Part shown: positions 1 through 64,000 of the stretch, piece by piece | How positions within the stretch are numbered: the first letter of the stretch is position 1 | How the letters are laid out: each line of letters opens with the position of its first letter | Assembly (NCBI RefSeq): GCF_018402695.1 | Contig: NZ_JAGYIM010000017.1 | Location: 56,074 to 120,073, forward strand | Direction of reading: 5' to 3' | DNA length: 64,000 nucleotides | Source of the DNA: Arsukibacterium sp. | GTDB lineage: Bacteria > Pseudomonadota > Gammaproteobacteria > Enterobacterales > Alteromonadaceae | Notes under the pieces: model-generated | Database searches by the model: none | Told to the model about the DNA's origin: nothing | Seen by the model: only the letters and a program-made list of their open reading frames with translations | Translations under genes and position numbers: made by a program

Positions 1-731
1 GGCCCAATATGCGCTTTGTAGCAGTTAAATCAGAATCACAACAAGCAGTATTAGTCATGCATCGTATGCGTGACCAATGGGTGCGTGAGCGCACTTCACT
101 GATGAACCAAATCCGCAGCTACCTGCACGAATTTGGTATCGTAATTAATCAGGGCCGTGCAGCGTTAGCCAAGACATTACCCTTGGTGGCTGAATCGGAA
201 ACCTTGCCACTGCTGTTTCGCCAAAGCATTGCGGATTTAGCTGATAGGCTGACTGATTTGGAGACGCGGATTACTGCACTTAACAAACGGATTGAAAGCT
301 GGAGTAAGCAAGATAGCACAGCAAAAGCACTACTCGAGGTCTGTGGTGTCGGTAGCGTTACCGCCAGTGCAGCAGTAGCAACGGCCGGCGATGTGTCAGT
401 ATTTAAAAACGGCCGGCAATTTGCCGCCTGGCTCGGTTTAGTACCAAGACAGAATTCATCGGGTGGTAAAACACAGCTCGGAGCCATTACCAAACGTGGC
501 GACCGTTATTTGCGAACACTGCTGGTGCAAGGCGCCCGAACAGTAATGCTGGCAGCGAGCAGAGCTCAAAAATCCACACAAACGACACCGATGTTTGAAT
601 GGATTTATAAGCTGCAAGAGCGACGGCCAAACAATGTCGTGGCAGTCGCTATCGCCGCAAAACAGGCCAGAATGCTCTGGGCAATTATGGCAAAACAGCA
701 GCGGCAAGATGCGCAAGGCTTATCAACATGA
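1..731 (+). CDS. IS110-family (IS1111-like) transposase; N-terminus lies outside the window
   Basis: Frame 3 is open from the first bases (..PNMRFVAVKSESQQ..). GVGSVTASAAVATAGD..FKNGRQFAAWLGLVPRQNSSGGK..ITKRGDRYLRTLLVQGA is the typical C-terminal IS116/IS110/IS902 transposase domain. The DEDD N-domain is off-window. Confidence 0.85.
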   Translation, partial: PNMRFVAVKSESQQAVLVMHRMRDQWVRERTSLMNQIRSYLHEFGIVINQGRAALAKTLPLVAESETLPLLFRQSIADLADRLTDLETRITALNKRIESWSKQDSTAKALLEVCGVGSVTASAAVATAGDVSVFKNGRQFAAWLGLVPRQNSSGGKTQLGAITKRGDRYLRTLLVQGARTVMLAASRAQKSTQTTPMFEWIYKLQERRPNNVVAVAIAAKQARMLWAIMAKQQRQDAQGLST

Positions 732-950
732 TGTAGCAATACAATGTAGTAAAACAGTAAGTTAACGACAACTCTCAACCAAAGAATTGCACTACAAAGC
801 GGATAAAACAAAGCGGCAACGACCGTGCACAGGAAGGGCCTGATAACAATCCCGGTATTCATTACCGTTGATGCGATGAGGCACCTGTGCGCGAAAGTTA
901 TCAGGGCTGGAGCATGGCTAACACCATGAAACTCACGAGCCGAATAGACG
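1..950 (+). mobile_element. IS110/IS1111-family insertion sequence (partial; right boundary uncertain, somewhere between 731 and ~1000)
   Basis: The transposase ORF is followed by ~200-280 nt of non-coding DNA, as is usual for this family. A 9-bp inverted repeat CCTGATAAC/GTTATCAGG lies at ~838-906. The boundary was not determined. Confidence 0.45.
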
Positions 951-1027
951 TATGCAGTCATTCACCGCCAAGTTTGATCACTTTGTTCTTGCAATAGAGG
1001 GGGAGTCCATAGACGGTTTGTTATGTG
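912..1027 (-). other. attC of cassette 3, probably truncated or disrupted (only the R''/L'' side is convincing)
   Basis: The minus strand reads CACATAACAAACCG.. starting at 1027, the same CACATAAC core as the attC at 1405-1487. I could not find a matching L'/R' partner with the GGGCGTTATGTG context. The only candidate R' is GGTGTTAGCC at ~912-921. Confidence 0.35.
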
Positions 1028-1401
1028 TGAATTTCAAATCGAAGCTCCCCGCCAGATATTTTTATAATGCCGAAATCACCGGTAAGCTCAAATCCACCAT
1101 CGACCACCTGCAATGTATCAATGTTGCCATAATCAATTGAACCGTAAGGATCAGTTGATGACATTACAGCTGATTTGGGCTTTAAACCAGATACGGAAAC
1201 TGTATTAACAAATTGAAGTATTGCTTTTCGGTAACACGTATATTCATTTAGCTTTGGCTCAACATAATATTTGGACTCTGGCCAAATACTGGCCTCCAGC
1301 TCAAGGCGCAGGCAGTTATTCTCATAATTCCAATCTAAAACGAAAGAATCATTGAGATCGATACCGTTAAATACTTCCATTTGGCGCCAATCCATAGTCA
1401 T
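1021..1401 (-). CDS. integron cassette 3 ORF, hypothetical protein (126 aa)
   Basis: A single ORF fills the cassette. Its stop codon TAA lies inside the attC core CACATAAC. There is no signal peptide and no family I recognise. Confidence 0.6.
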   Translation of the reverse strand: MTMDWRQMEVFNGIDLNDSFVLDWNYENNCLRLELEASIWPESKYYVEPKLNEYTCYRKAILQFVNTVSVSGLKPKSAVMSSTDPYGSIDYGNIDTLQVVDGGFELTGDFGIIKISGGELRFEIHT

Positions 1402-1404
1402 TCA

Positions 1405-1487
1405 CACATAACGCCCAAATATGCGGCGCCCGACGCAGGAGGGTGTCCGGCGCGTGAAACGCGCGTACATAATTTGCTTGTTATGTG
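1405..1487 (-). other. attC recombination site (cassette 2)
   Basis: Minus strand: CACATAAC-AAGCAAATTATG..GCGCGTTTCACGCGC..CATATTTGGGC-GTTATGTG. The terminal cores are inverted (RYYYAAC / GTTRRRY type). The inner arms pair imperfectly (CAAATTATG vs CATATTTG) with an unpaired T, as in attC extrahelical bases. Confidence 0.75.
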
Positions 1488-1489
1488 AT

Positions 1490-1801
1490 TTAATCAAAAA
1501 CGTACTCCTTAATTATAAAAACCTTTATGTGCTCACACTCTTGAGCATGGGCTGGCTTATGGTTTTTACAATAAGGCTCTTCATAGCCAATTACTCGCTT
1601 TGCCGTAACTAGCTTTGGACAAATCTCCATCGCACTACCTTTAGCGAAATACGATTGGCCAGAACCGTGCGGCTTTAGACTAAATACAACACCTAGCCCT
1701 TCCCTAGCCAACGGGCCGCAGTCGTCGACTTCCACTTCAATATCCTGGGCGAATACCACGGAACACCAAAGTCCTATTAGAAACGTTAAATATCTGATCA
1801 T
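1490..1801 (-). CDS. integron cassette 2 ORF, small secreted Cys-containing protein (~103 aa from ATG; the GTG at 1810 gives 106 aa)
   Basis: MIRYLTFLIGLWCSVVFA-QD is a signal peptide. The mature part has 5 Cys. The ORF fills the cassette between two attC sites. Confidence 0.6.
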   Translation of the reverse strand: MIRYLTFLIGLWCSVVFAQDIEVEVDDCGPLAREGLGVVFSLKPHGSGQSYFAKGSAMEICPKLVTAKRVIGYEEPYCKNHKPAHAQECEHIKVFIIKEYVFD

Positions 1802-1807
1802 AGTTTT

Positions 1808-1904
1808 CACATAACGCCCGGCTTTGGGGCGGACTTATAGCCGCGCAGCGGCGGAAAGGCCGTCCCAGCCCCGCAGGGGCGACAACAGCCGATTGTTAGA
1901 GCGC
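1808..1904 (-). other. attC recombination site (cassette 1)
   Basis: Minus strand: GCGCTCTAAC-AATCGGCT....AGCCGGGC-GTTATGTG. The R'' core GCTCTAAC is the exact complement of the GTTAGAGC junction at 2669-2676, as expected for one circularisable cassette. Confidence 0.8.
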
Positions 1905-1911
1905 ATTCGAG

Positions 1912-2613
1912 CTACGCATGAAGATCAACGAGTTCAGCAATTTTCTTTGCTACAACGGCCATAGAGTCTTCTGCAGTATCTAGGCCGCTCCTCGAGGCCA
2001 GCATTGGGCTGACATTACGCAGTGCGTCGTAAGTCGTCTTGTGCACAATTGGGACAAGCTGATTACGCGCCAGCAAGGCCGAGAGCTCTTTATCGGCGAC
2101 ACCTTCTTTTGGCAGCCTCACAAGAAGCGCAGGCGTTACAAGAACAAGTCCAATTTTTGAGTTCGCCAAGCCCTTATCGATTGCGCGCATCATCGGTACA
2201 CCTAAGCCAAGGTCCTTCTCGCTGAACCAGACTTTGACTCCAGCCGCCACGAGCAAGTCGTGCAGCTCCTTCGCTGACTCTTGGCGGTCGTCCCAAGCAT
2301 GGCAGAGAAACACATCCCGAAGATCTGGTTGCTGCGCTGCCCGTGCTTCAACTGCTTCGCGGAATGGTGTTAACGATACGATCTGGGCAGGCGTGTAAGA
2401 GACGGAAGAGCCGGCTCTCGACCAGCGTGGTCTTGAACCACCACTTGATCCGCTACCCCCGCTACTGCTGCGGTAGCTACTCCCTCCACTACCGGAAGAG
2501 GTGTAAGACGAAGAGTAGCCGCCGTAACCTCTACTACGATAACGACATGCTGGGCATGCAGCTGCTGCTGCCGCTGAACTATGACCGCGAACTGGAGCCG
2601 TGCATCTAGCCAT
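1912..2613 (-). CDS. TIR domain-containing protein with N-terminal Cys pair and Gly/Ser/Tyr low-complexity region (integron cassette 1)
   Basis: A strong SD (GAGGGAG) lies ~7 nt upstream of the ATG. The C-terminal ~140 aa has TIR hallmarks: DVFLCHAWDDRQ.., GVKVWFSEKDLGLG.., IGLVLVTPALL. The N-terminal part reads CPACRYRSRGYGGYSSSYTSSGSGGSSYRSSSGGSGSSGGS. Confidence 0.8.
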   Translation of the reverse strand: MARCTAPVRGHSSAAAAAACPACRYRSRGYGGYSSSYTSSGSGGSSYRSSSGGSGSSGGSRPRWSRAGSSVSYTPAQIVSLTPFREAVEARAAQQPDLRDVFLCHAWDDRQESAKELHDLLVAAGVKVWFSEKDLGLGVPMMRAIDKGLANSKIGLVLVTPALLVRLPKEGVADKELSALLARNQLVPIVHKTTYDALRNVSPMLASRSGLDTAEDSMAVVAKKIAELVDLHA

Positions 2614-2668
2614 CTCTTACTCCCTCTTTCAGCTTATTACTTCCGGTTGCGACAGAACCTGACGATGC

Positions 2669-2895
2669 GCTCTAACAATTTAATAGAAGGCACTATGCCC
2701 GCAAGTCGCACCAGCAAGTCGCCTTCAACAAAAAATTTAATTTCCCAAAACTAACCCGAAAAACACCGGTTATCAACAACTTTCTGTTTACCACTGTTAA
2801 TAAACTTAACTAAAAGTAGGCGTTGTGCCCGCAAGTTGGTGGATATTTAACTCATAGCAGACTACTGTATAAATAAACACTATCAAGGTGACGCT
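2669..2895. other. attI region (attI/cassette junction GTTAGAGC on the minus strand at 2676-2669, plus the upstream intI-proximal region)
   Basis: It lies between divergent intI and the first cassette. The junction core matches attC1 R''. Three copies of GCAAGT(C/T)G occur at 2701, 2714 and 2831; two of them extend to TGCCCGCAAGT. Confidence 0.5.
2865..2880. promoter_or_regulatory. LexA-box-like palindrome upstream of intI
   Basis: CTGTATAAATAAACAC compared with CTGT-N8-ACAG has one mismatch. It overlaps a TATAAA -10-like hexamer and ends 16 nt before the intI ATG. Confidence 0.4.
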
Positions 2896-3860
2896 ATGGC
2901 ATCCCCATTTCTGGAATATATCGCCGACTTTATGAGAACCCGCCGCTATGCCAGGCGGACTATTGACACCTACCTGTATTGGATCAAGTTTTTTATATTG
3001 CACAACAAAAAACAGCATCCAAATGCACTTGGCGATCTGGAAGTTGAACAGTTTCTGTCTTTTCTATCAAATCAACGCAATGTTGCGGTAAAAACGCAAG
3101 CAACGGCGCTTAATGCGTTGAGTTTTCTTTATAAACATATTATTCAGCGACCGTTGTCTTTGCAGCTAAATTTTAATAAAGCCCGTGTAGCTCAAAAGTT
3201 GCCAGTGGTATTAACCAGAGCAGAAATACAACAACTTCTATTAGTAATAGATCCCAAATACAAATTGATAGCCCAACTATTGTATGGCAGTGGTTTACGC
3301 CTGATGGAAGCAGTACGGCTTCGGGTGCAAGATATTGATTTTGACTACTTGTCAGTAATGGTGTGGCAGGGAAAAGGTAATAAAAACCGAAGGGTTACGC
3401 TGGCAGCAGAGTTAGTTCCTGTTTTACACATCCAAATTCATCAAATTGAACAGTATTTTCAGGCTGACTTCCAAAACCCGCAATATGCCGGTGTATGGCT
3501 GCCTTTTGCTCTTGCCCGAAAATATCCGGCAGCTCCTAGTGAAATTGGCTGGCAGTATTTATTTCCATCAGGCCAGTTAAGTGTTGATCCAGAATCTAAA
3601 CTACTACGGCGTCACCATATAGATGAAACAACTGTCAGGCGAGCCATTAAATTGGCGGCTCGACAGGCTAAAATTAAGAAAATGTAACCTGCCATACTTT
3701 GCGCCATTCATTTGCCACACATCTACTTGAAGCGGGTATGGACATCCGCACCGTACAAGAACAATTGGGCCATAGCGATGTACGCACCACCCAAATTTAC
3801 ACCCATATACTTAAACAAGGCGCCAGTGGCGTAAGAAGCCCGCTATCACAACTGCTATAA
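2896..3860 (+). pseudogene. intI: integron integrase IntI, interrupted by a frameshift at an A-run near 3676-3684
   Basis: Frame 1 (2896-3687) gives a 263-aa IntI-like N-terminal part, including the integron-specific ..WQYLFPS..RRHHIDE.. segment. The sequence continues in frame 3 as [55 protein letters not shown] to the TAA at 3858-3860. The catalytic HxxR/H/Y residues are downstream of the shift. Confidence 0.85.
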
Positions 3861-3884
3861 AAAAAGGGCGCCGTAGCGCCCTGT
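3861..3884 (-). terminator. intrinsic terminator after prpF
   Basis: GGGCGC-cgta-GCGCCC hairpin, followed on the minus strand by a T-run (plus-strand aaaaaa at 3859-3865). Confidence 0.6.
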
Positions 3885-3902
3885 TCAACTGGTAGTTTCT
3901 GG

Positions 3903-5090
3903 TTAGAAGCTATCACCTGGTATGCGGACCCAGCCTTCCATTAGTACCCGGGCGCTGCGGCTCATAATGGCTTTGGTGACTGTCCATTCACCATTAACCT
4001 GTTCAGCTGCCGCCCCTACTTTCAACGTACCTGACGGGTGGCCGAAGCGCACGGCTTCACGCTCAGTGCCACCGGCGGCCAGGTTAACTAACGTGCCGGG
4101 TATCGCAGCGGCGGTGCCAATGGCGACGGCAGCGGTACCCATCATGGCATGATGCAGTTTACCCATAGACAATGCCCGTACCAGCAGATCAATATCACTG
4201 GCAGCTACCTGTTTGCCGCTGGATGAGACATAGGCCTGCGGCGGCGCGACAAAGGCGACTTTCGGTGTGTGCTGGCGTACGGTTGCCTGTTCAATGTTGT
4301 TAATTAAGCCCATTTTCAGCGCGCCGTGGGCACGGATGGTTTCAAACCGTTGTAAGGCCTCAACATCGCCATTTATTGCCTCTTGCAACTCGGTGCCGCT
4401 GTAGCCAATATCGGCAGCATTAACAAAAATGGTCGGAATACCGGCATTAATCAGCGTTGCTTTAATGCGGCCAATACCCGGCACATCCAGCTCGTCAACG
4501 ATATTGCCGGTAGGGAACATCGCGCCCCCGCCCTCGCCTGCATCAGCGGCCGGGTTGAGAAACTCTATTTGTACTTCAGCTGCCGGAAAGGTTACACCAT
4601 CCAGCTCAAAATCACCGGTTTCCTGCACGTCGCCGTTTGTGATTGGTACATGGGCAATAATGGTTTTATTAATATTGCCCTGCCATATCCGCACGGTGCA
4701 AAACCCGTTTTCAGGAATGCGATCTTTCGCTACCAGGCCATTGCTGATAGCAAATGAACCTACCGCAGCACTTAAGTTACCGCAGTTACCGCTCCAGTCG
4801 ATAAAGGGTTTATCTATCGCGACCTGGCCGAAAATATAGTCAACATCGTGGTTGGCTTTGCTGCTTTTGCTTAAAATTACCGCCTTACTGGTACTGGATG
4901 TCGCGCCGCCCATACCATCGGTATGCTTACCATAGGGGTCCGGGCTGCCAATAACCCGTAGTAACAACTTGTCACGGGCAGAGCCTGACTTTTGAGCCTC
5001 CTCTGGTAAGTCGTCCAGTTTAAAAAACACCCCTTTCGAGGTTCCGCCACGCATGTAAGTTGCGGGGATTTTAATTTGTGGTGTAGTCAT
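3903..5090 (-). CDS. prpF: 2-methylaconitate cis-trans isomerase PrpF
   Basis: MTTPQIKIPATYMRGGTSKGVFF.. is the PrpF family signature and the gene is adjacent to acnD. Start chosen at the internal ATG at 5090 rather than the ORF maximum at 5138. Confidence 0.9.
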   Translation of the reverse strand: MTTPQIKIPATYMRGGTSKGVFFKLDDLPEEAQKSGSARDKLLLRVIGSPDPYGKHTDGMGGATSSTSKAVILSKSSKANHDVDYIFGQVAIDKPFIDWSGNCGNLSAAVGSFAISNGLVAKDRIPENGFCTVRIWQGNINKTIIAHVPITNGDVQETGDFELDGVTFPAAEVQIEFLNPAADAGEGGGAMFPTGNIVDELDVPGIGRIKATLINAGIPTIFVNAADIGYSGTELQEAINGDVEALQRFETIRAHGALKMGLINNIEQATVRQHTPKVAFVAPPQAYVSSSGKQVAASDIDLLVRALSMGKLHHAMMGTAAVAIGTAAAIPGTLVNLAAGGTEREAVRFGHPSGTLKVGAAAEQVNGEWTVTKAIMSRSARVLMEGWVRIPGDSF

Positions 5091-5146
5091 AGTTGTTACC
5101 CATTGAATTTTTTTATTGCGTGGAGTACGAGCCGACAACCCTATTT

Positions 5147-5199
5147 TGCTCGCCGCAGCAACTCGTGAACGTGTGCGCGTTCACTCAGACACTCTACGG
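5147..5199 (+). repeat. intergenic repeat copy A (TGCTCGCC-R-CAGCAACTCG / variable hairpin / TCAGACACTCT)
   Basis: Shares both flanking blocks with the copies at 5277-5330 (inverted) and 8219-8273. Confidence 0.6.
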
Positions 5200-5276
5200 C
5201 GACAAAACAGGGCATCGACTCTCCCTTCGGAAAAAATGCACTCTGTCAGCGAAGATTAGAACCTCTGAAATGTTGT

Positions 5277-5330
5277 CACAGAGTGTCTGAATCCTGCCGC
5301 AGGCATAAGGACGAGTTGCTGTGACAAGCA
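5277..5330 (-). repeat. intergenic repeat copy B (inverted relative to copy A)
   Basis: The reverse complement, TGCTTGTCACAGCAACTCGTCCTTATGCCTGCGGCAGGATTCAGACACTCTGTG, is near-identical to copy C. Confidence 0.65.
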
Positions 5331-5381
5331 GTTCAGAGCGTTGTAATCGCAGCAATTACTGCTTACTTTTGGCAACAGCAG

Positions 5382-7982
5382 TTACACCGCGCCCTGCAAG
5401 AAGTCCTGGGCGAAGCGCTGCAGAACACCGCCCGCTTCATAAATCGACAACTCTTCTGCTGTATCCAGCCGGCAGGTCATCGGCACTTCCAGCGTCTCGC
5501 CATTTTTACGGTGAATAACCAGCGTCAGCGTTGCCCGTGGTTTACGCTCACCTTTAACATCATAGGTTTCAGTGCCATCCAGCTGCAGCGTTTGCCGGGT
5601 CGTGCCGGGTTTAAACTCCAGCGGCAATACCCCCATACCAATTAAATTGGTACGGTGAATACGCTCAAAGCCCTCAGCGGCAATCGCCTGCACTCCGGCT
5701 AAGCGCACCCCTTTGGCGGCCCAGTCACGTGATGAACCCTGACCATAATCGGCACCAGCGACAATAATCAGCGGCTGCTTACGCTGCATATAGGTTTCAA
5801 TCGCTTCCCACATGCGGGTAACCTTGCCTTCTGGTTCCAGCCGGGTTAACGAGCCCTGCTTTACCTTGCCATCGACCACCGCCATTTCATTAATCAGCTT
5901 GGGGTTAGCAAAGGTGGCCCGTTGCGCGGTTAAATGATCGCCGCGGTGGGTGGCATAAGAGTTAAAGTCCTCTTCCGGCAGGCCCATTTTATGCAAATAC
6001 TCACCGGCAGCGCTGTCCAGCATAATGGCGTTTGACGGTGATAAATGGTCGGTCGTAATATTATCGCCCAGCACCGCCAGTGGCCGCATGCCGGTTAAGC
6101 TGCGCTCGCCGGCAATAGCGCCCTCGCCCTCTGTTGCCCAGTATGGCGGACGGCGAATATAGGTACTTTGTGGCCGCCAGTCGTACAGTGGCGTAACCTG
6201 CTCACCGTAATCAACATCTACCGCAAACATTGGCTCATACACCCGGCGGAATTGCTCAGGCTTAACGCTTTTGGCCACTACCGCATCAATTTCAGCATCG
6301 TCCGGCCAGATATCCTTTAAGGTAATGGCATTGCCTTTGTCGTCATAACCTAAGATATCTTTTTCAATATCAAAGCGGATAGTACCGGCGATAGCGTAGG
6401 CCACGACTAAGGCTGGCGAGGCTAAAAATGCCTGCTTAGCGTAAGGGTGAATACGGCCATCAAAGTTCCGGTTGCCCGATAACACCGCCGTGGCATATAA
6501 ATCACGCTCGATCACTTCTTGCTGGATCACCGGGTCCAGTGCACCACTCATACCATTGCAGGTAGTACAGGCAAAACCAACAATGCCAAAGCCCAGCTGT
6601 TCCAGCTCAGACAACAAATTGCCCTCTTCCAGATACAGCTGAACCGCTTTGGAGCCGGGTGCCAGTGAGGTTTTTACCCACGGCTTACGGGTTAAGCCTT
6701 TAGCATTGGCATTACGGGCCAGTAAGCCGGCGGCAATGACGTTGCGCGGGTTAGAAGTGTTGGTACAGCTGGTGATGGCAGCAATAATGACCGCGCCATC
6801 AGGCATTTTACCCTCTTCCAGTACATAGTTGCCGGCAATGCCACGGGCGGTTAAATCACTGGTGGCTAAACGGGCATGCGGATTAGACGGCCCGGCCATA
6901 GTGCGGCCAACACTGGATAAGTCAAACTTCAACACCCGCGGGTATTGTGCTGTTACCAGACTGTCGGCCCACAAACCTGCTGTTTTGGCATAGGTTTCGA
7001 CCAGTTGCACCTGTTTGGCTTCACGGCCGGTCAGGGTTAAATAATCCAGCGTTTGCTGATCAATATAAAACATGGCCGCGGTAGCACCATATTCCGGGGT
7101 CATATTAGATATCGTTGCCCGGTCACCTAAACTCAGGCTGCTGGCACCTTCGCCATAAAACTCTAAGTAGCTCGATACCACTTTTTCTTTACGTAAAAAC
7201 TCGGTCAGCGCCAGTACAATGTCGGTCGCCATAATGCCAGGCTGGGCCTTACCGGTCAGCTCTACCCCGATAATATCAGGCAGACGCATCCAGCTGGCGC
7301 GGCCAAGCATCACACTTTCCGCTTCTAAACCGCCGACACCAATGGCAATAACGCCCAGGGCATCAACATGCGGGGTGTGGCTGTCTGTACCTACTAAAGT
7401 GTCGGGAAACGCTACCCCATCCAGGGAGTGAATTACCGGCGACATCCGCTCTAAATTAATCTGGTGCATAATGCCGTTACCCGGTGGGATAACATCGACA
7501 TTCTTAAAGGCTTTTTTGGTCCAGTTAATAAAATGAAACCGGTCATCATTACGCCGGTCTTCGATGGCCCGGTTTTTTTCAAAGGCGTCTTTGTCAAAAC
7601 CACCGTGTTCTACTGCTAACGAGTGATCCACAATTAACTGGGTTGGCACTACCGGGTTTACTTTAGCCGGGTCGCCACCCTGCTCGGCGATGGCATCTCG
7701 CAGGCCGGCCAAATCGACCAACGCGGTCTGGCCTAAAATATCGTGGCAGACGACCCGGGCCGGATACCAAGGGAAATCCAGATCATTTTTGCGGTAAATA
7801 AACTGCTTTAAAGAAGCTGTTAAGCTCGCCGGATCACAACGGCGAACCAGGTTTTCGGCAAATACCCGTGAGGTATAAGGCAGTTTGGCGTAAGCGCCGG
7901 GTTCAATAGCATCGACGGCGGCCTGAGTATCAAAATACTCCAGGTTGGTGCCGGGCAGTTTTTTACGATAATCGCTGTTCAT
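5382..7982 (-). CDS. acnD: Fe/S-dependent 2-methylcitrate dehydratase AcnD
   Basis: 866-aa aconitase-family protein with an AcnD-type N-terminus (MNSDYRKKLPGT..EYFD), located between prpC and prpF. Confidence 0.95.
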   Translation of the reverse strand: MNSDYRKKLPGTNLEYFDTQAAVDAIEPGAYAKLPYTSRVFAENLVRRCDPASLTASLKQFIYRKNDLDFPWYPARVVCHDILGQTALVDLAGLRDAIAEQGGDPAKVNPVVPTQLIVDHSLAVEHGGFDKDAFEKNRAIEDRRNDDRFHFINWTKKAFKNVDVIPPGNGIMHQINLERMSPVIHSLDGVAFPDTLVGTDSHTPHVDALGVIAIGVGGLEAESVMLGRASWMRLPDIIGVELTGKAQPGIMATDIVLALTEFLRKEKVVSSYLEFYGEGASSLSLGDRATISNMTPEYGATAAMFYIDQQTLDYLTLTGREAKQVQLVETYAKTAGLWADSLVTAQYPRVLKFDLSSVGRTMAGPSNPHARLATSDLTARGIAGNYVLEEGKMPDGAVIIAAITSCTNTSNPRNVIAAGLLARNANAKGLTRKPWVKTSLAPGSKAVQLYLEEGNLLSELEQLGFGIVGFACTTCNGMSGALDPVIQQEVIERDLYATAVLSGNRNFDGRIHPYAKQAFLASPALVVAYAIAGTIRFDIEKDILGYDDKGNAITLKDIWPDDAEIDAVVAKSVKPEQFRRVYEPMFAVDVDYGEQVTPLYDWRPQSTYIRRPPYWATEGEGAIAGERSLTGMRPLAVLGDNITTDHLSPSNAIMLDSAAGEYLHKMGLPEEDFNSYATHRGDHLTAQRATFANPKLINEMAVVDGKVKQGSLTRLEPEGKVTRMWEAIETYMQRKQPLIIVAGADYGQGSSRDWAAKGVRLAGVQAIAAEGFERIHRTNLIGMGVLPLEFKPGTTRQTLQLDGTETYDVKGERKPRATLTLVIHRKNGETLEVPMTCRLDTAEELSIYEAGGVLQRFAQDFLQGAV

Positions 7983-8030
7983 TGTAGTTACCTGTCTGGC
8001 AGAAGAGAGTAAAGCCCGATATTACACAGT

Positions 8031-8120
8031 GGAAGAATCGGTTTGCCCTAAGCCGACCGTTGAAGCCCTGGACGGGCGGAAACGAGCCCCCATGGATGGG
8101 TTCACGGCGTGTCGGCGTGG
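8031..8120. repeat. long imperfect hairpin in the acnD-prpC spacer
   Basis: CGGTTTGCCCTAAGCCGAC (8031-8049) pairs with GTCGGCGTGGGCAAACCG (8103-8120). The interior is GC-rich. Confidence 0.45.
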
Positions 8121-8218
8121 GCAAACCGGTTCGTACACAAACTTACCGGTTTATTAGCTGGCTAAACGCTCTCTAAAAATTCGGGTTAATATGCAACCTA
8201 TCGGTTGGAATCCCGCCA

Positions 8219-8273
8219 TGCTCGCCACAGCAACTCGCCCTTATGCCTGCGGCAGGGCTCAGACACTCTGTGG
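8219..8273 (+). repeat. intergenic repeat copy C
   Basis: TGCTCGCCACAGCAACTCGCCCTTATGCCTGCGGCAGGGCTCAGACACTCTGTGG; see copies A and B. Confidence 0.65.
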
Positions 8274-8324
8274 CTGCGCTAACGGGTTCCAACCTCAGTT
8301 CCGTTTTACAGCTTTGCTAGTTAC

Positions 8325-9452
8325 TTACCGCTCGCCAATCGGTTTAACACTGCGTGGCTCAACACCAACATAGTCAGCACTTGGCCGGATAATGCGGTTA
8401 TCCGCGCGCTGCTCCATCACATGGGCAGCCCAGCCGGTTAAACGGCTGCAAACAAAAATTGGCGTAAACAGCTTGGTTGGAATACCCATGTAGTTGTAAG
8501 CCGACGCATGGAAAAAGTCGGCGTTACAAAATAACTTCTTCTCACGCCACATTACCGCTTCACAGCGCTCTGATACATCATATAAACGTGTGTCGCCATT
8601 AGCCTTAGCTAACTTTTCTGACCAGGCTTTTATAACCGCATTGCGAGGGTCGGAATCAGCATAAACCGCATGGCCAAAGCCCATAATTTTCTCTTTGCGT
8701 TCCAGCATCCCCAGCAGCTTTTGCTCTGCATCTTCTGGGTCTTTCATGTTTTCAATCAGTTCCATCGCCGCTTCGTTGGCACCACCATGCAACGGGCCGC
8801 GTAACGAGCCAATAGCACCGGTAATACAGGAATGCATATCGCTAAGGGTAGAGGCACAAACCCGGGCCGTAAAGGTAGAAGCGTTAAACTCATGCTCAGC
8901 ATATAAAATCAGCGACGCTTCCATCACCTGAGTGTGCAATGCGGTTGGCTTAACGCCATGCAGGGTCCATAAAAACTGTTCAGCGGTAGAATTTGCATCA
9001 GTTTCCACTTCAATCTGTTTATTATGATGACTGTAGTTGTACCAGTAATTCACCATACCCGGAAATATAGCCAGCATGCGGTCGGTAACATCTTGTTGCT
9101 CGGCAAAACGCTGCTCGGTTTCCAGGTTACCCAGCATAGAACAGCCGGTTCGCATCACATCCATTGGGTGGGCTGATGCCGGGATCCGCTCCAGCACATC
9201 TTTTAATGCCTGAGGTAATGCCCGCATGTTTTTCAATGTGGTTTTATATTGCGCCAGCTCGCTCTTGTTCGGCAGCTCGCCTTTTAAAATCAGAAACGCG
9301 ACTTCATCAAATTCGCAACTTGCGGCTAAATCTTTTACATCGTAACCCCGATAGGTTAAACCAGAACCCGTTTTACCAACCGTTGATAAAGCTGTTTTGC
9401 CGGCAACCTGACCACGCAGGCCGGCCCCTGATAATTGTTTTGCATTTGCCAT
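8325..9452 (-). CDS. prpC: 2-methylcitrate synthase
   Basis: 375-aa citrate synthase family protein in prp operon context. Confidence 0.95.
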   Translation of the reverse strand: MANAKQLSGAGLRGQVAGKTALSTVGKTGSGLTYRGYDVKDLAASCEFDEVAFLILKGELPNKSELAQYKTTLKNMRALPQALKDVLERIPASAHPMDVMRTGCSMLGNLETEQRFAEQQDVTDRMLAIFPGMVNYWYNYSHHNKQIEVETDANSTAEQFLWTLHGVKPTALHTQVMEASLILYAEHEFNASTFTARVCASTLSDMHSCITGAIGSLRGPLHGGANEAAMELIENMKDPEDAEQKLLGMLERKEKIMGFGHAVYADSDPRNAVIKAWSEKLAKANGDTRLYDVSERCEAVMWREKKLFCNADFFHASAYNYMGIPTKLFTPIFVCSRLTGWAAHVMEQRADNRIIRPSADYVGVEPRSVKPIGER

Positions 9453-9502
9453 TGTCTTGCTCCAATTCTTTGATAATTAACCTGTTAACTGCCAGCTGAC
9501 GC

Positions 9503-10393
9503 TTACTTGTTTTTACCGTCGCTAAACAATGCATCCAGTTTTTGCTCAAAGCTGTGATAATTTAAAAAGTCGTATAGTTCAGCGCGGGTCTGCATGCTGT
9601 CTACCACTGCTTTCTGATCGCCATTAGCCAGAATAGACTGATACACATTCAGCGCTGCTTTATTCATGGCTCGAAACGCACTTAGCGGATACAGCACCAT
9701 TGCTACGCCAACGCTGGCCAGCTCTGTTTTATTAAATAGTGGCGTCTGACCAAACTCAGTAATATTAGCCAGCACCGGTATTTTTAATGCGTTAGTGAAA
9801 GCCTGATATTGCTCTAGGGTATGAACTGCTTCGGCGAAAATAGCATCGGCGCCGGCAGCTTCACAGGCTAATGCCCGCTCCAGAGCCGCATCTACGCCTT
9901 GCTGCGCTAAAGCATCGGTTCTGGCCATAATAAAAAAGCTTTCATCATCACGCGCATCAACACTGGCTTTCACCCGGTCGACCATCTCATCTAAGCTGAC
10001 AATTTCTTTGTTGGGCCGGTGGCCACAACGCTTTTGCGCCACCTGATCTTCAATATGAAAACCCGCTGCGCCGGCCCGGCTCATTTCTTTCACGGTGCGG
10101 GCAATATTAAAGGCCCCGCCCCAACCGGTATCGGCATCAACTAAAAGTGGTACGCTGGTAGCGGCGGTAATCCGGCGGATATCTTCACAAACATCATTTA
10201 GCGATGTCATGCCAAGATCAGGCAAGCCAAAAGAGGCATTTGCAACACCTGCGCCAGACAAATAAATAGCCTGATGGCCACAACGTTCGGCCATCATTGC
10301 CGTGTAAGCGTTAATGGTACCGACTATTTGTAACGGTTGGTTTGCAGTTATAGCCGCGCGAAATTTAGCGCCGGCGGTCTGTGTATTAGCCAT
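9503..10393 (-). CDS. prpB: methylisocitrate lyase
   Basis: PEP mutase/isocitrate lyase family (..[10 protein letters not shown]..). Start placed at [11 protein letters not shown], 1 nt after the upstream gene's stop; the ORF maximum extends to 10426. Confidence 0.9.
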
Positions 10394-10394
10394 A

Positions 10395-11078
10395 TCAGGT
10401 TCCCATTTGTTCAAGTTGTAATTCAATATTGCGTCGCGATGCGGCTATATGACGGCGCATCAGTAAATCGGCCAGCTCACCGTCCCGGTTAGCAATGGCA
10501 TTAATAATAGCTTTATGTTCATCAAACGCACGCGACACCCGTGGCCCATTCATGCCAAGCTGCACCCGGTACATTCGTACCAGGTAGTACAGCTCGTCAC
10601 ATAATATGTTGATTAAATAACTGTTTTTACTGCCGAGAATCACCCGGTAATGAAAGTCCAGGTCGCCCGCTTCCTGATAATAACTTTCGCCTTCGCGTAC
10701 CCGTTGCGATGACAGGTGTTGATCCAGTAACTGGCGGACTTCGGTAATCTCAGCGTCTGTCATATGTTCCGCTGCCAATTTGCAGGCCAACCCTTCCAGG
10801 TTTTCCCGCAGCTGATACAATGCCAGCAAACCAGCTGTCGACAACGTCACTACCCGGGCACCAGCATTCGGGATCCGTTCAATCAGATGACAGCGTTCCA
10901 GACGTGCCAGGGCTTCCCGCAGTGGTGCCCGGCTTAAGTCGAAGCGACGGGCCAGTTCCGGCTCACTTATTTTGCTGCCAGCAGCAATATCGCCATCAAC
11001 GATAGCCCGCTGAATTTCCTGCAAAACCCTATCGGCAGCAGTAACTGGTTGACGTAAAGCCGGATGCGCCTGATACAT
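10395..11078 (-). CDS. GntR-family (FadR/FCD-type) transcriptional regulator of the prp operon
   Basis: N-terminal winged HTH ([28 protein letters not shown]) plus an FCD-like C-domain. It is the first gene of the prp cluster. Confidence 0.85.
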
Positions 11079-11095
11079 AAATTGTCGACATAAAT
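11077..11095. promoter_or_regulatory. candidate GntR operator 1 (ATTGTCGACAT)
   Basis: The module CATAAATTGTCGACA..ATGCGCC is repeated at 11148-11167 and contains a GT..AC palindrome. Confidence 0.4.
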
Positions 11096-11147
11096 AATTT
11101 ATGCGCCCTTTTTATGCTTCTTAATGACCAGTGTCAAGCCTTGAAAG

Positions 11148-11167
11148 CATAAATTGTCGACAATATG
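11148..11167. promoter_or_regulatory. candidate GntR operator 2 (perfect palindrome ATTGTCGACAAT)
   Basis: 12-bp perfect palindrome at 11153-11164, ~70 nt upstream of the regulator's start. Confidence 0.45.
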
Positions 11168-11540
11168 CGCCTAAAGTAGTAGACAGGCTAGCAACCAAGA
11201 TGGCATAGCCGCTGCTGCTGCCTCAGTTAAATTACGTTGAGTAAAATTATTTTTTAGACTTTTTTATTATTAACAAATTAACAATCTATACAAATGTCTT
11301 ATAAAAAACATTTGCACCCAAATAAGGACAAAGGCTGCAATAACGCCATGCTGCGGCACAAAACAGGGGATAAGCTGGGTATAACCTGAGCGGAAACGGT
11401 GGGTAACTTTGCCAGAAAACAGAATTAAGGACCTGACAGCAACAGGAAAAAATGAATTAGCTTTACTACACTTGCCTTTACCTTATTTGCAACACTTTTT
11501 CGATAGCGCACGGCTCATTCCCTATGAGCCATTCCCCTAG

Positions 11541-11578
11541 GCCCAGAACAATTCGGATTGGTTCTGGGCTTCTTTTAT
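11541..11578 (+). terminator. strong orphan intrinsic terminator (plus strand)
   Basis: GCCCAGAACAAT-tcgg-ATTGTTCTGGGC is a 12-bp perfect stem followed by TTCTTTTAT. It is preceded by a second hairpin, GGCTCAT-tccct-ATGAGCC. There is no plus-strand ORF upstream. Confidence 0.65.
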
Positions 11579-11644
11579 CTGCAACTTCAAATAATTGTGA
11601 CAGCCAAGCCAGAATTCAGCGTAATGCTGAATTAAAGCCAAGGG

Positions 11645-12424
11645 TTAAGCTGGTTTGCAAAGTGGAAATAACTGATAAAAGTTAGCGGTAGTCTGCTCTG
11701 CCAGACGGGCCACGCTGATGCCCCGTAACTCACTGATGGCATCGGCTACGGCGGTAACATAAGCCGGTTGATTGGTTTTGCCCCGGTAAGGCACCGGGGC
11801 AAGATAGGGTGAGTCGGTTTCAATTAACAGGCGGTCCAGCGGTAACTTCTTTACAACGGCGCGCAGCTCATCAGCATTTCGAAAGGTCATAATCCCGGAA
11901 ATAGAAATATAAAACCCTAAATCTAGGGCGGCTTTCGCCATCTCGTAGCTTTCGGTAAAGCAATGCAATACCCCACCCGCCTGTTCAGCCTGGTGTGACT
12001 TCAGTAAGGCGATAGTGTCACTTCTGGCATCACGGGTGTGGACAATAAGGGGCTTTTTAACCTGGCGAGCCACGTCTATGTGGCTGACAAACGCCTGTTG
12101 CTGGGCCAGCTTAGACTCTGGCGCATAAAAGTAATCAAGACCAGTTTCACCGACAGCCACTACCTTCGGTTGCTGACATAAAGTGAGTAACTGTTGAGGG
12201 TCTACCGTACCAGTCTGATGTAACGGATGTTCACCACAGGATACAGACACTTGCGGATAGTCAGCCACCGTGGCCGCCATCTCAGCAAATTCCGCCAGGC
12301 TGACCGACACACACAGCATATGCTCAACCTGGCGCTCAAGGGCAGCATTAATAACCTGCTCCAGGCTCAGACCCAGTTTGTCCAGCTCTAACCGGTCCAG
12401 ATGACAATGAGAATCTACAAACAA
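11645..12424 (-). CDS. TatD-family metal-dependent hydrolase (YcfH-like)
   Basis: The FVDSHCHLD motif is near the start, in holB-pilZ-tatD synteny. Start proposed at the TTG at 12424, which has an AGAGG SD. The 281-aa ORF maximum overlaps pilZ. Confidence 0.85.
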   Translation of the reverse strand: MFVDSHCHLDRLELDKLGLSLEQVINAALERQVEHMLCVSVSLAEFAEMAATVADYPQVSVSCGEHPLHQTGTVDPQQLLTLCQQPKVVAVGETGLDYFYAPESKLAQQQAFVSHIDVARQVKKPLIVHTRDARSDTIALLKSHQAEQAGGVLHCFTESYEMAKAALDLGFYISISGIMTFRNADELRAVVKKLPLDRLLIETDSPYLAPVPYRGKTNQPAYVTAVADAISELRGISVARLAEQTTANFYQLFPLCKPA

Positions 12425-12446
12425 AACAACCTCTGAAATATGTCGA

Positions 12447-12773
12447 TTACATGGTATAGGTGGGATCGGTACTGTTTTGCATACCGCCAATCAGTTTCTC
12501 TATTTTACCGGACAAATTCGCTTTATCATCAATAAAAGCTACGCCAATCCCTGCCGGATTAGCACTTTGTGAACCGTGCGGTGCTACCCAGGCCACCTTC
12601 CCAGTCACAACTAATGGCTCTAATGCATCTGGCAAGGTGACACTCAGGGCCAGTGACTGTCCCATCTTATACTGCCGGGCCGAGCGGATAAACAAACCAC
12701 CATTTTTAAAAAAAGGCATATAGCAGCGGTACAACTCTTTATTATCAGTAAAGCCAAGGGTCAGCTCTTCCAT
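12447..12773 (-). CDS. pilZ: type IV pilus assembly PilZ-domain protein
   Basis: 108-aa PilZ-like protein (..YMPFFKNGGLFI..) in the conserved position between holB and tatD. Confidence 0.8.
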   Translation of the reverse strand: MEELTLGFTDNKELYRCYMPFFKNGGLFIRSARQYKMGQSLALSVTLPDALEPLVVTGKVAWVAPHGSQSANPAGIGVAFIDDKANLSGKIEKLIGGMQNSTDPTYTM

Positions 12774-13684
12774 TTTGCCTCCTGATGTTGCAACAAGGTT
12801 TTCAATTCAGTTAATAAACCGGACAACGCTAAAGCACTATTTTGCCCTATAATCCGGGTCGCGTCACGACACCAACGCTGATATGCCGTTAAAACAGCCT
12901 GCTGCCGTGAAAACTCCAACGGGCCGGCCAGCCTTTTACGTAAATAATAACCCAGCAAACCACTGAGTTCAGCGTTACCATCCAGCTGCTTTACGACACG
13001 GGCTAACGGCAGTTGGCCACTAACATACTCATCCAGCAATTTCAGACTGTCACCCAGGCTGTCCGCGGTATTATCCGCCAGCAAACTAAGCGCTTTTAAC
13101 GGTGCGCCCTGACAGTAATCAACTAAAAAATCCGGTGGCGCTTGACTGGTTTGCTGGCGCAGCCACTGTGCTGTCTGAGCAGCATTGCCAGCAGCTAACA
13201 GCCATTGCTGACAGCGGCTACGAATGGTCGCTGACAACTGCGGATAGTTACTGGTTACCAACACAATAAAACAACCCGCTGGCGGCTCTTCCAGGGTTTT
13301 TAGCAGGGCGTTGGCCGCCGCTTCTGTCATCGTATCTGCCTGCGGAATAACAGCCACCCGGTAGCCATGCTGCTGTGCTGCGCCATGGGTAAACTGATTC
13401 AGTTGCCGGATAGCATCCACGCCAAGATGTTGGCTATCGCTGCGTAGCAGCAGTAAATCAGCATGGTTACCTGCTTGTCGCAATAAACAACTTTTACATT
13501 CACCACAGGCTCCTGCTGGCTGCCTGTTTTTACACAGTAACGTGGCAGCCAGCGCATCAGCCATTGCACCTTTACCAATACCCGCCGGGCCACTGAGAAT
13601 AAGGGCGTGAGCCAGTTGGTCATTGCTGATCAGCGTCTGCATCTGCTTAAACTGCGCAAGTAACCACGGATACAGTTCAGTCAT
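12761..13684 (-). CDS. holB: DNA polymerase III delta' subunit
   Basis: [28 protein letters not shown]. Start at the internal ATG at 13684, overlapping the tmk stop. The longer ORF is an artefactual extension. Confidence 0.85.
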
Positions 13685-14318
13685 CTGTTTGCCCGGTAAA
13701 ATGGTTATCCAGGGCGTTGATGATAGCCTGCTGCACCGCAGCCAAAGGCTGGCTGGCATCGATACTGACAATATTGGGTTCGGTTGCGGCAATTTGCAGG
13801 TATTTTTGCCGGGTTCTGACAAAAAATGCCAGCTGCTCCTGCTCAATCCGGTCCAGCTCACCGCGGGCGGCAGCACGGCTTAGCCCCACTGCCGGGTCGA
13901 TATCAAGATAGAGCGTCAGATCAGGCCGGGTATTACCCAGCACCGTAGTGCGCAGGTTATTAATTAGCTGCTCATCTAACTGGCGACCGCCCCCCTGATA
14001 AGCGCGGGAAGACATATCATGGCGGTCAGCCAGCACCCAGTCGCCACGGCTCAGTGCAGGCCGGATAATGTTGGTCAGTAGCTGCACCCTTGCGGCATAC
14101 ATCAGTAGCAACTCCGTTTCCGGCGCCAGTTGTTCATTGCTATCAACCTGCTTTACCAGGGTTCGCAGCTTTTCAGCCAGCGGGGTGCCGCCGGGCTCAC
14201 GGGTAGATACCACCTGCAGATGTCGTTGCTGCAGCCAATGAGTAATAGTTGTGATGGCACTGCTTTTTCCGGCACCTTCCAGCCCTTCCACTACAATAAA
14301 TTTGCCGGGCTTAATCAT
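13677..14318 (-). CDS. tmk: thymidylate kinase
   Basis: [17 protein letters not shown]-loop; family-typical length of 213 aa. Confidence 0.95.
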
Positions 14319-15327
14319 CGTTTTTTCCCAATATGTACTTCCTTACCGCGGCATTATGTTGCTCCAGCGTTTCTGAAAACACATGAGCGCCATCACCACG
14401 GCTGACAAAATAAAAATAATCGCTGACATCCGGCTGCGCAGCCGCCTGCAAGGCACTGCTCCCGACAAGTGAAATCGGTCCTGGTGGTAAACCATGATGA
14501 CGATAGGTATTGTACGGATGCGGATTGCGTAAATCGGCATAGGTTATCCGGCCGCTGTAGTCTGTTGAGCCATAAATTACGGTGGGATCGGTTTGCAGCC
14601 GCATATTATTGTTTAAACGGTTAACAAATACTGAGCTGACCAGCGGCTTCTCTGCCAGTAAACCGCTTTCTTTTTCAATTAACGAGGCCATGATCAACAA
14701 TTGATAGCGGTTTTGCAGTGGTAATTCTCCCTGACGTTGTTGCCAGGCCTGGTCGAGTTGGCGCAGTAGTGCCTGTTGCGCACGTGTTATCAGGGCACTG
14801 GCAGGGCTGTTTGCGGTATAAAAATAAGTGTCAGCAAATAACAGGCCTTCCGGGTGCTGAGGTTTGCCCCCCCACTCGGCTGGCCAGTTTAACAGCGCCA
14901 GTATTTGGCTGGTAGTGCTGACATCCTGTTGTAAGTATGCTGCCTGCTGCAACCTCGCCAGGGCTTGCTGCACTGTTTCCCCGTCAATAAAAGTCACGCT
15001 GAACTGGGCGACCTCCCCACTGGCAAACAACCGCAGCAATGACAACAGTGTCGCACCATCCGGCGTCTGGTATGTACCTTGTCTGACTTTAGCTAACTCA
15101 GGCTGCCACTTTAAATACAATCGCAGTAACTGACAGTCGATATCGTTAAGCTGGCCCTGTGCCAGCCACTGCTGACAAAGGCCCCGGGCGCTGCTGCCGG
15201 CGGGCACAGTGAAATAGGGCTCAGTCAGTTGCACCGGCCGCTGTTCCAGTTGTTTAAAACCGTATGCCAGAATTAGCACAGCGCTAATAGCGCTTAGCAA
15301 CAGAAAAACGAATAGTTTTTTAATCAT
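14311..15327 (-). CDS. mltG: endolytic murein transglycosylase MltG (YceG)
   Basis: N-terminal TM helix plus a YceG-like domain. The start forms an ATGA overlap with the pabC stop. Confidence 0.9.
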
Positions 15328-16106
15328 AAATGCCCGTTACACCAGGTTTTCGCCAACGTCAGATTAAGCGGCTGATTATTATAAGACTGTACCGGCACTA
15401 ATCCCATCAGAGCATTGGTCAGTACCATTGCATCAACCGTCGCTAACTCAGACAGCTGCCAGTTAACCAGCCCGATATCAGCATGCCGCGCTAACAGCTG
15501 GCTTCGCATAACACCGGCAACCCCTGCCCGGGTTAGCTCTGGCGTATACCAGCGTCCGGCGCGGTGCATAAACAGATTTGCAGCGATAGCTTCGGTAATA
15601 AAACCCTGCTGATCGCAGACCAGCAGATCTTCAGCCTGTCTGGCAATGGCTTCCTGTTTTAACAACACCTGTTCTAGCCGGTTACAGTGTTTTAAGCCCG
15701 CCAGCGCAGGTTGAACCGCAAGGCGCAGTTCAGCCAGCAGTAAATTAACACCTTGCCGCTGCCACTGGCGGTAATCTGGCAGCTGACTATGGCTGATAAA
15801 AATGCTGGCAGGTGCAATTCCCGCGGGGCTGTAGCCACGAAGGCCGTCACCGCGGGAAATCTGAATTTTTAATACCGCATCAGTCAGTTGTTCAGCTGCT
15901 ATTGTAGCCGCAACGGCGTTAGTGACCTGGTGCCAGTCAGCAATATCAATAGCCAGCTGGCGGGCACTATGCTGTAACCGTGCCAGATGCAACGGCCACA
16001 GCTGGGGTATGCCGTCAGTTACCCGGACCGTGCTGAAAAAGCCATCACCGTATAAAAAGCAGCGATCGTTGATACTGATAGTGTTGGTCACGTGACTGAT
16101 TAACAA
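15324..16106 (-). CDS. pabC: aminodeoxychorismate lyase
   Basis: Class IV aminotransferase fold (..FLYGDGFFST..) in fabF-pabC-mltG synteny. The start is non-ATG (TTG at 16106, or GTG at 16091). Confidence 0.8.
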   Translation of the reverse strand: MLISHVTNTISINDRCFLYGDGFFSTVRVTDGIPQLWPLHLARLQHSARQLAIDIADWHQVTNAVAATIAAEQLTDAVLKIQISRGDGLRGYSPAGIAPASIFISHSQLPDYRQWQRQGVNLLLAELRLAVQPALAGLKHCNRLEQVLLKQEAIARQAEDLLVCDQQGFITEAIAANLFMHRAGRWYTPELTRAGVAGVMRSQLLARHADIGLVNWQLSELATVDAMVLTNALMGLVPVQSYNNQPLNLTLAKTWCNGHL

Positions 16107-16143
16107 CCGGGAAATAAGGCCGAGTATGCCTTAAATTGCAGAT

Positions 16144-16170
16144 AAAACAAAGGCTGCCACAGCAGCCTTT
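16144..16170 (-). terminator. terminator after fabF
   Basis: GGCTGC-caca-GCAGCC hairpin with a T-run on the minus strand. Confidence 0.5.
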
Positions 16171-16188
16171 GTCAACGCTGAGTTGGAA

Positions 16189-17427
16189 TTACACCCGCTT
16201 AAACAGGATAGAACCGTTAGTACCACCAAAACCAAAGGAGTTACACAATGCGTACTCCAGCTTCGCCTGGCGGGCCGTGTGCGGCACATAGTCCAGATCA
16301 CAGCCGTCACTGGGGTTATCCAGGTTAATAGTTGGTGTCACCAACTGGTCCTGCAACGACAGTACAGTAATAATTGACTCGACCGAGCCCGCTGCACCTA
16401 ACAAATGGCCCATCATTGATTTGGACGAACTGACCATTAAATTAGCAGGCTTAGCCCCGAATAGTGATTTAATTGCCATAGTTTCTGCAATATCGCCAGC
16501 CGGGGTAGAAGTACCATGGGCATTAATATATTGCACCTGCTCCGGGTTTACCCCGGCATCATGCAAAGCATTTTTCATTGCCAGTGCCGCCCCTTTGCCA
16601 CTCTCTGGCGGCGAGGTCATATGATAAGCATCACCACTCATGCCAAAACCAACGAGCTCGGCATATATTTTGGCACCACGGGCTTTGGCGTGCTCGTACT
16701 CTTCCACGACCATTACCCCTGCACCATCACCCAATACAAAACCATCGCGGTCTTTATCCCACGGACGGCTGGCTTTTTCCGGCGCATCATTGCGGGTCGA
16801 TAATGCTCTGGCCGCACCAAAACCGCCCATACCCATCGGAGTTGAGGCTTTTTCAGCACCGCCGGCAATCATGGCATCAGCGTCGCCGTAGGCAATCATC
16901 CGCGCGGCCTGGCCAATGTTATGCACACCTGTGGTACAGGCGGTAACAATACTGATATTCGGGCCCTGCAAACCAAGATTGATAGAAAGGTGACCGGCAA
17001 TCATATTAATAATGGTTGAAGGTACAAAGAACGGAGATAAGCGCTTAGGACCGCTGTTCAGCAATTTAATATGGTTTTCTTCGATTAATCCCAGACCACC
17101 AATTCCCGAACCGATAGCTGCGCCAATGCGCGGGGCATTTTGTTCAGTAACTTCCAGGCCGGAATCACGAAAAGCCTGAATACCAGCGGCCACACCGTAC
17201 TGAATAAATAAGTCCATTTTCTTGGCATCTTTTGCCGGGAAAAAGGGCTCAACATCAAAATTCTTAACCAGACCAGCAAATTTTGTAGTGTAAGCACTGG
17301 TGTCGAAATGCTCGATAAATCCAATACCACTTTGGGCCTGCTGCATAGCCTGCCAGCTACTGGAAACGTCGTTGCCCAGCGGCGTTAACATTCCCAGACC
17401 GGTCACTACCACACGACGTTTTGCCAT
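16189..17427 (-). CDS. fabF: 3-oxoacyl-ACP synthase II
   Basis: 412-aa KAS II with full-length family features and fab cluster context. Confidence 0.95.
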
Positions 17428-17467
17428 CGTGTCCTCCGTCTTAGCAAATTATATCTGTCGTGAAACG

Positions 17468-17494
17468 AAAACGGGTAGCTAAGCTACCCGTTTT
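17468..17494 (-). terminator. terminator/attenuator after acpP
   Basis: GGGTAGC-taa-GCTACCC hairpin flanked by A/T runs. Confidence 0.6.
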
Positions 17495-17507
17495 ACAAGC
17501 TTTGCGC

Positions 17508-17744
17508 TTACTCAGCGTGGGCTTTAATGTAGTCAATCGCTGACTGAACAGTAGTGATTTTCTCAGCTTCTTCGTCAGGGATTTCAGTATCGAATTCTTC
17601 TTCCAGCGCCATTACCAGCTCTACTGTATCCAGTGAGTCAGCACCCAGATCGTCAACAAAAGACGCTTCGTTTTTCACTTCGTCTTCTTTAACACCCAGC
17701 TGCTCGATGATAATTTTTTTAACGCGTTCTTCGATGTTGCTCAT
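17508..17744 (-). CDS. acpP: acyl carrier protein
   Basis: [29 protein letters not shown] is the canonical ACP sequence. Confidence 0.97.
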
Positions 17745-17871
17745 CTTTTCTTCCTTTTTCTCATATAAATCGCAACAATTCGTGCAATTTTGTGTGGCGC
17801 TAGTTTATGCGTAAGCTGCAACTGTTGCAAGCATGCTTACCAGCATTTTTTGCTGGTCAAACCTGCTTTGC

Positions 17872-18618
17872 TTACAGCATATACATCCCGCCGTTAACGT
17901 GAATTGTTTCACCGGTAATATAGGCTGCCGGTGCCGAGACTAAAAAAGCGACTGTCGCTGCAATTTCTTCTGGCTGGCCCAGCCGGTTAGCCGGAACCTG
18001 AGAAAATATTGCTTCTTTTTGCTCGTCAGACAGCTCTTTAGTCATATCTGTGTCAATAAATCCCGGCGCTACAGCGTTAACCGTAATACCGCGTGAGGCC
18101 ACTTCACGCGCCAAAGACTTAGTAAAACCCAGCACGCCAGCTTTGGCCGCTGCATAATTGGTCTGACCTGCATTACCCATTGAGCCAACCACAGAGCCGA
18201 TAGTGACAATGCGACCATAACGTTTTTTCATCATGCTACGCAAGACCGCTTTACTCAGCCGGAATACCGATGTCAGGTTAGTCTGAATAATGTCAAACCA
18301 CTCATCATCTTTCATCCGCATCAATAAATTGTCGCGGGTAATACCCGCATTATTAATCAAAATATCAATTTCGCCAAACTGGTTTTTAATTTCAGTTAAA
18401 CATTGTTCAATTGAATCGGCATCAGTTACGTTCAGTACCAGGCCCTGGCCCTTATCTGCCAGATAAGCTGAAATAGCCGCAGCGCCTTTCTCTGTTGTTG
18501 CGGTGCCGATAACTTTGGCACCCAATGCCGCCAATTGCTCAGCTATCGCGCGGCCAATACCACGACTGGCGCCGGTTACCAGGGCAACTTTGCCGTCTAA
18601 TGTGAGTAAGTTTGTCAT
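17872..18618 (-). CDS. fabG: 3-oxoacyl-ACP reductase
   Basis: SDR with TGASRGIG and YAAAK motifs, in fab cluster context. Confidence 0.95.
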   Translation of the reverse strand: MTNLLTLDGKVALVTGASRGIGRAIAEQLAALGAKVIGTATTEKGAAAISAYLADKGQGLVLNVTDADSIEQCLTEIKNQFGEIDILINNAGITRDNLLMRMKDDEWFDIIQTNLTSVFRLSKAVLRSMMKKRYGRIVTIGSVVGSMGNAGQTNYAAAKAGVLGFTKSLAREVASRGITVNAVAPGFIDTDMTKELSDEQKEAIFSQVPANRLGQPEEIAATVAFLVSAPAAYITGETIHVNGGMYML

Positions 18619-18620
18619 CG

Positions 18621-19562
18621 TTATTCCTGTGTTAGCTGGGTTAATGCAGACTGTAACGATGCCTGATCATTAACTGAACTGCTATTAAGATTTTTATCAA
18701 TGCGTTTTATCAGGCCACTGAGCACTTTGCCGGCGCCCAGCTCAATCACGTCAGTGACGCCATTGCTTGCCAGCCACTCAATGGTTTCAGTCCAGCGCAC
18801 CGGGCTGTATAACTGGCGGACCAGGGCATCTTTTATTGCCGCACTATCGATAGCAATACTGACATCAACGTTATTTACTACCGGTAATTGCGGTGAATTA
18901 AAGTTCAGCGCCGCTAAGTCGGTAGACAACTGCTCAGCGGCCGGGCGCATCAGCGCACAATGCGACGGTACACTGACCGGCAGTGGCAAAGCCCGCTTAG
19001 CCCCCGCTGCTTTACATAATTCCCCGGCCCGCTCGACTGCCGCCTTATGTCCGGCAATAACGACCTGACCGGGTGAGTTGTAATTTACCGGCGCCACGAC
19101 TTCGCCCTGCGCCGCTTCTGCACAGGCTTTGGCAATCAGCGCGTCGTCAAGACCAATGATTGCTGACATGCCCCCTACTCCGGCAGGCACCGCCTGCTGC
19201 ATATATTGACCACGTTGCTCAACCAGTTTTACCGCTGCGCCCAGACTCAGCACATCAGCACACACCAGCGCAGAATACTCTCCCAATGAGTGCCCTGCAA
19301 AATAAGCGGGGGTCGCACCGCCTTGTTGCTGCCATAAGCGCCAGATAGCCACAGAAGCCGTTAATAACGCCGGTTGAGTTCGCTGTGTTTCGTTTAAATC
19401 AGCTTCCGGGCCGTTAGCAACTAATGCCCATAAATCGTAACCCAGCGCGGCAGAGGCCTCAGCAAAGGTGGTTTTAACGATGTCGTGCTGATATAAGTCA
19501 CTTAGCATACCAACACTTTGTGAACCCTGTCCGGGAAAGACGATTGCAAGTTTTTGAGTCAT
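18621..19562 (-). CDS. fabD: malonyl-CoA:ACP transacylase
   Basis: FPGQGSQ and GHSLGEYSAL motifs. Confidence 0.95.
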   Translation of the reverse strand: MTQKLAIVFPGQGSQSVGMLSDLYQHDIVKTTFAEASAALGYDLWALVANGPEADLNETQRTQPALLTASVAIWRLWQQQGGATPAYFAGHSLGEYSALVCADVLSLGAAVKLVEQRGQYMQQAVPAGVGGMSAIIGLDDALIAKACAEAAQGEVVAPVNYNSPGQVVIAGHKAAVERAGELCKAAGAKRALPLPVSVPSHCALMRPAAEQLSTDLAALNFNSPQLPVVNNVDVSIAIDSAAIKDALVRQLYSPVRWTETIEWLASNGVTDVIELGAGKVLSGLIKRIDKNLNSSSVNDQASLQSALTQLTQE

Positions 19563-19623
19563 TTTTTGTCCTGCACTTTTAACTTATAGCTTTTAAAAAT
19601 AGCGTAAAATTAATGCTGTATTA

Positions 19624-20583
19624 TTAGTAACGTACCAGGGCTGAAGCCCAGGCAAAACCGCCACCAAAAGCTTCCAGTAGTAAGGTCTGGCCCCGTTTAA
19701 TCCGGCCATCCCGGATAGCTTCATCCAGCGCGGTGGGAACAGTTGCAGCAGAGGTATTGCCATAACGGTCAAGATTAATCACCACCTGGTCCATCGACAT
19801 ATCCAGTTTACGGGCTACCGCAGAAATAATGCGTAAATTAGCCTGATGCGGCACCAGCCAGTCAATTTCTGACTTATCCATATTATTGGCACTAAGGGTT
19901 TGCTCGACGACCTGGGATAGTTTAGTGACGGCCACTTTAAAGACGTCGTTACCTTTCATACTGCCCCAGGAATTGTGTACCGAGTTTTCATCACCGCGAA
20001 TTGGGTTATCGACGTACAATAATTCTGAGTATTTACCGTCAGCATGGATATGAGTAGATAAAATACCGGGCTGCTCTGACGCTTCCAGTAAAACGGCACC
20101 GGCGGCATCCCCGAATAAGATCACCATGGAACGGTCTTCCGGACTGACTAATTGCGACAGGCAATCTGAACCAATCACCAGAATACGTTTAGCGATACCG
20201 GTTTTAATATACTGATCTGCCACACTTAAGCCATAACAAAAACCGGCGCAGGCAGCGGCAATATCAAAGGCAGGGATGGCTGGAATGGCTAATTCGCGCT
20301 GAATTTCACACGCGGCGCTTGGCAGCGCGCGCGAGGCACTGGTGGTAGCACAGATAATCATATCGATGCTGTTCTTATCTATACCCGCTGCGTCAATAGC
20401 TTGCAGCGCCGCCTGAGCGCCCATAGTCGCAACAGATTCGTCAGCGCCGATAATCCGTCGCTCTTTAATGCCGGTTCGCTCTATAATCCATTCGTCGGTG
20501 GTTTCCACCATGGTTTCCAAGTCAGAGTTGGTGCGAACCTGAGACGGGAAGTAACTCCCGGTGCCAATAATGCGTGAGTACAT
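19624..20583 (-). CDS. fabH: 3-oxoacyl-ACP synthase III
   Basis: KAS III family, 319 aa, in fab cluster context. Confidence 0.95.
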
Positions 20584-20589
20584 GCGAAC

Positions 20590-21630
20590 CTATGCTTTAT
20601 CTATTAATACGTGTTCCAGCCGATCTTTAATCTTGGCAGGCACCTGGCGTTCTACCTCGCGCACTGCTTGTCGGATGGCACTTAAAAATGCGTCTTTTGT
20701 CGCATTTCCGTGACTTTTCACTACAATTCCGCGCAATCCTATCAGACTTGCCCCGTTATAGTGGTCGGGGTTCACCCCCTGATAAAGACTTTTTATAAAA
20801 GGTTTCAGTAACCAGCCAAAAAACTGGGCACTGACTTTCTGGCGTAAACTGGTTTCAAACCGGCGTAATATCAGCTTGGCAACCCCTTCACAGGTTTTCA
20901 GTGCAACGTTGCCGACAAAACCATCGCACACAATCACATCAGCTTTCCCGGAAAAAATATCATCGCCTTCAATATAACCAATGTAATTAATGTCGTTACA
21001 GCTGGTCAGTAACTGCGAGGCACGCTTAATCTGATCCGAGCCTTTAATTTCCTCTTCGCCCATGTTCAGCAACGCAACTTTCGGGTAGCGAATGCCGACG
21101 ACTTCTTCAGCCATTACCGCACCCATAACTGCAAACTGGAACAAGGTGTCAGCATCACAATTAACGGTAGCGCCTAAATCCAGCATATACACCGGATTAC
21201 CTTTGCAACTGGGTAGCCCGCTGATCAGCGCCGGTCGTTCTACCCCGTTCAGCATTTTCAGCACATAATGGGCCATGGCAATTAAGGCGCCGGTATTGCC
21301 GGCACTGACACAGGCCTGAACCTGCTCCTGCTCAACCAGGTCCAGAGCCCGGCGCATAGATGACTCGCGTTTATTGCGCAGGGCAACAGAAGGCTTATCG
21401 GCCATACCAACATCATTATTGCTGGCAACCAGGCTGAGCTGCGGGTGTGGATAGCTATTATGAAAACGTAACTGCTGCTGCAACATGTCAATGTCGCCAC
21501 ACAACACAAGGTTTAATTGGGGGTATTCGCTAATCGCTGCCAGGGCGGCAGGAATAGTAGTAAGGGGGCCATGGTCGCCCCCCATCATATCTAAAGCAAG
21601 CTTAATCTTGATTGGCTGCACCAGGTGCAT
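20590..21630 (-). CDS. plsX: phosphate acyltransferase PlsX
   Basis: ..LALDMMGGDHGP.. N-terminal motif, in rpmF-plsX-fabH synteny. Confidence 0.9.
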   Translation of the reverse strand: MHLVQPIKIKLALDMMGGDHGPLTTIPAALAAISEYPQLNLVLCGDIDMLQQQLRFHNSYPHPQLSLVASNNDVGMADKPSVALRNKRESSMRRALDLVEQEQVQACVSAGNTGALIAMAHYVLKMLNGVERPALISGLPSCKGNPVYMLDLGATVNCDADTLFQFAVMGAVMAEEVVGIRYPKVALLNMGEEEIKGSDQIKRASQLLTSCNDINYIGYIEGDDIFSGKADVIVCDGFVGNVALKTCEGVAKLILRRFETSLRQKVSAQFFGWLLKPFIKSLYQGVNPDHYNGASLIGLRGIVVKSHGNATKDAFLSAIRQAVREVERQVPAKIKDRLEHVLIDKA

Positions 21631-21636
21631 CCGGGC

Positions 21637-21801
21637 TTACTTTACTTTACGGCCTTTATAGAAACCATCGGCAGTAATGTGGTGACGACGATGCGTTTCA
21701 CCAGTTGTTGAGTCAACTGACAGCGTAGGGCCAGTTAACGCATCGTGAGAACGGCGCATGTCACGACGTGCACGAGATTTTTTGTTTTGCTGAACAGCCA
21801 T
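21637..21801 (-). CDS. rpmF: 50S ribosomal protein L32 (54 aa; below the ORF-track cutoff)
   Basis: My translation of the minus strand is [61 protein letters not shown] lies upstream. Confidence 0.9.
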
Positions 21802-21816
21802 TGTTTTTCTCCTAAA

Positions 21817-22344
21817 TCACTTTTTTTTCAGTTCTTGCAGTATGGCAAAGGGGTTTGGTTTTTCTGGTTCTGGCCCTATGTCTCCAAAGCTCATTGCCTC
21901 AGCACTGATATTACAGTCTGCTGCATCATGCATTGGAAACAGTGGTAATGCCAGAATAAGTTCATCCTCAACCAACTGCCGTAAATTTATTTCGCCATGC
22001 TCGTCGCGCACAATAACATCGTAACGCTCTGGTATTAATGCCAGCGCGGCGTCATCATCCCCTTTCACCGGGGTATAGACAAATTCACTGCCTAACGCCA
22101 GTTGCATGGGCTCGCCACAACGCTCACAGCGTACAGTAACCTCAGAAGCCGCCTCGCCGTTTAACACTGCAAGGCCTTGCTCATCTGTTCCGCACTCAAT
22201 TCGTACTGCTACTTCGCCTTGTTTTTCAACCAGACTCTCTGTTAACCGGGTTAGATTTTGCAGCGGCACTATGCCGTCGAAAATCGACCGCTTTTGAGCA
22301 GCTTTCACCGGGTCCAGCGTAACAGGTATTTTCACTTTTTGCAT
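21817..22344 (-). CDS. yceD: YceD (DUF177) 23S rRNA accumulation protein
   Basis: 175-aa acidic protein with a CxxC..C pattern, immediately upstream of rpmF. Confidence 0.85.
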   Translation of the reverse strand: MQKVKIPVTLDPVKAAQKRSIFDGIVPLQNLTRLTESLVEKQGEVAVRIECGTDEQGLAVLNGEAASEVTVRCERCGEPMQLALGSEFVYTPVKGDDDAALALIPERYDVIVRDEHGEINLRQLVEDELILALPLFPMHDAADCNISAEAMSFGDIGPEPEKPNPFAILQELKKK

Positions 22345-22493
22345 AAGGCGCGCATCATATAGAACCCACCCCCTGCTGTCAAAGGGTTCCCACAGTTTTT
22401 TCAGCTTTTTCTTGGCTGAAAAAAAACCATGCTTTGAGAAAACCCGGTTCAGTTGGCATAATAGCTTTTTCTCAGCCCTTCTCTGAGGTTTTA

Positions 22494-23099
22494 ATGTCTC
22501 AATCTCCTCTGCCTAAGCTGTATCTCGCATCCACCTCACCCTATCGCAAGCAATTACTGGCAAAATTAACCCCGCATTTTATTGCCGTCAAACCGCAAAC
22601 GGATGAAACACCATTGCCGGATGAAGATGCAACCGCGCTGGTACGCCGGCTGGCAAGGGCTAAAGCACTGGCTGTTGCGGCGACATTGGATGAAGGGCTG
22701 GTCATTGGCGCTGATCAGGTAGCCGTATTTAATGGTCAAATTATTGGTAAGCCACATAGCCGCGCAAATGCTGTTGCGCAGTTAAGTCAGTTTAGTGGTC
22801 ACAGTGTCACTTTTTTAACCGGCCTGGCCCTGCTGAACGCCGCAACCGGCAACTGCCAGCTAACCGTAGAACCTTTTACAGTCTGTTTCAGAAAACTGAC
22901 TGATGCAGAAATTATTGCCTATGTAGAGCGGGAGCAACCGCTGGATTGCGCCGGCAGCTTTAAAAGTGAAGGGCTTGGGATCAGCTTGTTCAGCGCTCTG
23001 CGTGGTGATGACCCAAACAGTCTGATTGGTCTGCCCCTGATAAGATTACTGCAGTTACTCCGTAATGAAGACGTTAATCTGTTAACCGCCGGCGGCTAG
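22494..23099 (+). CDS. maf: Maf-like nucleoside triphosphate pyrophosphatase (YceF-type)
   Basis: ..[14 protein letters not shown].. Maf family. Start at the internal ATG at 22494; the ORF maximum starts at 22434. Confidence 0.85.
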
Positions 23100-23740
23100 A
23101 TATGAGGCAGCAACGCCGGCAAATCATCAATGATGGCTTTTGGCTGAAACTGCCGTAAAACCTCGGCACCATGCACACCATGGGTCACCCCTACCCGCGG
23201 CATCGCAATCGCCTGCGCCATTTTCATATCATGGCTGGTATCACCGACCATAATCGCATTGGCAGGAGGCACCCCCAGTTGCTGGCTTATTTGTAACAGC
23301 ATATCCGGGTGCGGTTTTGACTGGGCTTCATCAGCACAGCGGCTGGTCACAAAATAGTGGCCAAGCCCGGTTTGGGCAAACATTCTGTCCAGGCCCTTTC
23401 TGGCTTTACCGGTCGCCACCGCCAGCAGAATATTTTGCTCAGCCAGGGTTTTCAGCACCTGCTCAGCGCCGTTAAATAATGGTGTAGGGGTAGTGTCGTA
23501 AATAGTGTAATGATCACGATAGTGCTCAAACAACTGGCTGCGCTGGGTCTGGTTAGTGTCCGGAAACAATACCGCAAAGGCCGGGTCAAGACTTAACCCG
23601 ATAATCTGCTTTACTGCGTGACTGCTTGGCACCACTAAACCGGTTAAGCCTGCTGCGGCCTGCATTGATGACACAATGCGGCCAATCGAGTCCATTACCG
23701 TGCCGTCCCAATCAAAAATAACTAATTTTACTTCTGTCAT
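23096..23740 (-). CDS. HAD-IA family hydrolase (phosphoglycolate phosphatase-like)
   Basis: Contains the VIFDWDGTV (DxDGT) motif and a ..VGDTSHD.. motif. Confidence 0.75.
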
Positions 23741-23756
23741 ATAGCGCTTACCTAAA

Positions 23757-24710
23757 CTACTTTCGGGTTAATCTGGTCAGGGCGTTTTCCAGTTGAGAAT
23801 CAAGTGGCGCGTCAATTCGCATCGTAGTCAGGCTGTTCGGGTGGGTGAAACTCAGGCTTTTGGCATGCAAAAACAACCGGTTTAACCCCAGCTGGTTCAT
23901 TTGACCGCTGAAAGCGTTATCGCCATATTTATCATCACAGGCAATAGGATGACCTTTACAAGCAGTATGCACCCGGATTTGATGGGTACGACCTGTAACC
24001 GGAAATGCCTCAACTAAGGTGCCCTGCTGATAACGCTGCAGGATCCGAAAGCGGGTTTCCGACGGCTTACCATTTATTTCATCAACTTTTACTACCCGCT
24101 CACCTGATTGCAGGGTGTTTTTACGCAGCGGCTCAGTAACTTTACGCACTTTGTTATCCCAATCCCCACTGACCAGCGCCCAGTATTTCTTTTCAACCGT
24201 TTTATCCCGTAGTTGCGCATGCAAATGAGTCAGTACTGAGCGCTTCTTGGCAATTAATAAACAGCCTGAGGTATCCCGATCCAGCCGGTGCACCAGCTCC
24301 AGCAATTTAGCCTGGGGACGTAACGCCCGCATTGCTTCAATAACCCCAAACTGTAAGCCGCTACCGCCATGTACAGCCATACCAGAGGGTTTGTTCAGCA
24401 CAATAAGATCATTGTCTTCAAACAGGATATGGCTTTCCAGTTCGCTGACCAGGCTTAACTTAACTGACACTCTATCCGGCTCTGCCGCGACGGTTAACGG
24501 TGGCACCCTTACGATATCGGCCTGTTGCAGCTTATACTCAGGTTTGACCCGCTTTTTATTAACTCGCACCTCACCTTTTCGTAAAACCCGGTAAATAACA
24601 CTTTTTGGCACACCCCGCAGCCGGGCAAGTAAAAAATTGTCTATTCGCTGACCGATAAAATCATCTTCAATTTCAATCATTTGTATCGGTAATTTGATTT
24701 CATCCGCCAT
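23757..24710 (-). CDS. rluC: 23S rRNA pseudouridine synthase RluC
   Basis: S4 domain plus the RluA-family HRLDRDTSG motif. It is divergent from rne, as in enterics. Confidence 0.9.
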   Translation of the reverse strand: MADEIKLPIQMIEIEDDFIGQRIDNFLLARLRGVPKSVIYRVLRKGEVRVNKKRVKPEYKLQQADIVRVPPLTVAAEPDRVSVKLSLVSELESHILFEDNDLIVLNKPSGMAVHGGSGLQFGVIEAMRALRPQAKLLELVHRLDRDTSGCLLIAKKRSVLTHLHAQLRDKTVEKKYWALVSGDWDNKVRKVTEPLRKNTLQSGERVVKVDEINGKPSETRFRILQRYQQGTLVEAFPVTGRTHQIRVHTACKGHPIACDDKYGDNAFSGQMNQLGLNRLFLHAKSLSFTHPNSLTTMRIDAPLDSQLENALTRLTRK

Positions 24711-25194
24711 GTGCTTTAAATACTCTGCTAAAATTACTTTTAAGTTGCTATCCGATGCACATTAGTGGGATAATCATCCGGCTAATTATGCCAAAACGTG
24801 GCAATTAGGGCGCTCAAAGTGACATAAGAGAAATTGTGCGGCACCGTCAGGGGATGTGATCATACCGAATTCGTGGTGAAAACCAACGTTTTTTATAGCC
24901 CCGGCGTTTAAATAACGCCATTTGCCTGAGGTAATGTTGCGTAATCTGTTACCAACAACGGCAAAACACAGTTTCCGGTTACCTGAGCAACAAGAATAAT
25001 TTGCTATAACGCAACGCCGAACGGCGGTGTGTTTCAGATTCAAACGAAAACAGATAACTATACTGTAAATAGTGACAATTTGGTTCCCTCAGGTATCCCA
25101 GTCGGGAGATTGCATTATTTGATGCCTGATAACATCTGAACACCCAGGTGCCCAGTAAGGTTGCGTTGTGGCTGCATAACAGAGTCACCCAACA
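24711..25194 (+). promoter_or_regulatory. rluC-rne divergent promoter region and long rne 5' leader
   Basis: 484-nt non-coding spacer upstream of rne. Long structured rne leaders used for autoregulation are established in E. coli. The structure was not modelled here. Confidence 0.4.
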
Positions 25195-27432
25195 ATGAAA
25201 AGAATGTTAATAAACGCAACGCAGGAAGAAGAAATCCGCGTTGCTTTGGTCGATGGCCAAAAACTTTACGATCTGGATATAGAAAGCCCGGGTCATGAAC
25301 AGAAAAAAGCCAATATTTACAAAGGCAAAATCACCCGGGTCGAACCCAGTCTTGAAGCCGCTTTTGTTGACTACGGCGCTGACCGCCATGGTTTTTTACC
25401 GCTGAAAGAGATTTCCCGCGAATATTTCCCGAAAGGTTACAGCTTCGATGGCCGCCCCAATATTAAAGAGGTGGTTAAAGAAGGTCAGGAAGTGATTATT
25501 CAGATTGATAAAGAAGAACGCGGCCAGAAAGGCGCGGCGTTAACCACCTTTATCAGTTTAGCCGGCTCTTACCTGGTATTAATGCCGAACAACCCACGGG
25601 CGGGTGGCATTTCCCGCCGGATTGAGGGTGATGAACGTCAGGATCTGAAAGACTCTCTGGGCCAGTTAGATATGCCGGATGGTATGGGACTTATCGTTCG
25701 TACTGCTGGCGTAGGCAAATCTTATGAAGAGCTGGATTACGATTTAAAAGCCTTGCTCAAGCATTGGTCTGCTATCACCGAAGAGGCCGCAAAGCGCCCC
25801 TCCCCGTTCTTAATTCATCAGGAAAGTAATGTGGTATTTCGCGCCATCCGCGATTACCTGCGCCGCGATGTTGGCGAAATTCTGATTGATAATCCGAAAA
25901 TTTTTGAAGAAGCCAAAGTTTATATTCAGCAGTTCCGGCCTGATTTTGCCCACCGGGTAAAAATGTATGACGGTGAAGTACCGCTGTTTATGCATTACCA
26001 GATTGAAACCCAGATTGAAACGGCCTTTCGCCGTGAAGTGCGCTTACCGTCAGGTGGCTCTATTGTCATTGATGGCACTGAAGCACTGACCGCTATTGAT
26101 ATCAACTCGTCAAAGGCCACCAAAGGTGGTGATATTGAAGAAACGGCCTTTAATACCAATTTGGAAGCGGCGGATGAAATTGCCCGCCAGCTGCGTTTAC
26201 GCGATTTGGGCGGGTTAATTGTTATCGACTTTATTGATATGACGCCGGTACGGCATCAGCGTGAGGTGGAAAACCGCTTAAAAGATGCAGTAAAACACGA
26301 CCGTGCCCGGGTTCAAATTGGCCGCATCTCACGCTTTGGCTTGCTGGAAATGTCGCGGCAACGGCTGCGTCCTTCGCTGGGTGAGTCTGCCGGACATGTC
26401 TGTCCGCGCTGTCATGGTCGCGGTACTATTCGTGGAACCGAAAGCTCTGCTTTATCGATTCTGCGCTTAATTGAAGAAGAAGCCATTAAAGACAACACCA
26501 GCCAGATCCATGCGCAGGTGCCTATCTCGGTTGCCACCTATTTAATGAACGAAAAGCGCGAATCGGTGCGACGCATTGAAAAACGCAATGGTATCCAGAT
26601 TTTCATTATTCCTAATGAACACCTGGAAACCCCTAACTATGAAGTGTCACGGATCCGGATTGATGAAGAGCTGGATGACGTTAGCTACAACATGGTTAAA
26701 GCACCTGAGGTTATCAGTAAGCCTTATCAGCCCAGTGTTGAAGTGGTTAAAGAAAAACCAGCAGTATCGGCAATAAATATTGCTCAGTCGGCCCCGGCCC
26801 GCACAGCGCCGGCAGCGGCATCAGCAGCACCGGCAACTGCAGCTCAACCTGATTTATTCAGCAAACTGAGTAAATGGTTTAAAAGTTTGATTACCGGCAG
26901 TGAGCCGAAAACTGAGCACAGTAAAACACCAAGCCAGCAGCATACTGCCCGCAAAGAAGAGGCCAAGCCTGGCCGGGATGGCAACCGCACCGGCCGTGAT
27001 AGCAGCCGCGACAATAACCGCGATGGCAGCCGTGCAGATAGCAAGAACGACAATAATCGTCGGCGTAACAGTAAACGCCGTCGTCCGGATCAAGCCGACC
27101 GGGCGGTAGAAAAAGACGAGACCATCAGCAATGCCACAGCAGCGCCGGTAAAACAAGAACGTCCGCCACGTCCTGCTCAGGATCGCAATCGGCAGCAAGA
27201 CAGTCGCAAGCCACAGACCGAACGTGTTGCTGAAGCGGCAGAGCAAGCCGAAGAGCCGAAAGAGCGCAGTGTCGCCGCAGAACGCCGTCAGCGTCGCAAT
27301 ATGCGTAAATCGGTACGCCTGAATCAGGCTGCAGATAATGCAAACACTGATGCTGCTGCTACCCAGCCTGTGGCCGCCGAGCAGGTGCCGGCTCCTCGTT
27401 CCTACCGGCTTTCTCAGAAGCGAAGAAGGTGA
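25195..27432 (+). CDS. rne: ribonuclease E, open for only 745 codons (catalytic N-terminal half, membrane-targeting helix, Arg-rich segments), ending at tandem TGA TGA
   Basis: [14 protein letters not shown]1 domain..CPRCHGRG Zn-link. An amphipathic [16 protein letters not shown] helix is followed by R/D/N-rich and RRQRRNMRK segments. This is shorter than the ~1000+ aa typical of gammaproteobacterial RNase E. Confidence 0.85.
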
Positions 27433-28146
27433 TGAAGAAGGGATTCACTGAGGAAACTGAAAAGCGGCATTTTTATGAAAGGGAGTGAGAAATGAAGCCG
27501 CGAACCGCACGAGCAGCACCACGAAAGTCAGACAGAGAGGAGATGAAGTGTGTTTATTTGAAATACATGAACTAAACTTATGAGTATGAAGATTTACAAC
27601 ACAACTTTACAAACTAAAAAAAGCCTTTTAATGAGATCTTATTCTGTAGTTCTCATAATGAAAACCAAAGCAGTTCATGAGACAATAAAGCGCAACGAAC
27701 TCATGAACGCAAACTAAATATCAAACTATTTCGCGAGTGAGCTGAAGAGATCAACGAGGCTGACCAAAATATTGCAGCTGACAATGAACGTTAACAATGA
27801 TCGCTGAAACAAGCGTAATTAAGCTGAAACATGAACGACAGCGCTACGCAAAAACTATAACAACAGACAAGTACGAACATACGCGCCGTGATGCGATATG
27901 TGTGAAACTAGAACATAAAGAATGAAGGTGATGAAAATTAAAAGTAAATGCGCTGTTCAAAGCGAAATAGTGAACGATTTTGCGCGAGACAGCCCAAACG
28001 ACCGAGTTTTATGATAAACACGGATCAAACAGCTGACTGATTACCAGCGAAAGCTAAACCAATGCCTTTCCAAAGACGATCGGAAGCGATATCGACCATC
28101 GGTAAGAACCAGTTGTATCGCTGCGCGTGACTGTTTTGTATTCTTA
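27433..28146 (+). other. 714-nt A-rich, low-GC tract with no ORF of 60 aa or more in any frame, occupying the place of the RNase E distal scaffold-coding region
   Basis: The six-frame track shows no ORF between 27433 and ~28040. I counted GC as 16/60 for 27601-27660 and 22/60 for 27661-27720. The tract length is an exact multiple of 3. Confidence 0.5.
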
Positions 28147-28419
28147 TTGCACGCGACAAGGCTGCGATTCTGCGAAGCAGCGCCAGCGACTAAAGCTGCG
28201 CCGGCAAAAACAGGTAGCCGCTTTGGTAACATGGTGGTAGCTGATATGGCGAAACCCGAGACCAGTAATACTGAGCCTGCAACTGCCAGCGTAACACCAG
28301 CAGCTGCAGCCAGTGCCGCAGAGCGCCCAGCAGTAAGCAGCTCAAACCGGCCTGCCGGTTCAGCGTTTGCCAGACAGGCCGCCAGTGCACCGATGACCAA
28401 ACCAGAAAAAGCGGAATAA
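28147..28419 (+). pseudogene. RNase E C-terminal remnant, in frame with rne (frame open from 28018)
   Basis: ..AAPATKAAPAK..AKPETSNTEPATASVTPAAAASAAERPA..ASAPMTKPEKAE has A/P/T/E-rich RNase E tail-like composition. It is in the same frame as 25195 (offset 2952 = 3 x 984) and is followed directly by a terminator. Confidence 0.5.
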
Positions 28420-28447
28420 AAAAGCCCCCGGTTTCGGGGGCGGTTCT
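28420..28447 (+). terminator. terminator hairpin after the rne region
   Basis: GCCCCCG-gttt-CGGGGGC hairpin. Confidence 0.55.
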
Positions 28448-28463
28448 GTAAATTTTGCTTCGT

Positions 28464-28494
28464 AAAAAAACCAGCTTAACCGCTGGTTTTTTTT
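28464..28494. terminator. bidirectional terminator between rne and the porin gene
   Basis: AAAAAAA-CCAGC-ttaacc-GCTGG-TTTTTTTT. Confidence 0.6.
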
Positions 28495-28496
28495 AT

Positions 28497-29678
28497 TTAG
28501 AAATCGTACTTGGCACTAAACTGCAAGCGGTGCATATCGCCATCCAGGCCTGATTCTACCTCACGGTTAGCAAATTTATACTCAGCGCCAACCATCAGTT
28601 TTTTATTTACCTGATACAGTAAATTTGCACTATAGCTATGGGTATTCTTATTGGCGCTCATGCCTGTTAGCGCAGTATCATTGTCGATATCAAGCACTGA
28701 GTACAATACTGTTGACCGCCATTGCGCATTCCACAAATGACGGTAAGCCACAGAATACGACGTAGCATCAATAGTTTCTAAACCGGCATCTGGTCCGCTG
28801 CCTGTAAGCACTGCACCATTGGTGGTATTCAAACCAACATAACGGCCTAATCCTTTACCGGTATTAAAGGTAAAACGCAAATCGTTCATATTGGCAAAGT
28901 TAATTTTACCACTTACCGACAAGCCGTAAGATGTCACATCATCGTCGTAATTCACCCCACTGTAATCGCCGTCAATACTTAGTTGGCGTAACAGCCCGGC
29001 TACTCTTAAAACCCCCCAGTCAGTTGTTAAACTATAACTGGCTGTAAAATCGGGCGTTGCGTTGTCATCGGTCGTTATACGCGCCCCACCACCAAACGGC
29101 GTAATAGTGCTTTCCGGATTTTCCACAGCAAAAGCAAAATTACCATGAGTGTAACGAATCTGCGCCTGACGGATAAAGACAGCTGCATCCGGGTTGCCGA
29201 CAAAATCGAGCGTATCAGGTAAGGATGCAAGATCCATAAAATTTGACCAGGTCTGGCCAAGTGTCCAGTTTTTATACTTTATGAACGCATGACGCATAAC
29301 CGGACTGTAACCATTGGTAGTCCGTTCATCGTTACCATTATTGCTGGTCATAAAATCAAATTCGATATGTCCGGTTAACTTTTCGTCGTTACCTAAATCA
29401 GTAGAAGTAGCGAAGAAGAAACGTGACTGACGGGCGTGCATATCAAAACGGCTGGTACTATCACCGCCTATTGGTGTCAGCGACGGCACATAGAAATCGC
29501 GACCTAGAGCAATCATTTCACCGTCAGAGTCGGTAGCCATAGCATCAAGCTTAATGAAACCGCCATAGGTGACGTTAGTATCACCAATACTAAAGCCTGT
29601 ATTAGCCTGGACACTGCCGGCAGATAACGCCAGCGCGATAGCCGCCGTCAGGGCGCTTAGGGTCTTTCTCTGTCTCAT
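28497..29678 (-). CDS. outer-membrane porin (beta-barrel; DcaP-like family is a guess)
   Basis: Signal peptide ..ALSAGSVQA-NTG, alternating beta-strand pattern, and C-terminal ..FSAKYDF ending in Phe. Confidence 0.75.
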   Translation of the reverse strand: MRQRKTLSALTAAIALALSAGSVQANTGFSIGDTNVTYGGFIKLDAMATDSDGEMIALGRDFYVPSLTPIGGDSTSRFDMHARQSRFFFATSTDLGNDEKLTGHIEFDFMTSNNGNDERTTNGYSPVMRHAFIKYKNWTLGQTWSNFMDLASLPDTLDFVGNPDAAVFIRQAQIRYTHGNFAFAVENPESTITPFGGGARITTDDNATPDFTASYSLTTDWGVLRVAGLLRQLSIDGDYSGVNYDDDVTSYGLSVSGKINFANMNDLRFTFNTGKGLGRYVGLNTTNGAVLTGSGPDAGLETIDATSYSVAYRHLWNAQWRSTVLYSVLDIDNDTALTGMSANKNTHSYSANLLYQVNKKLMVGAEYKFANREVESGLDGDMHRLQFSAKYDF

Positions 29679-29909
29679 CTGAAGTTCTCCATCTTTATTA
29701 TTGTAATAACATCTGGTTTGCGTTATTTGGATTTTGACGGTACAACTTTGGGTGACAGTCTGTAACTTCGCAATTAGCCTTTAGTCGCAGTTAGCGCAAT
29801 GGCTGATGCTTGGCTAGACTATGGTCTAATTTCATTTGTAGTGTCATTTCGATAGAAAGTAACCAGTTATAAATTCTTATATTAATACTGCAGATCCACA
29901 GGGGAAACT

Positions 29910-31865
29910 ATGTCACATCCAAGCTTTTATCCGGTGAGTGAGACGGCCAAAGCCAGAACACATATTACCGATGCCATTTATCAGGAAATGTATCGCCAAT
30001 CGGTTGAACAACCTGAGCAATTCTGGGCTGAACAGGGTAAGCGTCTTGATTGGATCACGCCGTACAGCAAGATTAAAGACACCAGTTTTGAATTAGGTAA
30101 AGTTAACGTTAACTGGTACAGCGATGGCCTCTTGAACGCCAGTTACAATTGTCTTGACCGTCATCTGGCAAGCCGCGCCGACCAGGTCGCTTTTTACTGG
30201 GAAGGTGATGAACCGGGTGTGCAAAAAACAGTGACCTACCAGCAGTTGTATGATCAGGTATGTGCGCTGGCCAACGGTATGAAGTCACTGGGAATTAAAA
30301 AAGGTGATCGGGTAACAATTTATCTGCCGATGATCCCGGAAGCTGCGGTTGCCCTGCTGGCCTGTGCCAGAATTGGTGCCGTGCACTCAGTGGTATTTGC
30401 CGGTTTCTCTCCCGACGCCCTTGGTAACAGAATTGTCGATTGCGATTCCAAATTGGTCATTACTTCAGATCAGGCGCTGCGTGGCAACAGAGCAACCCAT
30501 TTAAAAGACAATACTGATGCAGCTCTGGGTCACCTTGGCAGCGACAGTCCGGTCCAAAATGTTATCGTAGTAAAACACGTTGGCAAAAACATCGACTTTC
30601 ATCCAAGCCGGGATGTCTGGTACCACGAGCTGGTCGCCAGCCAGAGTAAAACCTGTGAACCAGAACCAATGAACGCCGAAGACCCGCTGTTTATTCTTTA
30701 CACTTCGGGTTCTACCGGCAAGCCAAAGGGTGTTTTGCATACTACCGGCGGTTATCTGGTTTATGCCGCAATGACCCATCAGTATGTATTTGATTATCAT
30801 GATGGTGATATTTACTGGTGTGCAGCAGACGTTGGCTGGGTTACCGGCCACAGTTATATTATTTACGGTCCGCTGGCCAATGGTGCCAGCAGCGTAATGT
30901 TTGAAGGCGTTCCAACCTACCCCAGCGTTAAACGTATTGCCCAGATAGTTGACAAGTACCAGGTGAACATTCTTTATACCGCCCCGACGGCAATACGGGC
31001 GTTAATGGCCCATGGCGACAGCCCGGTAGAGGGCGCAAACTTAAGCTCACTGAAAATACTGGGGAGTGTGGGCGAACCAATAAACCCGGAAGCCTGGAAC
31101 TGGTATTACGAGAAAATTGGCAGCAGCCAGTGCCCCATTGTGGATACCTGGTGGCAAACCGAAACCGGTGGCATTTTAATTACGCCATTACCGGGTGCCA
31201 CAGCATTAAAGCCAGGTTCTGCTACCCGGCCATTCTTCGGGGTTAAACCGGCGATTGTCGACAATGAAGGCAAGCAACTGGACGGTGTTGCTGAGGGCAA
31301 TCTGGTGATCCTTGACAGCTGGCCTGGCCAGATGCGCACCCTGTACGGTGATCACGACAGGTTCGAACAAACCTACTTCAGTACCTATGCCGGCATGTAT
31401 TTTACTGGTGATGGGGCCAGACGCGATGAAGACGGCTACTACTGGCTTACCGGCCGGGTCGACGATGTCCTGAATATCTCCGGCCACCGTTTGGGCACTG
31501 CAGAAATTGAAAGCTGTCTGGTCGCCCACGATGCCATTGCCGAAGCCGCCGTAGTCGGTTACCCGCATGATATTAAAGGCCAGGGCATTTATGTTTATGT
31601 CACACCCAGAGTTGGGGTTGAGCCCAGTGATGAGCTGACTAAAGCAATCAGAGCCTGGGTGCGGGAAGAAATATCGCCGATAGCCACCCCGGATTTGGTG
31701 CAATGGGCGCCTTCAGGCTTACCGAAAACCCGCTCTGGTAAGATTATGCGGCGCATTTTGCGTAAAATTGCGGCGAATGAACATGACCAGTTAGGTGATA
31801 TTTCTACTCTGGCAGACCCATCAGTAGTTGAAATTTTAGTGAATAACCGTTTAAATCGTAAGTAA
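29910..31865 (+). CDS. acs: acetyl-CoA synthetase
   Basis: 651 aa with [11 protein letters not shown] and ..[12 protein letters not shown].. motifs. Confidence 0.97.
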
Positions 31866-31904
31866 GGCAAAAACAGCGTAAGCTTACGTTGTTCCAGTTG
31901 CAGC

Positions 31905-31930
31905 AAAAAGGCCGCTATTGCGGCCTTTAT
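31905..31930 (+). terminator. terminator after acs
   Basis: GGCCGC-tatt-GCGGCC followed by TTTAT. Confidence 0.6.
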
Positions 31931-31966
31931 AATAATTACAATTCTGGACCTTACCGGAGGATTTAT

Positions 31967-32641
31967 ATGGCAAAGCTTATCGTTGCTGACGACCACCCGT
32001 TGTTTCGCAATGCACTGATTAACGCGATAAGCAGTACCTTTGTCACTAAGGCGACCATCGAAACCGACAGTTTCGATACCACCTGCACTGCATTGGAGCA
32101 ACACCCCGACACAGATTTACTATTGCTTGATTTACATATGCCTGGCAATTGTGGTTTTCTGGGCTTAATCCAGCTTCGTAAAAACTACCCCAGCCTGCCG
32201 ATAGTGGTGATATCGGCCAGTGAAGAACTGGACGTGATCAGACGGGTTATTGCGTTTGGTGCATCGGCCTATATTCCTAAATCAGCCAATCCGGTAGATA
32301 TCAGTACGGCACTTAATGCCGTATTGGCCGGAGAGCTCTGGGTACCAGCCAGCTTGCACAAAGCAGTGTTTCAGGAACAAAGTGCCGGCGAGGATTTAGA
32401 TTTAGCAGCCAAAGTAGCCCAACTTACCCAGCAACAGTATAAAGTTCTGTATTACTTAACCGAAGGCTGGCTGAATAAACAAATCGCCTACGACTTACAT
32501 ATTTCTGAAGCCACAGTTAAAGCACATATAACCGCTATTTTTCGTAAACTTGGCTGTACCAACCGTACCCAGGTGGTTATTCAGGCACAGCGCCTAACCT
32601 TAGAGCCGCCGGTGGACAGAGCCATGGCCCAGCAGCACTGA
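31967..32641 (+). CDS. crbR: NarL/LuxR-family response regulator (CrbR/ErdR-like acetate-switch regulator)
   Basis: REC domain (MAKLIVADDHPLF..DLLLLDLHMPG) plus a LuxR HTH. A GGAGG SD precedes the ATG at 31967. The gene is adjacent to acs and to a CrbS-type kinase. Confidence 0.8.
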   Translation: MAKLIVADDHPLFRNALINAISSTFVTKATIETDSFDTTCTALEQHPDTDLLLLDLHMPGNCGFLGLIQLRKNYPSLPIVVISASEELDVIRRVIAFGASAYIPKSANPVDISTALNAVLAGELWVPASLHKAVFQEQSAGEDLDLAAKVAQLTQQQYKVLYYLTEGWLNKQIAYDLHISEATVKAHITAIFRKLGCTNRTQVVIQAQRLTLEPPVDRAMAQQH

Positions 32642-32664
32642 GTCAGCCGTTGACTATGGCTGCA

Positions 32665-35600
32665 TTAGTCAGTGCCGGGCATCTGTTTACTGCGCTTAAG
32701 CATTTTAAAGTGGTTCAGGCTGGCTCTGAGCGCGCCTGGCTTAATTGGTTTGGCCAGATACATCAGGCCTGCGGCCTTAGCCTGCGCCGCTAAATCTGCC
32801 TGAGGTGAAGCCGAAACCAGAATTCCGCCGACATCACCCCACAAGGGTTTAATTTGCTGATATAAGTCCAGGCCATTGGCATGCTGGCCCAACTGATAGT
32901 CTATTAACATAACGTCGGGTGCCGCCGCAGTGCGGGCGTAATCCAGCAGTTCCTGCTCATCATAAAAACAACTGACTTCTGCAATTTGCCACTGCTCCAG
33001 CAATACCTTTAACGCGGCCAGGTTTGCTGCATCATCATCGATACACACCACCGTTAAGCCAGGCAAAGGCCGTTGTTGCGCCTGCTGCCCAGGCAACGGC
33101 AGCACAGCACGCTGTCGCTGTTGTGCCAGCGGCAGGCTGATGCTGAATAATGTGCCCTTACCGGGCCAGGAGCGGACAGTTAACGGATGGTCCAGCAGTT
33201 TTGCCATCCGGTGCACTACCCCCAAACCCAGACCTACCCCCTGCTGACCTTTAGCTGTGGCATCTATCCGGTAAAAATCTTCAAAAATCCGTTCTAAATC
33301 ATAGGGAGAAATGCCGGGCCCGGTATCCCACACCTGAACAATAACCCGGTCTTTCCGCTTACGGCAACCGAGTAAAATTCGCCCTTTTACCGTATATTTA
33401 ATCGCGTTTGATAACAGATTCTGCAAAATGCGCCGCAGATAAGTGGAGTCTGTCAGGACATTATACTTTGCCATTCGTACGTTTAACGCCAGGCCTTTCT
33501 GACTGGCGACCAGACTGTACTCGTCTGCCAGCTGCGACAACAACTCTTGCAGCGCTACGGGTCGCACATCGGGTTGCAACTTACCATCATCCAGTTTGGC
33601 AATTTCCAGCAAGGTTGAAATCAGCTCTTCTGAGGCTTTTAACGAGTTATCCAGTTGACTGAGGATCGCTTTTTGCTGCTGCTTTTCCTGAGCGCCACTC
33701 AGGGCAGCGGTAAATAACCTGGCAGCATTTAATGGCTGCAGAATATCGTGACTGGCCAGTGCCAGAAACCGGGTTTTGGAGGCATTAGCCGCTTCCGCTT
33801 CTGCTTTTGCCTGTAAAAGTTGCTGCTCAGTTGCACGTCGCCGCCCTACTTCGGCCAGCAGTTCGTGGTTTATATCTGAAATAGTTTGCGTTCGTTCCTG
33901 TACCCGCTCTTCCAGATGTTGCTTCGCCTCTGCCAGGGCCTGTACTGCTTTTACATGCTCTGAAATATCAGTAAAGCTGGTAACAAAACCACCACCCGGA
34001 ATGGGGTTCCCGCGCATTTCAATGACCCGGCCATCAGGGCGTACCCGTTGAAACACATGGGCAGTGCCTTTTTGCATATGGGCAATGCGCTTTTCTACAT
34101 GCTCATCCGGATCGCCAGGGCCACAAAGCCCGCGCTCTGCATTTAGTCTGACAATATCAGCAACCGGCCGGCCCACTCTGACCATTCCTTCAGGGTAACT
34201 GAACATTTCCAGATACGCTTTATTCCAGGCAACCAGTTTCAGCTCCCGGTCGACCACACTGACCCCCTGACTTAAATGTTCCAGGGTAGAGAACAATATT
34301 TTCCGGGAAAACTGAATAGCCTGGGTCGTATCATCAAATAAGGTGACAACATCTTCAAAACCAAGCTGCCGCCCCTCCAGCACCGCATTAACCATAGCCG
34401 AAGCGGATGACGCACCAATAACCCCGGCCAGTTCCCGCTCGACATGCTCCACCAGACCAACTGTTGGTAAGTCGTCCAGTTGCAGATTGAGTTTGTGTTT
34501 ACGACCAAACTCTGCCAGACATTCTATCGCCCGGCCGGTACCAACAAAGCGCTCCAGTAATATTTTTAAATCCGCATTGTGGATACGGATCCGCCGGGCT
34601 GGCGTGTCCTGATGGTCAATTGGCAGGTTAGGCTTAACAAAAGCCACGGCCTGTAACCGGTCCTGCAGGTTGACGCTGCTGAGCAGCGATACCACCGTAT
34701 AAGCCAGAATATTAAAACCGAGTGACAGCAGGACACCATGGCTTAAACTATCCAAAGTAATACCAAACATGCCGGTCGGTGACAGCCACTGGATCCCCAG
34801 TAACCCCTGCTGCATAATATCGCTGTTAATCACTCCGGCATTCACCAGTTGCGGCAACATTAAGGTATAAAACCAGAGCACCAGGCCTAAACTCAAACCG
34901 GCATATACGCCCCAGGCGTTGCCACGACGCCAGTACAAACCACCCAGTACCGCCGGTGCCAGTTGGATAGCTAATGCAAATGCCAGTAAACCGGTTTCTG
35001 CCAGTTCATAATTACGAGCAAAAATCTGATAGTAAAAATAGGACAAGCCCATCACCAGCAAAATCATCGCCCGGCGTACCAGCAAAATCAGTAAACTGTA
35101 ATCATGCGGCATACCTTTGCGCCGGTTAGACTGCAACAAGCTTGGCATGACAACATCGTTACTTATCATGGTGCTAAGAGCCAGGGTGGCGATAATAATC
35201 ATCGAGGTTCCGGCTGAGAAACCACCAATGAATACCAGCACACTTAAGCTGTTCCAGCCAGACTGCGCCGGGATCAGCAGGACAAAACTGTCAGCCTGGG
35301 ACAGCATGGAAGGAAACATCTGCATACCTGCGACCGCCAGCGGTACGACAACGATAGTGACCAGCAGTAAATAACCGGAAAACCAGCGTCTGGCATGACG
35401 CAGGTGGTGATGAGACACGTTTTCAACAAAGGCTACATGAAACTGGCGGGGCAACAAAAAAACAGCGGCCATTGCCAACAGGGTTTTGGTAATAAACTCA
35501 ACAATACCGGACGTGCTGTAATTGGCCTGCTGACTACTGGCATGGGCTGCAAAGGCCCGCAGCACGTTTTGGTCTTTATCCAGAATAAACACATAGACGG

Positions 35601-36231
35601 CAATGGCCAGGGTTAACAGCGCAAACAGTTTTACTACAGATTCAAAGGCTATCGCCACCATCACGCCGCGATTTTGTTCGGTTAAATGCAGCTTGCGGGT
35701 ACCAAATAAAATGGCAAAAAATGCCATGGCAATTGCACTGAGTAAGGCACTGTCCTGATACCAGTTTTCGGCGATATCGGTAAAATCACCACCGAGTAAC
35801 ACCTGATAAGAGCTGGCTACCGCTTTTAACTGTAGTGAAATGTACGGAACAACCACGATAAGGCAGATAATTGCAGAAAACATCGCAATGTTTTTGCGTT
35901 TACCATAACGGGCAGCGATAAAATCGGCTATCGAGGTAACATTTTGCTTTTTGGACACGTAAAGCAATTTAAATAAAAATGGCTGGCCAAAAATAAACAG
36001 TAAGATGGGCCCGAGATAAATGGGGATATAGTCCCAACCGCGGGTTACCGCAGTACCAACAGCGCCATAGTAGGTCCAGGAGGTACAGTAAACCGCTAAT
36101 GCCAGGCTATAAATTAATCCCCCATACTTTCGTATAAGCCGGTCATCGGCGTGGCGCTCACCCCAGTTGGCAATCCAGAATAAACCCCCGACGTAAATCA
36201 GCGCCAATAAGGCGACAGTCCATGCCGTCAC
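32665..36231 (-). CDS. crbS: hybrid sensor kinase with N-terminal sodium:solute-symporter-like domain, PAS, HisKA/HATPase and REC (CrbS/MxtR-like)
   Basis: ~13 predicted TM segments, then PAS, H-box (FLALASHDILQPL), ATPase G-boxes and a receiver domain. Start proposed at the GTG at 36231, which has an AGGAG SD. The ORF maximum (TTG) is at 36288. Confidence 0.8.
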   Translation of the reverse strand: MTAWTVALLALIYVGGLFWIANWGERHADDRLIRKYGGLIYSLALAVYCTSWTYYGAVGTAVTRGWDYIPIYLGPILLFIFGQPFLFKLLYVSKKQNVTSIADFIAARYGKRKNIAMFSAIICLIVVVPYISLQLKAVASSYQVLLGGDFTDIAENWYQDSALLSAIAMAFFAILFGTRKLHLTEQNRGVMVAIAFESVVKLFALLTLAIAVYVFILDKDQNVLRAFAAHASSQQANYSTSGIVEFITKTLLAMAAVFLLPRQFHVAFVENVSHHHLRHARRWFSGYLLLVTIVVVPLAVAGMQMFPSMLSQADSFVLLIPAQSGWNSLSVLVFIGGFSAGTSMIIIATLALSTMISNDVVMPSLLQSNRRKGMPHDYSLLILLVRRAMILLVMGLSYFYYQIFARNYELAETGLLAFALAIQLAPAVLGGLYWRRGNAWGVYAGLSLGLVLWFYTLMLPQLVNAGVINSDIMQQGLLGIQWLSPTGMFGITLDSLSHGVLLSLGFNILAYTVVSLLSSVNLQDRLQAVAFVKPNLPIDHQDTPARRIRIHNADLKILLERFVGTGRAIECLAEFGRKHKLNLQLDDLPTVGLVEHVERELAGVIGASSASAMVNAVLEGRQLGFEDVVTLFDDTTQAIQFSRKILFSTLEHLSQGVSVVDRELKLVAWNKAYLEMFSYPEGMVRVGRPVADIVRLNAERGLCGPGDPDEHVEKRIAHMQKGTAHVFQRVRPDGRVIEMRGNPIPGGGFVTSFTDISEHVKAVQALAEAKQHLEERVQERTQTISDINHELLAEVGRRRATEQQLLQAKAEAEAANASKTRFLALASHDILQPLNAARLFTAALSGAQEKQQQKAILSQLDNSLKASEELISTLLEIAKLDDGKLQPDVRPVALQELLSQLADEYSLVASQKGLALNVRMAKYNVLTDSTYLRRILQNLLSNAIKYTVKGRILLGCRKRKDRVIVQVWDTGPGISPYDLERIFEDFYRIDATAKGQQGVGLGLGVVHRMAKLLDHPLTVRSWPGKGTLFSISLPLAQQRQRAVLPLPGQQAQQRPLPGLTVVCIDDDAANLAALKVLLEQWQIAEVSCFYDEQELLDYARTAAAPDVMLIDYQLGQHANGLDLYQQIKPLWGDVGGILVSASPQADLAAQAKAAGLMYLAKPIKPGALRASLNHFKMLKRSKQMPGTD

Positions 36232-36383
36232 TACTTTCTCCTGCTGTCTGAATAACGATACTTTGAGCCGCAATAACTCTGCTGTCAATCGCTGGCCATC
36301 AGGCTTCGACTAAAGTCGGGCTGGCGCCCGGGATAACTGCTGCTAGATTAACAATGCTCGATAAAAATAACTAAAGGAGAAAT

Positions 36384-36650
36384 ATGATGGCGGACCATAC
36401 AAAGAACGCCCAGGCTTATTGGCGAGCGAACCTTCGCTTGATCATTATCAGTCTGGCGATATGGGCACTGGTGTCCTATGGCTTTGGCATTTTGCTGCGG
36501 CCCTGGCTGGCAGGCATTCCGGTAGGTGGCACAGACCTGGGTTTCTGGTTTGCGCAACAGGGTTCAATTTTAACCTTTATCGCTTTGATCTTCTTCTACG
36601 CCTGGAGAATGAACAAACTCGATAAGGAATTCGGCGTGGACGAGGAGTAA
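36384..36650 (+). CDS. DUF4212 small membrane protein (putative symporter small subunit)
   Basis: 88 aa with 2 TM segments, immediately upstream of an SSS-family permease. Confidence 0.8.
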   Translation: MMADHTKNAQAYWRANLRLIIISLAIWALVSYGFGILLRPWLAGIPVGGTDLGFWFAQQGSILTFIALIFFYAWRMNKLDKEFGVDEE

Positions 36651-36655
36651 GCAGG

Positions 36656-38437
36656 ATGAGTCAATTTGCAATAAACCTGATATTTGTCGGCGGCTCCTTC
36701 GCCCTCTATATCGCAATCGCAATCTGGGCCCGGGCTGGCACCACTAAAGAGTTCTATGTGGCCGGCGGCGGGGTTAACCCGGTAATGAATGGTATGGCCA
36801 CAGCTGCCGACTGGATGTCAGCGGCGTCATTTATTTCAATGGCCGGCTTAATTGCTGCTGGTGGCTATGCTAATTCTACTTTCTTAATGGGCTGGACCGG
36901 TGGTTATGTCTTACTGGCCATGTTACTTGCCCCGTACTTACGTAAGTTCGGCAAGTTTACCGTGCCAGACTTTATCGGTGACCGCTTTTACAGCACCGGT
37001 GCCCGGCTGGTTGCCGTAGCCTGTTTAATTATTGCCTCAGTAACCTATGTTATCGGTCAGATGACTGGCGCCGGTGTGGCCTTCTCGCGCTTCCTGGAAG
37101 TCAGTAGCGACATGGGGCTGATTATCGCCGCGGTTATTGTTTTTCTGTATGCGGTTATGGGGGGGATGAAAGGCATTACCTATACTCAGGTAGCACAATA
37201 TGTCGTGCTGATTATCGCCTACACCATTCCGGCGGTATTTATTTCATTGCAGTTAACCGGTAACTTCTTACCGCCACTGGGCCTGTTCTCTGAACATACC
37301 GAGTCAGGTATGCCATTACTGGCAAAACTTGACGAAGTTGTGCGTGAGCTTGGCTTCCAGGACTACACCGCTGATGTGGATAACAAACTGAATATGGTAT
37401 TGTTTACCCTGTCGCTGATGATCGGTACTGCCGGTTTGCCACATGTTATTATCCGTTTTTTCACGGTACCCAAAGTTGCTGATGCCCGCTGGTCAGCCGG
37501 TTGGGCGCTGGTGTTTATTGCCCTGCTGTATTTAACCGCACCAGCAGTGGCGTCAATGGCCCGCTTAAACCTGATGAATACTATTTATCCGGCAGGTCCA
37601 ACAGCTGATGCTATTCAGTACGCAGAGCGGCCAGACTGGATGAAAACCTGGGAAACCACCGGTTTAATCCAGTTCACCGATAAAAACAATGACGGCCGCA
37701 TTCAGGTTTATAACGATACACCTGCATTTGCTGCTACCGCCACCGAACGTGGCTGGAATGGTAACGAGCTGGTAGTCAATAACGATATTCTGGTATTGGC
37801 GAATCCGGAAATTGCTAACCTACCAGGCTGGGTTATTGGTTTAATTGCTGCCGGTGGTTTGGCGGCGGCGCTGTCAACGGCAGCCGGATTACTACTGGCA
37901 ATTTCGTCGGCAATCAGCCATGACTTGATCAAAGGCTCGCTCAAGCCCGATATCAGTGAAAAAGGTGAATTAATGGCAGCCCGTATTTCGATGGGGGTCG
38001 CTATCGTAGTTGCTACCTGGCTCGGCATGAACCCACCCGGCTTCGCTGCGCAGACGGTTGCACTGGCCTTTGGTATCGCTGCGGCGTCAATTTTCCCGGC
38101 GCTGATGATGGGTATCTTCTCCAAGCGGGTGAATAACGTTGGCGCGATTGCAGGTATGCTGGCAGGGTTAATTTCTACCTGTGTTTATATCTTCCTGTAT
38201 CTGGGCTGGTTCTTTATCCCAGGCACTGCGACGTTTGCCAATACGCCGGATAACTGGTTGTTTGGTAGCACAGGTTATGGCATTTCACCGCTGTCTTTTG
38301 GTGCAGTAGGGGCAATGATTAACTTTGCTGTGGCCTTTACAGTGTCAGCGTTAACCGCGCCGCCACCAGTGCGTATTCAGGAACTGGTAGAAAGCGTCCG
38401 CTTCCCGCGTGGTGCTGGTCAGGCTGTAGACCACTAA
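36656..38437 (+). CDS. sodium:solute symporter (VC_2705/ActP-like, probable acetate/monocarboxylate permease)
   Basis: 593-aa SSS-family polytopic protein, paired with DUF4212 and near acs. Confidence 0.9.
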   Translation: MSQFAINLIFVGGSFALYIAIAIWARAGTTKEFYVAGGGVNPVMNGMATAADWMSAASFISMAGLIAAGGYANSTFLMGWTGGYVLLAMLLAPYLRKFGKFTVPDFIGDRFYSTGARLVAVACLIIASVTYVIGQMTGAGVAFSRFLEVSSDMGLIIAAVIVFLYAVMGGMKGITYTQVAQYVVLIIAYTIPAVFISLQLTGNFLPPLGLFSEHTESGMPLLAKLDEVVRELGFQDYTADVDNKLNMVLFTLSLMIGTAGLPHVIIRFFTVPKVADARWSAGWALVFIALLYLTAPAVASMARLNLMNTIYPAGPTADAIQYAERPDWMKTWETTGLIQFTDKNNDGRIQVYNDTPAFAATATERGWNGNELVVNNDILVLANPEIANLPGWVIGLIAAGGLAAALSTAAGLLLAISSAISHDLIKGSLKPDISEKGELMAARISMGVAIVVATWLGMNPPGFAAQTVALAFGIAAASIFPALMMGIFSKRVNNVGAIAGMLAGLISTCVYIFLYLGWFFIPGTATFANTPDNWLFGSTGYGISPLSFGAVGAMINFAVAFTVSALTAPPPVRIQELVESVRFPRGAGQAVDH

Positions 38438-38482
38438 GCTGACACTACGTTATAGTGTTAGTAATAAGATGTTGAAGTAGTA

Positions 38483-38512
38483 GCGGGCTTTCAATTGAAA
38501 GCCCGCCTTTTT
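38483..38512 (+). terminator. terminator after the symporter
   Basis: GCGGGCTTTC-aatt-GAAAGCCCGC followed by CTTTTT. Confidence 0.65.
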
Positions 38513-38540
38513 AAAGCAAGATACTAAGCAGGAATACCCT

Positions 38541-39068
38541 ATGTTATGGGAATTAATCGCGACCGTTTTTGCCGGATTGGGTGCAGCGGGCATAGCCCTG
38601 GCCATCCGCTTTATCAGCAGAAAAAAAGCACCACGCTGGCTGATCCCCGCGTTTGCCGGTTTGGGCATGCTGAGCTTTCAGGTGCAAAGTGAATACAACT
38701 GGTACCCGCATCAGGCGGGTTTATTACCAGACGGTGTAGTGGTGGTGCGAACCGTTGAGCAACAAGCATTCTGGCGGCCATGGAGTTATCTGCACCCGCA
38801 AACACTGCGTTTTATTGCCGCTGACATTGCCAATGCGGCCCCTAATCAACGAAATGAGGCCATCTGGCTGGTCGACTTATACTTTTTTGAACGCCGGCTG
38901 TCAGCCAAACGGGTACCTCAGGTTGTGCATTGTCAGCAACAGGCCCGCGCCGATTTCACCGAACAATTGCATATTCCCGCTCCCGGTGAAGCGGTAGGTA
39001 ACGCCTGGCATAAGCTGGAAAATAATGACCCGTTACTGTTGGCGTTATGTCAACGTCAGGCAGTGTAA
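38541..39068 (+). CDS. hypothetical membrane-anchored protein (2 N-terminal TM helices)
   Basis: 175-aa ORF with coding-like composition. I recognise no family. Confidence 0.55.
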   Translation: MLWELIATVFAGLGAAGIALAIRFISRKKAPRWLIPAFAGLGMLSFQVQSEYNWYPHQAGLLPDGVVVVRTVEQQAFWRPWSYLHPQTLRFIAADIANAAPNQRNEAIWLVDLYFFERRLSAKRVPQVVHCQQQARADFTEQLHIPAPGEAVGNAWHKLENNDPLLLALCQRQAV

Positions 39069-39096
39069 CTTAACCGACACTATACGCTGAGGTCTT

Positions 39097-40923
39097 ATGG
39101 AAGTTGCTGAGGTAACTACTTTTTTAGCTGGCACTACCCCATTTGACCAGCTTGATCATGCCCAGCTGGCCAGCCTGGCCGGCAATATCAGTGTGTACTA
39201 CTGTCAGAACGGCGAAACAGTACAATTGAGCGCAGAGCGCTTGATGATCGTCCGGACCGGCATATTCGCGTTGTACAGTGACCAGCAAACCTTACTGACC
39301 AAACTGGAAGAAGGTGACTTTTACGGCTATCAGTTATTATTAACCGGCTTAAGCGACAACGATAAGCTGGTTTGTGAAGAAGATGGTCTGGTTTACTGGT
39401 TAAGCGCTGATGCCTTTCATCAGTTGCGCTATCAGTATAAGAATATTGATATTTTCTTTCAGCGCTTATTTAGCAGACGGCTCCACCAATATAAAGCGCA
39501 ACAACAAAATTCCCGCTTTACCCTGAAAATCAGTGACATAGTCCAGGCCCGCAAAATCGCGATCAGTGGTGAGCACAGCGTGCAGCAAGCTGCGGCATTA
39601 ATGACCGAAAAAAGAGTGTCATCACTGCTGGTAGAGCAACACGAGCGGCTGGTTGGCATTATCACCGACCGTGACCTGCGCAGCCGGGTACTGGCCGCTG
39701 ACTTGCCGGCGCAAACCGCGGTTAAGCAGGTAATGACGGCTAAGCCACATACTATCGACAAACATGCTTATCTGTTTGAAGCCGTGCAGCTGATGAGCCG
39801 GCACAATGTGCACCATTTGCCCGTGCTGGACAAACAGCAAAGCTATTCAATGATCACCGCCACTGACATTATCCGCTCGCAGCAAGACCACCCCGTATAC
39901 CTGATTGGTGAAATTCACCGCCAGACCAGTGTCGATGGCCTGGAACATTGTGCCAGTCAGGTCAGCAGCCTGGCCTTAACCCTGGGCAAGCAACAGGTGC
40001 CCGCACATGAGGCCGGACACATTATTACCACTATTACCGATGCGCTGACCCAGCGCCTGATCACCTTAGCTCAGCTTGAGCTAGGGCCGCCCCCTTGCGT
40101 ATTCAGTTGGTTGGCTTTCGGTTCACAAGGCCGGATGGATCAAAGCTTAAATGCTGATCAGGATAATGCCTTATTACTGGAAAAAGAGCCTGTTGGCGAG
40201 GTTGCGGCTTACTTTGCCGCCTTGGCCGACTTTGTCTGTCAGGGGTTAGCCCGCTGCGGCATTATTCTGTGTCCTGGCAATATTATGGCGTCCAACAGTG
40301 CTCTGCGCTTAAGCTTAAAAGGCTGGTCAGGCCAATTTGCCAAATGGGTTACCAGCCCTACTCCCGAAGCGCTGCTTAAGTCCAGTATCTTTTTTGATTT
40401 ACGGGTAATTGAAGGCAGTAAAGGTCTGTTTAACGCCTTACAACAGGATATTCTGGCCAGAACCACCGACAATGCATTGTTCTTATATCATCTGGCGCAA
40501 ACCGCCTTGCAACGCACTGCGCCACTGAGCTTTTTGCGTAATTTTATTCTGGAACATGACGGTAAACAGAAAAAAGGTCTCGACTTAAAGAAACGCGGGA
40601 TCAGTTTAATTACTGATATTGTTAGAGTATATGCGTTGTCAGCTGGGATCAGCGAAATCAATACCCGGCAGCGCTTAGTCCAGTTAGCCAATAAAGGCAT
40701 AATGGACAGCAAGGATACCCAGAATTTATCAGACGCTTTCGATGTGCTGGCGCAGCTGCGCTGGGACAAACATCAGCATGATCTGATCCAGGGCCATGAT
40801 GTCAGCAACCTGCTGGACCCTAATGTGTTATCAGGTTTACAGCGCCATCAGCTGAAGGACAGCCTGACAGTGATTAATGATGCCCAGTCGTCATTAAAAC
40901 ACCGTTTTTGCCGGGATTTATAA
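39097..40923 (+). CDS. cNMP-binding / tandem CBS / DUF294 nucleotidyltransferase-domain protein
   Basis: N-terminal cyclic-nucleotide-binding-like domain, a CBS pair (..VSSLLVEQHERLVGIITDRDL.., ..HHLPVLD..), then a ..AFGSQGR..DQDNAL.. nucleotidyltransferase motif. Confidence 0.8.
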   Translation: MEVAEVTTFLAGTTPFDQLDHAQLASLAGNISVYYCQNGETVQLSAERLMIVRTGIFALYSDQQTLLTKLEEGDFYGYQLLLTGLSDNDKLVCEEDGLVYWLSADAFHQLRYQYKNIDIFFQRLFSRRLHQYKAQQQNSRFTLKISDIVQARKIAISGEHSVQQAAALMTEKRVSSLLVEQHERLVGIITDRDLRSRVLAADLPAQTAVKQVMTAKPHTIDKHAYLFEAVQLMSRHNVHHLPVLDKQQSYSMITATDIIRSQQDHPVYLIGEIHRQTSVDGLEHCASQVSSLALTLGKQQVPAHEAGHIITTITDALTQRLITLAQLELGPPPCVFSWLAFGSQGRMDQSLNADQDNALLLEKEPVGEVAAYFAALADFVCQGLARCGIILCPGNIMASNSALRLSLKGWSGQFAKWVTSPTPEALLKSSIFFDLRVIEGSKGLFNALQQDILARTTDNALFLYHLAQTALQRTAPLSFLRNFILEHDGKQKKGLDLKKRGISLITDIVRVYALSAGISEINTRQRLVQLANKGIMDSKDTQNLSDAFDVLAQLRWDKHQHDLIQGHDVSNLLDPNVLSGLQRHQLKDSLTVINDAQSSLKHRFCRDL

Positions 40924-40924
40924 C

Positions 40925-41587
40925 ATGCTGGCCTGGCTATCAAATAAAACAGCACCGCTCAGCCACATCGTGCAGACATTTAATCAGACGGCACTGCCTG
41001 CCGGGGGCGTTCGCGCAGCCGACTGTCCTTTTTTGGTTATTGATTTAGAACTGACGGGTTTAAATGCAAAACAGGATCACATCGTCAGCCTGGGTTGGCT
41101 GCCGGTGCGTCAGCATGAAATTGTGCTAGCTGAAGCCCGGCATTATCTGGTTCATAGCCCAGTCAGTGTGGGCCAGAGTGCGGTTTTTCATGGCCTGCAT
41201 GACCGGGATTTTGACAAAGCACTGGATTTGGCGGAAGTACTGACTGAACTGCTGCAACAGTATGCTGGCTACATTTTTGTTGCTCATCATTGCCAGCTTG
41301 ATTGTCGGTTTTTAGAAGTCGCCAGCCAACGTATCTTCGGTAAAGCAGCGAAGTTCAGTTTTATCGACACCCTGAATATTGAACTCTACCGGCTGCAGAA
41401 ACAGGGTATTGTCATGAAAAAAGATGCATTGCGGCTGCCACAATGTTTAAGCCGGCATAAACTGCCACAGAGTAATCAGCACCATGCGCTGGCCGACGCA
41501 TACAGTTGTGCCTTGTTGCTACTGAGTCAGCTGAAACACAGCCATGCTGATATCACCCTGGCGGATTTGCAGCTGCAAAGCCGCTAA
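40925..41587 (+). CDS. DEDDh 3'-5' exonuclease (DNA pol III epsilon-like)
   Basis: Exo motifs FLVIDLELTGL, ..VAHH..LDCRFL.., HHALADAYSC. The start lies 1 nt after the stop of the preceding gene. Confidence 0.8.
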   Translation: MLAWLSNKTAPLSHIVQTFNQTALPAGGVRAADCPFLVIDLELTGLNAKQDHIVSLGWLPVRQHEIVLAEARHYLVHSPVSVGQSAVFHGLHDRDFDKALDLAEVLTELLQQYAGYIFVAHHCQLDCRFLEVASQRIFGKAAKFSFIDTLNIELYRLQKQGIVMKKDALRLPQCLSRHKLPQSNQHHALADAYSCALLLLSQLKHSHADITLADLQLQSR

Positions 41588-41658
41588 CTCTGCCACTGGC
41601 GCTGCCAGCGTTACCTTGCGGCGTTACTTCGTGCAGGTGTTGCTTGGTCCAGGCTTTG

Positions 41659-43227
41659 CTACATCCAGGCTTTGTTACTGCGTTCCAATTGATACAACCC
41701 CTGCTCCAGTAACGCCCGGCCGTCAGCTTCAGCCATAAAAGGAATCTCCAGTGCACCGGATGCCATCACCAGTTTTACCGAGCACAAACCGGCGCGACGC
41801 ATCAACCAGCTTTGCTTAAACTGGACCTGTTGCAGTTTGTATTTGGCGAAGCAGTAATAATCAACACCGAAATAACCCCGGCGAATATAACAGTAGTCAT
41901 TGTCCTGTGCATAACCATAACGGTACCAGCGCATCACAATCAGCAGTGCCCAGAATGCCAGAGGCACACTACTGAGTATTGCCAGTGTTTGCTGTTGCTG
42001 CAGCCACAATAGCAGCGGAACAACTACGCCTGCAGGCAACCAGTACAACAGTAAATAGCGCCAGATAAAACGTTTGCTCACCGGATTAAAGGTTACTTGG
42101 TGCAGTTGATTATCCGGATAGGCATCATCAAGCAAGGTGGCGGCTTCGGCTGGGGTTACTGACGGCACCATAATTTTCTGCTCAGTAGAAAATTGTTGCT
42201 GACCGTTAATCTGTTCAAAACTCAGGTTAACCCTGCCAAGCAGCATATCCAGCCAGTCACGCTTCAAGGCAACCCACTGTAGACGAGACAACTTCATACT
42301 GACTTCATGCCGGGTCAGCAACCCACTGCGCCGGATATAATTATCCTGTTTCTTATGCAGGGTATAACCGTAATACGTTAATACTGACCCCAGTATTGAG
42401 AACAGGGTTAACAGCAGCATAATAAACATAGTTAACGATACGGCATAAAGGCCGATAACAAACCAGGATTGCTGGGTGGGGTCGAACATTGCGGGCAAAT
42501 CGATACCGGCCTGAAGTAGTAATTGCAGTACTTTATCAGCGAGCTGATTATAAAAAGGCGCCACTAAGCCTAAAAATAACCAGACCCGGTTATTGCTGAT
42601 ACCATGAATAACCAAATCAGCCAGACTGCGCTGATTCAATAGCTGTTCGGCTTCACTGGCCTTTACCGGTGCAACCGGTTCAACACTGGTGTTATCAGGC
42701 GCAGTCGTGTCTGTTTGCCGTAAATCCAGTATATGCTGCTTTAGTGATTCAGCAAACGGCCGGCCTAGTGCCACCAACCTCGCCTCCTGATGCACGGAGC
42801 CCGCCGTATCCAGTTGCAGACATACGTAATCGGCCGGCCGATAAAAAAGCGGCTGCTCCAGTTTAATGTTCTGGATCCGGTTAAACGGCAAATTCAGGTA
42901 TTTTTTACTGACGACGCCGGAGCGGATCTCTACCGTACCAGCCGACAACCGGTACTGAAAGTAATAATATTTCAGAACCGCCACCGTTATTGTCAGTAAC
43001 AATAATCCACTTAGCAGACCAATGGCCAGGCCGGGATTTTCTTTAATCCGGTTAAACAGCAAAATAAAAGGCGGAATAAGGTAAACAAACTGGCCGACAA
43101 AAAAACGCAGCACTGCCACAGCAAAATATAAGATAGCAATCGGTGATACCCGGTGCCACTGTGCCTGGCTGACAGTCTGGTTCAGCTCTGCTATGGGTGC
43201 TGCCCCGGGCTCATTGAAGTTGTTCAT
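41659..43227 (-). CDS. YdbT-like membrane protein with repeated bPH_2 (DUF304) domains
   Basis: TM hairpins alternate with PH-like modules. Start placed at the ATG at 43227, overlapping the upstream gene's end by 17 nt. Confidence 0.75.
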   Translation of the reverse strand: MNNFNEPGAAPIAELNQTVSQAQWHRVSPIAILYFAVAVLRFFVGQFVYLIPPFILLFNRIKENPGLAIGLLSGLLLLTITVAVLKYYYFQYRLSAGTVEIRSGVVSKKYLNLPFNRIQNIKLEQPLFYRPADYVCLQLDTAGSVHQEARLVALGRPFAESLKQHILDLRQTDTTAPDNTSVEPVAPVKASEAEQLLNQRSLADLVIHGISNNRVWLFLGLVAPFYNQLADKVLQLLLQAGIDLPAMFDPTQQSWFVIGLYAVSLTMFIMLLLTLFSILGSVLTYYGYTLHKKQDNYIRRSGLLTRHEVSMKLSRLQWVALKRDWLDMLLGRVNLSFEQINGQQQFSTEQKIMVPSVTPAEAATLLDDAYPDNQLHQVTFNPVSKRFIWRYLLLYWLPAGVVVPLLLWLQQQQTLAILSSVPLAFWALLIVMRWYRYGYAQDNDYCYIRRGYFGVDYYCFAKYKLQQVQFKQSWLMRRAGLCSVKLVMASGALEIPFMAEADGRALLEQGLYQLERSNKAWM

Positions 43228-43765
43228 CTTGCAATGCATCCTTGTGCTGCAACACAAACTGACGGATTTGCTGCGCCTGGGTCAGGTCAAGCCCGGGAAT
43301 TTCAAAGGTGTGTAACGCCCCACCGGCGCTGAATAACTGCAGTCGGGCCAGCGAGGTTTTACGCTCCAGTGGCCCCTGTTTTAATTCGATATGCTGCACC
43401 CTAACTACCGGCTGCGTAATCATTTTACGGAAAAAAATGCCCGAACTGTAACTGATATCATGTTCACGCAGCGCAAAGGACTTATGTGTATCGGCCTGCC
43501 AGCAGTAGACTGCGCGCAGCAACCCCAGCAAAGGTATGACCCACAGCGCATGGGCCGTTATCTGTAGCAAATGAGGCGGTTGCTCCCACCAGGGCTGCAG
43601 CCTTGCCCCCAGTAACAGCAACCACACGACGCTGAAAAAGCCCGCATTGACGCCCTGGCGCAACAAGCGGTACCGTCTGGCCAGTGGCTCTGGTTGCAGC
43701 GCCTGCAGTGGGGTAAGTTGTTCACCTGGCAACTGCTTGTTGCTAAAAGCGCCCTCAGCGTTCAT
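43211..43765 (-). CDS. YdbS-like bPH_2 domain membrane protein
   Basis: 2 TM segments plus one PH-like module. An AGGAG SD precedes the ATG at 43765. Confidence 0.7.
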   Translation of the reverse strand: MNAEGAFSNKQLPGEQLTPLQALQPEPLARRYRLLRQGVNAGFFSVVWLLLLGARLQPWWEQPPHLLQITAHALWVIPLLGLLRAVYCWQADTHKSFALREHDISYSSGIFFRKMITQPVVRVQHIELKQGPLERKTSLARLQLFSAGGALHTFEIPGLDLTQAQQIRQFVLQHKDALQDEQLQ

Positions 43766-43769
43766 CAGC

Positions 43770-44249
43770 TTACTCCTGTGCTTCAGCAGCACCTGGTCGG
43801 TACTTCAGCTGTAACCCCTTGATAAAATTCCTAAGCACCTGATCCTGACACGCCCGAAAGTGCTTATGATCGGCCCGGCGGAAAAATGCACTTAATTCCG
43901 GTTTACTCAGCCGGAAATCAGCCAGGGTCATCACCTCAAGAATATCGTCGTCTTTAAAGTCGAGGGCAATTTTCAGCTTGCGGAAAATAATATTATTGTT
44001 AAGCCGTTGCTCGGGCTCTGGTTGTGGCCCATCCTTGCGGCCCCGCCTGTGAATAATAAGGCCATTTAAAAAACGGGCCAGATCAACATCGGCCATCGCT
44101 CCGAATTCACTATCGTCGTCTTTACTCAGCCAGCTAATCATTTGCTCGCGGCTGGGTGTCTGACCGCCGAGCGCCATAATATCGCTCATAGTGCTGTTAT
44201 TGTATTCAAAAGCATACCGCAAGCGGCGTAACACGTCATTATTGGTCAC
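43770..44249 (-). CDS. DUF1456 (YehS-like) protein
   Basis: MTNNDVLRRLRYAF.. with a duplicated DUF1456-type motif (..IIFRKLKIAL..). Confidence 0.7.
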   Translation of the reverse strand: MTNNDVLRRLRYAFEYNNSTMSDIMALGGQTPSREQMISWLSKDDDSEFGAMADVDLARFLNGLIIHRRGRKDGPQPEPEQRLNNNIIFRKLKIALDFKDDDILEVMTLADFRLSKPELSAFFRRADHKHFRACQDQVLRNFIKGLQLKYRPGAAEAQE

Positions 44250-44274
44250 AGTGCAATCCTGTTATGGGCTGTAA

Positions 44275-44305
44275 AACAACAAAAGGCGCACAACGCGCCC
44301 TTTGT
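44275..44305 (-). terminator. terminator after efp
   Basis: GGCGC-acaac-GCGCC hairpin with a T-rich tail on the minus strand. Confidence 0.55.
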
Positions 44306-44323
44306 TATCGTTAACGAACGAAG

Positions 44324-44884
44324 TTACTTCGCGCGGCTACGATATTCGTCAGTACGGGTGTCAATTTCAATCTTATCACCAATATCAACAAAGGCCGGAA
44401 CCATTAACTCAAAGCCGGTATCCAGCTTCGCTGGCTTCATTACTTTACCGGTGGTATCGCCTTTGGCAGCAGGTTCGGTATAAACCACTTCCCGCACGAC
44501 GACGGTTGGCAAGTCTACAGAAATCGCCCGCTCGTTATAAAATACCACTGAACATTCCATACCATCTGTCAGGTATTTCAGCGCTTCAGTCATGTTTTCA
44601 GCTTCAATTTCGTATTGGTTATACTCAGAATCCATAAACACATACATCGGATCAGAGAAGTAAGAGTAAGTAACTTCTTTAGTTTCCAGTAATACCTGTT
44701 CAAACTTGTCATCGGCGCGGTATACCGTTTCCATACCCTGAGCGTTAAGCAGGTTTTTCATTTTCATCTTAACGACAGCAGAGTTACGACCTGATTTATT
44801 AAACTCGGCCTTTAATATTACCATCGGTTCGGTGCCAACCATAATTACCTGGCCAGCGCGCAGTTCTTGGGCTGTTTTCATCAT
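44324..44884 (-). CDS. efp: elongation factor P (Arg32 type)
   Basis: 186-aa EF-P. The loop reads ..[12 protein letters not shown].. with Arg at position 32. Confidence 0.95.
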
Positions 44885-44897
44885 TATTGAAATATCT

Positions 44898-46097
44898 TCA
44901 TTGTTGGGAAAAATTGGGCGTTATTATAAATTTTTTTTTAGCAAAGTGCACGAGGTTGCTGGCAAGATCTCCATTTGCCAGTAATTGCTGGCGCCACAGC
45001 CGGTTATATTCTGCAATTTGTGGCAAAAACGAATAAAATTTTTGCCAACTTAGCACCAGTTCACTCTCCGCATTCCAGGCCATATAAAACTGGCGGGTGG
45101 CGTCAGCCAGCAGCGCTGGCATATGCTGGCAATACCGGTCCAGAAAAGCCTGCAGCTTAACCAGATGGGCATTTTCCTGTTGGCGGTATATTTGCCAGAC
45201 AAAGGGCCGGCCCGCCCAGTGCGCCCGGATAATCGAGTCTTCCCCCCTGACAAAATTGACATCGCAGGCAGCCAGCAGCAAATCGTAATCTGGCTGAGCC
45301 AGAAACGGTATAACTTTTATAGAGAGATTGTGCAGCGTTACGAGTTCACCGTTTAATAGCTCTGGAAACCGACCGCTGAGCTCGTTGGCCAATTCGCCTT
45401 GCGGGATTACACATAACACTTTAGCCGGATGTTGTTGCCATTGCTGCATTAAATTATTGAACTGACTATGGCTATAGGCAAATAGCGACATTTTAAGCTG
45501 AAACTCTGCAGCCACAACCTCTAATTTCTGCCAGAAAGCCTGCTGAGCAGCTTTATCAGCGATAAATTGGTCAAGTTTCTGTTGCAAGTTCTTTTCATAC
45601 AACAGGCCGCCGGTTTTATTGCTAAAACCCGGGAAAAAAAAGTATTTGTTAAGGGCATACTGGCCTTGGGGGGAGCTTAGCGCATGACAACCGTCAACCC
45701 AACGCTCTGCCGACAGATATTCCAGGTTCAGCCATAACGGCGCTGGCTGTTGTCTGGCCATGTGCTGCTTATAAGCATCAGGAATAGTACATGCCAGGGC
45801 TTCAATTACCACTGCAGCTGGCGCTAACTGCTGCCAGTATTGCTTAGTGCCGGGTTCAGCCGGCCACTGCAGGATCTCTACCCCAGCGACGGTTTGCCGG
45901 CTTGACTGTGAAGATACTTGCGGGCAGATCCGTTTAAAGCTGACTAAATCATCAACCAGCAATTGCACACGGATGCCATGCTCTGCTGCCAACTGCCGGC
46001 TTAAGCGCCAGCAAATACCGATGTCACCAAAGTTATCCACTACCGAGCAGAATATTCGCCAAAGCCCGTACTCTGCAGCTTGATTGAGTTGTCGCAA
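44898..46097 (-). CDS. earP: EF-P arginine-32 rhamnosyltransferase EarP (DUF2331)
   Basis: ..[24 protein letters not shown].. is an EarP N-terminal signature and the gene is adjacent to an R32 efp. The start is uncertain (TTG at 46097 proposed). The ORF maximum to 46223 overlaps the upstream gene. Confidence 0.8.
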
Positions 46098-46114
46098 ATG
46101 GCTGCCTGTTTTAA

Positions 46115-46483
46115 TTAAAAAATTAACGGCCCTATTATACCCACTGCAATGCGCAGGAACAGCCATATAATAATCAGAAACAAAATCGTTACCAGCCAAG
46201 CCAGCAGATACTGCATAAGCCAACGTAACCGTTGTTGGATTCTGCCCCAGAAATCATTCGCGTCCGCGGACAATGGCGGCCGGGCAAATAACAGTGTTAG
46301 CAATATAACATTCAGCATAAAAGCGAAACTGACTAATGCGGTTAACTGCCAACGCTGACTAACGTCAACCGGTGCCAGCAGCAATAAATAACCCAGCCAA
46401 CACAAACTGGCCAATCCAAAAAGTAACCATAAAGGTTGTAAAGGCTGTAATTTGCCGGCCAAAGCGCGATAAAAGCTTAACAT
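46115..46483 (-). CDS. hypothetical inner-membrane protein (122 aa, ~4 TM)
   Basis: Hydrophobic ORF packed tightly between neighbours on the same strand. Confidence 0.5.
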   Translation of the reverse strand: MLSFYRALAGKLQPLQPLWLLFGLASLCWLGYLLLLAPVDVSQRWQLTALVSFAFMLNVILLTLLFARPPLSADANDFWGRIQQRLRWLMQYLLAWLVTILFLIIIWLFLRIAVGIIGPLIF

Positions 46484-47010
46484 TGCATAGTTTCCTGTTG
46501 CCGTAATGCTGGCGGGTATAGTGGCAAAATGCCCGACTCCCCGGCCATATCACCCACCAGCCAGATTTCGTTAAAAGGATGGGATTTAGGCATGTGCAGC
46601 TTGTCACAGTGTGACAGCAGATCCTGGCGGGTCCATAATGGATTGGCATTGCGAATAACCAGCCAGACATTGTCACTCTGGTAGTGTTTCTGTGCTTTGC
46701 TGCTGATAATCCGGTTTAGCGCCGTCAGTAGCCGGTGCTCTGGTGGTGTTCGTAACAGCGCCATCAGCTCGCGGTGGGTTTCAGCACTAATGGCCCTGCC
46801 CAGAATATGCATGGCTTCAACTTCACTACCGTACAAATGCGCAATTTCTAAATCCAGTTTACTGCTCTCGTAATAACAGGAGACATCTGGCCTTGCCGGC
46901 TCATTATGCCAGATATGACGCATTTTAATGCCGAAACGCTGTTGGTACAGCCGCATAAAAATCCGGGCAGCTTCATGCTCCAGTTTTATTTTTTCTTCAG
47001 ACCCGTTCAT
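46477..47010 (-). CDS. hypothetical protein (177 aa from MNGSEEK..)
   Basis: The ORF overlaps the downstream gene by 7 nt. Start chosen to avoid overlap with the lysE-family gene. No family recognised. Confidence 0.5.
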   Translation of the reverse strand: MNGSEEKIKLEHEAARIFMRLYQQRFGIKMRHIWHNEPARPDVSCYYESSKLDLEIAHLYGSEVEAMHILGRAISAETHRELMALLRTPPEHRLLTALNRIISSKAQKHYQSDNVWLVIRNANPLWTRQDLLSHCDKLHMPKSHPFNEIWLVGDMAGESGILPLYPPALRQQETMQC

Positions 47011-47029
47011 AACCGATACCTTAACAGGC

Positions 47030-47656
47030 TCAAGTTGCCGCTGTGAAGTAATAGCGCCAAATCTCAATCATTACCGGGACTACAGAAAGCAACAGGATGA
47101 AACCCATGCAGATATTAAAAACCCGCTGCAACAACGGTTTTGTCAGCACTTTACCTAAGCCCGCACCAAATACCAGCCAAATGCCTACACACGGAAAAGC
47201 GACCAGTAAAAAAGCCAGGGTTATCATCATAACCTGATACCAATATACGCCGGTGACTGAGGTAAACGCTGCCACGGCACCCGACGCCATCACCCAAGCT
47301 TTGCCATTAACCCACTGGAACAAGGCTGCCTGCAAAAAACTGAACGGTTTACTTTTACCGGTAGCAATCGTCTCAGGCCGGGCGCTGGCAATGCGCCAGG
47401 CCAACCAGATTAAATAAACTGTTCCGGCAATCTTAATCAACTGATGCAAATGAGGATAACGATCAAATATTACGCCGAAACCTAACCCGACCAGCAATAC
47501 CATTAGCGGAAAGCCAAGGCATATACCCAGCCAGTGTGGCACACTTTGTTTAATACCGTAATTAACCCCGGATGACATAATCATCACATTGTTGGGGCCT
47601 GGTGTTATGGTGGTAGAAAATGCAAAAAACAACACGGCAAAAACAATTCCATACAA
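47030..47656 (-). CDS. LysE/RhtB-family amino-acid exporter
   Basis: 208 aa with 6 TM segments and an N-terminal ..TPGPNN.. motif. Confidence 0.85.
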   Translation of the reverse strand: MYGIVFAVLFFAFSTTITPGPNNVMIMSSGVNYGIKQSVPHWLGICLGFPLMVLLVGLGFGVIFDRYPHLHQLIKIAGTVYLIWLAWRIASARPETIATGKSKPFSFLQAALFQWVNGKAWVMASGAVAAFTSVTGVYWYQVMMITLAFLLVAFPCVGIWLVFGAGLGKVLTKPLLQRVFNICMGFILLLSVVPVMIEIWRYYFTAAT

Positions 47657-47676
47657 GGCCTCTGCTAAGCATTAAA

Positions 47677-48531
47677 TTACTTTGCAGGATGATACCAGAG
47701 TCGATGGTCTTGCAACGGAGTTTGTGCTGGTAATAGTGGATTTTCCAGAATGATAAGTTGCCGCTGCTCAAGTTTCAATTCAGCTAACTGGCTTGAAAAA
47801 AACTGCTGAAACAACTGTTCAAAACTGCCATCGGCCAACATTTTTTCCAAGCCGTGCCTGATATCTCCTGCCAGTTGCTCATTATCTGATCTGACAAAAA
47901 AATAGCTGGCCGCCGGGTAATGAATTAACCAGTTTTGTTCAATCACAATACTTTGTGGCGCCAACACCGCCGCTTCATCGGTTATCTCCAACACATTGCG
48001 CGGCACCGCATCAACCCGGCGCCGCTGCAACATCGAAAAAAGATTCTCGTATCGAGCGGCATCCATTACGTTAAAACCGTTTAAGCGCAGAATTTTAGTG
48101 TCTACCCAATCGTGGCCCTGAGCGTATAACAACCGTCTGATAGCAACGGGCGCATGGATAGCAGCGAAGGCGTCCTGGTTTGCCTGATGAATTAATGCAA
48201 CCCGGTAACCACTTAACCCTCTGAAAATTGGGATGCGAACAGGCAGTAATTCAAGCTCTCGTTCTATTGAGGTCATGGTCCAGATTACGTCAATTTCCTG
48301 TCCTTCACGCAAAAAAACCATAGCTCTGGACTTTGACATCGGCTCCGTGGAGCTTTGTAGCTGGTAACGGGTTTCAGCATAAGAAAGCGCCTGTTCCAGC
48401 AAGGCAAGCGGATAAACTGAGCGCGGGTCCTGCTGATTGGCAATAGCAGGATAACGAACTGGCTCTGCCTTAACGAGCAGACCAACGGATATCAATAACC
48501 CCAGCATGAGTAGCCTGAACACTTTCGCCAC
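47677..48531 (-). CDS. periplasmic solute-binding protein (family 3-like)
   Basis: Signal peptide and ~280 aa. GTG start with a GGAG SD. The family assignment is tentative. Confidence 0.6.
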   Translation of the reverse strand: MAKVFRLLMLGLLISVGLLVKAEPVRYPAIANQQDPRSVYPLALLEQALSYAETRYQLQSSTEPMSKSRAMVFLREGQEIDVIWTMTSIERELELLPVRIPIFRGLSGYRVALIHQANQDAFAAIHAPVAIRRLLYAQGHDWVDTKILRLNGFNVMDAARYENLFSMLQRRRVDAVPRNVLEITDEAAVLAPQSIVIEQNWLIHYPAASYFFVRSDNEQLAGDIRHGLEKMLADGSFEQLFQQFFSSQLAELKLEQRQLIILENPLLPAQTPLQDHRLWYHPAK

Positions 48532-48826
48532 AGCTTTTACTCCATATTTCTTATGTCAGCTGGTACCGCCACTATTAGCAACCAGACAAGTTACCCGCAT
48601 GGGGTTTGCCAAAGTGTAATTACCAATTGGCCCCGTTGCTCAATTAAACTATGATAAAACGATGATATTTAATAAGTTCTCTAATACCTGTAGGCATAGC
48701 TGCACTATAGTGGTGGTAGTATTTACTAGCAGTTAGTTATTTGCCTTTTTTATCATTTAAATAACATACTGATTTGCTTTAGTTAAATTATTAGCTAGAC
48801 TGGTGTGGATAACAAAGGAGAACGTT

Positions 48827-49021
48827 ATGAATAAAATTATTGGTTTAGCGTTATTAATTGTGGGTGCGGTACTACTTTATTTTGGTTACAACGCATATAA
48901 CTCTGCAGCATCTGAAGTGTCAGAGTTTGTAACAGGCAGCCCGACAGACAATGCCGTCTGGTACCTGGTTGCCGGTGGCCTGGCTGCCGTAATTGGTATT
49001 GGTGTGCTGCTTAAAAAATAA
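48827..49021 (+). CDS. DUF3185-like small membrane protein (64 aa)
   Basis: An AAGGAG SD lies 6 nt upstream of the ATG at 48827. Two TM helices: MNKIIGLALLIVGAVLLYFGY..AVIGIGVLLKK. Confidence 0.6.
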   Translation: MNKIIGLALLIVGAVLLYFGYNAYNSAASEVSEFVTGSPTDNAVWYLVAGGLAAVIGIGVLLKK

Positions 49022-49075
49022 GCCATTACACTTGCAGTTAAAATTACCAGTTAAAAATTGCCTTATATAATTACA

Positions 49076-49110
49076 AAGGCCACTTAAATTAGTTTAAGTG
49101 GCCTTTGTTT
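49076..49110. terminator. bidirectional terminator (small membrane gene / glnS)
   Basis: AAAGGCCACTTAAA-ttag-TTTAAGTGGCCTTT 14-bp stem. Confidence 0.6.
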
Positions 49111-49134
49111 AAGACTGATAACGAGCAGTAATAT

Positions 49135-50799
49135 CTACTCTTCAGACTTACCCCAACTGTCCCGCAACCCGACAGTACGGTTGAAAATTAACTTCTCTGC
49201 TGATGACTCCCTGTCAGCACAATAATAACCTTCCCGCTCAAACTGATAAGCCTGTTCAGCTTTTGCTGTTGCCAGTGAAGGCTCAGCAAAACCCTGTTTA
49301 ATCACCAGGGACTCTGGGTTAATCACGGTTAAGAAGTCTTCAGCCGCAGCCGGGTTTGCCACACTGAACAACCTGTCATAAACCCGGAACTCTGCCGGTA
49401 ATGCATTAGTTGCTTCAACCCAGTGAATAACACCACGTACTTTACGACCGTCAGCCGGGTTTTCACCCAGGGTTTCCGGCAAATAACTACATTTCAGCTC
49501 AATAATATTGCCATCGCTATCTTTAACAGCCTCATCCGCATGAATAACATAAGCATTGCGCAGTCTGACATCACCGTTCAGAACCAGCCGCTTATACTTT
49601 TTATTTGCTTCTTCCCGAAAGTCAGCGCGATCAATATAGACCACAGGCCCAAACGGCAACTGACGACTGCCCATGCTGTCATCTTTCGGATGATTCGGTG
49701 AATCAAGCACCTCAACGCCGTCAGCTGGATAGTTAGTAATAGTGACTTTCAGCGGATCTAACACTGCCATTGCCCGTGGCGCTGTGACATCTAAATCTTC
49801 CCGGATACAAGCTTCCAGTGCGCTCATTTCAATAACATTGTCTTGCTTGGTCACACCTATACGTCTGGCAAACTCGCGAATGGCGCCCGGCGTGTAGCCA
49901 CGGCGTCGTAAACCAGCAATGGTTGGCATTCTTGGGTCGTCCCAGCCGGTAACCACATTTTGCTCTACCAGCATTTGCAGTTTACGCTTACTCATTACGG
50001 CATACTCAAGATTAAGCCGAGAGAATTCAATCTGTTGCGGATGGCAGTTGATACTGATGTTATCCAGGATCCAGTCGTACAAGCGGCGGTTATCCTGAAA
50101 CTCCAGAGTACAAAGGGAATGGGTAATCCCTTCCAGCGCATCCGAAATACAGTGAGTAAAGTCGTACATTGGATAAATGCACCACTTGTCACCGGTTTGA
50201 TGGTGATGGGCGAATTTTACCCGGTAAATAACGGGATCGCGCATGCACATAAAGCTGGAGCTCATATCAATTTTGGCCCGCAGCGAACATTCGCCCTCGT
50301 TAAAGCCTCCTGCGCGCATTTTGGCAAATAATGCCAGATTTTCTTCCACTGAGGTGTCACGGGTTGGGCTATTTTTACCCGGTTGGGTTAAATTGCCCCG
50401 ATATTCGCGCATCTGCTCGTTGTTAAGAAAACAAACATAGGCCAGGCCTTTACTGATTAATTCAACGGCAAAATCATGCAGCGCGTCAAAATAATCAGAT
50501 GAATAGCGAACTTCTCCACTCCACTGAAAACCCAGCCAGTTTACGTCCCGCTGAATTGAATTTACAAAATCGATGTTTTCTTTCTCAGGGTTGGTATCAT
50601 CAAACCGTAAATTACATTGCCCCTGGTAATCATCGGCAATACCAAAGTTCAGGCAAATAGACTTGGCATGGCCAATATGTAAAAAGCCATTGGGTTCAGG
50701 CGGAAAACGGGTTTGCACCGCCTTATGTTTGCCACTGGCTAAGTCGGCATCAATAATTTGCCGGATAAAATTGCTGGGGCGATGTTCAACGTCCGCCAT
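49135..50799 (-). CDS. glnS: glutaminyl-tRNA synthetase
   Basis: 554 aa with HIGH (..FLHIGHAK..) and VMSKR motifs. Confidence 0.97.
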
Positions 50800-50931
50800 A
50801 ATGTAAAATGTCCTTGTTAAAACAAATAAAGAAGATATTAATGGCCGGCATTATAACACTGCCAGTGCCAGTAGCTATTGCCAGTTAGCCAAAAAACCGC
50901 CAGCCAGCAGCATTGCCAGCTTAATGTCTTG

Positions 50932-52566
50932 CTAGACCCAGCCCCTGGGCTTATATGCCGTTGGGTATTCTGGCATACCCAGCACCCGGTTTAGCCAGAT
51001 TGCGTGGGGTGGCAGTTTTTGCCGGGCCATTTGCAAGCGCTGCATAATGGCTGGATGCACACCGGTCGGTGGCAAGTCAGGCCCATAGCGCTGCCTACAC
51101 TCGTCTTCCAAAAAGCCCATGCCATATAATATGCACTCATAACTCTCATGGTTCCATAAACCGCCTGTATCAACCGCTGCCCGGCTATCTGCAGTTTCGG
51201 ACGAAACACTATCAGCGCCGGAAGTCGCCATACCCGGGTACCACTGATCCTGAAAATCATGGGCACTGGGTGGTTTAATCCGCCAGAACGCCAGTTTTGC
51301 TTTCAACCGCTCGGTGATCCGCTCCGGTTTTTGCACTTCCCGCCAGAATGCCGTATCGGTGCGTTTAGTCATGCAGTAATGCATGTTGATAAAATCAAGA
51401 ATTTCATAAAAACGGTTTGCCATCAGTCGATTATAACGGCCAGCCAACACCTCCATACTGTCATCATCATAAGGAAAGTGTTCTGCCAATAGCACCGCAC
51501 CTAAATCACTCAGATACAGACCGGTAGATTCCAGCGGTTCGATAAAGCCGCCTGACAAACCAATCGCCACGCAGTTACCGTGCCAGTTGTCTTGGCGCCG
51601 GCCAACCTTAAAATCAACAAATCTGGCCGTCAGATGCTCGGTACCCGGCCCCTGATAGGCCCGCATTTCCTGCTCCGCTTGCTGTTTGCTGATAAACTGA
51701 CTGGAATGGACATAGCCGACAGAACGCTGGTTTTGCATCGGAATATCCCAAATCCAGCCGGCGGACAATGCTGTCGCTGTGGTATAGGGCCTGATCATGC
51801 CAGGGTAGAATTTGTCATAGGGCAGATGCATGGTCACAGCCCGGTCACACAACAACCACTGCGAGCAGTCTTCAAAGCCAACTTTCATTTGTTCTTCAAT
51901 AAGTTTGGCTTTAAAGCCGGTGCAATCAACAAACAAGTCTGCCGTCAGCCGTTGCTGTTGATCAGTGGTTACCGCAATAATTTTTTCCGGGCCCTGCATT
52001 TCAACGTCTGTCAGGTTTGCCAGGGTGTGCACTACGCCGCGTGCGGTAGAAAAATCGCGCAGGTAGTCAGCAAATTTCTGGGCGTTCATATGATAGGCAT
52101 AATTAAGCGGCGAGCCCATATCCCATTTACCCAGCATCAACGGGGCCAGGCCCATTTCACAAATAATTGGCTGGGCTGAGCAGGTTTCCATAAAGGGGAT
52201 GCTGCGATCGCTTTGCAACCAGTCACAGCCTGCCCGGTCGATGGGTTGGACCCGCATACTGGTAAAGGGATGATGATAAAAGCTGTTATCGTTATGCACC
52301 CAATTGCAATACTTGATCGACTGTTTAAAGGTAGCATCAGTTGCCTGCATAAACTCACGTTCATCCACCCCGACTACTGCTAGTAAATGGCGCATTGACG
52401 GTATTGTCGCCTCACCTACTGAAATTCTCGGAATATCCGGTGATTCCAGCAGTTCAATCAGGACATTTTGTTCTTTACCCTGCTTGTTAAGCGCCCCATT
52501 CAGATAGGCCGCAGTCATCCAGCCAGCTGAACCACCACCGACAATCAGTACTTTTCGTTGTTGCAT
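50932..52566 (-). CDS. FAD-dependent tryptophan-halogenase-family protein
   Basis: Contains VLIVGGGSAGW (GxGxxG) and ..GWIWDIP.. (WxWxIP-like) motifs. ATG at 52566 with a GGAG SD. Confidence 0.85.
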   Translation of the reverse strand: MQQRKVLIVGGGSAGWMTAAYLNGALNKQGKEQNVLIELLESPDIPRISVGEATIPSMRHLLAVVGVDEREFMQATDATFKQSIKYCNWVHNDNSFYHHPFTSMRVQPIDRAGCDWLQSDRSIPFMETCSAQPIICEMGLAPLMLGKWDMGSPLNYAYHMNAQKFADYLRDFSTARGVVHTLANLTDVEMQGPEKIIAVTTDQQQRLTADLFVDCTGFKAKLIEEQMKVGFEDCSQWLLCDRAVTMHLPYDKFYPGMIRPYTTATALSAGWIWDIPMQNQRSVGYVHSSQFISKQQAEQEMRAYQGPGTEHLTARFVDFKVGRRQDNWHGNCVAIGLSGGFIEPLESTGLYLSDLGAVLLAEHFPYDDDSMEVLAGRYNRLMANRFYEILDFINMHYCMTKRTDTAFWREVQKPERITERLKAKLAFWRIKPPSAHDFQDQWYPGMATSGADSVSSETADSRAAVDTGGLWNHESYECILYGMGFLEDECRQRYGPDLPPTGVHPAIMQRLQMARQKLPPHAIWLNRVLGMPEYPTAYKPRGWV

Positions 52567-52599
52567 TGTGCGCTCCACAACTAGTTGCTTATTATTCTT

Positions 52600-53388
52600 C
52601 TAAAAGTAACCCAGTAAACGACGTAACCCCGGAGCCGCATATTCCACCAATTGCTTTTGCATATCGGGCAGCACTGCTGGCAACTCAACTTTTTGTCCGG
52701 CCAGGTTTTCCCGATAGGTACCGCTTTGCTCTTTATCAGCGCCGGCCAGTACCCGCTCCCGCCAGTCTGCGGGCAGCCCGGCTAAGCCCAATGGTTGGAG
52801 TAAATCAGTGAAAAAGGCTTCCGCCTGCGGTGTTTCCAATATTTTTAAATACTTCAGCACATCCTCAAAACGGACTAACTTGCTGCCGGTACCTAACCAG
52901 GCCACCGCATTATGGGTGTAGATTTCATTTAAAGTCGGTGCTTTCTGGTAAATACCAAAAATCATCATATTCAGCATTTGCTCTATTGATACTTTGCCGC
53001 CTTTTAAATGATCCATCGAGCCCTGAAAAGTATCAGACAGAAAAAAGCGGGCCCGGGCCAGCACCCAATCGTACGGATCACGAACTATAACCAGTTGCCT
53101 GACATTTTTCAGGGCGATAGCGGAGCTGTCGGAGAACAACAAATGGCCCCAGCTAAGTTTGGGTTTTTCGGTACTGAATGCAGCCAGATGCTGGTGCAAA
53201 ATAGGAATTTGAATAAACTGTCGGTCATACTGTTGCGCTACCGGCACAAACATCCGGAAGATATTTTTCAGCAAGTGCGTACCGCATTTTGGTACGGAAT
53301 TCAGAAAAACCGGCTGCATAAGCTCAGATTGTGAATAATTAGCGTTAATATCGTTTAACGTGTCAGGTTTGGCATGGATCGTAGGCAT
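52600..53388 (-). CDS. sulfotransferase-fold protein
   Basis: A 5'-PSB-like loop (SVPKCGTHLL) and a 3'-PB-like motif (IVRDPYDWVLARARF). Confidence 0.6.
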   Translation of the reverse strand: MPTIHAKPDTLNDINANYSQSELMQPVFLNSVPKCGTHLLKNIFRMFVPVAQQYDRQFIQIPILHQHLAAFSTEKPKLSWGHLLFSDSSAIALKNVRQLVIVRDPYDWVLARARFFLSDTFQGSMDHLKGGKVSIEQMLNMMIFGIYQKAPTLNEIYTHNAVAWLGTGSKLVRFEDVLKYLKILETPQAEAFFTDLLQPLGLAGLPADWRERVLAGADKEQSGTYRENLAGQKVELPAVLPDMQKQLVEYAAPGLRRLLGYF

Positions 53389-53490
53389 GTCACTCTCTTG
53401 TATTGTTCTTTGTATAGCACGTTGTATTAGAGTAAAACAACCGAAAAGGTTGAGCTAAGGTTTTACTCCGTTTTTATCTGCGCTGTAAAT

Positions 53491-53518
53491 AAAAATGCCG
53501 ACTTGCGTCGGCATTTTC
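53491..53518 (-). terminator. terminator after the TonB-dependent receptor
   Basis: AAAATGCCGAC-ttgc-GTCGGCATTTT. Confidence 0.6.
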
Positions 53519-53531
53519 TAAAAGCTTAAGC

Positions 53532-56504
53532 TTAGAACTCGTAAGAAACGTTCATAAACAAACGACGGCCTAACCAGTCATACTGACTGTAGAAGGCTGA
53601 GGTGCCGAGGCGGGTCACACCACCAATCGCGCTGACTTTTGGTGGTTCTTTATCAAAGGCATTGGCCACACCGAAGGTGAAATCAAGACCAGCATCCCGG
53701 AATTCTTTAGACACCGAGAATGAATGATAAACAAATGCATCTGAGTGTAATACCAGTTTAACTTCATCGCCACGGTATGAACCTGTATCACGATACTCAC
53801 CAAGGCCATAACGGGTGTAGTTAGACACTTCGCCAGTGTATCGCGCAGTCCAGTTAAAGGTCCAGTCTTCATAGTCAAGTGCGACCATCAGGTTACCAAC
53901 GTCTCTTGGCCGGCCAAATTCACCGGTTCTGTCAATTGGTTCACTGGTCGCAAATAACTGCTGTGATGCCTGTAACTGACGGGTATGCTGGTAAGTTGCA
54001 CTTAACTCACCTATTGGCGTATCTGTGCGGTAGCCAATTTGCATATCAATACCGCGATTAACCTGAGTCGCAATATTCAGGTAGCCCCCCCGCACATCGG
54101 TGATCCGTAAATCGGTTGGATCCCGATCAAACTGAGTACATAATGGTTCTGAGCTGAAAGTTTCCGACACATAACAGTTACCAACGATCTGACCGGCGCT
54201 TAAGTTCGTCACTTCACCTGTTATTTCGATGTTGAAGTAGTCAATTGACGCACTAACATCAAGGTCAGTGAACTCAGGGATCCAGACTAAGCCAACTGTT
54301 TTCGCTACTGAAGTCTCCGCTTCCAGCTGACCGGCACCACCACCAGTGGTGACGGTAGCAGAAATTGCACCGCCACCGAAATCTGCCGGAATACCATCCG
54401 CCGCACAGTTACTTGCTACGATCTCGCTTGTCGTGCCGGCTTCTAAGCCGTCACCCCAGTTAATACAAGGGTCGATCGCCCGCTGACCAACAAAGCTTGT
54501 TTGGTTATTCAGATACAACTCGTACAGGGCCGGCGAACGGAATGACGAGCCACGTGACGCCCGTAAGCGGAAACCCTGCCCAACCTGCCAGTTTAAGCCA
54601 GCTTTATAGGTGTAATCACTGCCATAAGACGATACGTCAGTGTAGCGACCTGAAATTGCAAAATCTAATGCTTCTACGAAAGGTAAATCTCGCAGGAATG
54701 GGATTTGCAGTTCAGTGAATACGGCTTTAGTGCTGTGTTTACCTTCGGTAATACCGGCAGAAGTCTGACCCCAGGTATTAGCGCGCAGAGTTTCTACGCC
54801 CGGGGTATCTTTGATTGAATCACGCTGATAACTGGCACCTACCGCCAGACCGATTGGCCCTGCTGGCAATTCGAATAAATCACCGGTGATAAAACCTTCC
54901 AGAGTTTGCTGTTTATAAACCGTATTACCTGTTTGCTCACCGAACAGGAAATCGCGCACTTCACCGGTAATATTACCGGCCAGGAACTGCGGATCTAACC
55001 AGGGTACATCAACACAAGGCACACCACGAATAGGGGTTACTTCACCAACACAAGAGCCAGAGGCAAAGTTGTATGGCGAAATAGCATCTTCATAAATTAA
55101 TTCAGACTGATAGTCACCGTCACTATGGCTGTCCTGATAAGACAGATCCCAGAACCAGTTACCGAAATCGCCATTCAGGCCTAAAACAAAGCGGCGGTAA
55201 TCAACGGTAATTTTATCGCTATTATGATCAGTAATTGCTGTCGGGCTTAACCATTGGGCACCGGTCCAGCCAGCGCTTAACGGGTCACCGGCAAAAAAGT
55301 CTTCGTTGTATTTGTAGCTCCAGAACTGACGATAACCATTTGTCTCGGTGGTACGGCGGTTTAATAAGACTTCACCATACAGCATCATGCTGTCGGTCAG
55401 TTCATAATCACCCTGAGCATAAGCGGTAATCACCTCTGTTTCTGGAATTAACGTTTGGAGATCCTGAAATGGGTGGTCAGCGTTCGCCACGGCATCGGAC
55501 GCACGATCATATGCTACCGGAAACCAGCCTGGCGGGGTAACCATAAAATCAGGGTTGGTTGGATCGGTTGCAAAGCCAGGAATATAGTTGGCTAAATCGG
55601 CATCGTAATCAAACTGGGCCTTGGCACCAGCTGGCACGTTACCGCCAGCCCCCTGGTAGTCATACAGCCAGACATGACCCCATAATAAGTCGTTACAATG
55701 ATAGCTGCCGGTTCTCGGGTCTATCGGATCTGCCCGCTCACCACTTTCCGGGTCAAAAATATAACGCTCGGCACAATTAAAGAAACTACGTTGCCCCTGC
55801 GCCAGCTCTTCCTGTAGTTTATAGTCGCCCACTACCCGGAATGAACCGCGGCCGAAAGTCTTACCATAAGTTGCATCCAACTGAATGTTTTCGCCACCGC
55901 TTTCGCTTGGTTGTGAAGTGTAAAGGTTAACTGAACCTTCATCGCCCTTTTTAGTGATTATATTTATAACACCGGCCACCGCGTCAGAGCCGTACAGCGA
56001 TGATGCACCGTCTTTTAAGATTTCAATCCGGTCAATTGCTGATAGCGGCAGTACGTTAGGGTCGAAAGACGAGACCTGGCCACGGGTACCGGCAGGGCCT
56101 GCCCGGCGGCCATTTAATAAAACAAGAGTACGGTTAGCACCTAAGCCCCGTAATGAAATATTCTCTGAACCGGTACCACCTTCAGTAACAAAAGCAGTCG
56201 ACGCTGCCGCTGTGATCTGATTGGACCCTGCTGCCACAGTGGAATTACGTAACAACTCACCCAGGTTGCTGATACCCTGGCTGGCCGCTACGCTGGCGTT
56301 AATAACTTCTATCGGCGCGGCCTGATCCAGACCGTCGGTCCTAATACGTGAACCGACCACCTGAATACGTTCGGTTTTCTCTTCGGCTTTTTCTGTCTCA
56401 TCCGTCTGGTCCTGCGCTTGCAGGCTGAACATTGACGACGCCAGCACACAGCTGACGGCTAACGACAGTGGTTTCTTCCTGGTAAATGGAGCGAAATTTT
56501 TCAT
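53532..56504 (-). CDS. TonB-dependent outer-membrane receptor
   Basis: Signal peptide, plug domain (..ERIQVVGSR.., ..IEILKDGASSLYGSDAVAGVINI..) and a C-terminal ..MNVSYEF. Confidence 0.9.
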   Translation of the reverse strand: MKNFAPFTRKKPLSLAVSCVLASSMFSLQAQDQTDETEKAEEKTERIQVVGSRIRTDGLDQAAPIEVINASVAASQGISNLGELLRNSTVAAGSNQITAAASTAFVTEGGTGSENISLRGLGANRTLVLLNGRRAGPAGTRGQVSSFDPNVLPLSAIDRIEILKDGASSLYGSDAVAGVINIITKKGDEGSVNLYTSQPSESGGENIQLDATYGKTFGRGSFRVVGDYKLQEELAQGQRSFFNCAERYIFDPESGERADPIDPRTGSYHCNDLLWGHVWLYDYQGAGGNVPAGAKAQFDYDADLANYIPGFATDPTNPDFMVTPPGWFPVAYDRASDAVANADHPFQDLQTLIPETEVITAYAQGDYELTDSMMLYGEVLLNRRTTETNGYRQFWSYKYNEDFFAGDPLSAGWTGAQWLSPTAITDHNSDKITVDYRRFVLGLNGDFGNWFWDLSYQDSHSDGDYQSELIYEDAISPYNFASGSCVGEVTPIRGVPCVDVPWLDPQFLAGNITGEVRDFLFGEQTGNTVYKQQTLEGFITGDLFELPAGPIGLAVGASYQRDSIKDTPGVETLRANTWGQTSAGITEGKHSTKAVFTELQIPFLRDLPFVEALDFAISGRYTDVSSYGSDYTYKAGLNWQVGQGFRLRASRGSSFRSPALYELYLNNQTSFVGQRAIDPCINWGDGLEAGTTSEIVASNCAADGIPADFGGGAISATVTTGGGAGQLEAETSVAKTVGLVWIPEFTDLDVSASIDYFNIEITGEVTNLSAGQIVGNCYVSETFSSEPLCTQFDRDPTDLRITDVRGGYLNIATQVNRGIDMQIGYRTDTPIGELSATYQHTRQLQASQQLFATSEPIDRTGEFGRPRDVGNLMVALDYEDWTFNWTARYTGEVSNYTRYGLGEYRDTGSYRGDEVKLVLHSDAFVYHSFSVSKEFRDAGLDFTFGVANAFDKEPPKVSAIGGVTRLGTSAFYSQYDWLGRRLFMNVSYEF

Positions 56505-56694
56505 ATGAGCTTCCTGAAAGTTTTTTTATTATGTTCTTTATTATATATTGCGGCGGCGACGGACAACGCAAATTTGTCAAAGTTCAACCGACACCTGAAT
56601 CTATACTAGTGGCTGCTAGGGGAATTGCAACGAAAAATTGATTTTTGCTGGCAATTGAATGGAGAAAAGTTGTTATGTACCGGTAATTATCCAT

Positions 56695-56722
56695 AAAAAA
56701 AACCGCCTGAAGGCGGTTTTTT
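56695..56722 (-). terminator. terminator after sucD
   Basis: AAAAAAAACCGCC-tgaa-GGCGGTTTTTT. Confidence 0.65.
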
Positions 56723-56740
56723 AAAAATATATAAAAGTTG

Positions 56741-57613
56741 TTACCAACCAGTCAATTCTTTCAGGGCCTGACCAATATCAGCAAGACTTTTCACGGTTTT
56801 AACACCAGCATCTTCCAGCGCGGCAAATTTCTCTGCTGCTGTACCTTTACCACCAGAGATGATAGCACCGGCGTGGCCCATCCGTTTACCTGCAGGTGCG
56901 GTAACACCGGCAATGTAAGACACTACGGGTTTAGTCACGTGCTGTTTGATATAGGCAGCCGCTTCTTCTTCAGCTGAACCACCGATTTCACCTATCATCA
57001 CGATAGCTTCGGTTTTTGGGTCTTCCTGGAACAGTTTCAGAATATCGATAAAGTTGGAACCCGGAATTGGGTCACCACCAATACCAACGCAGGTAGACTG
57101 ACCGAAGCCATGATCGGTCGTTTGCTTAACCGCTTCATACGTCAGGGTGCCAGAGCGTGACACTATGCCGACTTTACCTGGCTTGTGAATGTGACCTGGC
57201 ATAATGCCAATTTTACATTCACCCGGCGTGATAACGCCCGGACAGTTAGGACCAATCAGGGTAACGCCTAATTCATCACATTTAACTTTAGCGTCCAGCA
57301 TATCCAGGGTAGGAATACCTTCAGTAATACAAACAATTAACTGAATACCGCTATTCGCCGCTTCAAGAATAGAGTCTTTACAAAAAGGTGCAGGCACATA
57401 AATAACAGATGCAGTTGCACCAGTCGCGTCAACCGCTTCCTGTACTGTGTTGAATACTGGCAGGCCAAGGTGAGTCTGACCACCTTTACCCGGCGTTACC
57501 CCACCAACCATTTTTGTGCCATAAGCAATAGCTTGTTCAGAGTGGAAAGTACCCTGGGCACCGGTGAAACCCTGACAAATTACTTTGGTGTCTTTATTAA
57601 TTAATACGCTCAT
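56741..57613 (-). CDS. sucD: succinyl-CoA synthetase alpha subunit
   Basis: 290 aa, canonical. Confidence 0.97.
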
Positions 57614-57623
57614 TACTTACCCC

Positions 57624-58790
57624 TTATGCCTTAGCCGCTGCTGCAACCACTTGCTTGGCAGCACTGGTCAGGTCTGTGTCAGCGATGATGTTCAGGCCGC
57701 TCTCAGACAGTACTTTCGCTCCTAGTTCTGCATTGTTACCTTGCAGACGAACAACGACAGGGACTTTAACGCCAACTTCTTTCACCGCGCCAATAACACC
57801 TTCCGCAATCATATCGCAACGGACGATACCACCGAAAATGTTAATAAATACGGCTTTAACTGCATCATCAGACAGGATAATTTTAAAGGCTTCAACTACC
57901 CGCTCTTTGGTCGCGCCGCCGCCAACGTCCAGGAAGTTAGCTGGTTGACCACCGTGCAGTTTCACGATATCCATGGTACCCATGGCCAGACCAGCACCAT
58001 TTACCATACAACCAATGTCACCACCTAATGCAACATAGTTCAGTTCCCATGATGCCGCATGAGCTTCACGTGGATCTTCCTGTGATGGATCCTGCATTTC
58101 TTTTAATTCTGGGTGACGGTACAAGGCATTGCCATCGATAACCAGTTTGGCATCTAAACAATGTAAGTCGCCTGCCGGGGTAATAACCAGCGGGTTAACT
58201 TCCAATAAAGCCAGGTCTTTTTCCTGGAACAGTTTGGCTAAACCCATAAAGATTTTTACAAACTGGTTAATTTGCTTACCTTCCAGGCCTAATTTGAAAG
58301 CCAGGTCACGGCCCTGGTATGGCTGAGCGCCAACTAATGGGTCGATAGCCGCTTTCAGAATTTTTTCCGGCGTTTCGTGCGCAACAGTTTCAATTTCCAC
58401 GCCACCTTCAGTGGACGCCATAAACACGATACGACGTGAAGCGCGATCAACAACCGCACCTAAATACAATTCCTGTGCAATATCAGTACAAGGTTCAACC
58501 AGGATACGGCTAACCGGCTGACCTTTTTCGTCAGTCTGGTAGGTTACCAGGTTCTTGCCAAGCCATTTCTCTGCGAAGGCTTTGATGTCTTCTTTGCTTT
58601 TAACCAGCTTTACGCCACCCGCTTTACCGCGGCCGCCAGCGTGAACCTGAGCTTTGACAACAAACATATCGCCGCCGATTTTATCTGCAGCTGCTACCGC
58701 TTCTTCTACAGTAGCTGCGGCGATGCCTTTAGATACAGGCAAACCATATTGGGCAAACAGTTGTTTACCCTGATACTCGTGCAAATTCAT
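57624..58790 (-). CDS. sucC: succinyl-CoA synthetase beta subunit
   Basis: 388 aa, [12 protein letters not shown].. is canonical. Confidence 0.97.
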
Positions 58791-58937
58791 GGCTATTTTC
58801 CGTTCATTTGAATATGGAAGCTGCCCGTTATGGTGCAGCCTGATGTTTTGATCGGCGCATATTATAGAGCCAACCAGCGAAATACAAAATGCTGTTGCCC
58901 TAAAACAACAGCATTTTTGTGCACTTTTTTTGAATAA

Positions 58938-60164
58938 TTAGATATCCAGTAAAATACGGGTCGGATCTTCCAGTAATTCTTTAATGGTTACCAGGAAGCC
59001 TACTGACTCCTTGCCATCAATAATCCGGTGATCATACGATAAGGCCAGATACATCATTGGCAGTATTTCCATCTTGCCATCGACAACCATAACCCGGTCC
59101 TGAATTTTGTGCATACCCAAAATCGCGGACTGCGGTGGATTAATAATGGGCGTAGACATTAATGAACCGAAAACACCACCGTTAGTGATAGTGAAGTTAC
59201 CACCGGTTAAATCTTCCATGGCCAGCTTGCCATCACGGCCTTTTAATGCCAGCTCTTTGATTGATTTTTCAATCTCAGCCAGGTTCATCTTGTCACAGTC
59301 ACGCAAAACCGGCGTCACCAGACCCCGTGGCGTAGATACAGCAATACTGACATCAAAGTAATTATGATAAACAATGTCATCACCATCGATGGCAGCATTG
59401 ACTTCCGGGAAGCGCTTCAGTGCTTCTGTTACCGCTTTAACATAGAAAGACATAAAGCCCAGGCGAATACCGTGGCGCTTTTCAAAAACGTCCTGGTACT
59501 GCTTACGCAAATCCATAATTGGCTTCATGTTCACTTCGTTAAAAGTGGTTAACATGGCAGTAGAGTTTTTCGCTTCCAGCAGACGGTTGGCAATTGTTTT
59601 ACGCAGGCGGGTCATCGGTACCCGCTTCTGGCTGCGATCACCGCTAACCGCTGCAGGCGCTGAGCTAGCAGAGCCACTGGCTTTACTGCTACCTGCTGCA
59701 ACAAACTTTTCCACGTCTTCTTTGGTTACCCGGCCATTTTTACCGCTGCCTTTAATTTTGCTGGCATCCAGACCTTTTTCAGAAATCATCCGGCGCACTG
59801 ATGGGCTTAAGGCATCATCGTTACTGTCATCAGACTTAGCATCTGCTTTGGTTTCAGATTTGGCATCATCTTTGCCAGTTTCTTTGTCATCTTTTTTAGC
59901 TGACGAATCATCTTTCTTTTCGGCTGGTGCCGCACCAGCTTCCATTTTACCGATAACTTCTTCTGCGGTTACCGTTGCACCAGTGTCATGAATGATCTCA
60001 CCCATGACGCCGTCGGCCTGAGCAACCACTTCAAGTACAACTTTATCAGTTTCAATGTCAACTAATACCTGATCGCGTGTTACGGCTTCGCCTGCTTTAA
60101 CGTGCCAGGTGGCGATGGTTGCGTCTGCAACAGATTCTGGAAGTACGGGTACTTTAATTTCCAC
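58938..60164 (-). CDS. sucB: 2-oxoglutarate dehydrogenase E2 (dihydrolipoyl succinyltransferase)
   Basis: Lipoyl domain (..[10 protein letters not shown]..), an Ala/Asp/Lys-rich linker, and a catalytic DHRxxDG motif. GTG start with an AAGGTG SD. Confidence 0.95.
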
Positions 60165-60230
60165 TTTTTCACCTTTTACCGGTTAGTCTTATTTCGTTCA
60201 ACCGGCCCGTATTGCGGGCCGGACAATTTG

Positions 60231-63041
60231 TTATTTAATGGTCAGAGCGTCGTTAACCAGCGCTTGCTGCTGCTTATTATGTACTGATAAGTAACCTACC
60301 GCCGGCGACGATGAAGCTTCACGCCCTGCATAGCTCAGATAGCCTGCTTTAGGAATTGCAGCACGGAAATGGTGCTGGCTACAGTACCAGGCTCCCTGGT
60401 TCTGCGGCTCTTCCTGACACCAGACGAAATCAGTAACATGCTGATACTGGCTAAGTACTTCCAGCATCTCGTCATGCGGGAAAGGATACAACTGCTCTAC
60501 CCGGATAATTGCAATGTCAGTCTGCTCCCGCTTACGCCGTTCTTCCAGTAATTCGTAGTACACCTTACCGCTACAGAATACAACTCGCTTGACGTCTTCT
60601 GATTTGATGTCATCAATTTCACCGATTACATTGTGAAATTTGCCTGAGGCCAGTTCTTCCAGGGTCGACGTAGCCTGTGGATGACGCAGCAACGATTTAG
60701 GCGACATTACAATCAATGGCCGGCGCATAGGACGCACAGTCTGTCGGCGTAACATATTAAACACCTGAGCTGGCGTCGTTGGCACACAAACCTGCATATT
60801 GTGATCAGCACATAACTGCAGGAAACGCTCCAACCGTGCTGAGGAGTGTTCAGGACCCTGACCTTCATAGCCATGAGGTAACAATAGCGTTAAACCACAT
60901 AAGCGGCCCCACTTTTGCTCGCCAGAACTTAAAAACTGATCAATAACAACCTGGGCGCCGTTAGCAAAGTCACCAAACTGGGCTTCCCAGATAACCAGAG
61001 CACGGGGTTCAGCAGTCGCATAACCATATTCAATGGCCAGCACCGCTTCTTCTGATAACGCAGAGTCAAAAATCTGAAATGGCCCCTGCTCATCACTGAT
61101 TTTATTCAATGGCGTATAAGTACTGCCATCTTCCTGGTTATGCAGTACTGCATGACGATGGAAAAAGGTACCGCGGCCCGAATCCTGGCCAACAAAGCGG
61201 ATCCGGTTACCCTCAGCTACCGTTGCTGCGTAGGCCAGTATTTCTGCCATACCCCAGTCAATTTTTTTCTCGCCAGTTAGCATTAATGCCCGGTCTTCAT
61301 AAACCCGGTTCACCTGACGTTGCAACGATACGTTATCAGGTACACTAATGGCTTTTTCGCCCAGTGCCACCAGCTTTTCCACCGCCAGGCTGGCATCATA
61401 AGTTGCATCCCAGTCATGACCGAGGAAAGGTGTCCAGTCGACCGAAGGTTCTGTCATTGGCCGCCACTCGTCCACAACACAGTCGCCTTTATCCAGGGCA
61501 TCCCGATAGTCGCTGATCAGCGTTTTAACGTCATCCTCAGTACAAACGCCCTCTTCAACCAGTTTACTGGCATAAATTTCGCGTGGTGTCGGATGTTTCT
61601 TGATTTTCTGATACATCAAAGGCTGAGTAGCATTGGGCTCGTCAGACTCGTTATGGCCATTACGACGGTAACAGAACAAATCAATTACCACATCGCGTTT
61701 AAAGGTATTGCGATAATCAACCGCTAATTGGGCAACAAATACCACGGCTTCAGGGTCATCACCATTAACGTGAAAGATTGGTGCCTGAACCATTTTAGCG
61801 ATATCAGTACAGTATGGTGTAGAGCGGGTGTCTTCTGGGTTCGAGGTGGTAAAACCTACCTGATTGTTAATAACAACCCGCACTGTGCCACCCACTTTAA
61901 ATGCGCGGGTTTGGGAAATGTTAAAGGTTTCAGCAACCACACCCTGCCCGGCAAATGCAGAATCACCATGAATGGTAATCGGCAGCGCCAGCGAACCATC
62001 AGTGCAGCCACGGCGATCTAAGCGGGCACGCACTGAGCCAATGACTACCGGATTAACAATTTCCAGATGCGATGGGTTAAACGCTAATGCCAGATGAACA
62101 TTACCACCTTTGGTTTCAAAGTCTGATGAGAAGCCCATATGGTATTTCACATCACCGGCACCAACAACTTCATACTTACCGGCAAATTCGTCAAATAACG
62201 TCGACGGATTCTTACCCAGCACGTTGATCAAAGTATTAAGACGACCACGGTGTGCCATACCAATAACAGAATCTTTGGCACCCTGCTCGCCGGCACGGTG
62301 AATCATCGCTTTGAGCATAGGGATCATGGCGTCGCCACCTTCCAGACCAAAGCGCTTCGCTCCAGGGAATTTAGAGCCTAAATATTTTTCCAGACCATCA
62401 GCCGCTACCAGACCTTTTAAAATCTGCAGCCGGGTTTCTTTATCAAAAACTGCGCTGGATTGCGTGCCTTCCAGCCGCTGCTGGATCCAGCGTTTCTCGT
62501 CAGTCGACACGATATGCATATATTCCGCACCGATAGAACCACAATAGGTTTTTTCCAGTGCTTTATGCAACTCGCCTAATTTCATCGTCTCCTGACCACT
62601 GGCAAATGATCCAACATTGAACTCAGTATCGTAATCAGCTTCAGATAAGTCGTGGAACGACAGCTCAAGGTCGCGGACCCTGGGTTGCTTCCAAAGATTC
62701 AATGGGTCAAGGTTGGCGTGCTGATGCCCCCGAAAACGATAAGAATTGATGAGTTGCAGCACTTTGACCTGACGTGTGTCAGTCGCACTGCCAGTATTAA
62801 CAACCACCACTTCGCGGTGTTTGTTACGGGCTAAATCGGCAAATTGCTGACGAATATCAGCATGTCGAATTTCAAGATCGACCCCATCGATTTTTGGTAA
62901 ACCGGCGAAAAACTCTCGCCATTCGTCACCAACACTGGTGGGCTCTGCTAGGTAGGATTCATAGAGTTCATCCACATAGGCCATGTTACCACCGCCAAGA
63001 TGTGAAGACTCTAACCACGCCTTCATTACACCTTCGTGCAT
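60231..63041 (-). CDS. sucA: 2-oxoglutarate dehydrogenase E1
   Basis: 936 aa, ..KAWLESSHLGGGN..YVDELYE.. is canonical. Confidence 0.97.
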   Translation of the reverse strand: MHEGVMKAWLESSHLGGGNMAYVDELYESYLAEPTSVGDEWREFFAGLPKIDGVDLEIRHADIRQQFADLARNKHREVVVVNTGSATDTRQVKVLQLINSYRFRGHQHANLDPLNLWKQPRVRDLELSFHDLSEADYDTEFNVGSFASGQETMKLGELHKALEKTYCGSIGAEYMHIVSTDEKRWIQQRLEGTQSSAVFDKETRLQILKGLVAADGLEKYLGSKFPGAKRFGLEGGDAMIPMLKAMIHRAGEQGAKDSVIGMAHRGRLNTLINVLGKNPSTLFDEFAGKYEVVGAGDVKYHMGFSSDFETKGGNVHLALAFNPSHLEIVNPVVIGSVRARLDRRGCTDGSLALPITIHGDSAFAGQGVVAETFNISQTRAFKVGGTVRVVINNQVGFTTSNPEDTRSTPYCTDIAKMVQAPIFHVNGDDPEAVVFVAQLAVDYRNTFKRDVVIDLFCYRRNGHNESDEPNATQPLMYQKIKKHPTPREIYASKLVEEGVCTEDDVKTLISDYRDALDKGDCVVDEWRPMTEPSVDWTPFLGHDWDATYDASLAVEKLVALGEKAISVPDNVSLQRQVNRVYEDRALMLTGEKKIDWGMAEILAYAATVAEGNRIRFVGQDSGRGTFFHRHAVLHNQEDGSTYTPLNKISDEQGPFQIFDSALSEEAVLAIEYGYATAEPRALVIWEAQFGDFANGAQVVIDQFLSSGEQKWGRLCGLTLLLPHGYEGQGPEHSSARLERFLQLCADHNMQVCVPTTPAQVFNMLRRQTVRPMRRPLIVMSPKSLLRHPQATSTLEELASGKFHNVIGEIDDIKSEDVKRVVFCSGKVYYELLEERRKREQTDIAIIRVEQLYPFPHDEMLEVLSQYQHVTDFVWCQEEPQNQGAWYCSQHHFRAAIPKAGYLSYAGREASSSPAVGYLSVHNKQQQALVNDALTIK

Positions 63042-63145
63042 TTAGTTTCCCTTATTTCTGAGCACCTGGAAAAAAGTAGCAAAAAAACCGTCATTTCGCT
63101 CGCGAAATGGCCGGTTTTTCAAACATTAACTAAAATAAGGGCGCA

Positions 63146-63868
63146 TTACAGCGCCCGGTTTAACAACATCGATTTAATCTGGCCAATGGCTTTAGTCGGG
63201 TTTAACCCTTTCGGACAAACATTAACGCAGTTCATGATGCCATGACAACGAAATACGCTGAAGGCATCATCTAAATCATTTAAACGCTGTTCTGTTGCTG
63301 TATCACGACTGTCCGCCAAGAAACGATAGGCGTGTAATAAACCGGCAGGGCCGATAAATTTGTCCGGATTCCACCAGAACGATGGGCATGACGTTGAGCA
63401 ACATGCGCACAAAATACACTCGTATAAGCCATCAAGCTTAGCGCGCTCTTCCGGGCTTTGCAAAAATTCACCCGCTGGCGGTAACTTAGCATCGTTAATC
63501 AGATAAGGTTTAACTTTCTCATACTGGGTATAGAACTGGCTCATATCAACAACCAAATCCCTTACTACCGGCAGACCTGGCAATGGCCGAACTACTATTT
63601 TGCCACCTTTACCTTTACCCAGCGCAGACAATGGCGTAATACAGGCAAGACCATTTTTACCGTTCATATTTAAACCGTCAGAGCCGCAAACGCCTTCACG
63701 ACAGCTGCGGCGAAACGATAAACTCGGATCCTGCTCTTTTAACTTTAACAGGGCGTCCAGAACCATCATATCGCGGCCTTCCGGATTTTCCAGAGTATAT
63801 TCCTGCATCCGCGGCGCGGTATCCACATCAGGGTTGTAACGGTAAATTGAAAATTCCAGTGTAGTCAT
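63146..63868 (-). CDS. sdhB: succinate dehydrogenase iron-sulfur subunit
   Basis: MTTLEFSIYRYNPDVD.. with three Cys clusters. Start at the internal ATG at 63868. Confidence 0.95.
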   Translation of the reverse strand: MTTLEFSIYRYNPDVDTAPRMQEYTLENPEGRDMMVLDALLKLKEQDPSLSFRRSCREGVCGSDGLNMNGKNGLACITPLSALGKGKGGKIVVRPLPGLPVVRDLVVDMSQFYTQYEKVKPYLINDAKLPPAGEFLQSPEERAKLDGLYECILCACCSTSCPSFWWNPDKFIGPAGLLHAYRFLADSRDTATEQRLNDLDDAFSVFRCHGIMNCVNVCPKGLNPTKAIGQIKSMLLNRAL

Positions 63869-63881
63869 AATACTGCGCCTC

Positions 63882-64000
63882 TTAATACGTACGTGCTTTT
63901 GGCGGGAAAGATTCACGGAACTTCGGTTCCAGGTTCACTTTGCGCTTAAACATAGACTCAGTGTCAGGCGTATACACACTATGACACAACCAGTTCTCAT
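63882..64000 (-). CDS. sdhA: succinate dehydrogenase flavoprotein subunit, C-terminal end only (continues beyond the window)
   Basis: The minus strand ends ..[15 protein letters not shown] at 63882-63884, a typical SdhA tail. Confidence 0.85.

Follow-up and report, generated by a model that had tools for sequence, protein, structure and literature searches.

The first 3,860 nucleotides (1-3860) of the 64,000-nucleotide stretch of DNA analysed here, hereafter the window, very probably represent the integrase-proximal end of a chromosomal integron of an Arsukibacterium-like gammaproteobacterium, comprising three cassettes, a frameshifted intI and an insertion sequence (IS) lodged in the recombination site of the third cassette, attC3 (Table 1). 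The element is a real but ordinary integron, and the whole locus is explained by known integron biology. All three cassettes visible in the window lie on the minus strand and read away from the divergent, plus-strand intI, and each consists of a single promoterless, co-oriented ORF with its own attC.

Table 1. Features of the integron and its flanks (window positions).
Feature	Position	Strand	Details
IS1111-type IS	1-1013	+	3' 1013 bp of ~1410 bp; transposase C-terminal part, stop at 731
IS non-coding region	732-1013	+	282 nt; contains CCTGATAACAA (839-849); fold z -3.5
IS right subterminal inverted repeat	997-1010	+	GAGGGGGAGTCCAT; IS end ...AGA at 1013
attC3 remnant	1014-1027	-	R'' box CACATAAC (1027->1020) plus 6 nt (AAACCG)
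Cassette 3	1014-1411	-	attC truncated; ORF 1021-1401 (126 aa)
attC2, recombination site of cassette 2	1405-1487	-	crossover G1412/T1411; extra bases on R''-L'' arm
Cassette 2	1412-1814	-	ORF 1490-1801 (ATG, 103 aa) or 1490-1810 (GTG, 106 aa)
attC1, recombination site of cassette 1	1808-1904	-	crossover G1815/T1814
Cassette 1, attI-proximal	1815-2675	-	ORF 1912-2613, predicted 233-aa TIR-domain protein
attI and divergent promoter region	2674-2895	-	crossover G/TT at 2676/2675
LexA-box-like site	2863-2882	+	TACTGTATAAATAAACACTA; 14 bp upstream of intI ATG
intI, integron integrase gene	2896-3860	+	split by -1 frameshift, one A missing in 3679-3682
GC-rich terminator-like hairpin	3865-3882		between convergent intI and prpF
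prpF, fixed chromosomal neighbour of intI	3903-5138	-	first gene of prp (propionate) operon flank; TIGR02334 753.7 bits

The product of 2896-3687 scores 337 bits against the TIGR02249 "integron integrase" model (cutoff 265), so that the N-terminal fragment alone bears out the integron-integrase identity proposed in the first-pass annotation, and the C-terminal fragment carries on the same profile at positions 264-315. With the missing A restored, IntI aligns without gaps to VchIntIA of V. cholerae (PDB 2A3V; E 8e-130; 193/320 identical). The IntI-specific additional domain (VchIntIA 186-245) is identical at 35 of 60 positions and keeps W219, P232, H240 and H241, and all catalytic and extrahelical-base-contacting residues of VchIntIA are conserved in the repaired protein.

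The frameshift itself is present as annotated: the run at 3679-3682 reads AAAA, against AAAAA in one related locus (L006) and a longer in-frame run in another (L007). As encoded, the product is not an intact integrase, since it ends after 263 aa without H267, R270, H293 and Y302, that is, without four of the six catalytic residues, the tyrosine nucleophile included; the platform is therefore most likely frozen. Given that the lesion is a single base in a homopolymer and that the truncated product is on record from one contig in a single assembly, a fully functional integron whose A-run frameshift (3679-3682) is a sequencing or assembly error is also conceivable, and we give it a real though clearly minor share of the probability. 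All other intI codons are intact, the catalytic residues past the lesion are all retained in the shifted frame, and the closest orthologs are intact (321 aa, 91-94% identical). However, four adenines make a short run for a systematic homopolymer error, and intI is independently disrupted in the close relatives L006 and L007 by a 264-bp insertion. More broadly, intI genes are under LexA control and are frequently inactivated (43-46% of homologs; PMC3108266), which also argues for a genuine lesion.

If intI is dead, the cassettes at this locus could move only with the help in trans of a second IntI. Two intI genes, differing in type, are found in each of three related Arsukibacterium genomes (L004 and L029, L006 and L038, L007 and L027), and these relatives suggest that a second intI may exist in this genome too. 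A Logan contig with 100% identity starts exactly at the attI-junction G, which could reflect a recombination-point branch in that sample, although a strain mixture or the cutting of contigs by the assembler may suffice to explain the break. No second intI lies within the 64-kb window, and attI recognition is usually specific to the cognate integrase. We accordingly regard continued mobilisation of the cassettes by a paralogous integron integrase from another part of the genome as unlikely, and retain the frozen platform as the preferred reading.

The position of attI was examined by comparison with seven related intI-prpF loci (L001-L007). Homology to these loci ends at 2672-2674, at the predicted attI G/TT crossover, and beyond this point the cassettes differ, confirming an attI adjoining intI. 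Even in loci where IntI identity falls to 72-79%, the attI core (2672-2708), including the first 35 nt of attI, shows 88-93% conservation, and the attI region contains two direct repeats (family D2; 2681-2706 and 2811-2836). On the other side of intI, the same junction with prpF is found in Arsukibacterium, Rheinheimera and Alishewanella, in 15 loci altogether; intI and prpF lie 32-817 bp apart in the 13 measurable loci, and prpF is also present in the remaining two (L025, L030). Variable cassettes beside a fixed intI/prpF junction are exactly what the first-pass annotation had predicted for such a comparison, and a fixed chromosomal position across related species is a trait of sedentary chromosomal integrons.

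When the window is scanned for the 20-nt E. coli-type box, allowing ≤3 mismatches, only the LexA-box-like site upstream of intI matches, against a chance expectation of 0; it deviates in reading ACAC where the consensus has ACAG. It is kept in L001 and L006, and the Rheinheimera loci L032 and L036 carry CTGTATACTTAAACAG at the equivalent place. A simple consensus search of both strands of 700-3950 found no sigma-70 match that could serve as the cassette promoter (Pc) or drive intI. In integrons generally, intI is repressed by LexA and switched on in the SOS response; the integrase then attaches to the bottom strand of a cassette attC in its folded form and recombines this site with attI at G/TT, so that incoming cassettes enter beside attI and read away from intI.

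The cassette junctions follow the same logic. All annotated coordinates and motifs are present in the sequence, with GCTCTAAC at 2669-2676, GTTAGAGC at 1895-1902 and CACATAAC at 1405-1412 and 1808-1815 of the plus strand, and each cassette start is the complement of the R'' box of its own attC. The proposed junction scheme in fact holds more strongly than claimed, because perfect inverted repeats join the predicted cassette starts to their own attCs, namely 1892-1906 with 2665-2679 (15 nt) and 1020-1032 with 1400-1412 (13 nt); by our own estimate, chance alone would yield 0.0025 and 0.04 such pairs, respectively, in 2.3 kb.

To score the attC sites, we used a proxy covariance model built from attCs picked by eye in the arrays of relatives, with window sequences excluded. 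This model recovered both palindromes that had been annotated as attCs, attC2 at 1406-1486 (53.5 bits, E 1e-12) and attC1 at 1809-1901 (34.7 bits, E 2e-7). These were its only two matches in the 64-kb window, both on the plus strand, the next best reaching 12.2 bits, at chance level. In validation it returned 257 matches in 32 loci, the V. cholerae repeats (VCRs) included, and in intI-anchored loci all except two of the matches lay upstream of intI on the expected strand. Folded as the plus strand, which is the bottom strand of the minus-strand cassettes, the sites gave z scores of -3.2 (attC2) and -2.3, compared with -2.2 and -1.2 for the two palindromes as the minus strand, such that the bottom strand folds better. 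The sites show the layout of attCs, imperfect R''-L''/L'-R' palindromes with extrahelical bases on the R''-L'' arm. Moreover, attC1 is 97.8% identical to an attC with different flanking cassettes in a Rheinheimera array (L036:9006-9097). A naive stem-scoring scan found comparably scoring AAC...GTT palindromes in many places of the window, so the palindromes alone are unconvincing; yet a phage or Xer-type tyrosine recombinase beside chance palindromes or REP-like repeats, in place of an integron, has a negligible probability and is refuted by the integrase profiles (XerC and XerD models, with cutoffs of about 330, reach 67-68 bits, whereas the score of the integron model lies above its cutoff), by homology breakpoints that sit at G/TT, and by the structure-aware attC model, which sets the two sites apart from all else by >22 bits. 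As for base composition, the region had been described as low in GC, which is true of cassettes 2 and 3, attI and intI (0.39-0.43) but not of the cassette 1 ORF (0.55) or the attCs (0.57-0.67); the GC content of 1021-2676 is 0.495 vs 0.489 for the full window.

At the far side of the array, the first-pass annotation had placed an IS as its boundary. An IS is indeed found there, but it interrupts attC3 rather than simply bounding the array, with its insertion point at 1013/1014, 6 nt from AAC, and the rest of attC3 is displaced past the IS, off the window. In Shewanella baltica the same cassette is followed by an intact 78-nt attC that scores 51.4 bits (L088:4370-4447), and in Rheinheimera hassiensis by one that scores 58.5 bits (L089:4355-4432); the homology of both to the window ends after AAC plus AA(A/T)CCG. 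With 222.6 bits, the transposase exceeds the cutoff (140) of the IS110-family model NF033542, and it also matches Pfam Transposase_20. An IS end in another locus (L032:37-219) shares 93% identity with positions 833-1013, and in a full copy (L100) the subterminal inverted repeats are perfect over 14 bp and the transposase is 345 aa long. We counted 17 copies at 15 sites (16 besides that of the window), all abutting N5-6 plus GTTA; their orientation relative to complete attCs never varies, and in 11 of 15 metagenome IS loci such attCs follow downstream, on the same strand. The element is an IS1111-type, attC-targeting and probably RNA-guided IS, and its insertion inside attC3 also disables excision of cassette 3.

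A DEDD transposase of IS110/IS1111 type, subterminal inverted repeats, a long, structured stretch of non-coding sequence after tnp, and site- and orientation-specific insertion at one attC end are all shared with the IS1111-attC group, which reportedly includes ISPa21, ISKpn4, ISPst6 and ISUnCu1 and is said to have been described by Tetu & Holmes (2008) and Post & Hall (2009). In contrast to that group, the transposase in the window has no close named relative, its best plasmid match (52% aa identity) bearing only a generic name. In attC-targeting IS1111 elements the guide is a seekRNA whose coding sequence lies downstream of tnp (PMC11187229).

The three cassette ORFs had been regarded as orphans, which proved incorrect: they correspond to a ThsB-like TIR protein, a rare small-protein family and a family named "Immunity protein 50" by one source. 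The cassette 1 protein, preceded by a ribosome-binding site (GAGGGAG) before its ATG, matches Pfam TIR_2 (E 2e-14) and, end to end, the PADLOC ThsB1 model of the Thoeris system (PDLC00424; 413 bits; residues 1-231 against 1-234 of the 234 profile positions), and is thus predicted to be a full-length ThsB-like TIR protein. It also matches the bacterial TIR NADases PdTIR (3H16), TcpB/BtpA (4LQC) and AbTIR (7UWG) with E values of 1e-14 to 2e-16; in contrast to ThsB and stand-alone TIR NADases, it has a Gly/Ser/Tyr-rich N-terminal extension. Unlike in Thoeris, no adjacent ThsA partner (SIR2 or TM plus SLOG/Macro) is encoded in the neighbouring cassettes, the immediate neighbours of cassette 1 being attI and cassette 2. 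Homologs in databases number >8000, the best 120 all being 77-98% identical and including source labels such as Bordetella, Gallionellales, Halopseudomonas and a Peribacteraceae MAG. We tentatively raise the possibility, which we hold to be rather improbable, that cassette 1 encodes a ThsB-like TIR NADase that works on its own, as a Thoeris system reduced to a single gene and lacking ThsA. The cassette would then be among the most widely spread integron cassettes and would have become fixed in the expressed first position through inactivation of the integrase and pinning of the array by the attC-targeting IS.

Cassette 2 belongs to a rare family of ~100-aa proteins (26 clusters at 50% identity) and matches no Pfam, NCBIfam or PADLOC model; by eye, its N-terminus resembles a signal peptide (MIRYLTFLIGLWCSVVFA/QD), so that its product looks like a small, putatively secreted protein. 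Cassette 3, which has no Pfam or PADLOC match, has 199 homologs (up to 94% identical) in Shewanella, Rheinheimera and Photobacterium, most of which begin at the equivalent of an alternative start at 1395 (124 aa), and its TAA stop lies within R''. Pointing to cassette mobility, arrays of other bacteria contain cassettes 1 and 3 with unchanged 5' boundaries, and for cassette 3 these arrays belong to other genera: the cassette 1 start GTTAGAGCGCA is identical in L086 (an array) and L084, and the cassette 3 boundary G/TTATGTGTGAATGACTATGG is identical in the Shewanella and Rheinheimera arrays L088 and L089.

Compared with the superintegron of V. cholerae (VchIntIA, VCRs), the locus shares an intI divergent from its cassettes, a LexA-type box before intI and the R/L architecture of its attCs, and the proxy model, based on Arsukibacterium and Rheinheimera sites, scores VCRs too. 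It differs in its three visible cassettes against roughly 180, in attCs that are short (81-93 nt) and heterogeneous against near-identical VCRs of about 125 nt, in its frameshifted intI and in its chromosomal site next to prpF. Sedentary chromosomal integrons are typically large arrays (> about 20 cassettes) with highly similar attCs. Here only three cassettes precede the window edge, and attC1 and attC2 are alike at their ends only, their centres being unlike, a small and heterogeneous visible array that departs from this norm. The locus also resembles the small chromosomal integrons of Shewanella, Rheinheimera, Alishewanella and Arsukibacterium, which have cassettes and attCs in common with it; the intI-prpF junction is additionally shared by the last three genera, and the attI core by loci with 72-79% identical IntI. 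The cassette content, in contrast, is unique to this genome, and in A. indicum an intI type of 70% identity occupies the prpF site, where this genome has the window-type intI.

The locus leaves the understanding of integrons unchanged. A literature search found no integron paper for the Arsukibacterium/Rheinheimera/Alishewanella lineage, to which this locus adds one well-documented small chromosomal integron. It unites three known themes, namely integrase decay, attC-specific attack by an IS, and defence-type cassettes that cross genera, and its TIR cassette, judged from sequence, may be a good candidate for a one-gene anti-phage system. With its attI breakpoint and cassette boundaries defined to the base, and with intact orthologous integrases in existence, the locus offers a clean test bed.

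The locus is a small chromosomal integron in which attC3, the recombination site of the third cassette, is split by an attC-targeting insertion sequence (IS), and the first-pass annotation was correct to call it an integron: it comprises an inactivated integrase, an attI site, two complete cassettes and a third cassette with a split attC. All motifs and coordinates of that annotation were found in the window sequence, and its cassette junction logic was recovered independently by a repeat finder, which returned two perfectly (100%) complementary pairs, 1892-1906 with 2665-2679 (15 nt) and 1020-1032 with 1400-1412 (13 nt), as well as the arms of the 83-bp palindrome (1405-1420 and 1472-1487). 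We estimate that 2.3 kb would hold, by chance, 0.0025 perfect inverted repeats of 15 nt and 0.04 of 13 nt, and both are placed exactly where the opening bases of a cassette are predicted to repeat, in inverted form, the R'' box of the attC that it carries. For each of the two palindromes the plus strand gives a better fold than the minus strand, as expected if the plus strand is the recombinogenic bottom strand of minus-strand cassettes. The 5' leader of cassette 1 also holds, at 2641-2658, a minus-strand GTTCTGTCGCAACCGGAAG similar to the first-cassette start of a comparison locus, L001 (GTTCTGTCTCGCCGGAAG), which could have survived from an earlier cassette junction or be a chance likeness.

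Integron genes in the window, from the ORF list
Feature	Coordinates	Strand	Source
intI	2896-3687, then 3699-3860 in a different frame	+	ORF list
Cassette ORFs	1912-2613, 1490-1810, 1021-1401	-	ORF list

Neither attC nor the IS guide RNA has an Rfam family, and scans of 1-3000 at gathering scores and by E-value gave no relevant match; elsewhere in the window, at 11440-11580, Rfam models identify an antisense sRNA pair, SdsR/RyeB (58 bits) and SraC/RyeA (43.6 bits), each scoring above its gathering threshold. Two home-made attC scanners were dropped as too permissive, one forcing AAC:GTT folding (75 minus-strand candidates) and one scoring L-box stems (31 minus-strand candidates), the plus strand showing a similar excess (23 with the stem scorer), and a covariance model was used instead. 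This proxy model, R1, was trained on 15 attCs picked by eye from the arrays of four comparison loci (L001, L006, L032 and L036), window sequences excluded; the sites were aligned, R-box and L-box pairs with one extrahelical position were imposed, and the entire window was searched on both strands with filters off. Both proposed attCs, 1405-1487 and 1808-1904, were scored by R1, at 1406-1486 (53.5 bits, E 1e-12) and 1809-1901 (34.7 bits, E 2e-7) of the plus strand, and the third-ranked match in the window reached 12.2 bits (E 0.49). In a control, R1 gave 257 matches over 32 loci, including V. cholerae VCRs and arrays of Colwellia, Pseudoalteromonas and Shewanella; at intI-anchored loci none was downstream of intI, and with two exceptions all had the expected strand and an upstream position. 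R1 behaves as an attC detector. The unpaired extra bases lie on the R''-L'' arm beside the ORF stop codon, the canonical orientation, and attC1 is 97.8% identical to an attC of a Rheinheimera array with other neighbours. Two related palindromic elements of ~90-115 bp occupy the prpF-acnD (5256-5346) and acnD-prpC (8191-8309) spacers; they have GCCTGCGGCAGG and CTGTGRC motifs in common, score above the real attCs in a naive stem scan, and look like REP elements.

The product of 2896-3860 had been expected to match the integron-integrase-specific profile, and the 263-aa N-terminal fragment alone passes NCBIfam TIGR02249 "integron integrase" with 337.4 bits (cutoff 265 bits; profile positions 1-257), a downstream 53-aa ORF carrying the profile on at positions 264-315; XerC and XerD models give 67-68 bits, with cutoffs of about 330. 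The frameshift called from the sequence is also borne out: the run at 3679-3682 is one A short of that in L006 (aaaaa), the run in L007 is longer and in frame, and adding one A yields a 321-aa protein, the length of intact Arsukibacterium orthologs that are 91-94% identical. The repaired protein aligns without gaps to VchIntIA (PDB 2A3V; E 8e-130), with identity at 193/320 positions. All 11 residues considered (R135, K160, H267, R270, H293, Y302, W157, W219, P232, H240 and H241) are kept, with roles that we take from the 2A3V literature. Within the IntI-specific segment 186-245, as defined in PMC3108266, 35/60 positions are identical. As sequenced, intI is predicted to encode a protein without the nucleophile, owing to the frameshift at 3679-3682 in the sequence as read. 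The truncated product is recorded from one contig only, so the frameshift may instead be a homopolymer sequencing error; inactivated integrases are common, at 43-46% of homologs (PMC3108266). In two Arsukibacterium genomes the orthologous intI is broken by an identical 264-bp element (L006:3861-4129 and L007:~1577-1845) that ends in terminal inverted repeats (AGTGCTCTTTCCAGCTGATTATGA...TCATAATTAGCTGAAAAGAGCAC) and looks MITE-like. This insertion is a second, independent route of intI inactivation within the clade.

The attI side was delimited with seven loci (L001-L007) in which the intI ortholog adjoins prpF or lies at a contig end. Their homology with the window spans prpF, intI and the 220-bp intergenic region and in 7/7 loci ends at 2672-2674. 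These bases are the AAC (read as GTT along the cassettes) of the G|TT crossover that was predicted, and past them cassettes differ genome by genome; the proposed comparison of related genomes thus shows variable cassettes beside a fixed intI/prpF junction. At Rheinheimera and Zobellella loci with IntI identities of only 72-79%, conservation is still 88-93% over the initial ~35 nt of the attI side (2672-2708), and the remainder of the spacer beyond 2708 shows no such conservation there. A 26-nt direct repeat (2681-2706 and 2811-2836), kept in relatives too, provides putative integrase-binding repeats. TACTGTATAAATAAACACTA (2863-2882) is the sole match in 64 kb to an E. coli-type LexA box with <=3 mismatches (0 expected), and at the equivalent position of Rheinheimera loci CTGT-N8-ACAG is perfect; the box is consistent with the widespread LexA control of intI (PMC3108266). 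A sigma-70 consensus scan of both strands over 700-3950 located no promoter for the cassettes (Pc) or for intI.

Judged by their sequence relatives, the window cassettes are mobile units that also occur elsewhere. The cassette 3 protein has 199 homologs (<=94% identity) in Shewanella, Rheinheimera and Photobacterium. Arrays of small co-oriented ORFs in S. baltica (L088) and R. hassiensis (L089) include the cassette, with an identical G|TTATGTGTGAATGACTATGG start and, behind the cassette, an intact attC of 78 nt. The product of cassette 2 is a rare ~100-aa protein (26 clusters) whose N-terminus, by eye, looks like a signal peptide. The cassette 1 protein has >8000 homologs, of which the best 120 are 77-98% identical and come from distant taxa; it matches the PADLOC ThsB1 model end to end (413 bits) and also PDB TIR NADases, and no ThsA adjoins it. 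Its gene occurs elsewhere at 83-84% nucleotide identity; in L086, an array with several R1 matches, the cassette start GTTAGAGCGCA is identical. In Bordetella trematum (L084; CP018898.1, 447740-460435) the TIR gene adjoins a type IV secretion gene cluster; the cassette keeps its 5' boundary GTTAGAGCACATCG, no recognisable attC follows it, and its TrbL/VirB8/TrbI neighbours suggest that it lies in an integrative conjugative element, not a cassette array.

Two kinds of ORF-less cassette were seen in related arrays. One, a conserved unit ~330 bp long that carries an attC of 55 nt, was met repeatedly in Arsukibacterium and Rheinheimera (L001:489-830, L006:2434-2772, L032:2773-3110, L036:9434-9775), adjoins attI in L006 and L036, and might supply a non-coding RNA or a promoter; the other, of ~313 bp, occurs three times on a TARA Arsukibacterium scaffold (L001:1128-2547), where two of the copies form a tandem beside attI. 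The window TIR protein also retrieved a 1690-bp Logan contig (SRR14300309; L090), an independent assembly 100% identical to window 2676->987. Its first base is the G of the attI G|TT junction and its last lies within the IS; a start at this point could reflect branching of the assembly graph at the site of recombination, or a strain mixture.

The array had been described as bounded by an IS; the IS is present, but it is inserted within attC3, at 1013|1014, 6 nt past the AAC of R''. This junction was placed by reference to L088 and L089, where attC3 is intact, and to an IS-end copy in L032, and the displaced remainder of attC3 is expected to read ...CGTCATTC...GGGGCG|TTA. The partial transposase (1-731) is of the IS110 family (NF033542, 222.6 bits). 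A metagenome scan with the IS end gave 15 further loci; in 17/17 copies (15 distinct sites) the IS is followed by 5-6 nt and then GTTA, and complete attCs lie downstream on the same strand in 11/15 metagenome loci. A full copy in L100 is about 1410 bp long, with a 345-aa transposase, a ~285-nt non-coding region downstream of tnp and 14-bp perfect subterminal inverted repeats, the right one being window 997-1010. Since the L100 array runs on at both sides of the IS, further cassettes past the window start are plausible.

In published attC-targeting IS1111 elements, the guide is a seekRNA whose coding region follows tnp (PMC11187229), and the window IS matches their behaviour. Its non-coding region (732-1013) is strongly structured (fold z -3.5), has a conserved CCTGATAACAA (839-849) equal to the target top-strand TAAC+AA, and would encode a putative seekRNA carrying GAUAACAA. 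Covariation between the flank and the non-coding segment after GATAACAA was hinted at by the first two copies but fails across 8 IS copies (10/10 matching in L092, a 6-nt core only in L097); the constant TTGTTA/TAACAA is the only guide-target match retained.

Every component here belongs to a known kind: attC-targeting IS1111 elements are already described (PMC11187229), and work on chromosomal integrons with defence-type cassettes is active yet established (bioRxiv 10.1101/2024.07.02.601686). The intI-prpF junction is common to 15 loci of Arsukibacterium, Rheinheimera and Alishewanella, which argues for an old, chromosomal platform. Two intI types coexist in related genomes; A. indicum has the 70% type at prpF and the window type, with the 264-bp insertion, at another site, and the intI type at the prpF-adjacent site varies among Arsukibacterium species. 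Sliding-window identity revealed no recombination breakpoint at the frameshift; of intI, just the final ~70 bp go with the prpF locus. Over 3795-3960, these ~70 bp and the terminator are 90% identical to the A. indicum prpF locus (L027), whereas identity to the A. indicum window-type intI (L007) is 64%, falling to 40%. That the intI 3' end tracks the prpF locus, not the intI type, hints that the platform may have been replaced by homologous recombination in the conserved 3' end of intI.

Follow-up and report, generated by a model that had tools for sequence, protein, structure and literature searches.

A chromosomal integron cassette of Arsukibacterium sp. encodes a TIR-domain protein with a putative zinc knuckle and a disordered cationic tract

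The 64,000-nucleotide stretch of Arsukibacterium sp. DNA that was analysed (hereafter the window) contains a chromosomal integron, the first cassette of which carries a gene for a TIR-domain protein as its sole cargo. This gene is an intact open reading frame of 233 aa on the reverse strand (1912-2613; ATG at 2613-2611, stop TAG at 1914-1912), preceded at a distance of 6 nt from the ATG by the Shine-Dalgarno sequence GAGGGAG (2620-2626, reverse strand), which is kept in loci L119 and L121 and agrees with an earlier note on this DNA that had credited the gene with a strong ribosome-binding site of its own. The cassette (1815-2675, reverse strand; 861 bp), as delimited by boundary comparison, lies next to an attI region (2676-2895, reverse strand) containing a 26-nt direct repeat (2681-2706 and 2811-2836), beyond which the integron integrase gene intI (2896-3860, forward strand) is transcribed divergently from the cassettes. 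The cassette junction falls between G2676 and TT, and the attC site (about 1809-1904, reverse strand), recognised from motifs and boundaries, comprises R'' GCGCTCTAAC and R' GCGTTATGT, the R' core reading GTTATGT. The same cassette was found in Halopseudomonas laoshanensis (L122) with 98.7% identity over exactly 2676-1812, and a metagenome contig (L119) is 95.9% identical to it from 2676 to 1794; in the comparison with both, the flanks diverge outside GTTAGAGCGC and GCGTTATG. The folding energy of attC (-21.7 kcal/mol) has a z score of only -1.0 against shuffled sequences and is no better than theirs; therefore, the attC call rests on the core motifs and the boundary comparison. Taken together, R''/R' core sites and GTT points bound a single promoterless open reading frame, as is required of an integron gene cassette, and the proposal that this is a single-gene cassette proximal to attI stands. 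The GC content of the cassette is 55%, compared with 39-43% in the other cassette open reading frames and intI.

Two features bear on the activity and expression of this integron. The intI reading frame is broken near 3680-3699: the open reading frame at 2896-3687 matches TIGR02249 (E=8.6e-101) over model positions 1-257 of 315, and the catalytic C-terminus, which follows the break, lies in a different frame (3699-3860). The gene may be a genuine pseudogene, or a homopolymer may have been misread in sequencing. In addition, a consensus scan of positions 1750-3100 found neither a sigma-70-like promoter nor a terminator, so that the earlier suggestion that the first cassette occupies the best expressed position is not borne out, and the result also counts against the functional explanation that we favour below.

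The encoded protein is composed of four parts, namely a putative zinc knuckle, an intrinsically disordered region (IDR), a helix, and a TIR domain. The TIR domain (residues 99-233; 1915-2319, reverse strand; dN/dS 0.11) had been proposed from motifs, and the HMM search and structure prediction that the earlier note had recommended both corroborate it. Pfam TIR_2 (PF13676) matches residues 101-211 with E=2.2e-14 (54.4 bits against a cut-off of 28), and the AF2 model contains a confident, flavodoxin-like TIR fold over residues 99-229 (pLDDT mostly 80-92). The closest matches in both sequence and fold are AbTir, BtTir, PdTIR, and BtpA (also called TcpB) (PDB 7uwg, 7uxu, 8g83, 7uxr, 3h16, 4lzp, 4lqc, and 4c7m), with E values of 1e-24 to 1e-27 in PDB profile matches and, in Foldseek, E values of about 1e-9, a probability of 1.0, and target TM scores of 0.75-0.85, while identity within the TIR domain is only about 30%. 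NCBIfam holds no specific model for the protein (its retron-TIR match, E=7.9e-11, is far below the cut-off, and a UdgX-family match has E=0.018), and a fold search of BFVD returned only remote TIRs of eukaryotic viruses.

AbTir is a proven NADase that needs self-association; its E208A mutant is inactive, its W204A mutant shifts the product from 2'cADPR to ADPR, and an aromatic residue, usually Trp, stands four residues before the catalytic Glu in TIR cyclases that make cADPR isomers (10.1101/2022.05.07.491051). The Glu of the WFSEKD motif had previously been taken as the catalytic residue, but this residue (E132) pairs with E168 of AbTir; the profile alignment instead places the catalytic E208 opposite E176 (codon GAG, 2086-2088, reverse strand), so that the predicted catalytic Glu is the one in DKELSAL, in helix C. 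The close homologs of set A1 all have E176, which is also conserved in at least 90% of set A3, where distant relatives are included, and G138, which pairs with the BB-loop G174 of AbTir, does not vary in either set. Opposite W204, on which ADPR cyclisation by AbTir depends, stands V172 (codon GTC, 2098-2100, reverse strand); of 85 family loci, 67 have Val and 18 have Ile at this position, so that all of them lack an aromatic residue four positions before the catalytic Glu, and Trp is found here in more distant relatives. The replacement of the cyclisation Trp by Val/Ile hints that the product may be ADPR rather than cADPR. Type II Thoeris systems use a non-cyclic signal, His-ADPR, and Val at this position may be compatible with such products as well, a point against the functional explanation favoured below. 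Another is that S176 and R178, BB-loop residues of importance in AbTir, are not conserved position for position in the present protein.

The N-terminal region is more unusual. Residues 1-24 (MARCTAPVRGHSSAAAAAACPACR; 2542-2613, reverse strand; dN/dS 0.19; pLDDT 59-71) form a putative zinc knuckle, C4-x6-H11-x8-C20-x2-C23. The Cys pair CPAC that had been pointed out before is indeed present (residues 20-23) but constitutes only half of this conserved four-ligand motif. C4, H11, C20, and C23 are invariant in A1, the fourth ligand is His in two distant members (P0123 and P0145), giving a family motif of C-x6-H-x8-C-x2-[C/H], and the motif was detected in 83 of the 85 independently located loci. 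With four conserved Cys/His residues at a spacing suitable for a zinc knuckle or ribbon, it probably binds zinc. Homology searches provided little further information: when the first 98 and the first 30 residues were compared with Pfam at E values up to 10, Zn_ribbon_19 alone came up, and weakly so (E=0.14), and a PDB sequence search of the N-terminus matched only Gly/Ser linkers of scFv constructs. In viral contigs, no fusion of the full C..GH...C..C motif to other domains was found, all 27 full-motif matches carrying a TIR domain; another four pattern matches were rejected as chance matches.

The knuckle is followed by a cationic Ser/Gly/Tyr/Arg tract (RYRSRGYGGYSSSYTSSGSGGSSYRSSSGGSGSSGGS; residues about 24-60; 2434-2541, reverse strand). 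In the AF2 model of the window protein, short helices at residues 14-24 give way to disorder at 28-61 (pLDDT <50), and no N-terminal coiled coil is predicted. Across 100 unique members, the tract consists of 37% S, 24% G, 13% Y, and 10% R, with only about 0.6% D+E, 0.3% Q, and 2.5% N, and among the 72 loci measured its length varies from 27 to 48 aa with the frame kept throughout. Since no tandem repeat was found in the DNA of the tract, this variation does not reflect simple slippage. The tract is under purifying selection (dN/dS 0.37). That it is translated, as had been assumed, is supported by the survival of the reading frame through indels and by the invariance of both M1 and the N-terminal motif, residues 2-140 containing no further Met. 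Its described resemblance to phase-separating [G/S]Y[G/S] domains holds only in part. In FUS-type sequences, Tyr and Arg act as 'stickers' and Gly and Ser as 'spacers', and the tract contains both; however, in the window protein it is a mere 36 aa with two strict motifs (0-6 per member, median 3), almost no Gln/Asn, and 10% Arg in the family composition, so that it falls short of a FUS-like domain. Being short for a phase-separating domain, it could be a flexible tether only.

Between the tract and the TIR domain lies a conserved RPRWS...SYTPxQ segment with a pre-TIR helix at residues 75-94 (residues 61-98; 2320-2433, reverse strand; dN/dS 0.20), and the [VLI]xYTxxE element is kept even in relatives that lack the knuckle and tract. 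In one such comparison, a sister protein (P0192, 35% identity) is predicted to form a 74-residue helix (residues 8-81, pLDDT about 90) at the place equivalent to the knuckle and tract. Because this helix and the coiled coil of AbTir-type proteins occupy the same place, the models and the analogy lend indirect support to the idea that the N-terminus of the present protein may be an assembly element.

A database survey for TIR proteins with such N-termini, which had also been suggested, showed that the architecture is widespread. Among species-representative genomes, at least 590 stretches contain a member of the family, which also occurs on 362 plasmids (including Klebsiella/E. coli IncF plasmids and the emetic plasmid pCER270 of B. 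cereus; 180 of the 362 plasmid records are conjugative), on 27 viral contigs or prophages, in an integrative and conjugative element (ICE), and in cassette arrays, some of the plasmid copies being flanked by insertion sequences. The Klebsiella plasmid allele has the accession WP_087796141 and that of pCER270 the accession WP_000251104. The same N-terminus is common to Gram-negatives, Gram-positives, cyanobacteria, acidobacteria, and one candidate-phylum genome, mostly of environmental origin, and proteins from distant phyla share 60-85% identity, implying frequent recent transfer. The gene appears to travel alone: neighbour clustering at 82 loci found no conserved neighbour (the best cluster, in 6 loci, is unrelated), which leads us to reject a conserved partner such as ThsA or an antitoxin and supports the view that this is a single-gene module. 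The integron setting, by contrast, was described correctly for the present locus but does not extend to the family. In a crude scan that may undercount, an attC-like hairpin was detected downstream of 10 of 85 family loci, compared with 5 of 166 control windows. Only 2 of the 85 have IntI within 6 kb. We therefore rejected a special tie of the family to integrons; the link is incidental to a family that sits mostly outside them.

Considering these data, we infer that the gene encodes a self-contained NAD+ glycohydrolase of the AbTir/BtpA/PdTIR clade that is activated by clustering and probably serves in defence, an explanation that we think has about an even chance of being correct. It would work as follows. 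The family would move as a single gene by means of integron cassettes, plasmids, ICEs, and prophages, and its product would combine the CHCC knuckle, the disordered cationic tract of 27-48 residues, the conserved helix, and the TIR domain. Like its solved relatives, the TIR domain would be inactive as a monomer or dimer and become active upon head-to-tail clustering, which would be driven by the knuckle and tract, located where sister proteins have a long helix or coiled coil, in response to a cue such as a phage component, nucleic acid, or polyanion. The active enzyme would hydrolyse NAD+, probably mainly to ADPR and nicotinamide, and the resulting growth arrest or abortive infection would protect the host or the mobile element. 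A more specific version, in which the knuckle and the cationic tract are a built-in sensor and condensation switch, such that a phage polyanion (nucleic acid) or other cue clusters the IDR and clustering alone assembles the active sites, is rather doubtful in our opinion.

Several other explanations were weighed against a clustering-activated NADase. PADLOC matched its ThsB model PDLC00424 to residues 1-231 (model positions 1-234, E=9.7e-125), besides a candidate model, PDC-S66 (E=1.6e-26), matches that place the family among defence TIRs and so also speak for the explanation favoured above. Because the former match is full length, the family is catalogued with ThsB proteins, which are TIR signal producers. 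The protein might thus sense infection as in Thoeris and make a signalling nucleotide for an effector, be it ThsA or a different protein, whose gene lies at another place in the genome. However, no co-located ThsA effector (SIR2-SLOG or Macro-TM) was present in cassettes 2 and 3 or among ten large open reading frames of the window, for all of which PADLOC found no defence match, or at the 82 related loci, where nothing else resembling a partner is conserved beside the gene either. Moreover, carriage in a single-gene cassette, on IS-flanked plasmid copies, and as ICE cargo would repeatedly part the gene from its partner, and the aromatic residue of all cyclase TIRs is missing, so that we judge a Thoeris-type role to be unlikely. 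The strong mobile-element bias noted above (conjugative plasmids, ICE, prophages, and cassettes) and the frequent recent transfer across phyla might also be expected of a selfish gene engaged in competition between elements or in anti-defence, which would act on rival plasmids or phages or consume or mimic immune nucleotides of the host. But defence genes are distributed alike, no antitoxin-like partner is conserved, and deposited phage genomes contain only three remote matches (about 30% identity), which leaves such a role a small chance.

The N-terminal module itself may be read differently. Tyr/Arg-rich cationic tracts and Cys/His knuckles are typical of eukaryotic RNA-binding proteins, and here a Tyr/Arg-rich, cationic module without acidic residues adjoins a Cys/His knuckle. 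The two might bind RNA and thereby bring the TIR domain to nucleic-acid substrates or, for deNAMing, to NAD-capped RNAs, in which case transcripts would be regulated or attacked instead of free NAD+ being depleted. There is precedent for this chemistry, as AbTir and other prokaryotic TIRs strip nicotinamide from NAD-RNA, which in E. coli happens before NAD+ falls (PMC10937652). Nevertheless, the N-terminus has no detectable homology to nucleic-acid-binding families and the likeness is compositional only, making an RNA-directed enzyme quite improbable. Finally, Brucella BtpA/TcpB is one of the structurally solved proteins nearest to this one, and cassette TIR proteins of plant-microbiome integrons have been classed as predicted host immune regulators (PMC11089894), which would fit a 'Tcp'-type virulence effector that disturbs TIR signalling or NAD+ metabolism of a eukaryotic host. 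Such a function seems highly improbable, however, given that the protein lacks both a signal peptide and any secretion signal that could be recognised, and that the same N-terminus occurs across many, mostly environmental, bacteria and is also borne by prophages.

The present protein shares with AbTir, BtTir, PdTIR, and BtpA the catalytic Glu, the BB-loop Gly, a C-terminal TIR domain behind a non-catalytic N-terminal region, and the lack of an obligatory partner gene. It differs from them in having the CHCC knuckle and disordered S/G/Y/R tract instead of a coiled coil, and from AbTir in having Val/Ile for W204 and a four-residue insertion before helix C. Its likeness to ThsB of Thoeris lies in being TIR-only and in the PADLOC match, whereas the solitary context sets it apart. 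Another stand-alone TIR protein on a mobile element is SpbK of Bacillus subtilis, a single-gene abortive-infection NADase whose activity requires clustering-induced two-stranded head-to-tail TIR assemblies (PMC12847820). In SpbK, a folded N-terminal region mediates the clustering by a phage portal protein, in contrast to the knuckle and IDR found here, and SpbK was absent among our sequence and fold matches. The bacterial tract, although it shares Tyr and Arg stickers and Gly/Ser spacers with FUS-type domains, is short and has few strict motifs and almost no Gln or Asn. Condensation of plant TIR proteins reportedly acts through the TIR domain itself and not through an appended IDR. Plant TIR-only proteins still offer a precedent for TIR enzymes switched on by condensation, which is substrate-induced according to the title of one study (PMC10972746). 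With its small size, single open reading frame, attC site, and place beside attI, the cassette also resembles the integron phage-defence cassettes (BRiCs and the Vibrio SCI systems), apart from the mostly extra-integron distribution of its gene family. A review documents integrons as reservoirs of defence genes in which the first position boosts expression (PMC13434031); the integron literature consulted reports no validated TIR cassette, and the term 'TIR domain' has 0 occurrences in the Mobile Integrons preprint. Among the literature searched, no paper dealt with this family or architecture and no experiment with any member.

Several well-studied bacterial TIR immune enzymes belong to multi-gene systems or use folded sensor domains. 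The present family consists of single-gene TIR proteins of about 230 residues, to which only a tiny putative metal-binding motif and a disordered, selected tract are added. Should this N-terminal module control activity, the protein would offer a small and convenient model of how TIR NADases are switched by clustering or condensation, a question shared by plant TIR-only proteins and SARM1, and would also represent a common determinant on plasmids with a possible influence on phage therapy. If the condensation switch in particular proved true, bacteria would have their first example of an immune effector controlled by an added disordered region of stickers and spacers; if the module does not control activity, the gene would be one more integron-captured TIR gene. 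Anyhow, few of the TIR genes found are as widely distributed as this family, and it is present on hundreds of plasmids of clinical Enterobacteriaceae.

The TIR gene of cassette 1 (1912-2613, minus strand, start ATG at 2613-2611) is an intact open reading frame of 233 codons, and it has the strong Shine-Dalgarno sequence ascribed to it in the earlier note (GAGGGAG, 2626-2620, minus strand, with 6-nt spacing to the ATG). The protein begins with MARCTAPVRGHSSAAAAAACPACR, continues with YRSRGYGGYSSSYTSSGSGGSSYRSSSGGSGSSGGS, and carries in its C-terminal region the motifs from which a TIR domain had been proposed. This proposal was borne out by a Pfam TIR_2 match at residues 101-211 (54 bits, threshold 28) and by structure prediction. 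In the AlphaFold2 model (input alignment of 35 sequences), residues 99-229 form a confident TIR fold and residues 75-94 a helix, while residues 28-61 are disordered (pLDDT <50) and an N-terminal element is of moderate confidence (pLDDT 59-71). Foldseek groups the model with four bacterial TIR proteins of solved structure, BtpA (TcpB), PdTIR, BtTir and AbTir, at target-normalised TM of 0.75-0.85, and PDB searches matched the same four, at ~1e-15 from the protein's own sequence and at 1e-24 to 1e-27 when a family profile was used. Because of these sequence, profile and model-based matches, the TIR identity is sound.

The catalytic glutamate had previously been placed in WFSEKD. In a profile alignment, this residue (E132) pairs with AbTir E168, in the WYDEF strand, and the catalytic AbTir E208 pairs with E176, so the earlier placement has to be given up: the family segment EGVADKEL is aligned with AbTir KDWTNYEL, and therefore E176 corresponds to E208 and V172 to W204 (the roles of AbTir residues, including catalysis by E208, are from Manik et al., 10.1101/2022.05.07.491051). 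The position of the aromatic residue of cyclase TIRs is Val or Ile in every family member examined, and W204A in AbTir moves the product from 2'cADPR to ADPR (10.1101/2022.05.07.491051). Given these two observations, we would expect mainly ADPR, which would suit an NAD+-depleting effector better than a signal generator.

At the N-terminus, the Cys pair of CPAC is present as described, although it is not a stand-alone pair but part of a motif, C4-x6-H11-x8-C20-P-x-C23 (the knuckle). The motif is invariant in 20 close homologues, occurs in 83 of 85 loci found independently by tblastn (the other two are N-terminally truncated or rearranged), and is retained in relatives as low as 49% identity. 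In two of these relatives, P0123 and P0145, His is the fourth ligand, and such a Cys/His swap would be of the kind expected of metal ligands. No known family matched the motif in a Pfam scan (best, Zn_ribbon_19 at E=0.14), and no match to the knuckle was obtained in a PDB sequence search. In Candidatus Nitrotoga sp. LAW (L055, 4741-6615), a family member directly adjoins an integron integrase, and its divergent N-terminus, in which the first two knuckle ligands are replaced (…QHQCVVITQQAAAAACPAC…), points to a cassette that was truncated or rearranged at attI.

The low-complexity tract that follows (residues 25-60) was analyzed in 100 unique family members as the segment between CPxC and the conserved RPRWS. 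In these members it is rich in Ser, Gly, Tyr and Arg (Ser 37%, Gly 24%, Tyr 13%, Arg 10%), with Asp and Glu together making up about 0.6% (76 of the 100 tracts have neither) and aromatic residues mostly spaced 3-5 positions apart; the 72 loci in which length was measured have tracts of 27-48 residues. The reading frame is kept in all cases, and since no Met follows M1 before residue 141, the TIR domain can be made only if the tract is translated. Pairwise Nei-Gojobori analysis of 600 gene pairs gave dN/dS values of 0.19 for the putative Zn knuckle (residues 1-24), 0.37 for the tract (an upper bound, because alignment is difficult there), 0.20 for the pre-TIR segment (residues 61-98) and 0.11 for the TIR domain (residues 99-233). 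The tract is under purifying selection, though it is the weakest-constrained of the four regions, and no tandem repeat was found in its DNA. It is a selected, cationic, Tyr/Arg-rich disordered segment. As for the suggested likeness to eukaryotic [G/S]Y[G/S]-type domains, strict [GS]Y[GS] motifs do occur (0-6 per tract, median 3), but the tract is not long enough, and contains too little Gln and Asn, to be called a FUS-type prion-like domain.

The nearest characterised proteins are those of the AbTir/BtTir/PdTIR/BtpA group, NADases with TIR domains that show no activity as the crystal dimer and are active as two-stranded head-to-tail filaments; AbTir, BtTir and AaTir have an N-terminal coiled coil (10.1101/2022.05.07.491051). 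Where AbTir and BtTir have this coiled coil, the window protein has the knuckle and the disordered tract. Distant family members (35-45% identity) lack both and have a charged N-terminus instead. In the AlphaFold2 model of one of them, P0192, a single helix (residues 8-81, pLDDT ~90) precedes the pre-TIR helix and TIR domain that the window protein also has, and therefore the knuckle-plus-tract module is predicted to occupy the place of an oligomerising helix. The window gene probably encodes a latent NAD+ hydrolase, one that would fire when its TIR domains come together, with the N-terminal module supplying or regulating this clustering. A stand-alone TIR protein, SpbK, acts in abortive infection when clustered by a phage protein (PMC12847820).

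From a TIR domain with a catalytic Glu, we infer each of NADase activity, ADPR production, clustering via the disordered region and phage defence. Enzymatic competence is very likely, the chances of a defence or abortive-infection role seem about even, and an assembly or sensing function of the N-terminal module is a tentative idea, more doubtful than probable. Among rival explanations, a ThsB working with a distant effector has to be considered, as the PADLOC ThsB model PDLC00424 matches the protein over its full length (E=9.7e-125, model positions 1-234 of 234), this model evidently having been built from sequences of the same family. ThsA, the defining partner, was found neither in cassettes 2 and 3, nor among ten large window ORFs, nor at related loci, and the gene is therefore not filed as Thoeris. 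The protein might otherwise be an RNA-directed deNAMing enzyme, a host-directed Tcp effector, or a gene for inter-element competition or anti-defence. The knuckle-tract-TIR architecture offers a good experimental lead for learning how minimal TIR enzymes become active.

The family is already annotated in RefSeq and contained in a PADLOC model. Integron TIR cassettes have been noted before (PMC11089894), and integrons are established reservoirs of defence genes (PMC13434031); the integron context is ordinary. In the searchable literature, we found no description of the family's conserved CHCC knuckle, its selected S/G/Y/R tract, or the rank of this solitary architecture among the most widely transferred TIR genes. 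The family is very large and strongly conserved. All 8000 of 8000 scored 90%-identity clusters reached E <1e-3, the best 120 of them being 77-98% identical, and 135 and 1560 of the 50%-identity representatives lay at E <=1e-30 and <=1e-10, respectively. With each species represented by a single genome, a scan revealed at least 590 encoding stretches in Gamma-, Beta- and Alphaproteobacteria, Bacteroidota, Bacillota, Cyanobacteria, Acidobacteriota, Bdellovibrionales and a Peribacteraceae genome. Family members are also carried by 362 plasmids (~240 from Klebsiella, Escherichia, Citrobacter and Enterobacter), including B. cereus pCER270 (RefSeq name 'toll/interleukin-1 receptor domain-containing protein'), and as cargo by a Bordetella trematum conjugative element; the full architecture occurs on 27 IMG/VR viral contigs. 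When all ORFs within 4 kb were clustered for 82 loci, no neighbour family was present in more than 6, in keeping with the single-gene module originally proposed. Only about 10 of the 85 loci have an attC-like hairpin downstream, compared with 5 of 166 control windows, and in 2 of the 85 an IntI lies within 6 kb. From this wide spread, the solitary gene and the few attC-like or IntI loci, we conclude that the family is a promiscuously mobile single-gene unit, for which the integron is one vehicle of many.

In 6 of the 82 loci (L084, L044 and L059 among them), a small same-strand ORF, with a DUF2188-like C-terminus by eye (…VVPREDGWAVRGAGAQRDTQVFDRKQDAVDRAREIS…), ends ~4 nt upstream of the TIR start; no other neighbour recurs, and this one is too uncommon to serve the whole family as a partner. 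In about 146 plasmid records, the allele shares 80-90% identity with the window protein. Klebsiella quasipneumoniae plasmid pA708-2 (L086, 3276-7094) carries WP_087796141 (235 aa), which on IncFIB Klebsiella plasmids sits between two ISNCY transposase genes of the same orientation, in what looks like a composite-transposon arrangement.

In the window, the cassette that holds the gene is genuinely mobile and stands first in the array, the position that the earlier note had recognized. The attI-cassette junction (cassette strand) is cut between G2676 and T2675 (AAATTG|TTAGAGCGC), and the attC of cassette 1 spans about 1904-1809 on the same strand (R'' GCGCTCTAAC, R' GCGTTATGT). These boundaries are confirmed by an 865-bp block in Halopseudomonas laoshanensis (L122, QOVF01000006.1, 7938-8802), 98.7% identical over exactly window 2676-1812, and by metagenome contig L119 (95.9% identical, same start at 2676), because the flanks of both diverge from the window beyond the GTT sites. 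The Halopseudomonas copy, internal in an array of ~15 small same-strand ORFs, directly shows recent cassette exchange. Cassette 1 has a GC content of 55%, against 39-43% in the adjoining cassette ORFs and in intI. That the first position gives high expression stays an expectation from integron biology (PMC13434031), because a consensus scan detected no sigma-70-like promoter in front of the gene. In the attI region, a 26-nt direct repeat (2681-2706 and 2811-2836, 81% identical, 130 nt apart) and a third, shorter copy of its core (CCCGCAAGT, 2711-2722) may be the integrase-binding direct repeats of attI.

The divergent intI (2896-3860, plus strand; TIGR02249, E=8.6e-101) has an ORF at 2896-3687 spanning model positions 1-257 of 315; the frame is broken near 3680-3699, at an A-run (AAGAAAATG), and the catalytic C-terminus lies in another frame (3699-3860). 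This is either a true pseudogene, in which case the array would be static, or a homopolymer sequencing error. Cassette 2 (1412-1814; ORF 1490-1810; attC 1400-1492, fold -19.1 kcal/mol, z=-2.2) and cassette 3 (ORF 1021-1401) have no obvious Shine-Dalgarno sequence, and their products, one of 106 aa with a hydrophobic signal-like N-terminus (MKTMIRYLTFLIGLWCSVVFAQ) and the other of 126 aa, gave no match in Pfam, NCBIfam or PADLOC. In cassette 3, the attC begins with CACATAAC near 1010-1017, and beyond the ORF, after ~290 nt (732-1020), lies an IS110-family transposase gene (1-731, plus strand, cut by the window edge; Transposase_20 and the end of DEDD_Tnp_IS110). An IS110-family element may have inserted into this attC and interrupted the array. 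Outside the integron, the sequence is that of an ordinary chromosome, with the prpF-acnD-prpC-prpB operon, tatD, holB, mltG and fab genes, and the overlapping antisense sRNAs SdsR/RyeB (plus strand, 58 bits) and SraC/RyeA (minus strand, 43.6 bits) were observed at 11440-11580, between the prp regulator gene and tatD.

Follow-up and report, generated by a model that had tools for sequence, protein, structure and literature searches.

The rne gene in the window, the whole 64,000-nt stretch of Arsukibacterium DNA analysed here, is interrupted by a 782-nt A-rich, random-like tract. The best explanation of this tract is that it is an unpolished long-read artefact that is most likely absent from the organism, a reading to which a probability of roughly 0.6 is assigned. 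The true gene is probably a normal rne of full length, with about 1,075 codons, and the tract most likely represents no biological feature of the organism. Judged from sequence, both parts of rne that flank the tract look fully functional and appear to be under strong purifying selection.

The rne locus and the two flanks of the tract

The rne ORF as present in the window follows a very highly conserved leader for which no Rfam match was obtained at E<=1 (Table 1). Its 745-aa product contains the N-terminal S1 domain, the RNase E/G catalytic domain and the small domain of gamma-proteobacterial RNase E (Pfam PF00575, PF10150 and PF20833 are recorded), and has 92% identity to named RNase E over the first ~735 aa; DNA identity to A. 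perlucidum is 85% up to position 27362. None of the 533 columns that are invariant among nine congeners within aa 1-560 is altered in the window, and only two invariant columns are altered within aa 561-735. Just after the catalytic half lies an amphipathic membrane-targeting sequence (MTS), the congener counterpart of which aligns with E. coli GLLSRFFGALKALFSG (residues 565-582; PMC4435900). It is followed by an AR1-like Arg-rich segment and by a putative site for the helicase RhlB, a motif that matches the congener segment aligning with E. coli RRKQRQLNQKVRYEQ (residues 719-731); the helicase binding site is conserved in Alteromonadales and Enterobacterales. The first-pass annotation, made from the letters of the window, had described the Arg-rich segments as retained, which is accurate for the AR1-like segment; the AR2 microdomain (E. 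coli 796-814, ...SPRHLR...) is missing from the 745-aa product. The end of the ORF after 745 codons at tandem TGA TGA stops, also described there, is correct, and these stops lie inside the anomalous tract. The anomaly had been placed at 27433-28146, the right location but somewhat too narrow an extent, the span defined by congener homology being slightly wider.

In the nine congeners, the place occupied by the tract codes for a segment of ~260 aa that holds AR2 (PRSRNRRSPRHLRAAGQKRKK) together with a block reading KPGRPRGKRK. The distance from the RKSVRL motif to the RFGNMV motif is 304 codons in the window versus 301-330 codons in congeners, and the frame is kept; reading through from 25195 to 28419 gives (28419-25195+1)/3 = 1075 codons. 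Downstream of the tract, the C-terminal tail of RNase E is intact: it reads …AAPAKTGSRFGNMVVADMAKPE…RPAGSAFARQAASAPMTKPEKAE and includes a block, SAAERPAVSSSNRPAGSAFARQAASAPMTKPEKAE, that is identical in several congeners. The tail ORF (28147-28419) comprises 90 aa, of which the last 82 codons are homologous to the RNase E C-terminus, and its frame is open from 28018, after TGATAA. The earlier description of a tail ORF that starts at 28147 in the rne frame, is open from 28018 and completes a span of 1075 codons is therefore upheld, and its likeness to the RNase E C-terminus holds for the last ~82 codons. By its position, the tail is predicted to be the C-terminal microdomain that would serve as the PNPase site (mapped against E. 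coli PBS 1021-1061; PMC4435900). In the window this microdomain is not on the same polypeptide as the rest of RNase E, its conserved codons being located behind 14-15 in-frame stops.

The tail carries no frameshift. In comparison with the four closest congeners compared, its last 38 codons contain 14-18 synonymous and 1-3 non-synonymous changes, and the tail has dS of 0.76-1.3, dN of 0.012-0.036 and dN/dS of about 0.01-0.05. DNA homology to the A. perlucidum locus carries on through 28600. A true truncation would leave the tail unconstrained, yet the tail is conserved; thus, the disruption must be either extremely recent or not real.

An extremely recent disruption would be a single real event in the dominant Lake Shunet strain, by which ~780 nt of the scaffold-coding region of rne were replaced by unrelated, non-coding, A-rich DNA to leave an 83-kDa RNase E. 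The product would keep the catalytic domain, the membrane anchor, AR1 and the RhlB site and would lose AR2 and the C-terminal PNPase-binding microdomain, and the tract together with the stranded tail would become a long 3' untranslated region extending to the normal terminator. Such a replacement is the main rival of the artefact reading, though clearly less likely. The intact tail and the pristine flanks suit a very recent event, the sequence is present in a public assembly where it is annotated as a 742-aa protein, and C-terminal truncations of RNase E are tolerated by E. coli; however, the replacement requires chance agreement in frame, in purine content and in length (304 codons against 301-330), and a loss-of-function allele would have to dominate the population.

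A survey of relatives also bears on this reading. The nine other Arsukibacterium species that were retrieved have an uninterrupted rne encoding 1061-1109 aa in the same gene neighbourhood, and RNase E is intact, at 979-1165 aa, in the other 119 homologues listed (<=92% identity). The tract is absent from the nine congeners and from metagenomic relatives, which argues against a real replacement. Alignment with rne of the closest relatives, which the first-pass annotation had proposed, indicates that the tract replaces ~260 codons and has no homology to them; the pattern that it had envisaged among orthologues, the same 745-aa RNase E followed by a homologous tract, is found in none of the nine congeners or the 119 homologues listed. 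In the protein collection, the 742-aa and 745-aa forms come only from the contig of the window itself, and no same-sample fragments occur in the 90% clusters of its ten nearest homologues.

Table 1. Features of the rne locus in the window.
Feature	Position	Strand	Evidence or remark
rne 5' leader	24631..25194	+	intact, very highly conserved; exact runs of >=31 nt with most congeners, nearly continuous across 24631-25206
rne ORF as present	25195..27432	+	745 aa; ORF list
Zn-link CPRCHGRG	26401-26424	+	within rne ORF
Membrane-targeting sequence (MTS), amphipathic	26851-26898 (aa 553-568)	+	alignment to E. coli microdomains
AR1-like Arg-rich segment	from about 27052	+	alignment to E. coli microdomains
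RhlB-site-like motif	27280-27327 (aa 696-711)	+	alignment to E. coli microdomains
Last codons resembling congener RNase E (AAEQVPAP), left edge of anomaly	27373..27396	+	nhmmer confidence lost after about 27395; tblastn agrees
Non-homologous, random-like, A-rich tract, 782 nt	27396..28177	.	edges from DNA profile of nine congeners (nhmmer)
Tandem stops TGA TGA ending rne ORF	27430..27435	+	located inside the anomalous tract
RNase E C-terminal tail, intact, in rne frame	28178..28419	+	nhmmer 239 bits, E = 9.6e-75
Two terminator hairpins	28424-28441 and 28462-28492	.	separate rne from the convergent DcaP-like porin gene; same layout in congeners

Composition of the tract and searches for its origin

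The GC counts reported in the first-pass annotation, 16/60 at 27601-27660 and 22/60 at 27661-27720 with A up to 30/60, are exact (A is 23 and 30 in these two segments). Its description of the tract as compositionally foreign applies to the abundance of A and the low GC; the purine fraction of 0.595 falls within the range of the region that congeners have in its place (0.587-0.602), and both are poor in GG. After the stop that ends the ORF, a further 13 stops interrupt the rne frame within 27433-28146, where about 14 had been counted. The claim that no frame of the six holds an ORF of 60 aa or more is borne out, the ORFs listed within the tract being 45 aa or shorter and the longest stop-free run 54 codons. 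The three frames of the + strand contain 13, 24 and 16 stops versus 16 expected from base composition, and those of the - strand contain 9, 10 and 11 versus 11.4-11.5 expected. This stop density is ordinary for such a composition; what is odd is the occurrence of such a sequence inside rne. Codon-usage scores of the tract are negative in every frame and lie below those of ordinary intergenic DNA of the window, and a scan for promoters and terminators gave results at chance level.

The tract behaves like unselected sequence, with an excess of ATGA as the one unexplained exception. The 17 occurrences of this tetranucleotide in 27430-28015, noted at first pass as a several-fold excess, compare with 4.3 expected from base composition or 7.9 expected from a first-order Markov model. 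The density of ATGA reaches 13 per 500 nt in the tract, versus a window mean of 1.56 (sd 1.67) and a next highest value of 5. The bias is strand-specific, the reverse complement TCAT being without enrichment; many of the copies resemble gene starts (ATGAAA, ATGAAG, ATGAAC, ATGAGT), and a few of them follow GGAG-like motifs. A 12-nt sequence, GAAGGTGATGAA, is repeated exactly and directly at 27425 and 27924.

The enrichment of ATGA/UGAA motifs, the strand-asymmetric composition and the 12-nt direct repeat would be compatible with a functional or selfish element, such as a structured or Hfq-binding non-coding RNA, a removed intron or intervening sequence, or a small mobile element, but this explanation is very improbable. 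An insertion would add length, whereas here ~260 codons are substituted, and the tract is absent from all nine congeners. The tract has no Rfam match at E<=1, group I/II introns included; its predicted RNA fold is no stabler than those of shuffled sequences (z-score -0.58), and its longest ARN run is 3 versus a shuffle mean of 4.0. These results leave without support the suggestion at first pass of a purine-rich non-coding RNA or a 3' UTR of (ARN)n character. Tandem, direct and inverted repeats in the tract do not go beyond short ones at chance level, and there are no terminal inverted repeats. Pfam searches of the six frames of the tract, bridged with X, returned neither a transposase nor any other match, and the tract is present as a single copy, with no second copy in the 64-kb window; the features of an IS, a MITE or an integron cassette are thus lacking. 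The first-pass annotation had suggested an Rfam scan and a genome-wide search for similar A-rich tracts; the scan, and a search of the 64-kb window, yielded none.

Another conceivable origin is the original scaffold-coding region itself, in which numerous frameshifts and substitutions would have accumulated once an early stop had arisen. The position, length and frame of the tract are those expected of that region; its purine fraction and its shortage of GG are like those of the congener region, and tblastn of the tract against congener RNase E gave matches at noise level only, a few of them roughly collinear and in one frame. However, profile searches at maximum sensitivity are negative. The DNA profile of nine species (nhmmer, full sensitivity) does not match the tract on either strand or when the sequence is reversed, and no homology to the congener region is detected by blastn with a word size of 7 or by global alignment of the tract in forward, reversed, complemented and reverse-complemented form. 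A protein profile scores 1.8 bits against the six-frame translation, in a non-collinear manner (shuffle 95th percentile 0.9, maximum 5.7). Neither recoding in the RY, MK and WS alphabets nor a search for the conserved blocks AR2 and KPGR reveals a remnant in the tract, and the exact block PRSRNRRSPRHLRAAGQKRKK, which is present in 8/9 congeners, has no counterpart in the window, whichever frame, strand or reduced alphabet is used. Transition-collapsed profiles (G>A, C>T) score nothing with the tract, whereas a positive control, the CTD with 35% simulated deamination, scores 113-209 bits. All 24 base permutations of the tract, their reversals and 1-bit-shift decodings fail to match congeners, and k-mer sharing with the congener region (k = 6-10) is equal to that of dinucleotide shuffles. 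The conserved tail, with its low dN/dS and its unbroken frame, leaves no room for the long spell of neutral evolution that the erasure of 780 nt would take, which excludes gradual decay. Accordingly, the multiply frameshifted, decaying scaffold offered as an option at first pass is rejected on the grounds of no residual homology and flanks under purifying selection, and decay is given hardly any credence.

Foreign A-rich DNA, acquired by replacement or insertion, was also among the first options; it is possible as a replacement of matching length, not as an insertion, and no donor was found. Sensitive blastn with the tract gave no match in the plasmid collection and, in the phage collection, a single match of 39 nt at chance level (E = 0.8); JGI metagenome contigs and IMG/VR contain none of three exact oligomers (18 to 22 nt) taken from the tract. 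Two further considerations speak against a real replacement: neither a donor, nor a mobile-element hallmark, nor a similar sequence is present in the collections searched, and a donor whose six frames hold no stop-free run above 54 codons would be rare in bacterial or phage DNA.

Sequencing provenance of the contig

An assembly artefact, listed at first pass as one option among several, became the leading explanation once the provenance of the sequence was traced. Logan short-read contigs from SRR14300309 (Lake Shunet), retrieved by exact-protein look-up of two genes neighbouring rne, are 100% identical to the window at 17757-26244 and 28352-33321. Both contigs end inside rne, one on each side of the tract (26244 and 28352), and the break at 26244 falls on the 30-mer that opens, at 26215, a run shared with congeners. 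The left break is the signature of a branch from a co-occurring relative, and explains why short-read assembly stopped in rne. Exact look-ups of the 745-aa and 742-aa products, of a partial product presumed for 26215-27432 and of the 45-aa ORF found none on record, and no short-read contig carrying the tract was obtained; this is a weak test in that the exact products were guessed.

The run SRR14300309 belongs to PRJNA721826, the Lake Shunet study that obtained MAGs from Nanopore and Illumina data (PMC8382752). The workflow combined metaFlye with Pilon, a MEGAHIT short-read assembly, merging by quickmerge, binning and five more rounds of Pilon, and ended with Flye and Unicycler using long-read contigs as bridges; its authors note that errors in long-read assemblies corrupt ORFs (PMC8382752). 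One of the MAGs, M30B15, represents a new species of Arsukibacterium with ANI of 87.3% to A. tuosuense and 84.3% to A. perlucidum, and consists of 4.02 Mb in 25 contigs with 49.4% GC and a CheckM strain heterogeneity of 81.8 (PMC8382752). The window has a GC content of 48.9% and ~85% identity to A. perlucidum, in agreement with the values for M30B15, and is inferred to belong to this MAG from the matching short-read contigs, taxonomy, ANI and GC. With the window linked to M30B15 in this way, its sequence comes from a pipeline in which long-read-only stretches can persist. The tract also has the properties of noise in a hybrid MAG, namely no selection signal, no homologue and the length of the true sequence, except for the ATGA excess. 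ONT reads are known to suffer from random or junk stretches and from 'glitches' (PMC6966772).

The tract is inferred to be of long-read origin and to lack Illumina support, and the artefact may have arisen as follows. A related Arsukibacterium co-occurring in the Lake Shunet 3.0 m metagenome would share short exact words in rne, as a result of which the short-read graph would fragment in this gene. With the graph fragmented, the path of the contig over the variable, low-complexity C-terminal region would be taken from a metaFlye/Flye long-read contig, as a Unicycler bridge. The long-read stretch would have held unrecognisable base calls of roughly the true length, to which Illumina reads would be unable to align, so that Pilon would fix only the alignable flanks; these would be polished to perfection while an island of noise stayed between them. 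Gene callers would then meet the stop at 27430 and report an RNase E of 742 or 745 aa. An artefact accounts naturally for a tract that fits the gap in length and frame, has noise-like statistics and no donor, lies between pristine flanks and is unique among relatives.

Several observations weigh against an artefact. Pure noise over 780 nt far exceeds typical read glitches, and decent long-read depth should not give a consensus of noise. No other signs of poor polishing, such as frameshifted genes, were found elsewhere in the window, and the good polish of the remainder favours a real replacement. The strand-specific excess of ATGA/ATGAA matches no base-calling or polishing bias that the analysis could name; being non-random, it speaks against pure noise and for a real replacement.

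Implications and comparison with known systems

Should the tract be an artefact, then the 742-aa 'RNase E' found in the public MAG, and in protein databases derived from it, is probably non-existent, and the true rne is expected to encode ...EPRSRNRRSPRHLRAAGQKRKK...KPGRPRGKRK... continuously. Hybrid-assembly MAGs would then be able to conceal kilobase-scale islands of noise in essential genes that are otherwise perfectly polished, and a useful screen for such islands would combine four signs: length and frame that match orthologues, zero homology, stop density at random expectation, and pristine flanks. If the tract is real, the window represents a rare natural gamma-proteobacterium that has just been deprived of its distal degradosome scaffold, and offers a field test of whether AR2 and PNPase docking are dispensable; the AUGA-rich 3' UTR might be bound or cleaved by the RNA-decay machinery. 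The full form of this claim, that a wild Arsukibacterium population of meromictic Lake Shunet recently swapped its distal RNase E scaffold, in frame, for non-coding A-rich DNA of matching length, and thereby became a natural degradosome-scaffold knockout with a ~1-kb AUGA-rich 3' UTR, is more doubtful still than the replacement event in itself.

If the tract is real, the closest parallel is with the engineered truncations and domain-deletion strains of E. coli RNase E (PMC10804669; map in PMC4435900), in which the catalytic half and the anchor are likewise kept and distal sites are lost. By analogy with these scaffold mutants, RNase E activity would be retained and recruitment of PNPase would be lost. 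The E. coli mutants are laboratory deletions, whereas in the window DNA has been replaced and codons of the PNPase site are still present downstream, and the allele itself probably does not exist. Decay of bacterial pseudogenes resembles the window in that a premature stop is followed by stops in every frame, but it leaves graded homology and affects everything downstream; in the window, residual similarity and relaxed downstream constraint are both lacking, with zero homology over 782 nt followed by a perfectly conserved tail.

Errors of Nanopore and hybrid assembly (PMC6966772, PMC8382752) share more with the tract: random-like sequence lies between flanks that are base-identical to short-read contigs, its length is roughly that of the sequence replaced, and it sits at a break in the short-read graph within a MAG assembled with metaFlye, Pilon and Unicycler. 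Residual long-read errors normally take the form of scattered indels and substitutions, with glitches of tens of bases, whereas the tract is an extreme case of 780 nt without residual identity. The full-length RNase E of other Arsukibacterium, such as those of A. perlucidum (WP_026349300.1, 1079 aa) and Arsukibacterium sp. (WP_372625167.1, 1106 aa), is encoded in the same order of rluC, rne and a convergent DcaP-like porin gene as in the window, and matches the window in its MTS, its HBS-like motif and its C-terminal tail. These proteins have an unbroken middle scaffold of ~260 aa with AR2 and KPGRPRGKRK, and exactly there the window has 782 nt of unrelated DNA.

Repeat and composition of the tract interrupting rne

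The A-rich tract that interrupts the RNase E gene (rne) contains an exact 12-nt direct repeat, GAAGGTGATGAA, one copy of which spans the TGATGA stop of rne. The copies are spaced 499 nt apart, which is not a multiple of three, and the repeat is plausibly a chance match in purine-rich sequence. The purine fraction of the tract, 0.595, is almost exactly that of the region it replaces, which codes for the middle of the C-terminal scaffold part of RNase E, and GG is depleted likewise; the two have no sequence in common. If the tract is base-calling noise, a signal-level property of the true sequence might have leaked into its purine and GG composition; if the tract is real, the agreement is one more coincidence. 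The 603-nt ORF-free gap at 48532-49134, where GC in the window is lowest (0.33 over 300 nt), is unlike the tract, being T-rich rather than A-rich and without the excess of ATGA.

Features of the window
Feature	Coordinates	Context
Overlapping antisense sRNA pair (Rfam), SdsR/RyeB (+ strand) and SraC/RyeA (- strand)	11440-11580	ORF-free gap 11079-11644 (566 nt)
rne 5' leader	24631-25206	
Tract	27396-28177	within rne
GAAGGTGATGAA repeat	27425-27436, 27924-27935	
Two consecutive hairpin terminators	28424-28492	between convergent rne and porin genes
Second hairpin	28462-28492	flanked by A-run and T-run
Intergenic region	29646-29924	between DcaP-like porin gene and divergent acetyl-CoA synthetase gene
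ORF-free gap (603 nt)	48532-49134	upstream of gene 49135-50799

Ends of metagenome contigs at rne

The short-read (Logan) contigs of SRR14300309 break within rne, the left one (L013) ending at 26244, at a word common to other Arsukibacterium species (window 26215-26264), and the right one (L012) at 28352. In other metagenomes, contigs with the P0003 rne (L016-L018) also tend to end just after or around the gene. Metagenome assemblies that contain congeners seem to break frequently at rne.

Noncoding elements and conserved leaders

Both members of the sRNA pair exceed their Rfam gathering scores, SdsR/RyeB with 58 bits and SraC/RyeA with 43.6 bits. Of the hairpins downstream of rne, the second could terminate transcription in both directions; its matches to STnc370, isrK and AgrB in Rfam are all weak and sub-threshold, and reflect only its terminator shape. 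The intergenic region beyond the porin gene holds exact matches to congeners of up to approximately 119 nt, which suggest a conserved regulatory region.

Conservation of the rne 5' leader far exceeds that of the coding sequence: exact runs of at least 31 nt, almost unbroken over the leader's length, are common to most of the nine congeners. No Rfam family matches it at E<=1, the enterobacterial rne 5' UTR element included; a divergent leader with an autoregulatory role is a possibility.
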